Of a stretch of DNA of 64,000 nt, positions 1-64,000 are shown one piece after another (within the stretch, counting starts at the first letter, position 1; each line of letters begins with the position of its first letter). The DNA comes from Octopus bimaculoides (Eukaryota): NCBI RefSeq assembly GCF_001194135.2, contig NC_068998.1, positions 27,477,104-27,541,103 of the forward strand. Direction: 5' to 3'. The notes under the pieces are model-generated. The model did no database searches, was not told the origin of the DNA, and saw only the letters and a list, made by a program, of their open reading frames with translations. Both the position numbers and the translations under genes were made by a program.

Positions 1-1212
1 AGAATTGGTCTTTCAGACCATCTGGTAGCCCAGGTTGAGGTGCATAGGCTGAGATGACAGTAGCTAATCTATGATGAAGCACTAGTCTGATCTTAAGTAC
101 TCTGTCACTTACTCTAACGACCTCGATTACCTTATCCACCCATTTCTCCGCTAGAAGTATTCCTACGCCCCCGACCCCGTCAGTGTTCCCTGCCCAGAAA
201 ATCTTGTACCTGTGTTCTTTGCCTGTGAGGAACCTTGCAGAACCTCCTCTCCATCTTACTTCCTGGATGCAGCACATATCTACGCATCTCCGTTCAAGCA
301 TCTCAACAATTTCACCAGATCTACCTTGATGATGGTAATCATGATAAGGTGTTTGCCAACAAGAAAACCTCTCAGATTAATATTTACTTAATCTGGTATT
401 CTAGATATATTATCTTTTTGTAGATGTTGAATGATGATGATGTAGGTGTTTCCCATTTATTATGTTATGTATATCTCTAACACAATTAGGCTACATACAT
501 CTCATTTGCAATGAACCTTCTAAAAGAGACGACGTGTTAAATTTACCTTGTATAAGCTTAGTCAAGAAGACTTTAGGAACCATCCAATAATGGAACTCAC
601 AACTTGCAGAAGTTCACCCAAGGCAGCCTCAACCATTGCTACACGTGCTAGTTGGGCATTTGATAATATGATAGTTGTAGCTATTTGGTTTTGAAATTAG
701 CTTCACAACTATATGGATTTGAGTTCTGTCCCAGTGCATAGGTATTTGGATATATATCTTCTATTGTGGCCTTGGGCTGGACTAATGTTTTTTTGAGTGA
801 ATTTGATATATACATACAATGTGTGTATATATATATATATATACATACATACATACAGAATGGGACAAGAACGCAAAACATCCAGACAGTTAGGTGATAC
901 AAGAAAGGAACAAAACATCCAGATAGACGATACAAAGAAAACATGGACAGGTCATTTGGAGTTTTCTCTCTTCAGTTGAGATCCAGATTATCTTTGCAAT
1001 TTCGGCTGGTTATTCTCAATATTGCTCCAATATGGCCAGCCCCAAGGAAAAACTAAGCTAAGAGCATTAGATTCCTTGGAAGAAAGCAGCGAATGTATAC
1101 AAAAGCAATGACGGAAAAAAACGAACAATGTTACACAAATACAGTAGGAATAACAGGACAAAACAACAGATGTCTTTCGACTGGACAAATAAAATTAAGC
1201 TGGCGTATATGG

Positions 1213-1677
1213 AAATAAGGCTTTACAGCCGAGATACAAGATTTCACAGGCACAGGGAGGAATAACGATGTTGCATGCTCAATGGCCGCCCAAGAAAGAA
1301 AGGTCAGGCTTGGCCGTGGGAAGAGAAGAGAGAGAGGTAGAGGCAATTTTTCTAAATCTTGTATGATTCTATTTCTGTCTATCAGCCCCTTCACCCTTAT
1401 TCGTTCATTCCACTGTTCGTTCTTTCATTCCCCCCCGCTCACATTTCCTTGCCTTCTCTTATCCCGCCACTTTTCACTTCACTGTGTCCCTGTCATTTTT
1501 TCTCGCCCCTCCTTAATTCTTTTGTCCCTCTGTCTCTACCTCTCTCTCTTCTCTTCCCACATGACCGGTGTTCAGCCAAGCCTGACCTTTCTTTCTTGGG
1601 CGGCCGGTGAGCATGCAACATCGTTATTCCTCCCTGTGCCTGTGAAATCTTGTATCCCGGCTGTAAGGCCTTATTTT
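1213..1677. repeat. Foldback: ~130-150-bp inverted arms with a ~190-bp CT-rich spacer
   Basis: 1213-1344 is the reverse complement of 1531-1677, with one small indel. Confidence 0.85.
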
Positions 1678-1989
1678 GGGTGGACCATGCTAATAGCTTT
1701 TGAATGAAAAATCACTTTCATGTAAGTTATACCCTCCCCCTTTACTTCTAGACAAACAATAACTTCCATTATGCCAGTCATCCACTCCATTATATATCAG
1801 CTAACAGAATGCATTATGCTTATCAACACAGAACATAGCCAAATCATTCAGAGTTTACCGCTTCTTCTCATAATAACGGTATACAAATTGACATATGAAT
1901 TTTTCCATGTCTCTTTATTTGTTACTAAAAAATGAAATTATATAATGCACAACTTCAAATTGCTATGTCTTCCATCTTATATGTTCCTT

Positions 1990-3600
1990 AATCATTTGCT
2001 CTTATCAGCCATGCCACCAAAACGAAGACATTCTAAATTATCTCCAAACAAGAGCTGCCAAGAAAACTGCCTCTATCCATGCTCAAGAAAACTCACTTCA
2101 GTGATGTCCAAATGTGTAATATTTCAAATGATCACAGACAGCGGAAGTTCTGCTCCAAACTACACTTATTGTCTCGGATGAATGCATGATGACACACTGT
2201 AGTGCACTACAGGTCCTAGATAGGTCACTAAGGGATATTAAAAACAACACTGCCATTATGGAGGGCTTAACTGTTGTCCTTGCAGGGGATTTCCGTCAAA
2301 TATTACAAGTCATACCATGGGGTACGAGAGCTGACGAGATCTATGCATGTCTGAAGTCTTCACTTCTGTAGAGGTTTGTTCATCAGCTTTCATTAAGCAA
2401 GAATATGCATGCTCATCTCTACAATGACCCCTTAGCTGAGGAATTCTTTCATCAACTTCTATAAATTGCAAATGGCGCTTAACTGTTGAATAACAGCCTG
2501 CAGCAGTATGTACTGCAATGTGGGCATATGGTGTCTACATTGGCTGAGCTTAAAGAAAAGGTATTTCTCACATTGCAAGACAACTTCAAAAGCATAACAT
2601 GGTTCGCAGAGAGAGCTGTTTTAGCACCTTGGAATGAAAGCATTGATAAAGTAAACCATGAACTTCTCCACATTCTACCTGGAGTTGCTTCAACGTTTGT
2701 CTTCATTGATACTACCCTCAATGAACATGCTGCTGTTGAGTATCCAGTTGAATTTCTGAACTCTCTACAATCCACATGACTGCCACCACATAAGTTGTTC
2801 CTAAAGAAAGGTGCACCTCTCATGTTCTTGAGAAATTTGACCCTACCATGACTATGCAATGGTACAAGATTGACTGTAACTACAATGATAAGTCGTGTCC
2901 TAGAAGCAACCATTATTGCTGGCTGCCACCAAGAAGAGATCACAAACATTCCTACGCATGCCCTTTATTCCCTCAAATGTACCATTTCAATTCAAGCACC
3001 TCCAGTTCCCAGTGTAATTGTGCTTCACTATGACAATCAACAAAGCCCAGGGTCAAACTTTAAAAATTGTGGGTCTCAATTTACAAATACCCTACTTTTC
3101 TCATGGACAACTATATGTCGAATGCTCTCGAGTTAGCAGTGCAGATGACTTGTATATTTATTCTACCAACACTTACACAAAACCTAGTTTACCCAGAAGC
3201 GTTGTTGGCTTCACTTAACATATGTTGAAGTATGCAGTCTGCCCACACATTACAGAGATGGTGCTTTTCACAATGAAGCAGCTTTCTTTCCGTGTACCTT
3301 ACTTTCTACAACACGGATACCTCTATTTCCTCATATGTCATCCAATTCTTTACATCCGTAAGTCTAGGTCATTTTGGGGGCAATGTTAGGATTTCATTCT
3401 AATCTAAGCTGCCATTCTACGTGTTTTTGGTCTCAACAATTTCAGCATTGTTCATCACAAAATGACTGCAAAGCATATTTATAAAGAAGAGTTGTTTGCT
3501 TCACACTCCTCGTGTGCTGATTCTGCCCATAAGAAGGAAACAGATAATACAATGTGGCTTTAAGTCTTAACACTCGGGCAATGCTGGTATGCATTGCTAG
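1990..3600 (+). mobile_element. Degenerate, internally deleted Helitron (Rep-Hel N-terminus joined to a PIF1 helicase remnant)
   Basis: Frameshifted motifs LIVSDECMM (Walker B), [55 protein letters not shown] and [13 protein letters not shown]. The 3' end is a hairpin gcaatgc-tggtat-gcattgc overlapping CTAG (3597-3600), followed by T. The 5' boundary is uncertain. Confidence 0.88.
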
Positions 3601-4045
3601 TTTTATTATAAATGCAAAACAACATCATGGAGGAATTAATGTAAGCTTAAATATTAAACTGCAATTGGTGAGGGATTACTGTATTTTTAAAATAATATTT
3701 TAGTTACTGTTTCAGCATGTTGGTTGAATGGTTGATATAACTTAAAACCAGACAAATGATATTATTCACCCTCACAACCTTATATTATAAATTTTTATGC
3801 AGGAGATAAACAAAATTTGGAACATTATCTCCTTAGATTTTTTTTCTTCAAGAAATGACTTGACAACAAGCAATAATTCCTTAAACCAAATATTTTAACC
3901 TTTTGGTGTCTGCATTAGTTCTGCTCTATATACTTTCGATGTCTAAATTTGTTGGTAAAAAATGAAAATCAGTATATTTATGTTTCTTGCAGTTAAAGAG
4001 ACAAAATTATTGAGGTGGAGTTTTGGATCAGGATGCCCATAGAAG

Positions 4046-4450
4046 TTTAATTTTCTCCATTTTGATGGGGATTTTTCCAATTGTATTTTTCATGAAGGCC
4101 TTGGAAATGATATGGGTAGCAGGGCTTATGAAATTTTTTCTTTTCTAAATTTATGATTTTTTTTATCACCTCATCCCCATCCTCCTGGCTGATATAAGCC
4201 AATTTTTTGGCACTACGTACTTGAAAACCATGTGAGAAGCCTTTTTGGTTACCAAAACAAATTGTAAATATTTTCAAATGAAAAGGTGTGTGATTTAAGG
4301 GAGATTTGGCTGTTGTTTCTAGCACATCCCATGACCACCTTTCTTGTTTCTTTGTCACTGTCAACATGTATCGATGTTTTTCAATAACTTTCTTCCCATC
4401 AGCACATTTTATGGAATGATGATGTGGAAGTAACGTCCATGTGGTACATT
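4046..4450 (-). mobile_element. Unclassified dispersed repeat with an open frame; homologous to 60075-60715
   Basis: Shared blocks ttctccattttgatggggattttt, gatttaagggagatttgg and ttttatggaatgat; no recognised family motif. Confidence 0.5.
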
Positions 4451-4741
4451 GCTGGGATCTAAGCAGCAAAAAGAAAATTTAAATTTAGATCTTTAACCCT
4501 TATAAATGAAACTTCCCCAATACTAAATAGGAAATATACATAGTAGATATCATAACCCCATACCCACAGTTTACATAGGTAGAGTAGAATAGTTAGTGGG
4601 CTGTTATGTAGATAGATGTGTGTGGGTGTATATATATATATATATATATACACACTCTCTNNNNNNNNNNNNNNNNNNNNNNNNNNNNNNNNNNNNNNNN
4701 NNNNNNNNNNNNNNNNNNNNNNNNNNNNNNNNNGTTTTTTT

Positions 4742-4788
<47 letters not shown>

Positions 4789-5217
4789 ATGCACATGTAT
4801 GTAAGCATATGGATATGAAAATAACACCCCAAATCTCTCTCTGCATTCTCTGGGTATGGTGGTCATGTGTGTTGATTTTATACTAATCGACAGGCTCTGA
4901 AATGAAGGTGCTAAAAGTGATATTTGGCACTGGAACCTATTCTACATGAAGTCATGATTGGCCAGATCACATGAACAATAGTCTTTCCAGGTGAAACTGT
5001 TTCACCAATCTAGGAATGTATACAACAAAGCAGTCTCTTGTCTTCTGACTAATTACTACCTATTTTATTAGATATTTTTCCACAGTACACTGCTCTTGTC
5101 TGTCTGATATTTTACTTCCCAGATTTTACCCACAAATTAACCTAATTTGATAACAATGTCCAATTTAAAAGAAAAAAACGTTACCTTGATTGTCAAGGGA
5201 TTTTCTTTCTGTTGTAG

Positions 5218-5288
5218 ATGGCGTAATCCAAACCTGACAATTGCCTTGTGGATCTGTTGTAACATCGGATGTTTTGTTTTGTCTAAAG
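5218..5288 (+). CDS. ZFYVE27: Protrudin exon: (R)WRNPNLTIALWICCNIGCFVLSK
   Basis: ttgtag acceptor, gtattg donor; hydrophobic segment; in phase with the next exon. Confidence 0.85.
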
Positions 5289-8200
5289 GTATTGTTCACA
5301 GTATTTTTACAATAACATGGAAACACTCCTGCAAATAGCTTCCTAACATTTCTCTAGAGCAATGGCTCTCCATTCTTTTGATAATGTGGTTCACTGGCAG
5401 ATAAATGATAATTTATTGACTCACTTTCTCATGGAAACATAAAGAAAACAAAAACAAAATATTTTGTTTTATAAGTTATACTTGTGTATAACAAAATTAT
5501 GAATTACAATTTCAAAACAATGAATCATTAGTATGGATTTTCTGAAGCCTTAAATTATATTTTAAAAAATCTATAGTGCACCATTTCAGAAACACCATTG
5601 GAGTTTTAATAATTGAATGTTTTAGATACGCATTTTAAGAAAAATAGGATAGAGAACAGAAATAGAAGCAGAGGGCTGTAAACTTGTTTAGATGGAACTG
5701 TAAGATGTTGATTAGTGTCAATGGAAGGCTGATGATAGACAGTGTAGGATGGAGAGAATGGACAACAGTAATGTAATTCTTTTAAAGGATTATATTACTG
5801 GATTATATATACAAGAGAAAGGAGTAGTGCCTTTGACATTATAAATCTCACAAACTCTCCAAGACTGTTCAAATTGGTACTGTTAATGTCTTGTTTGAAC
5901 TACTAGAAATTTATGTCTACTGCAAAAACATGAAGGAGAGAGGAAATCCATTGGCATCACACTGCAAAGCAGGGGGAATGAACTTACTGATTAGTGTGGG
6001 GCCATGCAATGGGACAAGATGAGGAGAGAGGTTGGTGTATACATATTTTTGTGGTTTAGGCCCAGTTCAGCTCTGATTAAACTGAGCTATGATCATAACC
6101 GTTCTAGTCACGAACATCCTGTCCTTTTTGTTTGTCTATGATCACATTGTCCTTGCCACTTCTTTTAATCCTTTTCTACTCTAGGCACAAAGCCCAAAAT
6201 TTTTGGGGAGGGGCCAGTCGATGCAACTGGTACTTAATTTATCGACCCTGAAAGGATGAAAGGCAAAGTTGACCTCAGCGGAATTTGAACTCAGAGCGTA
6301 AAGACAGATGAATTACCGTTATGCACTTCATCCGGCGTGCTACATTTCTGCCAGCTCACCACCTTTTCTTTTAATTATTATTTGCAGGAGTGGTTACTAT
6401 TTCTAGCAACTCATGCAACCACATAATCTCTCTCATGGGTTGATGTATATTTAGTGTTTGTAGACATTGTTCTATAGGAATTGATAGAGGGTTTTAAAAA
6501 AATTTATTTTTACTTGGGAATGGGTTTAGTGAGTGATGATCAGTTGAACGTTTTTGTTGTTTGTAATGAAATATGTTACTTCTATCTTTCAGCTGCCTTC
6601 TTTGTTTTAGTGTCTTTACTAGTTGTAGCTATTGCTACTTTATCACTTATTCATATACACACACGTATATTTGACACTATACTGCCTGAAAGCCACAGAG
6701 AATGTTATCTTCCTGGAGAAAACAATGGGGATGAAGAAATATGTCAAAATACTGTTAGAGAATTCCAATACAGGTAAACTATTTTCATTGTTTATTAATT
6801 ACATCTACTTCATTGTTATAGAAGTCTCACAGTGTGGCTGCACAACTTTGTATAATTCAGCAATAAAACACAGCCTCCTCTAATCCAACAGCATCATGGG
6901 AAATGACTGTTAAAATGATGATTATGTTATTGTATTCCAAAGAGGTGTTTACATTTATGGTGTGCGTGATATTTACTGAAATTATATATCTATATCAGTC
7001 ATGTTGGCTGTCATTAGTAACACTGTTTGGGTGACAATGAATATTTGGGATTTTTGAGTCTTCATTAAAATCATTTTACTGATAGCAAATAGGTGTTATT
7101 TGTATGTGATGTGGTGCTAATGTGTGTATGGAGGGTTTGAAAATCAGTTGCCATATAAAATCTCTTAATTCTCCATTGTTGAGTAGGTAAGTTAGTTATA
7201 AAACAGTTCATCCTCATCATATTGAAATGTGATGCAAAGTCATCATCGTTTAACGTCCTCTTTCCATGCTGGCATGGGTTGGATGGTTTGACTGACGACT
7301 GGCAAGCCAGGAGGCTGCACCAGGCTCCAATCTGATCTGGCAAGGTTTCTACAGCTGGATACCCTTCCTAATGCCAACTACTCTGAGTGTGTATAGGGTG
7401 CTTTTTATGTGCCACTGACATGAGGGCCAGTCAGTTGGCACTGGCTTCAACCACGCTTGAATGGTGCATTTTATGTGTCACCTGCACAGGAGCCAGTCAG
7501 GCGGAATTGGCATCAACTTCACTCATGTGGTACTTTTTACATGCTACCAACTCGTGAGTCAGTCTGGCGGTACTGGCTTCGACCACGCTCGAATGGGGCT
7601 TCTTATGTGTCATTGGCATGGGTGCCAGTGAGGTGGTACTGGCATCAGCCACAACAACAGGTCTTCTCAAGCACAGCATATTGCCTGACAATTGAAGGGT
7701 ACTGTTAAATGGGTCAGTTATGCAACACTGGCATAGGTCACGGCTACAATCTCACTTGGCTTGCCAGGTCTTCCAAGTACAAGATATCTCCAAAGGTCTT
7801 GGTCACTTGTCATTGCCTCTGTGAAGCCCAGCATTCAAAGGTCGTGCTTCACCACCTCACTGCATGTTTTCCTGGGTCTACCTCTTCCACAGGTTCCTTC
7901 CACTGTTAGGGTGTGACACTTCTTCACACAGCTATCCTCATTCATAAGTAACACATGACGATACCAGCGCAGTCATCTCTCTTGCATACCACATCTGATG
8001 CTTCTTATATCCAACTTGTGTCTCAGGGTACTTACACTCTGTCATGCATGCACACTGACATTATACATCAGTAGAACATACTATCTTCATTTCTTTCAAG
8101 CCTACACATGTCCTCAGCAGTCACAGCCCATGTCTCACAGCCATGTAGCGTGGCTGTTCGCACATGTGTCATACAGTCTACCTTTCACTCTTTCACAGCA

Positions 8201-11200
8201 GAGGTAGGAGCTCTCTGAACTTTGCCTTGGCTATTCTTATTCTAATAGCTACACTCTCAGAGCATCCACCTCCGCAACTGACTTGGTCACCTAAGTAACG
8301 GAAGCGGTCAACTACTTCTAGTTTTTCCCCTTGGCATGTGATAGAATCTGTTTTCTGCACATTTTCAGTGTTTATTGCCCCTGTGCATCTGTCACACACA
8401 AAAACTATCTTCCCGGTTAACCTTCCTTTGATGCTGCTGCACCTCTTATGTGTCCATAGCTTACACTAGGTACATCTTATGGAGTTTCTACCTATGCCTT
8501 TTCTATAGATCGAGCAGGACCATCTACCTGAAGGGATTTGTGGTTTGTCTGCCTTCCTACTTACTAAGACTTTGGTTTTTGCTAGATTGACTCTAAGGCC
8601 CTTTGATTCTAGACTTTGCTCCCACACCTGAAAGATCTCCTCTAGTTCTGGTAGTGACTCTGCTATTAGAGCAAGGTCATCAGCAGAGAGGAGCTCCCAG
8701 GGGCAGCCTGTCTTGAATTCCTCTGTTTCTGCCTGGAGGACTATGATGAATAAGAGGGGACTGATCGTTGTTGGACCCCTACTTCTAACTGGAATTCTTC
8801 ACTATACTCGTTGCCAACCCTCACCTTACTGACAGCATCCTTGTACAGCTCTCACTAACCACTCATCTATCTCTAGTTTCTCCATTGACCACCAACCAGG
8901 TAAGGGATTGGGCACCCTGTCAAAGGCTTTCTCCATGTCACGAAAAGCCAAGTACAGAGGTTTATCTTTGTCTTGGAATTTGTCTAGCTACAAGGCTACA
9001 TCATACTCCAGTATCAGCTTTAGCATGGTTTCTACAACTGGATGCCCTTCCTAACACCAACCACAATACAGTATGTACTGGGTGATTTTTTTGCATGCCA
9101 CCAGCACGAGTGAGGTTACCTAGTAAGTTGCAAAACATGAAAAGAAAGGAAAAGTGGGGGAAAAGTCCCCATGACTAGGTAGGGCAGGGCAAGTATTAGG
9201 GAGGAGGTGGCTTTATATCAAGTGTTAGAAGGCTAAAGTATGAGAGATAAGCACAGGTGTCATGCTAAACCTTACAAAGGTGACAGAGGATCAAGAAATG
9301 TGGCGCATTTTTGTACTACCCACCACAACAGAATTGAGATCTTAAAACTGAAGTGCCACATTGGTGTAAGTACTGGTACCACATAGACAGCACAGGTGCT
9401 GGTGCCACCTAAAAAGCACCCTGTATACTCTGTAAAGTGGTTGGTGTTAGGAAAGGCATCCACCAAACCAAAACAGATTATGGAACTTGGTGTGGCTCCT
9501 GGCTTTGTCAGTTTCTTTCAAGTCATCCAACCCATGCCAACATAGAAAACAGATGTTAAATGATGATGATGAAAACACTTCTATGAGCAATGTTTTCTAT
9601 TAGGTTAATTTTTATACAGACACACACTGTTAATACATTAAGTAAACATTTCTTCAAATCTCCATTGGAAACTACAGAATGTATTTTTCTAACAACTTTA
9701 TATTTAGCTTGATACAGGTCAATGATTTCCTGATCCGCTGCAATGAGTACCTCGACAGTTTTTACACAATTCTAAAATGGGAAGAAATAGGTCCCTCACT
9801 CAGGTAAGTGTTCCATAAATAGTCGTTTAACAACATAAACAGTTATGTTATACACATCATGCTGTAATACAGTATGCACAATATATGGACATCAGATGAT
9901 CTACACACTCACGAAACTTTAAGTAATGTGGAGCTTTGATTAAAGCCATTCTAGCTATGACCAACCTGTCTTTCTTTTTCAAACATAGTTTGTCTTGGAT
10001 CACATTATCCAAGAAAACTGTTTTTAATTTTGTACATCCCTTATTATCCATTCACTATAACCTATGCATCATTAACATGTTTTTACTCTCTTAGACTCAT
10101 ATCACACTCCATTATAAATTATACTACCTTTCCTACTGTCTATATCTCATTTATAAAGGACAAATAGCACTTTCCACATTAATATGCATGCACACGCCTT
10201 AGCAGTGTAGGGAACACGGTTTATTGTAGTCTACTACAACCTATAAAACTAGCCATCCACAAACACTTAAGCACTTCAGTAACCTGATCTTATTCCTCTG
10301 ATCCAGACAAATACAAATATACCCAATGTTCTTGGTGAGTTGGGGGTGACTACCATCTTTAATCACTCCCAAACATTTGAAATATTTTTCATTGACTGTC
10401 ACTACCCAGGCTGCCACAACAACCTTTGAACATACAAAATTAAGTTGAACAGCAAAGCACTTGCCATATATTCTGATTCCCACACTTAGGTCTCTAAACC
10501 AGCAACCACTATATGGCAATATATTTTCTCATTCTCACACCCAACTCTCTAAACCAGTGACCATTGTATGGCAATATATCTTCAATCCTGCTACCTAAAC
10601 TGCTGTGGTGCTATACATTCATTCTCACGCACAGCTCTCTAAAACAACAACCACTCTTGTACTATATATTTATCACAACTGACAGCTCTCTGAACCAGTA
10701 ACTACTGCATGGCTGATCCTAGGTGACATTTTCTACACAAATCAGTTGCTGTTTAAATTAACACAGATCAACCAAATTTTTTATCAAAGCTGTTCCTGCC
10801 ATGACCATCCCATCCCTTTTTCAGGCATTTGTACTTTAGACTTACATTAACGAATATGTCCTTTCAATTCAGTAAGGTCTGGTTTGGGGAAAATTTGTCT
10901 TGTACACAGATTTTAACAAAGTAAATTAAAAGTGTTGATAAAATTACCTCATTAAGTTTATCTTGTATTGACCCACAATTTTGTTTTCCAATATGTCATA
11001 AGTTCAAATCCCACTTAACCACAAAACTCCAATTACTTCCCAGTTTATATTTGTGAAAAATAGCTGCCATCTCTAATTTTTGGCTAAGTTGGTTACTCAT
11101 GAAGAGATCCTATACATGCAAGATATCTTCCACAATTCAATGTTGAATATAATGTCTAAAATTTAAGGACCGATGTATGAGAGTCAGGAAAAAGAATTGC

Positions 11201-14195
11201 TTTTCAATGTCTGTTTTTCAGTTAAAATTCAGAGATAATTTCTTGTATGCTTTTTATTTCTGTTAAAAGTTCTGAATCCATGCTATCATTAATATCTTTG
11301 ATTATGTATTCCTTGCTTTTCTTTTGCAGATTCCACATAGAAATCTGTTCCTTTTTGATCTTCCTCACCATGTTTCCAGCTCGCTGGAATTTTATCCTTT
11401 TCTTCAATTGGTTTTTCTTAGGTCATGAAGAAATGTTAAAATGTAAGTTAGATCCTCTTTATCTTTGCATTTATCTTTGTAAGCACCAATATCCATCTCA
11501 TTCTTAAAGTAATGAATCAATATTTACTTTGTAGTCATAATTTGTTTTCTATCTCTAATATTCCTACTGAATTATGTATTTCTTCAGCTGTTCTGAAGAG
11601 TATCTCTATATCATCAGCACTCCAAACCAAACTGCATGTGTCTATGTTAATGAGTCTCTGTACAACTGTATACATAATTATTAATTATAGAGTCATCTGC
11701 AGCCTCAGAGATGAGAGGGTCATATGGATCAGATATTGGACTACGTTTAGTGTGTGTCTGAACAAAACATTTTAATCCACATTGCCTCAGTGTTGGAAAT
11801 AGGCAGCAGGAACTGTTAGCTATGTTAGATTGATATCCTATCTAGGAAAAGGTTTATTTTCATTTTTACCATACTATGAGAGTTAAGTACTGGCTCTTGA
11901 ATGTTACTCTCCACTCTAGATATATTAGTTTTAATCTGGTCATGTCTCTTCCTGGAGATAAAGTTTAGTCTAATTTGCTCGCTAATTACACCAAACTAAT
12001 TAGTCTGTGCTATAAAAGCTATTTCATCATATTTCAAATAATACCTATAAAGTTTATACTATCTTATTGGTATTTGTGGTTTCAGATATTTCTAAAAAAT
12101 CTCAATTTTTTATGGCAAAATGGAAAGATGAAAATGAATTAGAAGTTGAAAATCCCACGAGTGGTCCAAAAGTACCAGAAATGGATTCTAATGGTCAAAC
12201 TGAACAGGTGAGAAACTTAATCACTAATTGCAGATACCATACCATGAAATTGGTATGTAAAAAGCTCCCCTTGAATGTTGGGCAATATTTTGTGCTTGAG
12301 AAGACCTGTCAAGCCATGTGAAATGATAGTCGTGGCCAGTGCCAGTGCTGTGGGACTGGCACCCATGCCAGTGGCACATAAAAAGCACCATTCGAATGCT
12401 GGGCCTCACAGAGGCAGTGACAGGTGACCAAGAGCTTTGATGAAATACCATGCTTATGAAGACCTGTCAAGCCAAGTGAGATCATAGTTGTGGTCAATGC
12501 CGGTGTCACGTAACTGGCACATAAAAAGCACCCATTACACTCCTGGAGTGGTTGGCATTAAGAAGGGCATCCAGCCATAGAAACCATACTAAATCAGATT
12601 GGAACTTGGTGCAGCTCCCTGCCTTACTAGTTCTCAGTCAAACCGTCCAATCCATGCCAGCATGGAAAATGGATGTTAAATGATGATGATGATGATGATA
12701 CAGCTAAATTACTTCCTAATTTACCCACAGTTCATATGTTAAGAATAAATCAGTCTCCATGATTTTTAAATAACCATGTTGGTTCTACTTGTTCCCAAGA
12801 CTATTTTGTCTAACTGTTCTGTTGTATTTGTAAAATGATGATAGAGATGCTAGTGTAAAAGCCAGAATTTGAATTGACAAGTGGTATGTACTGGTATCTA
12901 TGCCAGAGAAAAAAACCTTTGTGAATCGGAAGAATATCTGTCATTATTGAACCTCATTGATAAAATGGCACAAAATTAAAATGGAGTGGTGATCTACTGT
13001 TCTGAAAACTGATCCAACCCAAGTTAACAAGGAAATACTGTTGTTAAAACATGGCCATCAAGGAGAGAGAATATAAGTTTCAATTTTTGACACAAGGCTA
13101 GCAATTTCAGGGGAGGGGATAAGTAAATTACATCAACCCCAGTGTTCAACTGGTACTATTTTATTGACCCCAAAAGGATGAAAGGCAAAGTTGACTTCAG
13201 CAGGATTTGAACTCAGAGCATATAGAGGATGAAATTACACTATGCATTTTTCCCAGTGTGGTAACAGTTGTGCCAGCTAGCCACCTTATTAATCAATATG
13301 AATATTGATTCACTGAAAATAGATTCTTCACCCACTGTATGATAAATTGCAGTTACTCATCATCATCATCATCATCATCATCATTGCTTTATATCCACTT
13401 TTCCATTCTTGCATGAGTCATATAGAAAATTCTTTGGGGCACATTTTATATGGCTGGATGCCCTCCCTGTTACCAGCCATCACCTGTTTCCAAGCAAGAT
13501 AATACTTCCCATGGTTGGACATGATTTCACAGAAGACTGGAAACAAGGGACACCAATTGTGTGATTGTGACATTTGTATATAAAATGTCATGTGATGTCA
13601 AGACAAGAAGATGGAAGCAGTCATACACAGACATCCATATATATTTATATACAACAGGCTTCTTTTAGTTTCCATCTACTAAATCCATGCACAAGGCTTT
13701 AATCAGCTCAAAACTATAGTAGAAAACTTGCCTAAGGTGTTATGCAGTGGGACTGAATCTGAACCTATATGGTTGAGAATAAAACACTAAATATATATTG
13801 GCTTCAAATTTTGGCACAAGGCCAGCAATTTCGAGGAAGGGTTAATTTGACTACATCAACCCAAGTGCTCAACTAGTTGTCATTTTGGTGACCCCGAAAG
13901 GATGAAAGACAAAGTTAGCTTCAATGGAATTTTAATGCCAAACGTAAAGATGGACAAAATGCTGCTAAGCATTTTTCCCAGCGTCCTAATGATTCTGTCA
14001 GCTCACTGTCCTACTAAGAATAAATATTAATTTAGGTACAGGAGTGGCTGTGTGGTAAGTAGCTTGCTTACCAACCACATGGTTCCAGGTTCATTCCCAC
14101 TGCATGGCATCTTGGGCAAGTGTCTTCTACTATAGCCTCGGGCCGACCAAAGCCTTGTGAGTGAATTTGGTAGACGGAAACTAAAAGAAACCTGT

Positions 14196-14226
<31 letters not shown>

Positions 14227-17200
14227 NNNNNNNNNNNNNNNNNNNNNNNNNNNNNNNNNNNNNNNNNNNNNNNNNNNNNNNNNNNNNNNNNNNNNNNNNN
14301 NNNNNNNNNNNNNNNNNNNNNNNNNNNNNNNNNNNNNNNNNNNNNNNNNNNNNNNNNNNNNNNNNNNNNNNNNNNNNNNNNNNNNNNNNNNNNNNNNNNN
14401 NNNNNNNNNNNNNNNNNNNNNNNNNNNNNNNNNNNNNNNNNNNNNNNNNNNNNNNNNNNNNNNNNNNNNNNNNNNNNNNNNNNNNNNNNNNNNNNNNNNN
14501 NNNNNNNNNNNNNNNNNNNNNNNNNNNNNNNNNNNNNNNNNNNNNNNNNNNNNNNNNNNNNNNNNNNNNNNNNNNNNNNNNNNNNNNNNNNNNNNNNNNN
14601 NNNNNNNNNNNNNNNNNNNNNNNNNNNNNNNNNNNNNNNNNNNNNNNNNNNNNNNNNNNNNNNNNNNNNNNNNNNNNNNNNNNNNNNNNNNNNNNNNNNN
14701 NNNNNNNNNNNNNNNNNNNNNNNNNNNNNNNNNNNNNNNNNNNNNNNNNNNNNNNNNNNNNNNNNNNNNNNNNNNNNNNNNNNNNNNNNNNNNNNNNNNN
14801 NNNNNNNNNNNNNNNNNNNNNNNNNNNNNNNNNNNNNNNNNNNNNNNNNNNNNNNNNNNNNNNNNNNNNNNNNNNNNNNNNNNNNNNNNNNNNNNNNNNN
14901 NNNNNNNNNNNNNNNNNNNNNNNNNNNNNNNNNNNNNNNNNNNNNNNNNNNNNNNNNNNNNNNNNNNNNNNNNNNNNNNNNNNNNNNNNNNNNNNNNNNN
15001 NNNNNNNNNNNNNNNNNNNNNNNNNNNNNNNNNNNNNNNNNNNNNNNNACTGAGCCATGCACCTTCCCTTTGGGTTAGGGTTCTCTTATTCACATTCCTT
15101 TAACTTGAAAGTGTGTCTTGATACATCTTTACCATCTTTCTTTTCCACCTGGCATAACCATACAAGGGGTTACCCAAAAGAAACTGGAATTTTGCAATAT
15201 TATTCTATTCACTTTGTTTAAAATATTCTCCATCTGAAGCAATTCATCAGTACAGCTGTGTCTCCCACAATCTGATGCAGTGCTAGAACTCTTGCAAAGT
15301 GATGCTTTTTAACACTTCTGTCCTTTTTTTTCTTTACCTTTTCCACATCTGCAAATTCCATAGTAGGAGCTTTCATCACCAGTGATGACCTTTGGAAAAA
15401 GGTCCGGATCAACTTCCAACTGTTCTTTCAGTTCACAACATGCATTTAGTTGTAACTACTTTTGATCTTCCATGAGAAAGCAAGACACAAATTTTACTAC
15501 AGCTCTTTTTATTTGCAACTCCTCACTCAAAGTTCGTTGGCAGGAGCTACAGGACACACCAGTCGTATCAACAAGTTCATCAGTTGTTTGGTGATGGTCC
15601 TCCAAGATCAGTTCATGAATTTTCATTATGTTTTCATTCATTTGGGAGATCAACAGTTGTCGTGAATGAGGTTGGTCTTCAAGGAACAAATGACCATTCC
15701 TAAAGTGTGAAAACCACTCATAAACTTGTGTTTTGCTCATTGCAGCATCCTTATAAGCTGTTTGAGGTATGACAACTGTTTTGGCCGCTGTTTTCCCCAA
15801 CAGAAAACAGGATTTCATGGAAGCATGCTGTCCCTTCCTTTCAGCCATTGCAAAATTCAGTGAATAGAGAAGCGCTGCAAAACAAAAGCACACTGCATGG
15901 CAGTATGACATCACCCAACGACACCAGTTGGCAGACTGATGCCTGAGGGTTGCATCAAGTGGCTTCTAGCAGCAAAAGACTGAACTACGATGGGCTTTTC
16001 CCCACAGAGAACGTTTCCGGTTATGTTAGGGTACCCCCTTGTATATCATCCTATAACAAGATACCCATTCCTGTCTCTCTATCATACTTTAACCTCTCAT
16101 CATCTGGCATGAAGCCACTTCCCTCAATACCCTTCCTGTCCCTACCTCAGCTGGTGGGGTTTTGTCTTGCAGCTTACTTGGTGACCTCACTAGTGCTGGT
16201 GTCATGCAAAAAGCACCCAGAACACTTAAGTGGTTGGCATTAGGAGGGGTATCCACCTGTAGAAACCATACCAAAGCAGATATTGGAATTTGATGTAGTC
16301 CTCTTACTCACTGGTTCTTGTCAGACCATCCAATCCATTCTAGTATGAAAAACAAATATTAAATGGTGATGATGACAGTGTATACTATTTTATCAAAACT
16401 GAAGAAACTTTGAAAGCTGTCATATATATATAGTAAATTCAAAAAAAGAACAACAAACAAAAAAAAACAATGCGAGGATGTGGTACATGTCAAGTATTAG
16501 CAGACGCTCGGGGAAGGAAAGATACTTTAACATTTCAAGCAAACGCTCTTCTTCAGAAACAGAGTAGTGTCCAATAGAAAGGAAGACGGAGGAAAATCAC
16601 CAACGATTCACATGGGGTTACATTTTGAAATGACCAGAAGGGAATGGGTGAAGAAAAAGGAGAGTGTAAGAGAAGTGGGTATGTGTGTGCGCATGAGTCT
16701 GTGTGTGTGTGTGTGTGTGTGTGTGTCTGGTTTTGGCTGTTTATATGTGTTTGTGTGAGTGACCTTTGTGTCTCTTAATGTAGGAAGAATTCAGCAGCAT
16801 GGTAACAGGAGTGGCAGTCTTTTGTGTAGTTGTGTTTCTCTTCACATGTGCTTAGAGCAATGGTCAGTAGAAATGTGTTTGACTGGCAGTTTGAAGATTG
16901 TATGTATGTATGTGTGTGTGTGTGTGTATATGTTATGTAGTGTGGGGGGTTGTATATGCCCATGTATGTGCAATTGTGTGCATGTATGTATTAGTGTGTG
17001 TGAGGTATGTGTGAATTCATGTGAGTGTGTGTGAACGTGGGGTTGTGTGTACGTGTTGTGTGTGTATGTGCGTGGGGTTGTGTGTAAAAGGGCATTGGGC
17101 TTCATGGAGGCAAAGTGGTCAAATTCCTTTCAAGCATTAGGCCTCAAGGAGGCAAGGTGGCTGAGTTCCTTTCAAGTATTAGGCCTCGTGGAGGCAATGA

Positions 17201-20200
17201 CCAAGACCTTTGGCATTATGTCATGCTTGAGAAGACCCATCAAGCCGAGCAAAATCGCAGTTGTGGCAGATACCAGTATCAGGCAAATGGTATGTAAAAT
17301 CACCCATTACACTCGTGGAGTGGTTGGTGTTGGAAAGGGCATCCAGCTGTAGAAAACCATGCCAAATCAGATTGGACTCTGGTGCAGCATTCCAGCTTAC
17401 CAGCCCTGGCCAAACCATCCAACCCATGCCAGCATGGACAACAGACGTTAAATGATGATGATATTATATATGTATATATACATACAGATACATGCATATA
17501 AACCTGAAACAATTACTTTTCCAAATAAACAAACAAAAGCAACTATGTTAATATAAAAAGAAAAAAAACCCTCAGTTTTAGAAGTCCTTGTGATTGAATG
17601 AGTATCTTGCTGTAAACATTAATGTATGTTCCAACAATGTCAAAATACGAATTTTTGCTGCCTGTCCTTCCCACCACTGTCCTCCCCAAGCCATGCTGAA
17701 AATATAATCACCTTGTCTTGTTCTGATAATTGTTCTCAGATTTACAATTTTACATTTACTATTTGATCACGATTTGGAAGATAGCTTTATATTGTGTAAT
17801 TATTTAAAAGAACTTCAGTTAAAAATAACTTAAAGTACAAGGTTTAAAATATGATTGAACCATCATCATTTAATGTTCGCTTTCCATGCTCGTATGGTTT
17901 GGACAGTTTGACTGGAGCTGGCTACAAGAAAAAACTGCACTGTGCTTCATTGTCTGTTTTTGACATGGTTTTTATGGCTTGATGCCCTTCCTGACACCAA
18001 TCACTATAAAAAATATAAATTTATTATGAAAATTACAAATATAACAAAATTAAGCCTGATATTTATGTATTTATATTATAGTCAGTCATGGCCTTGGTTT
18101 ATATTTTCCCTTTTTATAGGTGATATACTGCCTGAATTGAAATTAGCATTTTGGACTACAGGTCATTTAAAAAAATTTGACTTAATGTTATAAATAATAA
18201 AGACAATGTTTCTTAATTTTGAGAACAATTAAATTATAGGAATGTTAAGCATAACTTTGACATAACACTTAGATATGTAGATATGACAAATTAATGTGAG
18301 AGAAATTGCTGAGAACATAAACATGTTTTTGGGTAGCTGAAGGGAATATAATTCTAAATATACACAAGTGGTGTATGTGAGAAATATATCAGGTTGAATT
18401 TGTCCTTGGTTAAACAACAATGTAACAAAAAAAAATGAGATAATAAATCTTGATATTTAAAATAATCTAAAAACAATAAAATAACTATACAAAAATAGTT
18501 TTCTAATTATGCTAATGGATCATTAAAGCTGTTGTGTGTATGACCAAGGACAATTGTTATTCCAAACGTAGAAACAAAAAGTAATTATATTAATATAAAA
18601 TGAAATGAAACTCAAATTCAGGTTTCTTTAATATCCCCCTTCTTCTTTTATATGTGTGTATATTTACATGTGTGCACAGACCAAGCCAGTTCTTCCTTTA
18701 TATGTGTACTTGTGTATTTATGTGTGTCCAGACTAAACCTTTAATGCCCCGTTGTGTTGTGCCTTTGAGTAAGACATAAATTTACAAACCTTAATCTGCC
18801 TTAACTGATAATTTTCCCTTCCTGTATAATTAAAGTTAGCAAAGACCTGCTGTAAAAATTACTGAATATTCCAACAATTTGTATAATACCCACTTTTGTG
18901 TTGCACCAACTCTTCCATATTGAAAATAAAATTGACTTGTATTTCTAGTTCTGATGGTGGTTTTCAATATTTTATTGATTTAAGGAAGGTGTAGAAGTCT
19001 GTAGAATCGTTAACACACAGGGCAAAATGTTTAGTGGCATTTCATCTGTTTTTACATTCTGAGTTCAAATTCTGCTGAGGTCAACTTTGCCTTTCGTCCT
19101 TTCGGGGGCGATAAAATAAGTACCAGTTGAACACTGGGGCTGATGTAATTGACTCTCCCCCACTGTGAAATTGCTGGCCTTGTGCCAAAATTTGAAGTAT
19201 TTTATTGATATACAGTTTATAGTCTCTATTTAGCAGTTGTTTTCTATTTTTCAGGTGAATTCCAAAAAAGGTGAAAATGAAGAATCCCCAGATAAGGAAG
19301 AAATTTCTACCTCAGATGTAAGTTATAAATCGAGTTACAAGAAAGAAGGAATAATTATTGAGTTTTAAGACTGTAGTCAGTATAGATAGAAAATACAAGC
19401 CAGCCTTACATCGTTTACTTGAGAAAGCATCAAGCTGTAAAATAATTATTTCCAAAAGGCATAGGTGTGGTTCTATGGTAAGAAGCTTGCTTTCCAACCA
19501 CATGGCTTGGGGTTCAGTCTCACTGCATGGCACCTTGAGCAAGTGTCTTCTACTACAGCTTCAGGCCGATCAAAGCCTTGTGTATTTGGTAAGCCGAAAG
19601 AAGCCCATCATATATACTTATATATCTATGTATGTGTGTCTTTGTGTCTGTCTCCCCCATGACGCCACCACCGCTTGACAATTGGTGTTGGTATATTGAC
19701 GTCTTTGCAGCTTAGCAGTTCAGCAAAAGAGATCAATAGAATAAGTACCAGACTTCAAAAGAAAAAATAAATACTGAAGTCAATTCATTCAACTAAAAGT
19801 TCTTCAAGGCAGTGCCCCAGCATGGCCACAGTCTAAAGACTGAAACAAGTACCAGATAATAATAAAAGTAGTAACAAAGAGACAGTCAATAATATGAAGA
19901 TCAATATCTTGCAGTTCTGGAGTCAATTCACGACTGATCAGCCTTTTACCACTTTGACAGAGCTATATGTCAGTGTAGTCTGAACCCTATACTTGATCAA
20001 AATTGATTGAAGCTAGTCAACTAAAATAGATTAATTTGGAGATCTAACCTACTTCAAGACTACTATTGCTCTATAACTATAAAATGGAGTGAAAAATTAT
20101 TTATGATCTTCTGTTTTCATGTTAACATTGATATTAACTGTTATTTTTATGCAATAATGAAATTTGCAAGCAAATTTATTCTAATGCTACCCATTTTCTC

Positions 20201-23200
20201 CATAACTGGCTGTTATAATTAAAGTAGATTTAAATTTGCTAACCACATTTTTCTTTTAGCTAAGATTATATTGTCTAAGAAAATATTGGAATGAATTAAA
20301 CGTAAGTTAAGAGAAAACATACTGAAGAATGAGAGAAAGAGTTGTGTGTATGTATGCACCTACCTGCCCACCCACACATAGGTATTTGTCCAACCTATTG
20401 CAGCAATGAGAAAATAAAGCAGAGCTGTTGAGAGATTATATTTTAGACAGCAATCATTTTAAGTATTTTAGGTTAATGAAGATATTCGTCTTGGTTATGT
20501 TGCAATATACATATTTTAGTGCAGAATTTATACTGAGATATTTTGTCTATGCTTGATTAATATTTGTAAGATATTAAGCTGTCAGCCCTTTAACAGTATG
20601 ACAAACCATTTTGTAGAGACTAATTATATTTAAAGGTTAATTAGAGAATTGTTGAAGCCTTAAACAAAATTCCTGTGTTATTTAGTTACAGCCCTTTATA
20701 TTCAGGATTCAAATACTTTGTCAACTTTGCCTTTGCTCTTTCCAGGCACAATAAAATACAGAACCAGTCATGCTTTAGGGTTGGCTTAATATACCTACAA
20801 AACATTCTAGAGGTGAATGGAACCATACTTTGTACAGACTTCTTTAGAATCATTCTTTCTTTTATTCTTTTACTTGTTTCAGTCATTTGACTGCGGCCAT
20901 GCTGGAGCACTGCCTTTAGTCAAACAAATCGACCCTAGTACTTATTCTGTTGGTCACTTTTGCCGAACAGCTAAGTTACAGGGATGTAAACACACCAACA
21001 TCGGTTGTCAAGCGATGGAGGGAGGACAAACACAGACATATGCACACATATATACAACAGGCTTCTTTCAGTTTCCATCTACCAAATCCACTCACAAGGC
21101 CTTGGTTGGCCCAAGGCTATAGTAGAAGATACTTGCTCAAGGTGCCCTGCAGTGGGACTGAACCTGGAACTATGTGGTTGGGAAGCAAGCTTCTTACCAC
21201 ACAGCCACTCCTGTGCCAATCAGTTGAGGTTTTTTTTTTTCTTATCTTTAATCTCTCAATATTTTTCATTCTAGGGAGAGTTTGACTTTGTGAGTTGTGA
21301 TTCAGTCGGTTATGCAGAAAATCGCCATGAGCCTTTGCCTACCAAACCTGGAATGGTGGCACGTTTGATGGAGCTGAAGAAACGCCGACAATATATTGCA
21401 AGTGGTAAGATATATTTTATGTGTCATTTGTCATTCAATGTAAGTAGTGAATCTGATTTAATCAGAGATCTGTTGGCCTACCCTTACATATAATCTCCAT
21501 CATAATCATTATACTTACTGTTGCTTACCATACTAGCATGGGCTGGACAGTTTGACAGGATGCAAAGAGCAGGAGGACCATGTCTTGTTCAAACATCTGT
21601 TTTAGTAGAGATTGTTTTTCTGGATACATTATTACATGATACAACTACTAAAGAGATTGTCTCTGCTCAAGTCACTGACCATTTTACAGAGTGTAAAGGG
21701 TCCTTTTTCTGTCACAACAGTACAACTAACATCACCTTGTAACTTTGTAAGACTAACCCTTTAACATTTAAATCGGCCACATCCAGCTTAAATATTTTGT
21801 CTATTTTATGTTCAACCCAGCCAAATCTGATCTCTCACACCTACCCTACAATGTCATTCTGAAAATGCAATCACATTAATGAACTCTCAAAACTATGAGG
21901 TGATACCTAATTAATTCAAAACAATGTGAATAAATAAGCTTTACATTTGACAGAAAATCTGAATACTAAAGGGTTAAAGAATTGTCTCATTCCTGACAAG
22001 GATGAAGAATAGGGAAGAGAGAGAGAGAGAAAGAAAGAGTGTGTGTGTGCATGTGGTGTCTTTAGATGCAGTATTGTGGGAAATTAAAGTACAAGAGGAA
22101 CAGATTTGTTGTTGCGAGAGAGGGTAGTAGTGAAAGGAATAAAGTTTTCCCAGACACCCATATCATCTCACACTTTGTTTATTACAGGGGCCTGTAATGC
22201 TTGTAACGTCTCATTTTCTTCCATTCTGAAAAGAAGAGTAAGTATTATGTTTCTCAAATATCTAATTAAATTTTAAAATAAATTTAGATATATCGGTTGC
22301 CATGCATTCAGTGAGACTTACTCAGGCGGTAGTGTGTGACTGGATACTCTTCCTGTTGACAATTGTTTTTCTTGCAAGTTATCTTTATACCACAGCTCTT
22401 CTTAACACAGTGTCATTGTTGAGCTATGGGATCTGTTGTTTAGAAGACATGTAAACAAGCATAACAACTTTTTCTTAATATATGTCAATATGAAGACATG
22501 TTGAAACAGCACAAGCAAATACACATACACACGTTTATATGGCATCTTTATCGACATCATCATGTTGCATCTACTTTCTATGCTCTTATGGGTTGGGTGA
22601 TTTGATAGGTTCCAACAGCTTGGAGGGCCATGTCTTATGAAATGTCTATTTCTCAGGCTGGATTTTCTTCCTAACGTCAACCAATGTATCCAGTGTGTGT
22701 TGGATACATTTTCTCAAGGCACCAACCCTGTATGTTTATCTTTGACTTTGTATTTGCAAAGAATATAAATGTGAGAAATTAGTTCTCTTTGAACAAATTT
22801 GAGCAAGTTCCCGATATATTCTGCCATGGTATTAGAAATACAGTGAACGTTAATTGTCCCATTGGAAATGTATGACTCTTGCAATATAAATTAAAATCTC
22901 ACACCTCGACTGACATAAATCAGTTACAATGACAAGGGTTTCTGTTAATCTGATCATCAGAACAGCCTGCTTATGAAATTAACATGCAAGTGGCTGATAT
23001 GTGTACCCTTAACGTAGTTCTCAGATTTATGTACCTTTAACATAGCTCTCGGGGAGATTCAGCATGAGACAGGCTGGCCCTTTGAAATACAGGTACTATT
23101 CATTTTTGCCAACTGAGTAGACTGAAGCAACATAAAATAAAGTGTCTTGCCCAAGGACACAATGTGCTGCCGGTATTTGAACTCACAACCTTACAATCAT

Positions 23201-24435
23201 CAGCCGAATCCCCTAACCACTACGCCACATGCCTGCCTGCTTCAATACATGCAATTATCCAAACACACACACTATTCACTGAAACATTGGCTCCTAATTT
23301 TCAACAGTCTACTGTTACTTGTATGTACTCTTATCCTGTTTATAATTCAGTGAAATTAATGTTTACAGTTAATCACACACTGAATATTTACACTGTTTTG
23401 TCTATTTCAAACTAATAGCTTTCTACTTTCATTCATTTCCAGTACTACTGTCGTCACTGTGGTAACCACTTCTGTGCTAAATGTTGTGCTCAAAAAGTAC
23501 CCAAGTCCTTATTTGGAGCTACAGGTGGGTGATTTTTTTCCAGTTACATCCTTAGTTATGACATACTGATATTTCAGCATCCTTTAATGTCCTGGTAGAC
23601 TGACTGATCTCTTGATTTAGGAATCAAATAATTATTTTATACTTTAGCTCACTTTATCAACATAACACTTCTCAAAAAAAAAAAAAATAATAACACTGTC
23701 TTTCTCACTTCCATCTTCTGTTCAGAAGGCAATTAATTGTCTCATCACTGTGCATCTTCTTCCTTTACACAAAGGCATTCAGTCAATGCACATTTCAATG
23801 TAGCAAGTTACTTAATCCATTAATGACAGCATATCTTTCTAGATAGGATTTTCTACATATATCACTCCAGGACAGCCTTTATATTCTACCCCAACTGTCT
23901 CTTCTGGCTTTTCGCTATATTAAGGAAGAGGAGCAGCATTCATAACCTTTGTAGGTACTTACAGACAAATGAGATTTGAGGCAGTTGATACTCAGTTTGA
24001 ATTTTTTCAAAGGGGACAAGAGATGCAAGGCAGGCACATCAGGTGAGTCAGCATAGAAGTATCCAGCTTGCTAATTCAGTGCAGCAGGGTCCATTATAGT
24101 CAGAGTAAAAGGGATGTGTAAATGAAACAGTACATCTGTGAGCTGCTTCTAACAGATGAACTTCAAAGAACAGAAAAGAAATACTTTGAGCCAGAATAAC
24201 TAGCAGTCGAGGTCATGGATAAGGGCAGCTTCTATGTAAAGCATAGGCAGCACCTTTTAGTAAAATCAGTTGATATATATATAATGTTGTCTGGACAGTA
24301 GGGATGTGTAATTTCAGGTGATGGGTAGAGGTAAGATCATACCAGATTCTTTGGATCTTGGTATAAATGTGAAAAAATTGTACAGCAACTAATGATGTCA
24401 TTAAAAATATAAATTAAATCCTATAACAACTACAG

Positions 24436-24470
<35 letters not shown>

Positions 24471-26417
24471 CACACACATAAGTTTTACTATTTCACTCTT
24501 CAACAATTTATTGATCTTAAAACTATATCTCCCCTACTTCCTATTCTATCACTTCCTAAATAATCTCTCTAGAACTTTGAACTTGCTGCCACCTAAACTT
24601 GCTTGTACTCTCTCTCTCTCTTCCTTCTATTGTCTCACTTATTAAACCCAAATTATTACACTTTATTGAAATTTTCACTGAAGAACAGCAACTCTAGAAT
24701 TTTCTACATACTTTTAATTCTGCTACTGACATTGAAGGCATATGGCTCAGCGGTTAGAGCGTCAGGCTCACAATCATGAGGTAGTAAGTTCGAATCCTGG
24801 ACCAAGCTGTATGTTGTGTTCTTGAGCAAGACACTTTATTTCACATTGCTCCAGTTCACTGAGCTGTAGAAATGAGTTGTGATGTCACGGGTGCCAAGTT
24901 GTATTGGCCTTTACCTTTCCCTTGGATAACATCAGTGATGTGGAGAGGGGAGGCTGGTATGCATGGGCGACAGCTGGTCTTCCATACACAACCTTGCCCG
25001 GACTTGTGCCTCGGAAGGTAACTTTCTAGGTGCAATCCCATGGTCAGTCATGACTGAAGGGGGTCTTTACTCTTTACTGACATTGAAGAGTTCAGCTTGG
25101 ATATTAATTTTTTAAATCTAGCCCAACAGTCTAAAAGAACCTTGAGATCATCATCATCGTTGAACGCCCATCTTCCATGCATGTATAGGTAAGATGGTTG
25201 ACAGGAACCGGCCAGGTAGAAGACTATCCTAGGCTACTGTGTCTGTTTTGGCAGGGTTTTTACGGCTGGATGCCCTTCCTAACACCAACCACTCCACAGA
25301 GTGGTCTCAGTGCTTTATGTAGCACGAGCACAGGCAAGGTCAGTTTTGGCATGATTTTTACAGCTGGATGCCCTTCCAAATGTCCACCACTTTACAATGT
25401 GGACTGGATGCTTTTTATGTGGAACCAGCACTGGCAGGGTCACCAAATAACTTGCAAGACAAGAAATTTTGAAAGGGGCGGGGGAATTGGAGGAGGGGAT
25501 CTTGTGTCATCTGATAAAAGGTTAGTGTGACAGAGAAATAGAGAGGCAGAAACAGGTGTCTTGCTATAGCAAGAGGGAGAGGAAGAGAGAGGTACAAGAA
25601 AGTGGACAGAAACAGGTGTGCTGATGTAAAGGAGATACTTGGTTACCTAGCCAGAGGGAAGAGCAATGGAAAGAGAGAGAGAGTGGGAAGCAGCAAAAGT
25701 GCAAGAGAGAGCAGGAGAGAGAGATGGTGATGAAGTGCCAGGGTATACTCACTAGTAACAAGAATCGGAGCATAGATGTGATCGTAGAGTAAAGAAAAGA
25801 AAGATAAATGGTGACAATTGCTTCAAGAGCTCATAATATATGTGGTCAGGTATTGCCAAGAAGGCACAAGTAGGGAGTGGGGATTGCAGTGACTGGCGAA
25901 AGCTAGGTATAAAGATGGTGGTGGGGGGAGTGAGCAGGGTAGTGAGGGCAGGGAAGAGGAGTGGGAGTTGATCATAGTGTATGAAGAGGAAATGTGAGGA
26001 AGAGAAAGCTGCAGTTTGGTTTCTTGAGGTAGGGTGTGTGAAAAGTTTGTTACATGTGGGTGGAACACAACAATTCTACAACTCAGTTTTGCTGATGTGG
26101 GCGGGTCTTTTCTTGAACCTCATATCACCAAACATCTTGATTCATTGCTATTTCCTCTGTGAGCCCTAACATTCTGAGATGTTCAAAGCATCCAGATTAA
26201 ATAATAAAGTGTTAATTCTCTCATTGCATGACTTCTTAGAACCATAATAGTTCAGTAATTAATCAATCAATTGAACAGTTAATGTAGAATAATTATATAT
26301 AAAATGATTTCTCTATTTTTAATTTCAGCTCCTTCAGCTCAAACTGAGACTGTTCTAGTGTGTAATACTTGCTACAATATGCTCATGAAGAAAGAAGATA
26401 AAGAAAAACCAAGCTGA
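5218..26417 (+). CDS. ZFYVE27: Protrudin (ER hairpin-membrane protein with C-terminal atypical FYVE finger), spliced and 5'-partial
   Basis: Exons 5218-5288, 6593-6773, 9708-9803, 11330-11442, 12086-12207, 19255-19317, 21275-21404, 22188-22237, 23443-23524 and 26329-26417 all have GT-AG flanks and join in phase (997 nt, stop TGA at 26415-26417). The C-terminus GACNACNVSFSSILKRRYYCRHCGNHFCAKCCAQKVPKSLFGATAPSAQTETVLVCNTC matches recalled human protrudin (GNCTGCSATFSVLKKRRSCSNCGNSFCSRCCSFKVPKSSMGATAPEAQRETVFVCASC). RWRNP and YTILKWE also align with LLRWQMP and YRVLHWE. Confidence 0.95.
6593..6773 (+). CDS. ZFYVE27: Protrudin exon: AAFFVLVSLLVVAIATLSL...VREFQY
   Basis: tctttcag acceptor, gtaaac donor; 181 nt; transmembrane segment. 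Confidence 0.9.
7243..8840 (-). mobile_element. 5'-truncated RTE-clade LINE remnant (RT C-terminal half plus 3' UTR ending in GAT repeats)
   Basis: EKLEVVDRFRYLGDQVSCGGGCSESVAIRIR...KFRELLPLL; LLSADDLALIA; 3' tail catgccagcatggaaa...gttaaacgatgatg. Confidence 0.85.
9708..9803 (+). CDS. ZFYVE27: Protrudin exon: SLIQVNDFLIRCNEYLDSFYTILKWEEIGPSL
   Basis: atttag acceptor, gtaagt donor; 96 nt. Confidence 0.9.
10430..10715. repeat. Degenerate minisatellite with ~55-bp units
   Basis: Recurring ctctctaaaccagyraccact...atggcaatatat. Confidence 0.6.
11330..11442 (+). CDS. ZFYVE27: Protrudin exon: RFHIEICSFLIFLTMFPARWNFILFFNWFFLGHEEMLK
   Basis: ttttgcag acceptor, gtaagt donor; long hydrophobic hairpin-like segment. 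Confidence 0.9.
12086..12207 (+). CDS. ZFYVE27: Protrudin exon: YISKKSQFFMAKW...GQTEQ
   Basis: tttcag acceptor, gtgaga donor; in phase. Confidence 0.85.
12290..12700 (+). mobile_element. RTE 3'-UTR fragment (further copies near 8990-9570, 17210-17465, 25150-25460, 44040-44190, 47330-47740 and 57230-57560)
   Basis: Shared motif gagtggttggcattaggaagggcatccagc...catgccagcatggaaaa..gttaaatgatgatgat. Confidence 0.75.
14038..14226 (+). mobile_element. tRNA-derived SINE family A, running into a gap (other copies at 19460-19850 +, 20860-21215 -, 34285-34660 +, 41105-41720 - with a duplicated head, 42225-42540 - and 53095-53420 -)
   Basis: Head ggagtggctgtgtggtaag...ggttcattcccac with Pol III A/B-box-like motifs; body gggcaagtgtcttctactatagcctcgggccgacc; internal (TA)n/(CA)n. 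Confidence 0.8.
14227..15048. other. Assembly gap (other gaps at 4661-4733, 41276-41414, 49379-49884 and 59066-60033)
   Basis: N runs, mostly abutting microsatellites; small exons could be hidden in them. Confidence 1.
15163..16041 (-). mobile_element. Internally deleted Tc1/mariner (mariner-type) transposon
   Basis: About 27-bp imperfect TIRs (CAAGGGGTTACCCAAAAGAAACTGGAA versus CAAGGGGGTACCCTAACATAACCGGAA), each flanked by TA. HTH remnant CFLLGKTAAKTVV...AMSKTQVYEWFSHFRNG; KVITGDES first-Asp motif joined almost directly to the C-terminal FADVEKVKKK. Confidence 0.88.
16680..17095. repeat. Degenerate (TG)n-rich microsatellite tract
   Basis: Read directly from the sequence. Confidence 0.85.
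19255..19317 (+). CDS. ZFYVE27: Protrudin exon: VNSKKGENEESPDKEEISTSD
   Basis: tttttcag acceptor, gtaagt donor; 63 nt, phase 0-0, acidic linker. Confidence 0.85.
21275..21404 (+). CDS. ZFYVE27: Protrudin exon: GEFDFVSCD...MVARLMELKKRRQYIAS
   Basis: attctag acceptor, gtaaga donor; includes the coiled-coil-like segment before the FYVE finger. Confidence 0.9.
22188..22237 (+). CDS. ZFYVE27: Protrudin FYVE exon: GACNACNVSFSSILKRR
   Basis: ttacag acceptor, gtaagt donor; first CxxC pair. Confidence 0.92.
22940..23235 (-). mobile_element. tRNA-headed SINE-like repeat
   Basis: Minus strand reads ggcatgtggcgtagtggttagggg...gagttcaaataccggc followed by ccttgggcaagacactttatttt. Confidence 0.6.
23443..23524 (+). 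CDS. ZFYVE27: Protrudin FYVE exon: YYCRHCGNHFCAKCCAQKVPKSLFGAT
   Basis: tttccag acceptor, gtgggt donor; CxxC...CxxCC pattern. Confidence 0.93.
24738..25074 (+). mobile_element. Full-length tRNA-derived SINE (family C) with 14-bp TSD
   Basis: A box tggctcagcggtt, B box gttcgaatcc; TSD tactgacattgaag at 24724-24737 and 25075-25088. Confidence 0.88.
26329..26417 (+). CDS. ZFYVE27: Protrudin last coding exon: APSAQTETVLVCNTCYNMLMKKEDKEKPS*
   Basis: tttcag acceptor; final CxxC; TGA at 26415-26417. Confidence 0.93.
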
Positions 26418-29400
26418 ATAACTGTTTGGTGACAGCTAGTCATCTGAACTACACACTTTAAGAGCATCAAACACTCCGAGAGAAAACTGTGCTGTCCTAG
26501 ACTTCTCCTCAGCCAGACCACAACACCTGCTGCTACAAGCGACACTCACTGTTCTGACAAGAGTATGGACATCAGTATTATTTCAAAGAAGCAGAAAACA
26601 ATCATACTTTCAATTTCCTTCTATTCTTTTCAGTATGGTTTTTCTAATTGTTAAAGTTTTAACTTTAGAGATTCACACATTATTTTTAGTTTTGTGAGTA
26701 CCCAGTTTGAAAGGAATGGTCCCAGAGGAATTTAGATCATGTTTCAAAACTTAGTGAGAGGAATTTTTTAAGTTAAAGAAAAAACAGTATTTCTCCTTTA
26801 TTTTGAGAGTAGTATGAAAGCAAAACCTAATTTATTTTAAATAACCCTTCCCAACCTATATATGCATCCAGTTTTTGCTTCAGTGCCAATGTAGTTACTC
26901 TTTCATAAAGAGTTTTATCTTCAGTGTGAAGAATGTTTGCAGTTGGCTAAAATAAAAAGAGATGGGTTATGATTGTTCTATGTGTGAAGAATAGGTTTGA
27001 ATTGCATAACTATACAAATTGCATTTGCTTATATTTGAAGTAGGAGTAACTATTTCATTGATGGAACTGATTAACATAACTCTGTTAATTGAATATTTGA
27101 TTTGGTTTCTTCCGCTCAATTACTATTTTAGTAAACTTCCATAAAGTATTAGTCATAAATAAAGGAAAACCTTATAACTATTGTCATAATAGATAACAGT
27201 AGATTGGAAATGCTACAAAAGAAATTCAATATTCAGAGAAACTTAGACATAATCCCAGCTGTTGACCTACAATGAATTACCTTTCTGTAGTTCTGCAGCA
27301 AAAAGTTATATTTAGTTATTAAGTTGTACCAGAGACAGTTAACACAACACTTCATTTTTCTGACATACAAAATACATTTATCCTACATTATTACATTGTG
27401 TATGGCACAAGTGAATCCAAAATCTTAATCTTTATTGCTTTGACAGCTAATAATTTTGCTACTTAGTAACAAAAATTCAAATCATTATCATCAACAATGT
27501 CTTTATCTAGCTGTGGTCAAATTTGCCTTTCATCCCAGCCTCTCTTATTTAACATATGCTATTATATTGCTATACTGTCATCTCATCTGTAGAGTCCTAT
27601 TGCTAATGTGAGAAACCATTCTCATTTTAGCCTTATTGCATTAATGCTTCAATGTTTGGATTTATTTGTGCTCTATACTCATAACATTTATGAGATCATT
27701 TTATCAGTGATTTGTCATGTTACTTTTGTCTTGTTCTTTCAAACAAGATCTGAAAATATGAGTGAAAAGTTTCCACTATCTCAGTCACGCAACCATTTAA
27801 TAATGGATAAATTACAATTTTAAATAAATCTCGTTGAGCTTACAGCAATTTTATTAAAGGCAGGGTATATAGCAGATTTCAATAGAACTCAGTATGCGAA
27901 ATAGGATCATTTTGCATAGCTTAAATTCTACAATTGAAAAGTTTAAATTTAAATGTAACTTCTATATTAACAAAGGTCTACAGTTACTAACTAAAGTATA
28001 TTTCTCTGTTCCCCACCTCAAGAAATCGTAATGTAAACTTTAAGTATCCCACTAAATTAAGACAGAATTGTTAGTGTGCCAGAATTCTCCTGGCTTTATG
28101 TTCTGAGTTTAAATTCCACCAAGATTAACTTTGCTTTTCATCCTTCCAGGGTTGATAAAATAAGTACCAGTGGAGCACTGGGGTCAATGTGATTGACTAG
28201 GGCATACTTGACAGAGAACATTTTCTTTCCAAACAATGAATAATCAAATAGAATTAGTTGGTGAGTGAATCATGGAAAATGCTTTTTACTGATGAATCAT
28301 TATGATGATGGTGAAATAGGGATTGATTTCATATATATATGTATATATATATATATATATATATGAGCCGGGGCTAAACTACCTAAAGAATGTTTAGTGA
28401 TGTACATTCAAGCCATAATAAATTTGATATTTAAGGATGAACCCTTTCTTTTAGACTTGCCAACTAGTTTATAAATTATTGTGGAATATGAACACTTTCA
28501 ATATGAAAGTATTGGGTTTATATTATCAGCTTAACAAAGAATGTGTTGGTAATTCTGTTTCTAGGGTTACAAGTCCGTCCTGTATAACCATTAAATTCTT
28601 CTAAGCCAACAAAAAGAAAAACAAATTGCTTTATTAAAGTGTATAAGTTATAACCAAATCTTCCAGGTCTTCAACATAATATTTTAAATATACAAAGTGT
28701 TTCAGAGATTTTTAATTCAATTATTCACTATCAGCAACAAGTATTTTTCAAAGTCTTATTTATCAAAACATGTTTTGAGAGGAGGCTGTACAATACATCT
28801 AATCCCCTCTTCAGCATCGTTCTCATTTTCTTCTTACATTGTTGACCTTTCCATAGGAGAAAGTTGACATTAACATTTCATTCTTGATGGGACCATCTCT
28901 AACGAAGCAAAACTGAATTGAAATATTTAAGTTTTCTACCACTCCCTACATCAAGCATCACACAAAATCCTTTACCAAGAATTGCTTTTATCTAGTCTTA
29001 TTAAAATTATGTTGATACTGATAATAAGAAACATGTTTCTAATGTAAAAAACAATCATTCGGTGTTCAAATGGATTCATTTTGTCTTGGTTTCCTTTTTT
29101 TAATGGTCTCAGACTTAATGTGAATTCATTTTATCATGTGACTGGAATGAATTAGAAATATTTCCAAGGAGTTGACTCTTACACAAAAGCTACTGCAATT
29201 TTGTGTTCCAGGACTGAAACTTAAAAGTAATTTTTTTTTTTTTTAATCAAAATCCTCATCACTCAATTGGAGTATAGTCAATTTGTTTAATTTCTGGAAA
29301 ACATTATCTCTAATTTTCAAGGACCATGATTGCAGAAAAAACAAACAAAAAGGAAAAAAAATACAAATTTGATCTGTCTTCCTTCTTGCTATAAACAAAT

Positions 29401-30414
29401 CTTTAACTGAACAAATGACTGCAACATGTTTCTGTGTTTGATGTTGCTCTTTGTGGTGGCTGGTGATAACAAGTAGTCACAATTTTTTTTATTTACAATG
29501 TGCAACCACATTAGATTGTTGATATTGTGCTGTTATTTTGAAACTCACTTGTTAAATCTATCACCAAAAAGCTACTTTCTTTTTTTTTTTTTTTTCATCT
29601 GAAATATTCTTATGTAATTTTCCCAAGACTATTGACATTGAGTATTTCACTCTATTTGCAATTGTGATAAACTGTCTTTATTATGTAAATAATAATAATA
29701 GAAAGTTTTATATAGCTCTGAGCATCTTTAAACATTATATTGGATTTGTTTTTATTTTATTCCTTATTTTTTACATTGTTTATCATTTCATTCATACCCA
29801 GCCACTAACTTGTCTTTTAATTATAGAAGTATTCAAATTACACAGCATTAGGATTACAGCTAGCTTGTGAGAATTAATACATACCTACATGTCTTGCTGC
29901 AAACACTGTTCCTTAATAACTTTCTAATACCCATTTAGTTCCTTTCAAATTTCAGTCCATCATTTTAAAGCCTTTTGTAGTTGTAGCTATTTAAAATTAT
30001 TCTGCCAACAGGTGCCATCAATTTGTAAGTGATCTGCACTTTTGTATGCAGCAGTCATTCTCCATATGCCTGAACCAATGCAGTCTCCTCTCTTACACCT
30101 AATTCTGCTTACAAATTTTTTCTTCTTAAGTTTTCAAGCACACTAACACTGAATATCCATTGTAGAATACAAACTTTTCTTTCCAATCTTCATAAATTAT
30201 CTGAATTCAAAGCCCATATCGTGTTACTGTGCTACATTGCAGTTCTAATACAAGCATCATACAATCTGCCCTTAACTCTAAGGAAAAAAAACACTTGACG
30301 CCAACATTGGTAATGGCTCTCTTAACTTTTTCAAACCTGTTATCCTGTTTACAGAACAACCAACTAATTATGTTTCTTGGCTAATAGTTGCTCTATATTT
30401 TAGAGATGAGGAAT

Positions 30415-30862
30415 TCTATACATTATTTACATTGGATGGATGTATCCTCATCTTGTCTGTTGTTACCACAACATTTTGGCTGATTTACTCGCCAGCCTTC
30501 ATCAGGTGTCCTGGTAGAATTTTGAACCCAACTCTGGGTTCTCATTCCTAAGGTATTTTCTTTTGCTGATATTATTTATTCAAGGCACTACCTGGAATTG
30601 AACTTGGAATCTTGGTTAGTAACCTGTGCTCTTGACCATTATGCTATATGTGCATGGGCATATAGCGTAATGGCTACTAATCCCAAGATTCCAAGTTCAA
30701 TACCAGGCAGTGCCTTGAATAAATAACATAAAAAAAAAATACCTTAGGAATGAGAACCCATGGTTGGGTTCAAAATTCTACCAGGACACCTGATGAAGGT
30801 TGGCGAGTAAATCAGCTGAAACATGGTAACAAATAATGAGGAAACATATCCGTCCAATGTAA
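30415..30862. mobile_element. Head-to-head inverted repeat of a tRNA-headed element with degenerate hammerhead cores (Penelope-like pLTR derivative)
   Basis: Two arms of about 210-240 bp in opposite orientation, meeting near 30655; each has A/B-box-like motifs followed by ggacacCTGATGAagg[c/t]tggcgagtaaatcagc[c/t]RAAA. Confidence 0.75.
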
Positions 30863-32399
30863 GTTATAAAAGTTAACAACTATCAAGCCAACTGAGTATT
30901 TAACTGGATCTATTTCCAGTGTGATCATATGCATTGCTCCAGTGTGTTGTCACATGAAGCCTAATTCCTCTGTTAATCTAATCAATGATTCCACCCCACT
31001 ACACATCATGTGTTTATTGAGTACTGGATATGATGTTTCTGAGCCCTGACTTCTTTCTTACTTACTAAAACCTTAGTCTCTCCAAAATTTACTTTGAAGC
31101 CTTTCAAATCTAAGTTTAGTTCGCATGCCTGGAATCCCTAACCCCAATAAGGGTTCAGTTGTGAGAACATGATAATTAACATATAAGAGGAGTTGCTATG
31201 GCCAGATGGTCGTAAACACCTTCAGTGTGTGCGCGTGTGTTGGGTTTAGTCCCGCTGCATAACACTTAAGGCTCTGTGCTGAGCAGTTTTATGAGTAGAT
31301 GGCAACTGGAAGAAGCCCATCATGAGTGTGTATAAGTCTTTGTGTCTATCCCTGCAATCACTTGACAAATGGTATTGGTTCATTTATGTTCCTGTAACTT
31401 TGCAGTTCAGCAAAAGAGACCAATAGAATAAGTACCAGACTTCCCCTAGTATGGTCAAAGTCCAATGAATGAAACAAGTAAAAGAAAAAAACATGTATCA
31501 GCATCATTTTCATAATTACTTCCTAAACATTACAGGGGTCAAACAAAAGTATGTTTGATCAGAAAGCCTTCTGGTTGCTACTCACTTTCTACACTTGTTT
31601 CCAAATGAGGTAATAACCTCCCAGTCTAAAAACAACAGGTAAGTGTGGAGATAAACAACAAGATAGGAATGAGCCTTTTGCTCAAAGATTGCACATGTCC
31701 TGATATACTCAGAAGCCTGATGTACTTTTACAATTGAATGCAAGCAAATGACACCATCAAGGAAGCCATTGTTTACAGCCATCAATGAGGGGAGGTATGT
31801 ACTTATGCAAACACACATACATATGCATATGACAAGCTTCTCTCAGTTTCCATCCACTTGCAAGGCTTTACTCATTGTGGACTATAGTAGAAAACCTGTC
31901 CAAGTTAACATACAGTGGCACTAAGCCTGGAAGCAGGTGGTTGGGAAACAAACTTTACTACACAGCCACATATCAGGTATACTTAGCAGAGAGAGAAGGA
32001 GGGAGTTAACCAATGTTCTGTGGCAAGACGATCAGAGGCTTCAGGTGTTTTGGATCATGAAAGCATGTAAAATAAAAAAAAAAAAATCATACCATGGAAG
32101 GAGAGAAGTGTGTTTGCATGGATGATGGCTCACTTGCAGTTAGTGATTCTGCAAAGAAGGAGGTTTGGAAGTGCCACAGAAAGGTTGCTAAATGTAGAGA
32201 ATGCATGGGAGGAGAGGAGCCAACTATCTGAATCGACAGTAGCTTAGATAAAGCAATTCAAGATAGGAAGACAGGGGAAAACCCTCTGGCCCATCAGGAA
32301 TCACCACTGATATGCTTGAAATATCTGGCAGTGTAGGATATAGCCTAGTCACTTTGTATACTTAATCAGGTTGTCCACAAGGGAGTTATATCCAATGAT

Positions 32400-34270
32400 T
32401 GGTGTAGCAGCATTATAGTCAACTGCTACAAAGGTGATGCCCTAAACAAATAATTATAGTGTCAAATTGCTTGACCAGATGATGAAAGTTACAGAAAGAG
32501 CCATATCTCAATTAATTAGGAGGAGAGTTAGTGTAGATGAGATGCTGTTTGGATTTGTGCCAGGTAGAAGCACCACCGATGCTATCTTCCTGGTGAGGCA
32601 ACAGCAGAAGTACTTTGCCAAAACTAAACTTCTATATCTGGCTTTTGTTAACATTGCAAAAGCCTTTGAAAGGGTCCTCTGCTCCTTTATTTGGTGGGCA
32701 ATGCAGAAGCTAGGAATAGATGAATGGTTGGTGAGAGCTGCAAAGGCCATGTACAGAGATGCTGTCAGTAAGGTGAAAGTTGCCAATAAGTAGAGCAACA
32801 AATTTAGTGTACAAGTAAGTGTCTACCAGGGATCTATTTCTAGTCCCCTCATGTTTATCATAGTCCTCCAAGCTATAGCTGAGGAATTTAAGACTGGTTG
32901 CCCTTGGGAGCTCCTTTATACCAATGACCTTACTCTTATTGCTGAATCGCTACCAGAACTAGAGAAGAAATTTCAGATATGGAAGCAAAGACTGGAATCA
33001 AAGGGCCTTAGAGTTAATTTAGCAAAGACCAAAGTCCTGATTAGTAGGAAAACAGACAAATCACAGATCCCTTCAGGGAGATGGTCCTGCTTGATATGTA
33101 GAAAAGTATCAGGAGAAACTTCAGAAACTCAGTACAAGCTGTGGACACATAAGAGGTGCTGTGGTATCACTGGAAGATTAACAGAGAAAGTAGTCTTTAC
33201 ATGTGACAGATGTGCAGGTACATTAAACACCAGGAATGTACAAAAAATAGACTCCCTCAAATGTCGGGAAGATCCTAAGAAGTAATAGACAGTTTCTGTT
33301 ACTTAGGTGACCAAGGTAGTTGTGGTGGAGGTTGTTCTGAAAGCATAGCTGCTAGAATAAGAATAGGCTGGCAAAATTCAGAGAGCTCCTACCTCTGTTA
33401 GTAATGAAGGACCTTTCCCTCAGAGTGAAAGGCAGATTGTATGATGCATATGTATGAACAGCTATGCTACATGACTGAAGATCATCATCATTCAACGCCT
33501 GCTTTCCATGCTGGCATGGGTTAGACAGTTTGACTGAAAACTGGTAAGCTGCACCAGGTTCCGATCTGATTTGACAAGGTTTCTACAGCTGGATGCCCTT
33601 CTTAATGCCAACCACTCCAAAGTTGTAGCGGGTGTTTTGACGTGACACCAGCATTGTCCACAACTACAATCATGCTCGAAGGATATGCGAAGGCTTGAAA
33701 GAAATGAAGCCAGTATACTCTGCTGGATGGGTAATGTCAGAGTGCATATATGGACAGAGTGTGATTTGAGAGAAAAACTGGGAGTATGAGGCATCAGATG
33801 GTGTGTGCAAGAAAGAAGACTGTGCTGCTATGGTCATGTAATGCATATGAATGAAGACAGTTGCATCAAGAAGTGCCAATCTTTCTAATTGTGGAGGGAA
33901 CGCGTTGAAGGGGTAGATCCAAGAAGATGTGGGATGAAGTAGTGAGAAAGGATCTTCAGACATTGGGCCTCACAAAGGGGATGACAGGGGACCAAGACTC
34001 CTGGTGGTTTGCACACTTCAGAAGACACATCAAGCTATGTAAAAGTATGGTTGTCCTTGCATATAGGCATGTCCCCTGCATCCCTCCCCAACTGAGCATT
34101 CCTAATCTTGTAGGCTGATGGGTGCCGGTGCTGCATAAAAGCATCCAGTATACTCTGTAAAGTGGTTGGCGTTAGAAAGGATATCCAGCCATAGAAACCA
34201 TCCAAAACAAACATGGAGTCTGGCCAGCACCTGTCTAACCATCCATCTCATGAAAAATGGATGTTAAATG
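32400..34270 (+). mobile_element. 5'-truncated RTE-clade LINE remnant with a nested antisense RTE 3' tail (~33481-33680)
   Basis: FGFVPGRSTTDAIFLVRQ, LYLAFVNIAKAFERV, GCPWELLYTNDLTLIAES, GLRVNLAKTK, WDEVVRKDLQTLGL; stops and frameshifts present. Confidence 0.88.
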
Positions 34271-34437
34271 ATGATATATAATGCACAGGTGTGGCTGTGT
34301 GATAAGAAGCTTATTTCCCAACCACATGGTTCAGTCCCACTGCATGGCACTTTGGGCAAGTGTCTTCTACTACAGCCTTGGGTTGACCAAAGCCTTACAA
34401 GTGGATTTGGTGGATGGAAACTGAAGGAAGCCCGTCA

Positions 34438-34484
<47 letters not shown>

Positions 34485-34681
34485 CTGTCCACCAACACTG
34501 CTTGACAACTGGTGTTGGTGTGTTTATGTCCCTGTAACTTAGCAGTTTGGCAAAAGGAACCAATAGAATAAGTACTAGGCTTTAAAAATAAGTCCTGGGG
34601 TCAATTCGTTTCACTAAAACTCTTCAGGGCATGTGCACAGTCAAATGACTGAAACAAGTCAAGGATGGATATATATGTGTG

Positions 34682-34714
<33 letters not shown>

Positions 34715-34953
34715 GAAAAATTGAAAATGGAGACAAATGCTCAAAATGCTATTAATCATTTATATTCTCATATCATCGACATGTTTTGATGGATGCATTA
34801 AAAATCCTTGTCTCAGTTATCAATTTTTCTTATTTTCTCCTAAATATGTCTCGCTTTTCCCCGGAATCAAATCCCACTCAAGTGTAACCATTGTTTCCTG
34901 GGACACTTAAGCAACATTTAGCTACCTTGTAATTATTCCCTTGGATCTTTCCT

Positions 34954-34987
<34 letters not shown>

Positions 34988-36871
34988 GGTAAGTATGTAT
35001 GTGTATGAGTGTACTTCATCATTGTTACTTTTTTACATCCACTTTTCCATGTACACATGGATTGGACAGGTCCCATCTAACACAGCTTCTAGATATTTGT
35101 TGCATTCTTTCAATACATCCCGACTGAAGTTCAATAACCCAAAATCAACCATTGGGCCTATTTGTTCCTTCCTCTAGCACCATTTCCTTTCTCTTGTATT
35201 TCTGAGAACGTCTTTACTCATTTCTTTTTCCATATGCAACACATCTGTGTCAATGCATTTTGTCTTTCAATTCATCACTTCCACATCCTTCTTACACACA
35301 AATGTTGCATACCCTTACTTTATTTCACTCTGACCTTCACACATCTTGTGCTTAGTCCCCACATCTCATTATCATACAGCATCACACTTCATACATAAGC
35401 AACATTCAGTCTACCTTTCATTAAAAAGAAGACTCCTCTTGTTACCATTAGAAGCAATAGCTCCATGAACTTTTGCCAGCCTCCTCTTGTTCTGGCTCCC
35501 AGAGCACCCACCTCCATGGCTGATTAGGTTGTCTCGTTAACAAGTTTTGGAAAGCTCAGGTAGAGCACCATCTGAAACAAGCCTTTAGAATCCAGTATCT
35601 CCAGAATTCTTTCTGGTGAGATAGGATTACACATGTAAAGACCCTCCATCAAATCAACTCCAGCAACATTTAGTCCACACCACATAAACATCAACTCAGC
35701 TGAAACACTGTGTGGATGTGATTTGCATCTCTCTCATGGGAACCTCTACGGCCAGCTGCACCATGGTCAGCACATGGTTGGTGAATTAAAGAAGCAGTTC
35801 AGAGATTTTGAAGAGTTTCTAATGGAAAATAATTCATGTAAAATAACTTTTCATTAAAGGTGTATGTAACTGTGAGGTACAACAGTTATAACTAAAAAGA
35901 CTAATCAGTTTGTAGAATGGTATGAGAAGAGAAAATGGAGAAGGCATTGCCCCAGTTAACGAGGGAGATGTGTTGGAACATCCACTCCCACACACAGGGC
36001 TCACACTTGTGGATGGCAGGGATGAAGTCCAGGTGCCAAGAATGTCAGAGATCTCCACTGTCACAGGCTCATCTACAAATCTGGCAGAGAACAGCTGATA
36101 CTTTGAATTTGCCCTTCTTGGCCTGATAAGCAGTGAAGCCTGTGCTGCCAGCCAAAGAAAGTGTTGCAGCATGTGGCATCCCAGATGAAGTGGGGGCTAT
36201 CACTGTGGAACAGGAAAGTAGTCATGCAGTCTGGCCTTTTACTATCCCCTCAGCCCAGCCCAGCTAACTTGAGCTGGGAAGACTAACTTGCAGCATTTAG
36301 ACTATGCTTTATGATTTCATTGAAAGCAGCATGGTGTAGAAGGCAGCTACCACTATAATGGCATGACAATCAAAGATTACCTGAATATGCCTTTGAAGAG
36401 ATGCAACATCAACATTTCAAGAATAGGAGATATTGTTACTTGTGTTCAAGTAGTCTTGGTGATCTTGAGGAAATTGAAAATATGGATAAGAAACATACTC
36501 AGTATTGCTAGAAGGGAGAAAAGGTGTATGCTTGCAGAGTAATCTCTGAGCTCTCTAATGAAACGTTTATATGCTTCATCTGCAACTAAAGCTGCACATC
36601 AAGTATTGGGATGTAGTCATCAAAGGATCTACAAATGAAAAAGATGATGGTTATCATCAGATTCAGTGGACAACCATAAAGCAAAGAAGTGGGCGCATGT
36701 ACATGTGCTTAGATAAGAGATACAAAGTTAATGAATGACAGTATTTGTTGACAATAAGGAGTGATGTGAAGTGGAAATGAAGTAGAGAGAGGACATCCAA
36801 GAAACCCACTTTCTTTAACACATAAAATTGTAGTAAAGAAGTAGTAAGAAACACTTGAGGAATGGTTTTCA

Positions 36872-36877
36872 TTTATT
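36872..36877 (-). promoter_or_regulatory. Candidate polyadenylation signal AATAAA of the DDHD gene
   Basis: tttatt on the plus strand, about 110 nt past the stop; hexamer is common in AT-rich DNA. Confidence 0.3.
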
Positions 36878-36984
36878 CATATCTTTAAGTACAAGTTAGT
36901 ATCTTACCTACCTAAATGTAAAATTAAATGTTACTTTGAATATGAAACTTAGTTCAGATCTTAGAGACTTAACCTCCATTCCAT

Positions 36985-37780
36985 TTAGTAGGTGTTTTTT
37001 ATAAACCCTGTCAATGGAGGAGGTCCAACTGGCATACCAGTCGTTTGAGGACCTGTAGTGGGGGGTATCATTGATGGAGTTGTTGAAGGTGGACCCATGG
37101 GTGGAGGAAGATTTGTTGAAGGTAAACTCATGGGTATATGAGATAACACAGGAGCAGTTGTAGGAGGTGCAATGGAAGGAGTAGAAGTTGAAGGAGGACC
37201 CATGGGGAGAGGACCAACTGAAGGAGGTCCCATTGGAGGAGGGCCTGTTGAAGGAGGTCCCATGGGAGGAAGGCTTGTTGAAGGTCTCATGGGGGGAGGT
37301 CCCATAGGAGGAGGGCCAGTTGAAGGAGGTCCCATAGGGGGAGGGCCAGTTGAAGGAGGTCCCATAGGGGGAGGGCCAGTTGAAGGAGATCCCATAGGGG
37401 GAGGACCAACTGAAGGCCTCATAGATGGAGGGCCTGTTGGAGGTGGTCCCATGGGGGGAGGACCAATTGAAGGATGTCCCTTTGGGGGAGGGCCAGTAGG
37501 AGGTCCCATAGGGGAAAATACACCAAAATGATGTGATGTGTTTGCAGTGGCTTGAGCTTGAGAGCTAACAGGACTTGAATATTCTCGTCTTTTAGAATTT
37601 AATTGTGGATCTGAGTAGGAAGATGCTTGGAGAGGAGTTGAAGGTGAAGTAAGAGGAACAGTTGAGGAAGGAGGTGAAACTGTACTTCGGTTCATTGAAT
37701 CTGGCCAATTCGTCTGAGGATAAATTCCTATTATTGAGTACAACTCCTTAAGTATAAGCAGCACTGTGTCTTCAGATTCC
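36985..37780 (-). CDS. SEC23IP/DDHD2: DDHD-gene last exon: [15 protein letters not shown] plus a ~250-aa Ser/Pro-rich tail with [10 protein letters not shown] repeats
   Basis: tttacag acceptor; open frame to TAA at 36987-36985. Confidence 0.92.
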
Positions 37781-40700
37781 CTGTAAACAAAAAAAAAACA
37801 AACTGGATAGACATGGGTTCACAGCAGACTTAATCATAAGTGTTGTTTACACTGGTATTAGCTTTTCTGAATCAAATTGCATTATGGTGTTCTACCACTA
37901 TCTTCTCTAGCAAGGCATGAAAGCCAAAATGTTTTAATGTCATTAAGTCTGTGATGTTCATGTCTTTCCTATGAACAGTGGTGACAAATGAGACTTCCAG
38001 ATAGGGTCTTTCTGTTACCAGTGTAATCTCAAAACTAATACCATAGCTGGCATATATTCTTGAATACTTTACCTTCTATACATATCATTTTAACATCCAC
38101 TTTTCTTATGCTTGCATCAGTTGGACAAAGTTTTATTGAGGCAGTTTTTCTACAACTAGATGCCCTTCCTGTAGCCAACCTTCTCAGGTTTCCAAGCAAG
38201 GTAACATTGTAACATTTTTCTCATAGCCAGACATTTTCACAGAATACTCAAAATGAAAGACACTGTGTGACAGTAACATTCATTTATAACCATCATGTGA
38301 TGTTAAGACTAGGCGACACAAATACACATGGTTGGGAAGCTGTATTCTTAACCATAGCCATGTCTGTGCAGACATGTATATTTATATATGGTACAATTTT
38401 TGCAATTACTTGCTACATTGTGCTTACTGGGTAGTCTACAGTTCACATTCTGCTCTTCTTGTTAAAGATATTGAATTCAATGTTCTTGTCCCTGCAGCAA
38501 TTATTAGTCTGTTAGTTTGTAGTAAATATTAAGCTGAAAATCTGCAGATATAACAATCACCAACCAAGGCACTGCACCAATGTATCAACTACATGGAGAT
38601 TGGCAACAAGACACTATATTAATGTACCTTCCTTTGAATCATTGCATGAAGACAAAGTCATCTATGATACCCTTACAACTCAATCAGTTTCAAGATATAA
38701 TTATTAAATTCATTAGAAGTCAAGATGTAAGTCAGAAACAACACTAAATTAGTACAAATACTGTATGGTTAATGACTTACCAATAGCAGCCATGACTAGT
38801 CAGTGCAAATAAATAATCGTTGAAGCTTTCAATAGGTTTCTCCTGTAAGACATAGTCAATTCTGCGTCCTTCATTTAACAGACCCATGCTGATTTCCTCA
38901 TCATGACTAGAAGCAATGGCTGAAAAATTTTTGAAAGAAGATATAGAAAGAAAATTTCAATGAATATAATCTTCAAACAGAAAACTTGATATATTTTAAA
39001 CATATATAATCAAATAAATCTATCAGACTACTGAAGTAATCATTAAAGTAAATCAGTTTCTATTTGGAGATCAATTCCTACACCCACCAGTTAACCAAGG
39101 TATTTTATTTTTCAGCAACCACAAAAATTGAAGTCTTAACTGTAAAACACAGAAGTATCCTAAATTATTTAGCTACTTGTCAATAGTAGATGCTACCGTA
39201 AACTAATTTTCCTTTTAGTTTAGCTGTGTAGAGGTGACAAACTGAAAAAACTATTTCAACTGATCCATCAAATCTACTCAATGGATACTAAAGAGATCTG
39301 TTTATATATTACAATATTAGTTTATATTTTTACTTTTGTTATGGCATAGTCTGGCGGATTTTCTGCAGTTATGATCTTTACAGATCAATGTAGCTTCAAC
39401 ACCAACACTTGCAGGGAAAATGTTATTGTGAAGGGAATTTTAGAGGATTGACATTTTGAGGATGAAGGAATAGGAAAAGTAGCCAGCGCAGAAGCTATAC
39501 AATGAGGGACAAGAGGAAAGGCAAAAGCAAGGAAACTTAAAAAAAATATAGTCTCAGTAGTTGTGGAGATAATGAAACAAAGACTATTAATTCGAAAGTG
39601 AAATATAAAGTAGGTTTTTTTTTGTTTTTTGTTTTGTTTTCCCAGAAAATCTGTCCACTTACATGCAGTTTCACAAGATTCATCATCAGTGACAACTAAC
39701 TGATTAATAACCTCACTCATTTCTTTTTCTACATGTTGCTCCAGTGTTTGGTTTGAAGTGTGAGCTCGTGCAAATTCATTGATTGAATTCCAGGTACTCT
39801 TCAGAGAATCCAGAAATCTTTGCTTCAGATCAGAACCAACTCGGCTGAGACTTTCTCGCAATTCTGAAATTAAAAGAGACAAAATATCATTCCCCATTCA
39901 ATGTTTTGATACTTATTAACAACCTTTTTGGATTGATGCTTAAATGCATCTTTGTTTATTATTATTAAATACCAGGGATTAGCTATGTAGTACTTCATAT
40001 AAATCAGAAAAATCATCTTTACTACTAAATAAAGATGAGGGTGGTGGTAAAATAGCAAGGCAGTGTTTTGTTTCATCTTACATTCTTAATTCATATCTGA
40101 CCATTCATAATTCTAGGGTCAATAAAATAAGTACAAGGTCTCAATTCAATATACTCTTTCACATTCCCCTTGTAAAAAATAGCAAGATATATTTATTATT
40201 ATTATTATTATCAACAGTGGTGAATTAGCAGAAACTGTACACTCATGTAGTAATTAGTTATAACTCTTTATGTTCTGTGTTCAAATCGCATAAAGTCAAC
40301 TTTATCATCCCTCTGGTGTTGATAAAAAAGTACAGATAATAATTGATTATATTTCTCTCCAAAAATTGGCTTTGTAAATGAAAACTGTTTCTATTATTAC
40401 TAGAATATTTGTCCTGAGCTTGTCTTAACAGTGATTCAAGTACACTAACATACAAAACCTTCATATTAGTTTCCACACTAATTTACTAATAAATAATAAA
40501 CAATCTTTCAACACATTAAACTGTCAACATTCTACACATGAAGTAGAAAAAAACCTTTTATATACTGAATTCTCAAATTTCCAACAAAATCACATAAATT
40601 CAATGTACTACAGATATAAAATCACATAAATTCAATTCACCCCAAACAAAGCATTAAGATCATATAGCATCGTCACATATTCTTTATTGTGCCCTACTCA

Positions 40701-43700
40701 ATTTACATAATTTCCATCAAATATACATGGATTCTGATAAATGTGATCTTAATACAACCACAGAAGGGAGCAAATCCAGCATCTAGTGGGAACATGTCTC
40801 CCAGATTCCTACAGCAGTCAAAGCAGAAAGAGTGAGGTATATATCATCATCATTGTTTTAACATCCACTTTTCCATGCTTGTATAGGTCAGATGGAATTT
40901 ATCGAGGCAGATTTTCTATGACCAGCTGCCGTTCCTGTAGCCAACCTTCACCTGCTTCCAAATAAAGTAATATTTCCCTATGACCAGACAGGTTTTCACA
41001 GAATACTAGAAATGAAGGACAGCACTTGCATGGTTATGGCTCTTGTTTACAACCTTCATGTGATATCAAGGCAAGGAGACACACACAAACACACACACAT
41101 TCTTTTGTCCTTTTATTTGTTTCAATCATTTGACTGGCCATGCTGGAGCACCACCTTGAAGGGTTTTAGTTGAGCAAATCAACCCCAGAACTTATTTCTA
41201 TTGATCTCTTTTGCCAAACCACTAGGTTACGGTGACATAAATACACCAACACTGGTTAACAAGCAGTGGGCGGGGNNNNNNNNNNNNNNNNNNNNNNNNN
41301 NNNNNNNNNNNNNNNNNNNNNNNNNNNNNNNNNNNNNNNNNNNNNNNNNNNNNNNNNNNNNNNNNNNNNNNNNNNNNNNNNNNNNNNNNNNNNNNNNNNN
41401 NNNNNNNNNNNNNNAAGACACACACACATTAACAAGCTTCTTTTAGTTTCCGTCTACCAAATCCACTTGCAAGGCTTTGAAGAAGACACTTACCCAAGGT
41501 GTCACACAAGCGGGACTGAACCCGGAACCATGTTGTTGGGAAGCAAGCTTCTTACCACACAGCCATGCCTAGGCTCCTTTTAATTTCCATCTACCAAATC
41601 CACTCACAAGGCTTTGGTTAGCCCAGGGATATAGTAGAAGACACTCGCTCAAGGTATCACACAGTGGGACTGAACCCAGAACCATGTGATTGGGAAGCAA
41701 ACTTCTTGTCACACATCTATGTATCTATGCATAAAGTTTCAGCTGATTAACCCTTTAGCATTCAGATTACTCTCTCAAATGTAATGTTTGTTTTTTCACA
41801 TTGTTTTAAATTAATCTTGTAGCTTCAAAGTTTCGGTGATGTGATTGTTTACTTTAAGAATGATATTGTAGGGCAGATGTTAGAGGCTGGATGTGGCTGG
41901 TTTGAACATAAAACAAGTAGAATATTTGGGCCAGATATGAGTCAGTTTAAATGCTAAAGGGTTTAAGATGCACATACATTGTATACATATTTCTTGTTTC
42001 CCCCAAGATAAAAACCTACAACTGTCTGGGTAACAGTGTCCAGTGAATGCTTTATAGTGTGTGCAATATTGTTACTTAGTCCCAGAGGAAGCCTTTGTTC
42101 AAAGGCATTACAGTCAGGACCATTCCGTCTCTTTTCAGACATTGCATCACATTATTCAATTAATCCTTTTAAGACAGCAGGATAGAGCAGCTGCATAGAT
42201 TTCTTGTTGGCTTGTGTTATCTTTTATCTGTTTCAATCATTAAATTGCGGCCATGCTGGGGCACTACCTTAAAGAACTTTTAGTCAAGTGAATTGACCCC
42301 AGTACTTATTTTTTGTAAGCTTGGGACATAAACAAACCAACTCCAGTTGTCAAGCAGTGGTAGGGGACAAACAGACACAAAGACATACACATACAACAGG
42401 CTTCTTTTAATTTTCATCCACAAAATCCACCCACAGGGCTCTGGTCAGCTCGAGGCTATGGTAGGTGCCATACAGTGGGACTGAACCTGGAACCACGTGG
42501 TTGGGAAGCAAGTTTCTTACCATCCAGCCATGCCTGTGCCTTATGCTTGTAATATATTTCTAATTCTAGACATGTGCTTTACTTATAATATAAAAACAGA
42601 AAATAAAGATGAGGGAAACAGCAATTAAGACTCACCTAAATGAAGACGTTTTCGGCCTTTATGATGTGGTATTAGTACTGGTTTGTGGTTACTAGCTTGG
42701 GCATTCACAAGTGGCTCAATACGATAGGCCTACAACATGTAAACATAATATATTGAGATGTTGAGCTCTAATCAGAATATACTCTCACATCACAAATTCT
42801 ACATTACACTTGAAATAGATTATGTAATTCCATGTTATTATATGAAATTGGTCATGGTTTCAAGAGGAAATTATTTTACTGTCGACTGTTTGTCTAATCA
42901 TTTAATACTCAACTAAAAAGTAGTGAAGATTTGTTTTAAAGACAGATTGAATTATATGCATGACTATGTATTTAACTGACCCTACAGAGGAATCTCATCT
43001 GTTGATATTAATATCAACATTCATTTGTGTATATACTTAGAGTTGGACAGCTACATCTATATACGGTACGGTGAATTACCATGCTTATATCATGCATTTT
43101 TTTAAATTTTAACATTCAAAATAATTTTAATGAGTAGGTAATTGTTTCTGCTGACTAATACTAATTACACATCGTTGGTTTGATAGCTAAATGCGGTATT
43201 ATTTTCTTCTATATATAATGACAGAAATTTAGCAAAATCAAGTTCTTTAACCAACAAACAAGTGGAAGTATAGTCATTCCACTTGCCAATGTTGCATGAA
43301 AATATCCAAAACAAAACTCCCTACTGTCATTAAAATAATTGCTGTGATTTCAAATTCTAAGTTTTAGACTTCCATATCAATAATAAAGATGGCAGTTAAT
43401 ACAGGATAATTTTCAAGATTACTTTGCAATAAATTTTTGATGTTTGCAACAAGTTAATGGTAAAATGCCAAAATAACTTACCACAGAATCAAACTGGAGA
43501 TACAGCCAAAAGAAGATGCAAAGAAAGTATAAAAAGTTATCAGAATGGTTTCAATACATTTAAATTATTTAAAATAAAAATTAAAAAAATTACAGAAAGC
43601 TAAAACAAAAGACTTAATACATTTACTGATAATCTGTTACACAAAAGAACCAAGATAAACAATATTATTTATGAACTTGTTAACAATATGTGTTGTCTTT

Positions 43701-46700
43701 GATGTAAATGTGTTAGTAATAATAACACTATTAAACTGTTTTAATAAGTCATAATACTAAGTGAATTTCAAAATAGCTTATAACCTATTTATATACTGCC
43801 TAGCAGTATATAAATTTATATACTGCCTAGCAGTTTTACTTGCAACATATATACAACAAAACAGGTATCAGTGACAGTGCAGAAAACAGCTCCAAACTTA
43901 AAGGAAACTATAATTATATTTGTTCAGAATTCTTTCATATGGACATAAACAAACTACAAATGGTAATGTCAGCTTTTAAAAGCATATTTCATTAAATAAG
44001 TATCTTTTTAATAACATTTAAGATAAGATAGGTTGATGTCATCATCATCATCATCATTTAACGTCCACTTTCCATGGTGGCATGGGTTGGATAGTCTGAC
44101 AGGAGCTAGCTGAGCAGAAGACTGCACCAAGCTTCAGTGTCTGTTTTGGCATGCCTTTTATAGCTGGATGCCCTTCCTAACACCAAGCACCTTGCAGTTG
44201 TTGTTTTTTCGAGTTCTACATCTGCTATAGAACAAGAGAGAGAGAGAGAGATCTTCAAATTGCATCCATGCAGACAGGCTCCAACAACAGAATGCTATTT
44301 AACAAGAAAAAAGATTTGGTTTGCAATAACTTACCGGATGGAAAATGTTGAAGACTCTGGAACATGTGGGAAGGCAGAATTCTTCTCCTACTTTTTCTAC
44401 CCCACGTACAGCTAGAAATACTCCAATAGGAGAGCCTAAAGCAAAGAAGCTAACAGGATGAAAGAGTAACTGTGGATATTCCACAAAGGGTTGTCCAGTT
44501 CCAGCCACACCCATCAAATAGTCAACAGAAATCGATGTCTCACATTTTAGCAATCTAAGAGAGAAAAATAAAGAATTGTACAAAACCATGAAAATTAACA
44601 CTAAAAGATGCTTTTTACTTCTTTTATAAATACTTTTCCATTTTAAGAAGAGCATTGTAGCTCACTTGAAGCGTTATAGTACCAAAGGAAAAGAAAAGGG
44701 GAAATAAGAATGCAGAAAGTTTTACAAAAACCTTTATATTCCAGGCACAAAGGCCCATTGTCAGAAGAAAGCAGTCTTGGAAATGTCCTGCTACACTGAT
44801 TCCTTTACCTTATTCAAACTCCTAGGTTTTAGGTTAACAGCACTAGCAGCAACTCTCCAACTGTTGGTTGATGCAATGTATAGTCATGTGGTGGTGGTGG
44901 TGGTGGCATATATTATGATGCTGGTTGCAATCACCATGTTTATAGAGGAGCCACTGGCTCAACTCCAATTGGCTGTTAATTTTGGGATTGAGACAGTGGA
45001 TCAATATAGCTTCTTTTATGTGTAGATTTCCAGTCACATCAACTAACAGCGGGTGCGTTGCCTACACCAGCAGTCGGAGGTTTGCTTACACCAACAGTTG
45101 AAGAGTGGCTGCTACTGCTGCTAACCTAATGCCAAGGAATTTGAATAAGGTAACAGAATCGGTGTGACTGGACATTTCTCAGACTGCTTTCGTCTGAGGA
45201 TGGGCCTTAGTGCCTGAAATATAAAAGATTTTGTAAAATTTTCTGCATTGTTAGAAGCTTTCTTACTTCCCCTTTTCTTTCCCTTTTAAATTGTGTTAGG
45301 TGAGAGTCATTTCCTAGGATTATTGAAGTGAGCCAAATAAATTTAAAGACCATTAAATAGTACGTGTGTGTTTTAGTCACAGCCTGGACCATGGAACATT
45401 TTATAGTTATTCAAAACAGAAAAAGCAAAAGCAACAAGCCCACTGTCAGGAGGCCTTCTTTCTGCTTCAAAGTGCTTATAATGTCTAATATTATCCATCT
45501 AAAACAGCCAATTTATTTATTTCATTATACAGACTATTTTGCATATGTTCATTTCCTTCCCATCTTGACATTTATGATAGCTTTTTTCCCTCTACTTTCT
45601 CTAGTTTCAAGTTCTGCTCATTGACGAATTGAACAGATTTGTACGCAAAAACTGAAGTCAACTTGGTCACTTGTCTAAGCAATAGGAACCTCACAAAATT
45701 TCAAGGAAAACTCACTTTGTTTTTAAATTTGTTTCTGCTTCTTTCAGTTTCTCTTCCTCTTTTCTTTTCTTCTCAGCTTCTATCTTCTGCTTCATGGCAG
45801 CCTCTTCTTCTTGCTATACAAATGACACATTAAACAATTATTAATAATACTAAACAAAATAAAATTTTTACTATATCTTCAATCAGAAGAATAACTATTT
45901 CTAGATTTTTCCTGACTGTTTGAAAATTTATGAATTCAAGACAAATGATTTTAAGTGTCCTTAAAATGGTACAAACAACTATTTCATATATTGTACATAA
46001 CACATCTGTCTCTACAAAGTCTGAGTTACATGCTTGTGATGGAAATATACTTTAATCATGAACAGCTGTTAACTCTGTACAAAATTTAGTAAAATACTGT
46101 TTTCACCAGTTTCATAGATTCAGTCCACTTTGCTGATATAGTGGTAGTTGATCATGCACAACCCTTTCAACATGGACATATCACATTGGTCTATTTTGGG
46201 ATCATATTGCACACAAAACTATGATGTTATTTGCTGCATGGAGTGAAGTGTGACAATTCGGGCATGTTGTATCTATTTTAATATCCAGACTGCTCTTGCA
46301 TGATTGGAGATTTTGGTGGTGTCTGTACACTGACATTCACTAAGGAAACATGTACACTGGACCTAGTGTGACTATTGATATTGCAGTTGTGAATCTTGTA
46401 AACCTGTTCACTTTGGCTAGAAGAGGTTAGTGTTATTGATTTGTTTAGATATTTCAAGGTTATCACCCTGTAATGTACAAGTTATATAGACAGCAGTAAT
46501 AGACTGTGTTCTTTATATATCTATGTGGTTTTTAGATTTAATATTAGGCTTTTGTTGTAGAGAAAGGAGGTGTTGGGAAGGGGTGCATATGCACATACAT
46601 GCAACCTATATGAGGTGGAGAACATTTCTGAAGTATTTCACATTTTTTTTAATGTTTCTGAAAGAGATAGGAAGGAAGCTAAAGCAAGATTAGAATATTT

Positions 46701-49062
46701 CATAGACAACATTTCTCACAACATATAATGATCTTTAGTTTCAATATCCTCTACATGTAAGGTAAAGGTTACAGATAAGCTGTAAAACTATTATTTTATA
46801 TGTATGCAGAATGTTGCTTCCTTTAAGTATGTAGCATAAAATGATGGATTTTGTTGTTGTTAAGTCAGGTGATGGGGAATTCTTCCCATCAACCTACTCA
46901 TTTCTTTGGAAACAAACCACAATGTAAACTACCACCTCCTTCATCATTATGACATTTCATGGTGATGATTACCAGTACAGCTTCCATAAATCCATTCTGT
47001 CTTCTTTGTTACTTACCAGTGACCTTTGATGCTAAAGAACTTTAGTAAATTCTTTAAACACGTCTAATATAGGAATGTACTCTCTAAATATGCACCTATG
47101 GGCTTCACCTCTTACACAAGTCACGCTATTACTTTTCAACAATCTCTATCCTGATTCAACCCTATGACTAATCCCTTTTCTCTACCCACTTCTTTGCCAT
47201 ACACCACCATCCTCCTCTCTTACCATCTCTCATCCCTTTGCCTAGAGGATCATCACCCACTCTCTCTTCTGGTCTCCCTCAGCTATAGGGGCCTTGCAAG
47301 ATACAAGAGCATTAAGAGCATTATCACTGGTGCCAACAAACAAAAAGCTCCCAGTACAATCTGCAAAGTGGTTGGAATTAAGAAAGGGATCGAGTTAATA
47401 GAAACTACACAAAAGTAGACATTAGTGCATGACACAGGCCTCCAACTCATCATCAGACCCTGTCTAACCATCCAACCGTTACCAGTGTGGAAACTGAATG
47501 CTAGATGATGATGATCATCAGCAGTAGTATTGATAGTCAGTACTTGACAACATTATTAGATAACACACCTTGACACTCAAAATTCATGAAGCATTCTAAA
47601 TCTTTTAATTGATACAGGCATGGTGTAAGGAAGGTCAAAACAAACTATGGAACCTGGTGAAGCCCCTGGCTTTGCCAGTTCCTGTAGAGCCATTCAACCC
47701 ATGCCAGCATGGAAAACGGATGTTAAATGATGATGATGATGTGTTTAAGAAGTTCACTTCACAATTACATAGTTTTGAATATGATTCCATTGCAAGGCAC
47801 TTTGGGCATGTCTCCATTGCAAAGCACTTTTTCAGAGCCTCAAACTGACTTGGATGGAATTTATGACATGGAACCTGTGTGAAAGAGTGTTCTTTTTTGG
47901 TGTGAGACAATCTGTCATCTAGTTCACTACCATCACCTAAGCCTTGGGTGTCCATTTTGAAGCAAGCATTCAGGGAAGGTCCCTGGATTGAGGATAACTT
48001 CCATCCACCTATTTTGCAGATCCAGACTATGCCATGCAAAAAAATGAAATATTTGATACTGCAATTCCTTATATCTGACCTGTTTTAATTCTGTCATCAA
48101 CTTCTGAAGTTTCTTTCGTGGTCCCATAGGTAAACCAAGACATTTCAAATCCTCGTCAGTACACATACTCTAGAAAATACACAAAAAATTATATTATTTA
48201 GAAAATAGTTTCATCCAATTGTTCAATCATTTCATTAAAAAAAAAATCAAAGTATTCTTGGAATAAATGAGCTAAATAGTTTCAGATTCATATTTACTTT
48301 TACTCAGTTTATATATTATATATAGCATATATACCCTAATAAGTTTTTATATAACATATACCCCACCCCCAACAACTTACATTATATGTACACAACAATT
48401 TTTTTTTTCTAATATAACATATACTCAGCAAATTATCTGTGGTCAACAAGTTCTTAATATGTGACCCTTGATGCTCTTATATTCATTTATGTTCTATAGT
48501 GTAAAGTGATAATTAGCGGGAATCCTGAGTTACCTCCACCGCAGTTTCACCTTATCTTCCTTTCCAATTGAAACCCACTTCAGAAGCACCAAAAAATGAT
48601 AAATAGCTTTAAACAGGATACTGCCACTCTGACATCAATTACTTAACTGCTGAAGAATATTTAATTTCCTAAATTAAAGCCAACTAATTTTATTTTGGTC
48701 TTATTCCTAAATGCTTTGGTTAATTTTAAATTTTAATCAGCCTTTCTTTGGACATAATTATCTATATATATAAAAATGAGAATGTGTGTCTGCCTGTCTG
48801 AATCCCTAAAACTCGAGAGCTACGCAACCAATTTCATTCAAATTTTACAGATGCCTTACTTAGGGCTCCAGTTGTGTTTTAGTAAAAAAAAAATTTTAAC
48901 TTCTTGCAGAGTTCGAGCCCACAGCAACATAATATTTCCTCCACTATTTAAGTATTACGTGTCAGAAGTGAAACAAATACACCCATGCCAAATAATTTCA
49001 CTTTAAAAATGAAACTATTCTACTGACTGAAACAATCACATTCCGATACTGTGAGTGAGTGA

Positions 49063-49114
<52 letters not shown>

Positions 49115-52100
49115 TATATGTATACATATAGATGTATATGTACACGTTATTCCACTAACTGAAACAATCACATTTCGATACTTTCAGAGAGAGAGAAAGA
49201 GATGTATATGTATACATATATATGTACACGTATATGCATAGATATATATATATATAGATAGATATAGATCTATATGCATACATGTATATGTATACACATG
49301 TGTAGATGTATATATATATATAGATGTACATGCAATATGTACACATATATATACATGCATACAGATATCTATACATATNNNNNNNNNNNNNNNNNNNNNN
49401 NNNNNNNNNNNNNNNNNNNNNNNNNNNNNNNNNNNNNNNNNNNNNNNNNNNNNNNNNNNNNNNNNNNNNNNNNNNNNNNNNNNNNNNNNNNNNNNNNNNN
49501 NNNNNNNNNNNNNNNNNNNNNNNNNNNNNNNNNNNNNNNNNNNNNNNNNNNNNNNNNNNNNNNNNNNNNNNNNNNNNNNNNNNNNNNNNNNNNNNNNNNN
49601 NNNNNNNNNNNNNNNNNNNNNNNNNNNNNNNNNNNNNNNNNNNNNNNNNNNNNNNNNNNNNNNNNNNNNNNNNNNNNNNNNNNNNNNNNNNNNNNNNNNN
49701 NNNNNNNNNNNNNNNNNNNNNNNNNNNNNNNNNNNNNNNNNNNNNNNNNNNNNNNNNNNNNNNNNNNNNNNNNNNNNNNNNNNNNNNNNNNNNNNNNNNN
49801 NNNNNNNNNNNNNNNNNNNNNNNNNNNNNNNNNNNNNNNNNNNNNNNNNNNNNNNNNNNNNNNNNNNNNNNNNNNNNNNNNNNNGTTGCAGACCTCCTTT
49901 GGGTCTTTTTATTATCACTACGACACACATAGTCCCCAGTTGGTAACATTGATTTCAAGGCCCTCCTAGATGAGAGACTGGCATTCCACTTAATGTCTAT
50001 GTTCCATGCTGGCATGGATTGGAGAGTTATTAATGTAGAAATATAGTATCGTAGCTACTAACAGTTGAGGGTTGCGTAGTCTAGACGGCGTTTTTAGATT
50101 TCATTATTCTCTTTAACCCGGGCAAAGCCGGGTATTTCTGCTAGTATAAGAATAAAAAGAGCCAATGAAAGAGTCTCTATGTGATTGTTGAGTTAGCTAG
50201 AAAACAACATCCAAATTTCTCTCAAATTACAACGCTTTGCAATCTTAGAAAAAGAACACATTAGATAATACAGTTTTAGATATACTGCAGCTGGATAAAA
50301 AGCTGGATTGATCAAGGCTGTAATGCTTTTGATTAACAGTCTACTCTATTGGGGTTAAACAACACACAAACCCCCACACAACTTTACCACTGTTCCTATA
50401 CTCATTACTCAATATGCTTTTTGTTGTTTTACATTTTCTGAGTTCAAATTCAATCAAAATCAATAGTTTACAGTAGGTGTAGCATATATTTCTCAAACCA
50501 GTAGAATTCACAGAAAATAATTTTTGAAATCTAAATTAATTGTCTGGCACTAACTGTATCAGTTATAACAGACCAATCATTAGTAAACTACTGATCCTTC
50601 AGTGTTTTGTTTCAATGCTGTATTGTATTGCAGAATATGTCTTTAGAGTTTATGCAACACTATATGTAGAAAGAGATGTAAATACCTTCTCTGTATATAC
50701 AAAAATGTCATGGACAGGAAAAGAAAAATCAACCAGATTAGTTTTAATCTTGTGTTGAGATTTCTTTAGGGAATGAGTAACCTTTGTAACTATCCATGGA
50801 GACCCGGCATATAAATTCACTATTACTAAGGAGCTTCGGCAAATGGGATAGACCAGTTGCATCTTTTATCTTTTACTTGTTTCAGTCATTAAACAGTGGC
50901 CATGTGTTTATAGATTTTTTTAGTCAACACTATATGTATAGACATATGCAAACACCTGTATATAGAATATCTCCATTCACAAAGATATTATATACATAAG
51001 ACAAGGTATTTACTTGTCTATAGAGTGCTGGTCAAAATCTATAGACTTACCTTGCAACAGAGTATGGTATAAGTCTATAGTTGTTCTAGAATAAAATTAG
51101 TAATTGTAGTTTGTCACATCAACATAACATGTAATGTTACTATATGTAAACTAATAAGTATTAAAGTTCATTTCAATACAACTAAAACAAAATACTTTTT
51201 TTAAATAAGAAAATGAAAATCTCACCAATGCATCAATATCAATTTGTTCATTTTTAAATATTTCTATTTTATCCTGAAGTCCAGCTTTAGCCAGTAAGTC
51301 TTCAAGATTCATCTCAGTTTCTTGGTTTGTATCTTCTTCCAATGCATTTGCCTTAAAACCAAACAAAAAATTCCAGTCATGACTAATTACTTTTTAAATA
51401 TTTAAATCCATGTTAACTTTTCAATAATCAAAATGGCAAACACTAAATTAAACTCAGCAATGATATCCAATCAAAATTTGCAACTAGATTTGCACTAACC
51501 ATTTTTAATATTGCCCTTTCTTTTATGCAGAAGAAACATGATTTTATTCCCAAGATTTATAATTAGAATTTGGTCATAGAAAATGCAAGAGTTATTAAAA
51601 ATAAATTTCATTTATTAAACAACATTTAATCCTGCTATTTCAAATGCATAAAAAATAATAACTCAAACACAAATATTCTGATCTATCTTCAGGTCACACA
51701 ACATTCAAATGTAGCCTGAGCATGTTCCCATACTAATGCAAATCATTGCGTGGAAATGACTGAAATATCATGTAAGTGTAGATCCAGTTAAAATGTCAGT
51801 CAACAAATGAGTCTTTGTGGTTACCTGATCAGCTAAAAGTAGTAAACAAATCTTTAAAATACACCCTACTTGTATTAATGAATAAGGAGGATACATTAGA
51901 TAAATGTAAGCCTAAATACATTATTCTTGAAAAATATTCAAACGGAATGTAATAGTTGGAATGCCTTCATTAATAGGCTAAGCTCAATCAATGCTGACTC
52001 TAGGCTAAGCAACAACACAAACTGAAAACAGTAAATATGTGAATAATGTTCATTCACTAAATATTCTTCAAACATTAATATTCATACATACAATTGGCAG

Positions 52101-55100
52101 CATTGAGACCAGGATTTGTTACTGGAAAGCAAAATTGTTGACTGCTCAGTCAAGCTGTGCTAAGAAGCATCATTCACTAGCAATTTTCCACAAAATTATG
52201 CCCGACCATTGTGCTGTTCATTTTTGAAGGACTGAGGGAAATATTATCTTACTTGGAAACAGCTAAAGGTCGGTGACAGCAAGAACATCCAGCTGTAGAA
52301 AATCTGCTTCAATGAACTTCATTCAACCATGCAAAAGTGTGTGTCAAAATGGTGAAACACTAAATTGTGTTCACCCTATAAATCAGTAATTCTCAAATGG
52401 GGTCCATACAGAATTTTATGGGGTCCAAGCAAAGAAAATAGCAAATTGGAGATCCACAGTATTATTTTAAGATACATGAAAAAATTCTGCTTTAGACACA
52501 TATAATGCATGAAACAACTAGGTTTCTTACTCTAATGCTTAACATGTTTGCTGCCACTGAAACGGGATCTCTCAGAAACTGCTATTGGGAATCTATATAA
52601 GTGAACATGTGAAGAACAAAATAGGAATTTTGAAAGAATTAGCAATAAAACTCGTTTTTAAACACTGAATAGCTACAGGGGCTTATCAAAGTCAAAAGGG
52701 TTCATAGGTAAAAATGGTTGAGAACTACAGCTCTAAATAATGTTCATACATTAAAACATTGCTGTGTGGGAGCATGACAGAAACACCAACATGGGAACAT
52801 GCCCAGCAAATGAATCATCATTTAACCTTTCACAAAGCCCTTTCAGATTCTATGTAGCCCCAGAGTAGTTCAAACATGACAAGACTGAAATTGCAATGAC
52901 TCAGTTATGGACATGGCTTTTGTTTAAATTTGGATGTCAGCTCTATATTTCTGTACCACAAAATTAATTAGGTTCACAATTATGAAATTTGTTCATTGAA
53001 TCACTGTAAGGTGTTGCCTACATATATCGCCAAGAAAATTATCCTACGTAGAATAAACATCATCAAAGTGTTCATCCTATGTGGAATAAACATTGCTATC
53101 TTTTATCTGTTCCAATCATTAGATTGGCCATGCTGGGACAACAAGCCTGGTACTTATTCTATTGGTCTCTATAGCTGAACCACTAAGTTACAAAGACATA
53201 AACGCACCAATACCAGTTGTCAAGTGGTGGCGGGGGGACAAACAAAGATACAAAGACACACACACACACACACACACAGACAAATTTACACATCAGTTTC
53301 CATCTACCAAATTCATTCACAAAGCTTTGGTCAACCTAAGGTTATAGTAGAAGACACTTGCCCAAAGTGCCATGCAGTGTGATTGGGAAGCAAGCTTCTT
53401 ACCACACAGCCAAGCTTGTGCCTATATTAAGCTATTTATCCTATGCGTATACAGCAGCATTAAACTGGTTTCTAGGGGGTGGTTTTACAGTCATTTTTTT
53501 TAATGACAAAATAACAAAGATGTTTACCTTGTCTACTTCTGGAACAGGAACTGGTTCAGGACTAACATCCTTGCTTTTGTCTCCTAATTTCTGATTATTT
53601 TGAGGATTGTGCTGATGCAACAACAAATCAAAAAGAATAGATGAACCTGAAATTGTAGAATATGAGACATATTAGAATTAACTGGATTAGAGTATGCAAT
53701 GAATTAAATGGGAACATTATCTTCATTATAATGAGGGTATATATACTGAAGTAATGATTTCCATCTACATTCTGTTTTTAGATCTGACAAGGATCAAATA
53801 TATTCTACATATATAAGTTCAATGAAATAAGTATCAGGCATAACTGTAGTTGATTCCTTAGAAATTTATAGTCTTATGCTTCTACAAAACAATTATTATT
53901 ATTATTATTATTATTATTACTACTACTACTACTATTGCTATTATTGAGAGAGAGAGAAATGCATGCCATTGAGGTAACACTGGGGTACAAATGTACAAAG
54001 CCCAAGATACCCACATGACTACCCGTGTGATAAGGGTACACCAGGCACATGCATCACAACCATATGTGTGCAATATAGTGATTTCATATCAAGATAAACA
54101 GCGCATGACCTTGTTAGAATTTTCTTCAGGTCAAGTAGCCCATCCCACTCAAATGGTCCTAGAATAAGGGTTGTTTAAAGATGATGAATGAAACACCCGT
54201 TTCCAGAGGTGAATTATTCAAACCCTCAAAGAATTCCTCTCAACACATGGCTATGATGCCTCCCCACTACTCCTGCTCAAGATCAAAAATGCACATAACG
54301 TCAGCCACTAAGGGACATGCTCGACTGGTGAAGGTCAAGCGACAAGCAAATCTGTGGTATTGAGCAGAATATTTGCTGTAGACCATCTTTTATACCAAGA
54401 CAAAACATGTACATGATAACACTTCCAATTAGCTAAGATCAGAAGCCATGAGAGCCACTGCCTGGTACTGCATCCAGGCATTTATCATCATCATCATCAT
54501 TATTACTATTAAGAATGGCAGTGAGCTGGCAGAATTATTAGCACACTGAGCAGAATGCTCAGTCGTACTTCACCTGTCTTTATGTTCAATTTCTACCAAG
54601 ATCAACTTTGCATTCATCCTTTTGGGATCAATAAATTAAGTACTAGTCAAGTACTGGGGTCGATATGATCGACTTACCCACTCCCCACAAATTTCACGAC
54701 TTGTGCCTAAAGTATAAAGGATTATTATTATTATTATTATTATTATTATCATTATTATTAAGGTGGCAAGCTGGTAGAATTGTTAGCATGCTGGGTAAAA
54801 TGCTTAGTGGCATTTTGTCTGTCTTTGTGTTCTAAGTTCGAATGCCAGTGAGCTTGACTTTGCCTTTCATTCTTCCGGGGTCGATAAAATAAGTACTAGC
54901 TGAGCATTGGGGTCAATGCAATCAACTAGACACCCTCCCCTGAACTTGCTGGCTTGAGCCAAAATTTGAAATCATCCTTATTATTATAATTATATACATT
55001 ATTAATATATAGGTATTAGAAACATTACATAAAATATTTCAGTATTACCAACATTACATACAATATATTGGTTTTACATACAATTATATTGATAGAATAT

Positions 55101-56352
55101 TTCTGTAATGATTAACAAGTAGTTAAAATGTTCTTTCTTCTTAATCCTATGTGTCACAGGCACATAAATCACATACCGAAGGATTATATCAACTGTTGTC
55201 TCACAAGTTGAGAGACAACAGAACTGTTGTTGATGTAATACAAAAACTTGACATGAAGAAATGAGGTTGTTATTGTAAAGTTAATAGAACACTAACCTAA
55301 ACTATGCCCAGATACTGACACAGTTCCTTTGAAAGTAGGGTTTCTCAATAAAAATAATTCATAGAGACGATTAATTTCAGAACCAACAGTATCACACATT
55401 GTCTGTAGAAAAGAAAGAGAAAAAAAAAATCACATTTTATGATGACAAGATCTAGTTGGATACTTTGAACCCCATTATTTTATCATGCCACACACTTTAA
55501 TCCTTTTGTAAATATGTTAACCCTTTTGTTACCATACTTCTGTTGAACTACATTGCATTTGGTTTAATTAATTTTGAAAATAATAAAGAATTTTGTAAAG
55601 TATAGATGGCAGGGGAAATGCGGTGGGACAACTACTCTGACTCATGGGGCTTGCACTTGCAGATAGCCACCACCACCCCAATAGTGGTGAGCAGGGATAT
55701 GGTCCAGCAGCCAAGAACGTAAGAGGCCTCCACTGCCACAGGTATAATTAATCAAACTTGTTTGATCACATTTAAACTTCAGAAAAATGTAGCAAATGTC
55801 ATTATTACAAACACAAAGAAGCTGGTATTCAAACAAATTAACAAGGAATTTTAATGGGAAATTTAAATTTAGATCACTTTATATAGAAAAAGTGTATCAT
55901 AACAGGGTTGGTATCAAAAGGGTTAATAAAAACAAATATAATTACACTTAACTCTCAAACAGTTACTACTACAACAAATAATCTTAGAAATATAGAAATC
56001 AGTTTGAGAGTCATTGTGAGAGTCAATGTTAAATGAAAGGGTTGTAATTCAGATTTGTGATATTAATCAGCAAAAGGAATATATTTACCTGACAGTATTT
56101 GGGACTGGTATAAAACAAAATATCTAACAATGTATCATTGATAAATTGCCGAAGCTTCTGCGTGCTTGGAAGGGTTATTGCTTTCAGTTGACTGAAGAGA
56201 AAGAAATTGAGAGTAAATGCCAGTTAAATACAAGTCAAAAAGGGGTGAAATGTTAACAGGGATAATCAGATCCAACACACTCTACCATCACCTTTTCTGT
56301 ACTGCCAGTTATCGCGCGCGCGCGCGCGCGCGCACGCACACGCACACGCACA

Positions 56353-56401
<49 letters not shown>

Positions 56402-59400
56402 GAAATATTTGTTACTAAAATCCATCCCTCTCTCTTATTCCCCATCAATCTCTCCAACCTCGGTCACACTGCTCCAGCCACCATACTCTTGCTCCTTTCA
56501 CCCACTCATCCTGGTTCTTCTATCATCTCTCTCTCTTTTATTCACATTGCCTAGAAGGAATAGAAACACTGCTGAGTACTAGCTGGGACTACAGTAGGAA
56601 TAATCAGCAATCACCTGAAGTCATGATTTGCTGGAATATTACCCATACGATCAACAAAATCTGACCAATCACACCTTCACATGGAATAGACTCCAGTGAT
56701 GATTCCAATTTTTGGTGCGCTTCCTTCTGAGCCTACCAATCAGTATAAATTTGACATGCCATAACTAGAGAGCATTGACAGAGATGATAGGAGATGGCCA
56801 ACAGATATGATGGGCAACAGCTGACAACACAAAAGCAATGAACAGTCAGAAGACAGAAGACATTAGAAGTCAGTAGTACAGTGAGCAGCTAACTACACTT
56901 TATCTGCTGCTGCAATTACAAGAAGAATAACATTCAAAACTCTCTCAATGTTTTGTCATTTGTAGTAACAACATTTGTTTTCTGTGCATGAAAAGAATAA
57001 AATTTTGTTGATCAAAAATTGCAACAGACATCAGTGTTCTTCATACAGGACTCTTTAGTTTTGTATGTACAAGGCAACTTCAACAGGGCTGTTACCATGA
57101 TAAACTGCAGCCACTACACACTGTAATGTTGCTGGTAAATGAATAGAAATAACACAAGTTCAAGAGGACCCTTTATTCTTGTCAAAGACATTTCTCTAGT
57201 GCTGATGCTATGAAGAAATGTACCCAGTATGTACTGTAAAGTGATTGGGGTCAGGAAGGGCATCAAGATGACACAGCAAAAGTGTTAAGGCTGCTCCCCC
57301 TGATGAAGAGGATTGGCTTGCAAGAGCCCTATGCCAGTGTCACATAAAAAACATTTGTGCTGGCACCATGTAAGAGTGCTTATGCTGGTGCCATGTTCCA
57401 AACCCCTAGCACACACTGTAAAGTGGTTGGCATTAGGATGGGCATTCAGCCATAGAAACCAAGCGAAATCAGACTGGAACCTGATGAAGCTCTCCGGCTT
57501 GCCAGCTCTGGTTAAAATGTCCAACTCATGCCAGCATAGAAAACAGATGATGATGATGAGGGCAGTAATTCTGAATTTGAACTAACTCAGAACATGACAA
57601 CCTGTCTACTCATGCCAGTATGGAAAGCAGACATAAAAATGATAAGATAATTGCACTAAAGCCAATAAAGGAAGTTTTATAAGGTGGTTTGAGCTATGAT
57701 AAATAGCAGGCAAATTTATTTCAAATTACACTCCACTCTTTTGACAAAACATATGGGATGTGTGCCTGCAAAGATGACATGATGATTAGAGCTAATCTAG
57801 AGTTAAACAACAGTAGCAACAATTAAACAAAATCACGTAGTTCATAAAGAAGCCTGTTTGAGGTTGTTCAAGCTGCAAGAACTAGCAGTCAAATCTCACT
57901 CAAAACACATTCTACTATTTTAAAAATGAAAAGTTACATTGGATAATGTCTGTCCTGATTACATTAGACATGATAAAAGATAAGGTGGCCAGACTAGAAT
58001 GTCTTTGGATTTGCTCGATCAAGGAGCTAAATGACAGAAAAACCACACACTTGTTCAAAGGAGATTTACAGTAAATACATTCCAAGTGCAATATCAAAAT
58101 TTAATTCAAAATCCTTGTAAAATTAGATTGTATTTAATATTACATGTACCATTAATTCAGCATTAAAAAGAAACAACCCAAGTACTTACTTATCTATGCC
58201 AGTAGCTTCACTGTGCAATGCAGAATGCCAATGAACTGGCAGATATTCAACACGACCAACATAGCCTGATCTAATGCCTTCACTGAAGTGAGATTGTAAT
58301 AAGGTCTGTGAAATTGAACGGAAGTCATCAACTGAAGGGAAAAAAAAAAATGTTATCAATTCAACTGTGATTAATTAAAGTAGATATCACTTAACAAATC
58401 AACATTTTGACTGATCGTAAATACAATTAGAAATGAGAATTTAACAGCAATTTATATGGAATAACTTTACATTAAGGAGTGGAACATACAATTTTCGGTA
58501 ATTCATACTGCCTCATGATCCCAGCAGACAATGGAAAAGGCATTGACCCAGAAGATGGCAGGGGAAATGCAGTGGGACAACTACTCTGACTCATGGGGCT
58601 TGCACTTGCAGGTAGCCATCACCACCCTAATAGTGGTGAGCAGGGATATGGTCCAGCAGCCAAGAACGTGAGAGGCCTCCACTACCACAGGTATAATTAA
58701 TCAAACTTGATCACATTTGAACTTCAGAAAAATGTATCAAATGTCATTATTACAAACACAAAAAAATTAGTGAAGTAACTTTAAACTATAAAACAATATT
58801 ACTTACCGCATTCGACAATACTGCGGAAGCGTAGATCACAAACAGGTCCAATGCCATGAACTATAAACACAAGATGATCAATTTGCCCAGTTTCACCTAA
58901 AGAGGATGTAAGAAGAAATAATTGAAACTCATAAAATTCCTTAAATAGCCTGAAAATTCAAACCTACAACACCTTGGATACAAGAGAATAAAATTTCGAA
59001 ACAAAAGAAAGGAAAAAAATAAAAACAACAAGCACATCAATCTCATATATATATATATATATATANNNNNNNNNNNNNNNNNNNNNNNNNNNNNNNNNNN
59101 NNNNNNNNNNNNNNNNNNNNNNNNNNNNNNNNNNNNNNNNNNNNNNNNNNNNNNNNNNNNNNNNNNNNNNNNNNNNNNNNNNNNNNNNNNNNNNNNNNNN
59201 NNNNNNNNNNNNNNNNNNNNNNNNNNNNNNNNNNNNNNNNNNNNNNNNNNNNNNNNNNNNNNNNNNNNNNNNNNNNNNNNNNNNNNNNNNNNNNNNNNNN
59301 NNNNNNNNNNNNNNNNNNNNNNNNNNNNNNNNNNNNNNNNNNNNNNNNNNNNNNNNNNNNNNNNNNNNNNNNNNNNNNNNNNNNNNNNNNNNNNNNNNNN

Positions 59401-62132
59401 NNNNNNNNNNNNNNNNNNNNNNNNNNNNNNNNNNNNNNNNNNNNNNNNNNNNNNNNNNNNNNNNNNNNNNNNNNNNNNNNNNNNNNNNNNNNNNNNNNNN
59501 NNNNNNNNNNNNNNNNNNNNNNNNNNNNNNNNNNNNNNNNNNNNNNNNNNNNNNNNNNNNNNNNNNNNNNNNNNNNNNNNNNNNNNNNNNNNNNNNNNNN
59601 NNNNNNNNNNNNNNNNNNNNNNNNNNNNNNNNNNNNNNNNNNNNNNNNNNNNNNNNNNNNNNNNNNNNNNNNNNNNNNNNNNNNNNNNNNNNNNNNNNNN
59701 NNNNNNNNNNNNNNNNNNNNNNNNNNNNNNNNNNNNNNNNNNNNNNNNNNNNNNNNNNNNNNNNNNNNNNNNNNNNNNNNNNNNNNNNNNNNNNNNNNNN
59801 NNNNNNNNNNNNNNNNNNNNNNNNNNNNNNNNNNNNNNNNNNNNNNNNNNNNNNNNNNNNNNNNNNNNNNNNNNNNNNNNNNNNNNNNNNNNNNNNNNNN
59901 NNNNNNNNNNNNNNNNNNNNNNNNNNNNNNNNNNNNNNNNNNNNNNNNNNNNNNNNNNNNNNNNNNNNNNNNNNNNNNNNNNNNNNNNNNNNNNNNNNNN
60001 NNNNNNNNNNNNNNNNNNNNNNNNNNNNNNNNNGGCAGGGGAAGGAGTTTCTGGACCAGACAGCTCACATAAGTTGGAATTTCTCCATTTTGATGGGGAT
60101 TTTTACCAATGTTTTTCACCAAAGTCTTCAGAATGATGAGAGGGCATCTTTTCACCTCACCCCAAAAAAAATTTGGAAAATATTTTTTGCATTCCCACAA
60201 CCCCCCTCACCACCCCAGTCAGAAACGATTTTGTCCATTTTTGTTTTTTCTCACTATGCACTTAAAACCCTTGAGAGAAACATTTTCAGTTTAAAAAAAA
60301 ATTGTTAATGATTTCAGAGGAAAATGAGTGATTTAAGGGAGATTTGGTTGTTGTTTCAAGCACATCCCAAAACCTGCCTCCTCGTTTCTTTCTCACTCAC
60401 ACATCTACTGATATTTTTCAATATTTTTCTCGGTGGGCTAGAAGAATTGTTAGCACGCCAGGCGAAATGCTTAGCAGTATTTCGTCTGCTTTACGTTCTG
60501 AGTTCAAATTCCACCGAGGTCAACTTTGCCTTTCATCCTTTCAGGGTTGATTAAATAAGTACCAGTTATGCACTGGGGTCGATGTAATCAACTTAATCCT
60601 TTTACTTGTCCTTGTTTATCCCCTCTATGTTTAGCCCCCTATGGGCAATAAAGAATATTTTTCTTCCCATAAACAAATTTTATGGAATGATAACGTCAAA
60701 GTTATACATGGGTAGTCCCAACTGAGTGAGGCCATGTTTTGTGTGAAAGAGAGAAAAACACTTAAAAACATCTTTAGTATTCATATTAATGTCAAATGTA
60801 ATGCGTATTTGTTCATGTTATTTTGAATTATTCAGGTTCAAGAGAGGTGTCCACAATATTTGCTTGTAACTTAGTAAATTTTCTACATTCAGATTTGAAA
60901 TTTTATCAGTAGGTGCTTTATATACCACTGGTTTATAGTTATGTAATTTTAGCTGATCTTGCTGAGTAAATTTGACTTTTATGGGCAGGTAAATTTAATT
61001 AACAGGCGTAAAAGCATTAACATTATGAATAAACACTAAAATTGATATTCTTAATGCATCTTACTTGTTTGATTTGTTACTAAAATTATCCCAGATGGCA
61101 ACCGACAAAAATTTTGTCACTTTTCAAGATGAGGTACATGAATTTGAATTAATTAAGATGCAGATATAATCGGTACAAGATTTTCTTTTTTTTTTTGGTA
61201 AATATTTCATACCTCGGTGTGGAATAACTTTTTCCACAGTTTTTTTTGGGGTGCATTCAACCTATCTGACCTCCAAACCTGCCACAAGCCACTTTTTTTC
61301 CGGAAAAGAAAGGTGGGATGGGTGGTGGAGACATCAAAGTTTCCCACCAATGGAGTTTTGCTTTGCGGGTCTTTTTTTCTTTTCCAGGTTATTTTGCATG
61401 CTTTCAACGAATGTGACATCGAAATCACATGTAAACAGCTCCTTTTTCCAGAAAAGGAAAGGTTTGCCTGCTATTTCTAGCATGCCCTACTACAATGCAA
61501 CAGCTATCTGCATTCATACCAAAATATTTACCAACTTTTTCCTTCCATTCATTTTTTCCACTGTATGGAAGTCAATATTTTCTCTGCTGACATCCACCTC
61601 AGCGAGGTCATGGATTAAGTGAAAACATATCAATCATTGTTCCCTTTTGACAGGACAAAGAAATTTCCCTCTGTCTTTGCAAGCAACAAGCAGGTGAATT
61701 TGGTTTCAAATCTAGGCAGGGCCAAACGAGGTCCTACAAGTTACTTATAATAAGTGGCGTTATTTTGGGGTTGAAAGAATGACGCATACAATATTAAATA
61801 TGCTAAGACAATCTGAAAACAATAAAAAACTTTTAAGTGTTTACCAGTTTTTATGAAATTTTTGGGCTAATGAACTCGAGTTAACAGAAGCTAAATGTAA
61901 CATAAGTTAATTAGTTCAATAATGATTTTCAAAGTTAACTTAAAAGTTAAATCATTAATGAAAATGTTAACTTCGTTAATTAACGGTTAACAGAATTATG
62001 CCCAGCTCTCTCTCTTTATATATACATATATATATGGAATGGTAGAAAGTAAGAAAAATATTGTTCACCATCATATACTGTAGCAAAGTCTTCAATTCCT
62101 CTTTTAACTACACGTGGTCTCATTTGTTCACC
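36985..62132 (-). CDS. SEC23IP/DDHD2: SEC23-interacting protein / DDHD2-family intracellular phospholipase A1 (lipase GxSxG, SAM, DDHD), spliced and 5'-partial
   Basis: Exons 62132-62069, 58896-58807, 58331-58190, 56191-56089, 55402-55297, 53646-53528, 51351-51226, 48169-48080, 45813-45716, 44554-44335, 43493-43482, 42729-42636, 39863-39663, 38919-38781 and 37780-36985 join in phase (2400 nt, 799 aa plus stop). Motifs [88 protein letters not shown] and [35 protein letters not shown] match recalled human SEC23IP/DDHD2. Confidence 0.96.
37010..37510 (-). repeat. Coding tandem repeat with 15/30-nt period ([10 protein letters not shown])
   Basis: Plus strand shows repeated gaaggaggtcccatagggggagggccagtt. 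Confidence 0.9.
38781..38919 (-). CDS. SEC23IP/DDHD2: DDHD-gene exon: [46 protein letters not shown]
   Basis: ttttcag acceptor, gtaagt donor; second D and the H of DDHD. Confidence 0.95.
39663..39863 (-). CDS. SEC23IP/DDHD2: DDHD-gene exon: [15 protein letters not shown]...ESCETA
   Basis: tttcag acceptor, gtaagt donor. Confidence 0.95.
42636..42729 (-). CDS. SEC23IP/DDHD2: DDHD-gene exon: [31 protein letters not shown]
   Basis: gttgtag acceptor, gtgagt donor. Confidence 0.95.
43482..43493 (-). CDS. SEC23IP/DDHD2: 12-nt microexon TTTGATTCTGTG (FDSV)
   Basis: Long pyrimidine tract ending ctccag, then 12 nt, then gtaagt. It supplies exactly the four residues missing between NIFHP and AYRIEP (family HPxDPVAYR). 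Confidence 0.85.
44335..44554 (-). CDS. SEC23IP/DDHD2: DDHD-gene exon: [10 protein letters not shown]...[16 protein letters not shown]...FNIFHP
   Basis: ctcttag acceptor, gtaagt donor; start of the DDHD domain. Confidence 0.95.
44684..45287. mobile_element. Foldback element with ~190-bp inverted arms enclosing a GIY-YIG-like C-terminal peptide (Penelope-like remnant)
   Basis: Arms ~44684-44870 and ~45088-45287; minus-strand spacer encodes [19 protein letters not shown]. Confidence 0.65.
45716..45813 (-). CDS. SEC23IP/DDHD2: DDHD-gene exon (charged coiled linker): [32 protein letters not shown]
   Basis: gtatag acceptor, gtgagt donor; in phase. Confidence 0.88.
48080..48169 (-). CDS. SEC23IP/DDHD2: DDHD-gene exon (SAM domain C-half): [30 protein letters not shown]
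   Basis: ttctag acceptor, gtcaga donor; SAM signature. Confidence 0.93.
48761..50144 (+). mobile_element. Full-length non-autonomous Helitron (spans a gap)
   Basis: Starts A|TCTATATATATAAAAATG; ends cccgggcaaagccggg hairpin ...CTAG|T; A-T target with no TSD; internal (GA)n/(TA)n tracts. Confidence 0.85.
51226..51351 (-). CDS. SEC23IP/DDHD2: DDHD-gene exon (SAM domain N-half): [10 protein letters not shown]...[11 protein letters not shown]
   Basis: ttttaag acceptor, gtgaga donor; 126 nt. Confidence 0.9.
53528..53646 (-). CDS. SEC23IP/DDHD2: DDHD-gene exon: [12 protein letters not shown]...PEVDK
   Basis: tttcag acceptor, gtaaac donor. Confidence 0.92.
53945..54480. mobile_element. Dispersed ~530-bp repeat (SINE/LINE-tail-like) between simple-repeat flanks
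   Basis: Composition shift bounded by (ATT)n/(GA)n and (ATC)n tracts; no coding capacity; classification uncertain. Confidence 0.45.
55297..55402 (-). CDS. SEC23IP/DDHD2: DDHD-gene exon with lipase motif: [17 protein letters not shown]...VSVSGHSL(G)
   Basis: tctacag acceptor, gttagt donor; GHSLG catalytic serine. Confidence 0.95.
55603..55826 (-). ncRNA. Candidate intronic structured RNA, copy 1 (possibly only a duplicated repeat)
   Basis: GC-rich ~145-nt core closed by tggcag..gga/tcc..ctgcca; near-identical second copy in another intron of the same gene. Confidence 0.35.
56089..56191 (-). CDS. SEC23IP/DDHD2: DDHD-gene exon: [34 protein letters not shown]
   Basis: tcttcag acceptor, gtaaat donor. 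Confidence 0.95.
56313..56398. repeat. Compound microsatellite (CG)10-(CACG/CA)n-(CT)n
   Basis: Read directly from the sequence. Confidence 0.95.
58190..58331 (-). CDS. SEC23IP/DDHD2: DDHD-gene exon: VDDFRSIS...[22 protein letters not shown]
   Basis: ccttcag acceptor, gtaagt donor. Confidence 0.95.
58553..58762 (-). ncRNA. Candidate intronic structured RNA, copy 2
   Basis: Differs from copy 1 in the core by about six transitions. Confidence 0.35.
58807..58896 (-). CDS. SEC23IP/DDHD2: DDHD-gene exon: [30 protein letters not shown]
   Basis: ctttag acceptor, gtaagt donor; family-conserved HLVFxVHGIG. Confidence 0.95.
60431..60653 (+). mobile_element. SINE family B with 11-bp TSD aatatttttct (other copies at 6185-6365 -, 13090-13290 -, 13795-14015 -, 18985-19195 +, 28050-28200 +, 54520-54720 + and 54760-54970 +)
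   Basis: Body gagttcaaattccaccgaggtcaactttgcctttcatcctttc; TSD copies at 60420-60430 and 60654-60664. Confidence 0.8.
62069..62132 (-). CDS. SEC23IP/DDHD2: DDHD-gene exon: [21 protein letters not shown]
   Basis: ccctttag acceptor, gtgaac donor; RPRVVKRG motif. Confidence 0.9.
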
Positions 62133-64000
62133 CTAAAGGGAGAAAAAAAAAAAGACAGCTTTGATAAAGTTATACAAGACAATTTCCTAAATTCTGTGAA
62201 AGTGTGTTTGTGTGTGTGAATGTTTTATGTATATAAAAATGTGAATGTAAATATATGTATGCATAAATGTGTGTGTGTGTAAATCATATATGTGCATCTG
62301 TATTCTTAAATAACTGCTTTGCTTTGTTCCTTTTCCTTTGACACAAGAGTACACTAAGCTGTTTATGTAAATAAGGTGAATTCTGATGGATTAAGCCTGT
62401 TGTTTACAGATCAATTACATTCAGCCAGTAACTTTGGGTATACCTATATTTCTAGACTAGCATTGAAGTATTTTGGTCTCTAGCCAAGGATCCCAGTAGC
62501 CACGAGTACAAATGGCAAGTCAAAACTTGATATAAATACAAACTCTTGGACAACTTATTGCTTGTCCATAGACATTCTCCACGTCATTTAGTTTATATCA
62601 GCTAGAGAACTAAACTTCATTGCAGGGAACATTTTTTCCCTCCTACACAGGAGTCTCTTAATTTGTTTTAGCATTGAGGCAGCTGTAACCTATTAATACT
62701 CTTCACATAAAAGCCTCCCTAACTATGTCTACCTTTGTATTGCGTACAGTGTTTATGCTTTGTTAATATATTAATTTGCTATTATTAATTTGGGTCACAT
62801 CTTCAACATCACCTTGGTAACAAATAGCTTCCAAATTTCTAAGTCAGGATTCAAAACTGAATCTACATTGCCTACAAATTCTCGCCAGTTACACTAGGAA
62901 ATTCATGAGAGTTAACTGTGATCTATAACCTTTACATGTCATACATGGGTCAAAGCTGATACAGAGGAAAAATCTTTCATTTAGCTTGTCCTAATTTGGT
63001 TAGAAAGGAAAAAAATAAGCAACCTCAAATCAGTTTCATCTCTTTAGTCACTCAGCCTCAGGTCAAAGAGCATCTCTGCTTCTCACTTCACATATGGCTC
63101 TCTTATTCTTACTCTCTTTAGCAGTCCTCCACAGATGAAGCTTACGTATGGAACGGGCTATATAATTAACACTAATTTGTGCACTGCAACAACTCAAAGT
63201 AGTTGTAACTTACTTTGCAATAATGATGACACAAAATAAAGGACCATCTCAACTAACAATTACTATTATTCTTCTCTCATTTATTCGGTGCATTACAACT
63301 GATCGTTATAATTCTACAAAGTTGTCATTGTTGTATTTTAAGCATCCCTGTTAAAAGAATGTGTGTGAATGTGTTTCTATGTGAATGTGTCCGTGTACTT
63401 TAAAAGTCTTAGATGTTTAAAGAAAATATACTTAAAAAACCCAGAGAAAATCAAAAGAATAGTAATCTAAATTATTTATTGTTGGAATAATGGCTGCCTT
63501 GGAAAGTTGGAATAAAGATAACTTTCACCAACCATTATCTGAATTATCTCTATTACAGTTATCAGAGACACAGATGATATATTACAGCAGTAAGTTCTCA
63601 GCAATTTAAGATAAAAATCTGCTCGTCACAGATCTCTTCACTAATATAGCTTTACGAAATATAGAGAAACCACAATTTTGTGTATTTTTCTCTTGTTTAA
63701 ATATCTTGGTCTCCCACCAATGCTACGTGTATGACAGTGGGTTTACTGCAGACAGTAGCAGAGAAGCGAAGAATATTTGTACATCTGTAAATTTAGATAA
63801 ATTTGTTTGCGGCAGGAAGGTAAAAATCCAGATATTTCAAGCAAAGCCCTTTGTCAGAATAAGAAATTGTTTAAAGCTTAGGTTAGCACTAAGAATATTT
63901 AAGGAAAGGAGGTCAGGAGGTCATTCCCACAGTGACAAAGTGAAGAGTTTGAGGAAGGATAGTGATGGATTAAAATAAATCTCAACGCCGACTAGAGAGG

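Follow-up and report, generated by a model that had tools for sequence, protein, structure and literature searches.

The mini-exon of plant invertases encodes an Asp that is the catalytic nucleophile of the enzyme, and its skipping is induced by cold. Small coding microexons of ≤15 nt are conserved more widely in plants (Yu et al. 2022, PMC8831610), and the invertase (GH32) example given there, for which that paper cites Simpson et al. 2000, is a 9-nt exon for the D-P-N of the beta-fructosidase motif. A second class comprises the neural microexons that depend on the eMIC activity of SRRM4 (Srrm234); such exons have a UGC near the 3' splice site as well as a long AG-exclusion zone, and the neural programme to which they belong arose in bilaterians (Torres-Mendez et al. 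2022, PMC8797185). At the protein level, the closest described system is the DDHD family of intracellular phospholipases. The catalytic triad of human DDHD2 is Ser351-Asp541-His681, and the D541A form is catalytically dead (PMC12663969). Within the same family, catalytically inert Drosophila PAPLA1 rescues Rh1 maturation (PMC4085702), and p125/SEC23IP has no appreciable PLA1 activity (PMC9031518). A literature search returned no paper tying microexons to DDHD1, DDHD2 or SEC23IP.

The microexon considered here lies within a DDHD gene that is partly contained in the window, i.e. the whole stretch of 64,000 nucleotides of Octopus bimaculoides DNA that was analysed. The gene belongs, by its domains and motifs, to the intracellular phospholipases A1 of the DDHD2/SEC23IP/PAPLA1 type; it is mollusc-like and combines SAM with DDHD. 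Invertebrates have this one gene where vertebrates have both DDHD2 and SEC23IP. Its main landmarks are as follows.

Positions 36988..62132, minus strand: part of the SAM+DDHD phospholipase gene in the window, 15 exons, ending at a Pro-rich C-terminus.
Positions 55297..55402, minus strand: exon with the lipase GHSLG motif (catalytic Ser).
Positions 38781..38919, minus strand: exon with RIDY (second D, human D660 equivalent) and SHGCYW (catalytic His, human H681 equivalent).

When joined, the 15 exons give an open frame whose product contains GHSLG, RIDY, SHGCYW and ESED. The spliced product scores 199.5 bits against the DDHD profile (Pfam PF02862; cut-off 28.3 bits; profile positions 1-258) and 28.1 bits against SAM_1 (cut-off 23 bits) at residues 215-268, between the lipase motif and DDHD. 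An N-terminal WWE domain (PF02825/PF23464) is found in homologues, and the WWE exons of the window gene, 5' of 62132, fall beyond the window. In protein searches, the best named matches come from Solemya velum (62%), Nucella and Lingula ('phospholipase DDHD2'); no full-length match exceeded 62% identity, the nearest partial match (83% identical) was an exon ORF of the relative L001, and no transcript of the source species or of a near relative was among the matches.

The DDHD domain is interrupted, four codons apart, by two introns. A slash marks the intron positions below.

Positions 44335..44554, minus strand: upstream exon, 220 nt, with the start of the DDHD domain; ends FNIFHP in phase 0, then gtaagt.
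Positions 43494..44334, minus strand: upstream intron, 841 nt, GTAAGT...AG, position HP/x, phase 0.
Positions 43496..43599, minus strand: AG-exclusion zone and polypyrimidine tract, 104 nt, preceding the acceptor AG at 43495-43494.
Positions 43482..43493, minus strand: microexon, 12 nt, TTTGATTCTGTG = F-D-S-V, phase 0/0.
Positions 43476..43481, minus strand: microexon 5' splice site, consensus GTAAGT.
Positions 42730..43481, minus strand: downstream intron, 752 nt, GTAAGT...TAG, position V/A, phase 0.
Positions 42636..42729, minus strand: downstream exon, 94 nt, starting AYRIEP.

On the minus strand, the upstream exon closes with AAC ATT TTC CAT CCG/gtaagt (N-I-F-H-P, exon end at 44335), the microexon reads tatctccag/TTT GAT TCT GTG/gtaagt (F-D-S-V, 43493-43482) and the downstream exon opens with tgttgtag/GCC TAT CGT ATT GAG CCA (A-Y-R-I-E-P, from 42729), with phase 0 at every junction. 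The last 30 nt before the microexon acceptor are 80% pyrimidines, and the AG-exclusion zone holds a single TGC, at 43520-43518 (-27 from the microexon). An earlier, sequence-only reading had described the exon coordinates, phases, donor, AG-free pyrimidine tract and UGC at -27, and had pointed out that skipping of 12 nt in phase 0/0 is frame-neutral; upon inspection of the sequence, every one of these statements was correct.

The 12-nt microexon is a genuine coding exon. On both strands of the 64-kb window together, AG-TTY-GAY-NNN-GTN-GT has one match vs 0.04 expected from shuffles, and the 1605 nt that separate the flanking exons contain two in-frame AG-12nt-GT candidates, of which only one codes for F-D-x-V. 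With FDSV included, the local peptide scores 104.7 bits against the Pfam DDHD profile, compared with 85 bits when the four residues are left out. The contrary view, that the 12-mer is unused as an exon and that the residues come from elsewhere, or that this gene copy lacks them or is decaying, could appeal to the FDSV found in place of a near-invariant FDPV, with the Pro-to-Ser change taken as relaxed constraint. However, the 12-mer is the only F-D-x-V candidate both between the flanking exons and in the whole window, its splice sites are consensus, the 15 exons keep an open frame with the other catalytic and domain motifs intact, and the identical arrangement recurs in four other genomes, all of which makes disuse of the exon highly improbable.

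By alignment, the microexon Asp is the first D of DDHD and the acid of the catalytic triad, equivalent to Asp541 of human DDHD2. Twenty-five aligned sequences show no change at this residue (Asp382 in the spliced protein) and conservation of 90% or more at S167 and H521; within the tetrapeptide, Pro and Val are also nearly invariant across homologues. Primate DDHD2 numbering of the aligned residues gives D541, D660 and H681, the first and last of which agree with the published triad and the second with the known variant p.Asp660His, and the window protein shares with human DDHD2 GHSLG, RIDY (D660) and SHxxYW (H681). The proposal that the microexon Asp is among the four residues for which DDHD is named thus holds, the other three residing in RIDY, SHxxYW and ESED and being conserved vs structures of Nir2/PITPNM. 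The DDHD domains in the PDB are those of Nir2/PITPNM only, with no DDHD lipase among them. An AlphaFold model of the Solemya orthologue sets FDPV at a strand-to-helix turn (E422-427, H432-440), but its confidence is low (mean pLDDT 58, and <50 right after the Asp), and it is used for secondary-structure context only.

The same exon is found far beyond this locus. In the closest relative contig (L001, at 14408), a 12-nt exon, TTTGATCCTGTG, with AG/GT flanks lies between exons ending ...FNIFHP and starting AYR. The bivalve Solemya (L003, at 25920) and the brachiopod Lingula (L004, at 6217) have 12-nt exons that are identical in all 12 nt and are arranged as in the window, and the cnidarian Nematostella (L006, at 6810) has TTCGACCCAGTG in the same arrangement; the annotated proteins of these three contain FDPV. 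Hence, HP/FDxV/AYR, with 12 nt and phase 0/0, is common to the window, L001, Solemya, Lingula and Nematostella, and the microexon has been kept since before the cnidarian/bilaterian split. With the same length, phase and position in distant lineages and a coding content of conserved core domain residues, it falls among conserved microexons of ≤15 nt.

The two introns have had separate fates. The upstream one (HP/x, phase 0) is shared by the window, Nematostella, Lingula, Solemya, Capitella and vertebrate DDHD2/SEC23IP, and the downstream one (V/A, phase 0) by the window, Nematostella, Lingula, Solemya, L001 and L002, the latter intron being gone in Capitella, vertebrates, insects and an ostracod. 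In Capitella and in the vertebrate SEC23IP/DDHD2 genomic ORFs (P0052-60, P0184, P0217), the tetrapeptide therefore sits inside a larger exon; vertebrate DDHD2 and SEC23IP keep only the HP/ intron and so have no microexon, the xDPV codons being fused to the AYR exon. Insects and the ostracod Darwinula have lost both introns, and in them the tetrapeptide is a fixed part of a larger exon. The microexon exists, in short, because two ancient phase-0 introns, HP/F and V/A, lie just four codons apart.

Given its conservation since before the cnidarian/bilaterian split, the microexon is most likely an ordinary, always-included mini-exon rather than a splice switch. The overall reading, that it is a very old genuine coding exon, most likely constitutively included, which predictors can jump over, is given a probability of roughly 0.78. 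In this scheme, the strong 3' splice-site region (104 nt, AG-free and pyrimidine-rich) and the consensus GTAAGT donor would drive constitutive inclusion, and all functional mRNAs would carry the catalytic Asp; we infer an inclusion that should be near 100%. The resemblance to the plant invertase mini-exon is close, for both are tiny exons produced by two closely spaced ancient introns, with length, phase and position fixed for hundreds of millions of years, and both code for core active-site residues, the DDHD exon likewise having Asp followed by Pro in most species. As in plant microexons, inclusion would depend on strong flanking signals. Unlike the invertase exon, the DDHD microexon is an animal exon, belongs to an alpha/beta-hydrolase-type lipase rather than a GH32 enzyme, and is conserved from cnidarians to lophotrochozoans.

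A regulated splice switch, with tissue-dependent inclusion (e.g. in neurons, through Srrm eMIC-type activity on the UGC and AG-free tract) and skipping that yields a lipase-dead, in-frame isoform with its SAM and scaffold functions retained, is considered unlikely, although several features are compatible with it. The exon is frame-neutral, and at 12 nt with phase 0/0 it falls within the 3-27-nt, frame-preserving range of the eMIC class. The UGC at -27, the 104-nt AG-exclusion zone and the long pyrimidine tract resemble the eMIC cis-code; this AG-exclusion zone is the longest among the gene's 14 acceptors in the window (104 nt vs 20-86), and the microexon acceptor is alone among the 14 in having a TGC within 30 nt. 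All three mollusc loci have a TGC ≤50 nt upstream, and in Solemya the AG-free zone is 81 nt long with three TGCs. On the side of function, loss of the Asp abolishes human DDHD2 activity (PMC12663969), and a scaffold role apart from catalysis, as postulated in the sequence-only reading, does exist in the family (PAPLA1, PMC4085702; p125/SEC23IP, PMC9031518), so that an isoform without activity could still have a use. The only orthologue in insects, Drosophila PAPLA1 (CG8552), belongs to the same WWE/SAM/DDHD lipase family and still acts in trafficking when inert; in insect genes, however, as in that of the ostracod, the tetrapeptide is not flanked by introns.

Other findings speak against regulation. 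Its presence in Nematostella vectensis makes the exon older than Bilateria, within which the eMIC domain and neural microexon programme arose (PMC8797185), and lineages that lack the flanking introns do without any switch. The UGC and long AG-free zone, moreover, vary among orthologues: Lingula and Nematostella lack a TGC in the 50 nt before the exon, and L001, the closest relative, has an AG-free zone of just 25 nt. Between the window and L001, conservation is confined to the exon plus ~3 nt upstream and ~7 nt downstream, with no extended intronic conservation, but this comparison is uninformative because the introns are saturated. Also unlike eMIC/SRRM4 microexons, the window exon has a strong donor and codes for a catalytic residue in the protein interior rather than for a loop on its surface, and deletion of four residues at a strand-to-helix turn may misfold the hydrolase core instead of leaving a clean scaffold. 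The UGC was also considered by itself as a mark of regulation and was rejected, in view of its absence from Lingula and Nematostella and of the rate expected by chance, as across the gene span a TGC precedes 47-56% of AG dinucleotides by ≤50 nt; pointing the other way, just 2 of the gene's 14 real acceptors have one. A narrower version, in which mollusc tissues regulate inclusion because the ancient constitutive exon was co-opted as an on/off switch for catalysis (e.g. by neuronal enhancement through the UGC/AG-free architecture), is likewise thought improbable. If regulated skipping did occur, catalysis and scaffolding would be uncoupled in the DDHD family; nothing here points to such skipping.

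Homologous sequences provide a further, indirect argument for constitutive inclusion. The tetrapeptide is present in 225 of 226 homologues, including every transcript-derived one, and the lone sequence without it is a genome model, which again speaks against a switch. That exception, the Nucella lapillus genome-derived model P0078, reads FHPAYR, whereas an 83%-identical transcript, P0077, reads FHPFDPVAYR, which identifies the gap as a predictor miss; the Nucella microexon itself is deduced solely from the four-residue gap in P0078. The expectation of the sequence-only reading that gene predictors would be prone to overlook the exon is thereby borne out. Among sixteen Logan transcript contigs of a single species, another junction gives rise to isoforms of 843 aa and 849 aa, indicating that isoforms are captured there, and 16/16 carry FDPV, as read at the transcript level, whether or not it comes from a 12-nt exon in that species. 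Assembled contigs mostly represent the dominant isoform, and hence a minor or tissue-restricted skipped form would be missed.

Such minor forms bear on another possibility, namely that the exon is constitutive but accompanied by functionless, low-level noisy skipping or by use of a tandem donor 3 nt upstream (GTG/GTAAGT), giving minor in-frame variants. A 9-nt, in-frame form (FDS) could arise from the GT at 43484-43483, and exon definition is inherently difficult at 12 nt (PMC8831610), but the context of the upstream GT is poor (TCT/gtggta vs TG/gtaagt), and we regard this possibility as unlikely.

The practical consequence of a constitutive but easily overlooked exon lies in annotation. Aligners and gene predictors that omit it would produce a protein falsely lacking its catalytic Asp, and a DDHD lipase so predicted could be mistaken for a pseudoenzyme or for a lineage-specific loss of activity. 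Plant microexons offer the precedent, as they are often absent from genome annotations, with the result that the protein appears defective, and the Nucella model is comparable. For cnidarian, brachiopod and mollusc models, a rescue rule can be stated: AG-TTYGAYCCNGTN-GT between exons ending ...FHP and starting AYR.... In terms of gene history, two phase-0 introns four codons apart have lasted over half a billion years, while some lineages independently lost one or both of them, and this makes the pair useful as a rare-genomic-change marker.

Three minor observations concern the locus itself. Rfam gave zero matches in the window. Repeats within 42000-45000 amount to one trivial 21-nt duplicate, at 43787-43834. 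Lastly, the window exon codes for FDSV, whereas D-P occupies that spot in 224 of 226 homologues; this Pro-to-Ser change adjoins the catalytic Asp of a protein whose lipase activity is predicted only.

On the minus strand, full-length homologues used as tblastn queries, combined with a search for splice sites, place 15 exons from 62132 to 36988, a model that comprises the in-window part of the gene, the N-terminal WWE exons lying beyond the window. Joined, the 15 exons give a single open frame of 789 codons, the product of which contains the lipase serine motif GHSLG as well as RIDY, SHGCYW and ESED, together with a SAM domain scoring 28.1 bits, a DDHD domain that is complete and scores 199.5 bits, and a proline-rich C-terminal tail. 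Because the best named relatives are proteins of Solemya velum (62 %) and Nucella lapillus, the Lingula 'phospholipase DDHD2', the Mya 'S23IP-like' protein and vertebrate SEC23IP, the gene is classed on homology as the single invertebrate intracellular phospholipase A1 of the DDHD2/SEC23IP/PAPLA1 type, from a mollusc-like lophotrochozoan. The long tail after the DDHD domain consists of degenerate P-P-M-G-P-P-S-T-G repeats in the last exon (36988-37780, minus strand), and Pro-rich tails also occur in gastropod homologues.

Within the DDHD domain, four residues are supplied by a microexon, for which direct reading of the sequence gives the following features.

44335, minus strand: end of the upstream exon, ...AAC ATT TTC CAT CCG (N-I-F-H-P), then gtaagt
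43493-43482, minus strand: microexon of 12 nt, TTT GAT TCT GTG (F-D-S-V), between ...ctttgcatcttcttttggctgtatctccag and gtaagt
from 42729, minus strand: start of the downstream exon, GCC TAT CGT ATT GAG CCA (A-Y-R-I-E-P), after ...tgttgtag

The flanking introns measure 841 nt upstream and 752 nt downstream, and all three junctions are in phase 0. An AG-free stretch of 104 nt (80 % pyrimidine in its last 30 nt) precedes the acceptor, with a TGC at -27. The sequence-only reading, which had described a lone 12-nt phase-0 exon between NIFHP and AYRIEP, a long AG-free pyrimidine tract, a UGC about 27 nt upstream and a GTAAGT donor, thus agrees exactly with the minus strand. Since the pattern AG-TTY-GAY-NNN-GTN-GT matches once on both strands of the 64-kb window (0.04 expected), the microexon is the sole F-D-x-V candidate within the 1605 nt separating the flanking exons, and the local DDHD score rises from 85 to 104.7 bits once its four residues are added, a chance match is excluded. 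Two GT donors lie in tandem at a spacing of 3 nt (TCT, GTG, GTAAGT; 43476-43484); they are kept in orthologues as CCTGTGGTRAGT, and use of the upstream GT would yield an in-frame FDS variant.

A 12-nt exon in the same phases, with AG/GT flanks and between an exon ending FNIFHP and one beginning AYR, is also found in four other genomes.

Microexon in other genomes (locus; source; microexon start; sequence; flanking introns)
L001; closest relative contig (neighbouring exon 83 % identical); 14408; TTTGATCCTGTG; 4143 and 1682 nt
L003; Solemya velum (bivalve); 25920; TTTGATCCTGTG; 1102 and 779 nt
L004; Lingula anatina (brachiopod); 6217; TTTGATCCTGTG; 238 and 230 nt
L006; Nematostella vectensis (cnidarian); 6810; TTCGACCCAGTG; 247 and 88 nt

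FDPV is present in the annotated proteins of Solemya, Lingula and Nematostella, and the microexon is already implicit in the public gene models of these three. Elsewhere, Capitella keeps the upstream (HP) intron alone, as do vertebrate SEC23IP and DDHD2, in whose genomic ORFs the homology begins at LDPVAYR or FDPVAYR; one vertebrate sequence, P0184, spans this single remaining intron. A eukaryotic contig from JGI metagenome 3300040954 (2418-2959) has the opposite arrangement to annelids and vertebrates, retaining the downstream (V/A) intron and lacking the HP intron, which shows that the two were lost independently. Both introns are missing from insects and from the ostracod Darwinula. On the simplest reading, both introns, and hence the microexon, would predate the cnidarian-bilaterian split, with repeated later losses.

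The lipases and the Nir2/PITPNM DDHD domains have four residues in common, namely the D in H-x-x-D-P, the D in RIDY, the H in H-x-x-Y-W and the D in S-x-D. One of them is the microexon Asp, which makes it the first D of 'DDHD', as had been proposed. Numbering was taken from P0207, a fragment of primate DDHD2 that corresponds to the last 162 residues of a protein with a reported length of 711 aa; it assigns RIDY to D660 (the known p.Asp660His position), SHLCYW to H681 and the Asp of FDPVAYRIEP-M550 to 541. In human DDHD2, the nine residues preceding M550 presumably read FDPVAYRIEP, in agreement with every vertebrate sequence examined. With the published DDHD2 triad being S351/D541/H681, and S351A, D541A and H681A each dead (PMC12663969), the microexon encodes the catalytic-triad Asp, the D541 equivalent. 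In the AlphaFold model of the Solemya orthologue, which is of low confidence, the tetrapeptide lies at a turn that leads from a beta-strand (VFNIFH) into a helix. Such a turn is the usual site of the triad acid in alpha/beta-hydrolases, and the position may hint at that role.

Two details were unexpected, one being a mini-insert that varies elsewhere in the family and the other a Ser (TCT, 43485-43487, minus strand) in place of a near-invariant Pro. D-P occupies this position in 224 of 226 homologues, among them the closest relative (CCT), and the Pro recurs even in Nir2/PITPNM. The Ser beside the catalytic Asp could reflect a base error or polymorphism, or else a genuine lineage-specific substitution close to the active site.

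Tissue-dependent inclusion of the microexon, as a switch for lipase activity, had also been proposed. Of the 14 true acceptors of the gene, none has an AG-free zone as long as that of the microexon acceptor, which is also alone in having a TGC within 30 nt; both features are listed for eMIC targets (PMC8797185), and the Solemya acceptor is of similar architecture. A catalysis-independent role is real in the family, inert PAPLA1 rescuing Rh1 maturation (PMC4085702) and p125 having no appreciable PLA1 activity (PMC9031518). However, a TGC lies within 50 nt upstream of 47-56 % of AG sites across the gene span and none lies within that distance of the microexon in Lingula or Nematostella; in the closest relative the AG-free zone spans just 25 nt, and conservation between that contig and the window is confined to the microexon and core splice sites. 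Moreover, the neural microexon programme and the eMIC domain are bilaterian (PMC8797185), so that the microexon is older than both, which favours constitutive inclusion. Where an intron was lost the tetrapeptide is permanently fixed, and thus no lineage needs the skipped form. The motif x-D-P/I/S-V/I occurs in 225 of 226 homologous sequences, and FDPV in 16 of 16 Logan transcript contigs from one species, a set that does capture alternative forms, since two isoforms (843 and 849 aa) are recorded at a different junction. A regulated switch is accordingly without support and improbable; the microexon is probably included constitutively.

The lone exception among the homologues is the genome-derived Nucella lapillus model P0078 (hypothetical protein ACOMHN_035029), which reads FHPAYR, without FDPV and the catalytic Asp, whereas P0077, a gastropod transcript 83 % identical to it, reads FHPFDPVAYR; apart from these four residues the conserved core is free of gaps. 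On this alignment, the gap almost certainly reflects a 12-nt exon that the predictor missed, and not biology, bearing out the expectation that gene predictors are prone to miss the microexon.

The nearest known group is that of the conserved plant microexons of ≤15 nt, which are ancient, encode domain cores and are often unannotated, giving wrong protein models (PMC8831610); the DDHD microexon behaves in the same way, and the clearest parallel is the invertase exon of 9 nt, which codes for D-P-N in the beta-fructosidase motif (PMC8831610). The DDHD microexon lacks the bilaterian origin that is among the defining features of eMIC neural microexons. In the literature searched, no paper ties microexons to DDHD1, DDHD2 or SEC23IP.

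The variable mini-insert lies, in other species (P0062-P0077), at the junction where the exon starting at 62132 begins, the preceding exon falling outside the window. At this WWE-to-lipase linker junction, GHSTSV is present or absent in the Logan transcripts of one species (849 and 843 aa), and QTYK in a gastropod transcript corresponds to nothing in the Nucella model. Real isoform variation in the family (12-18 nt) concerns the linker, not the catalytic site. The window further contains reverse-transcriptase-like and other repeat-derived ORFs (2-376, 8196-8798, 57288-57581 and elsewhere), a recurring SINE-like element with the translated motif ...NHFTV..., many TA, GA and CA microsatellites, a GC content of 35 % and 2508 N in assembly gaps, with runs near 4600-4740 and 59046-60100.
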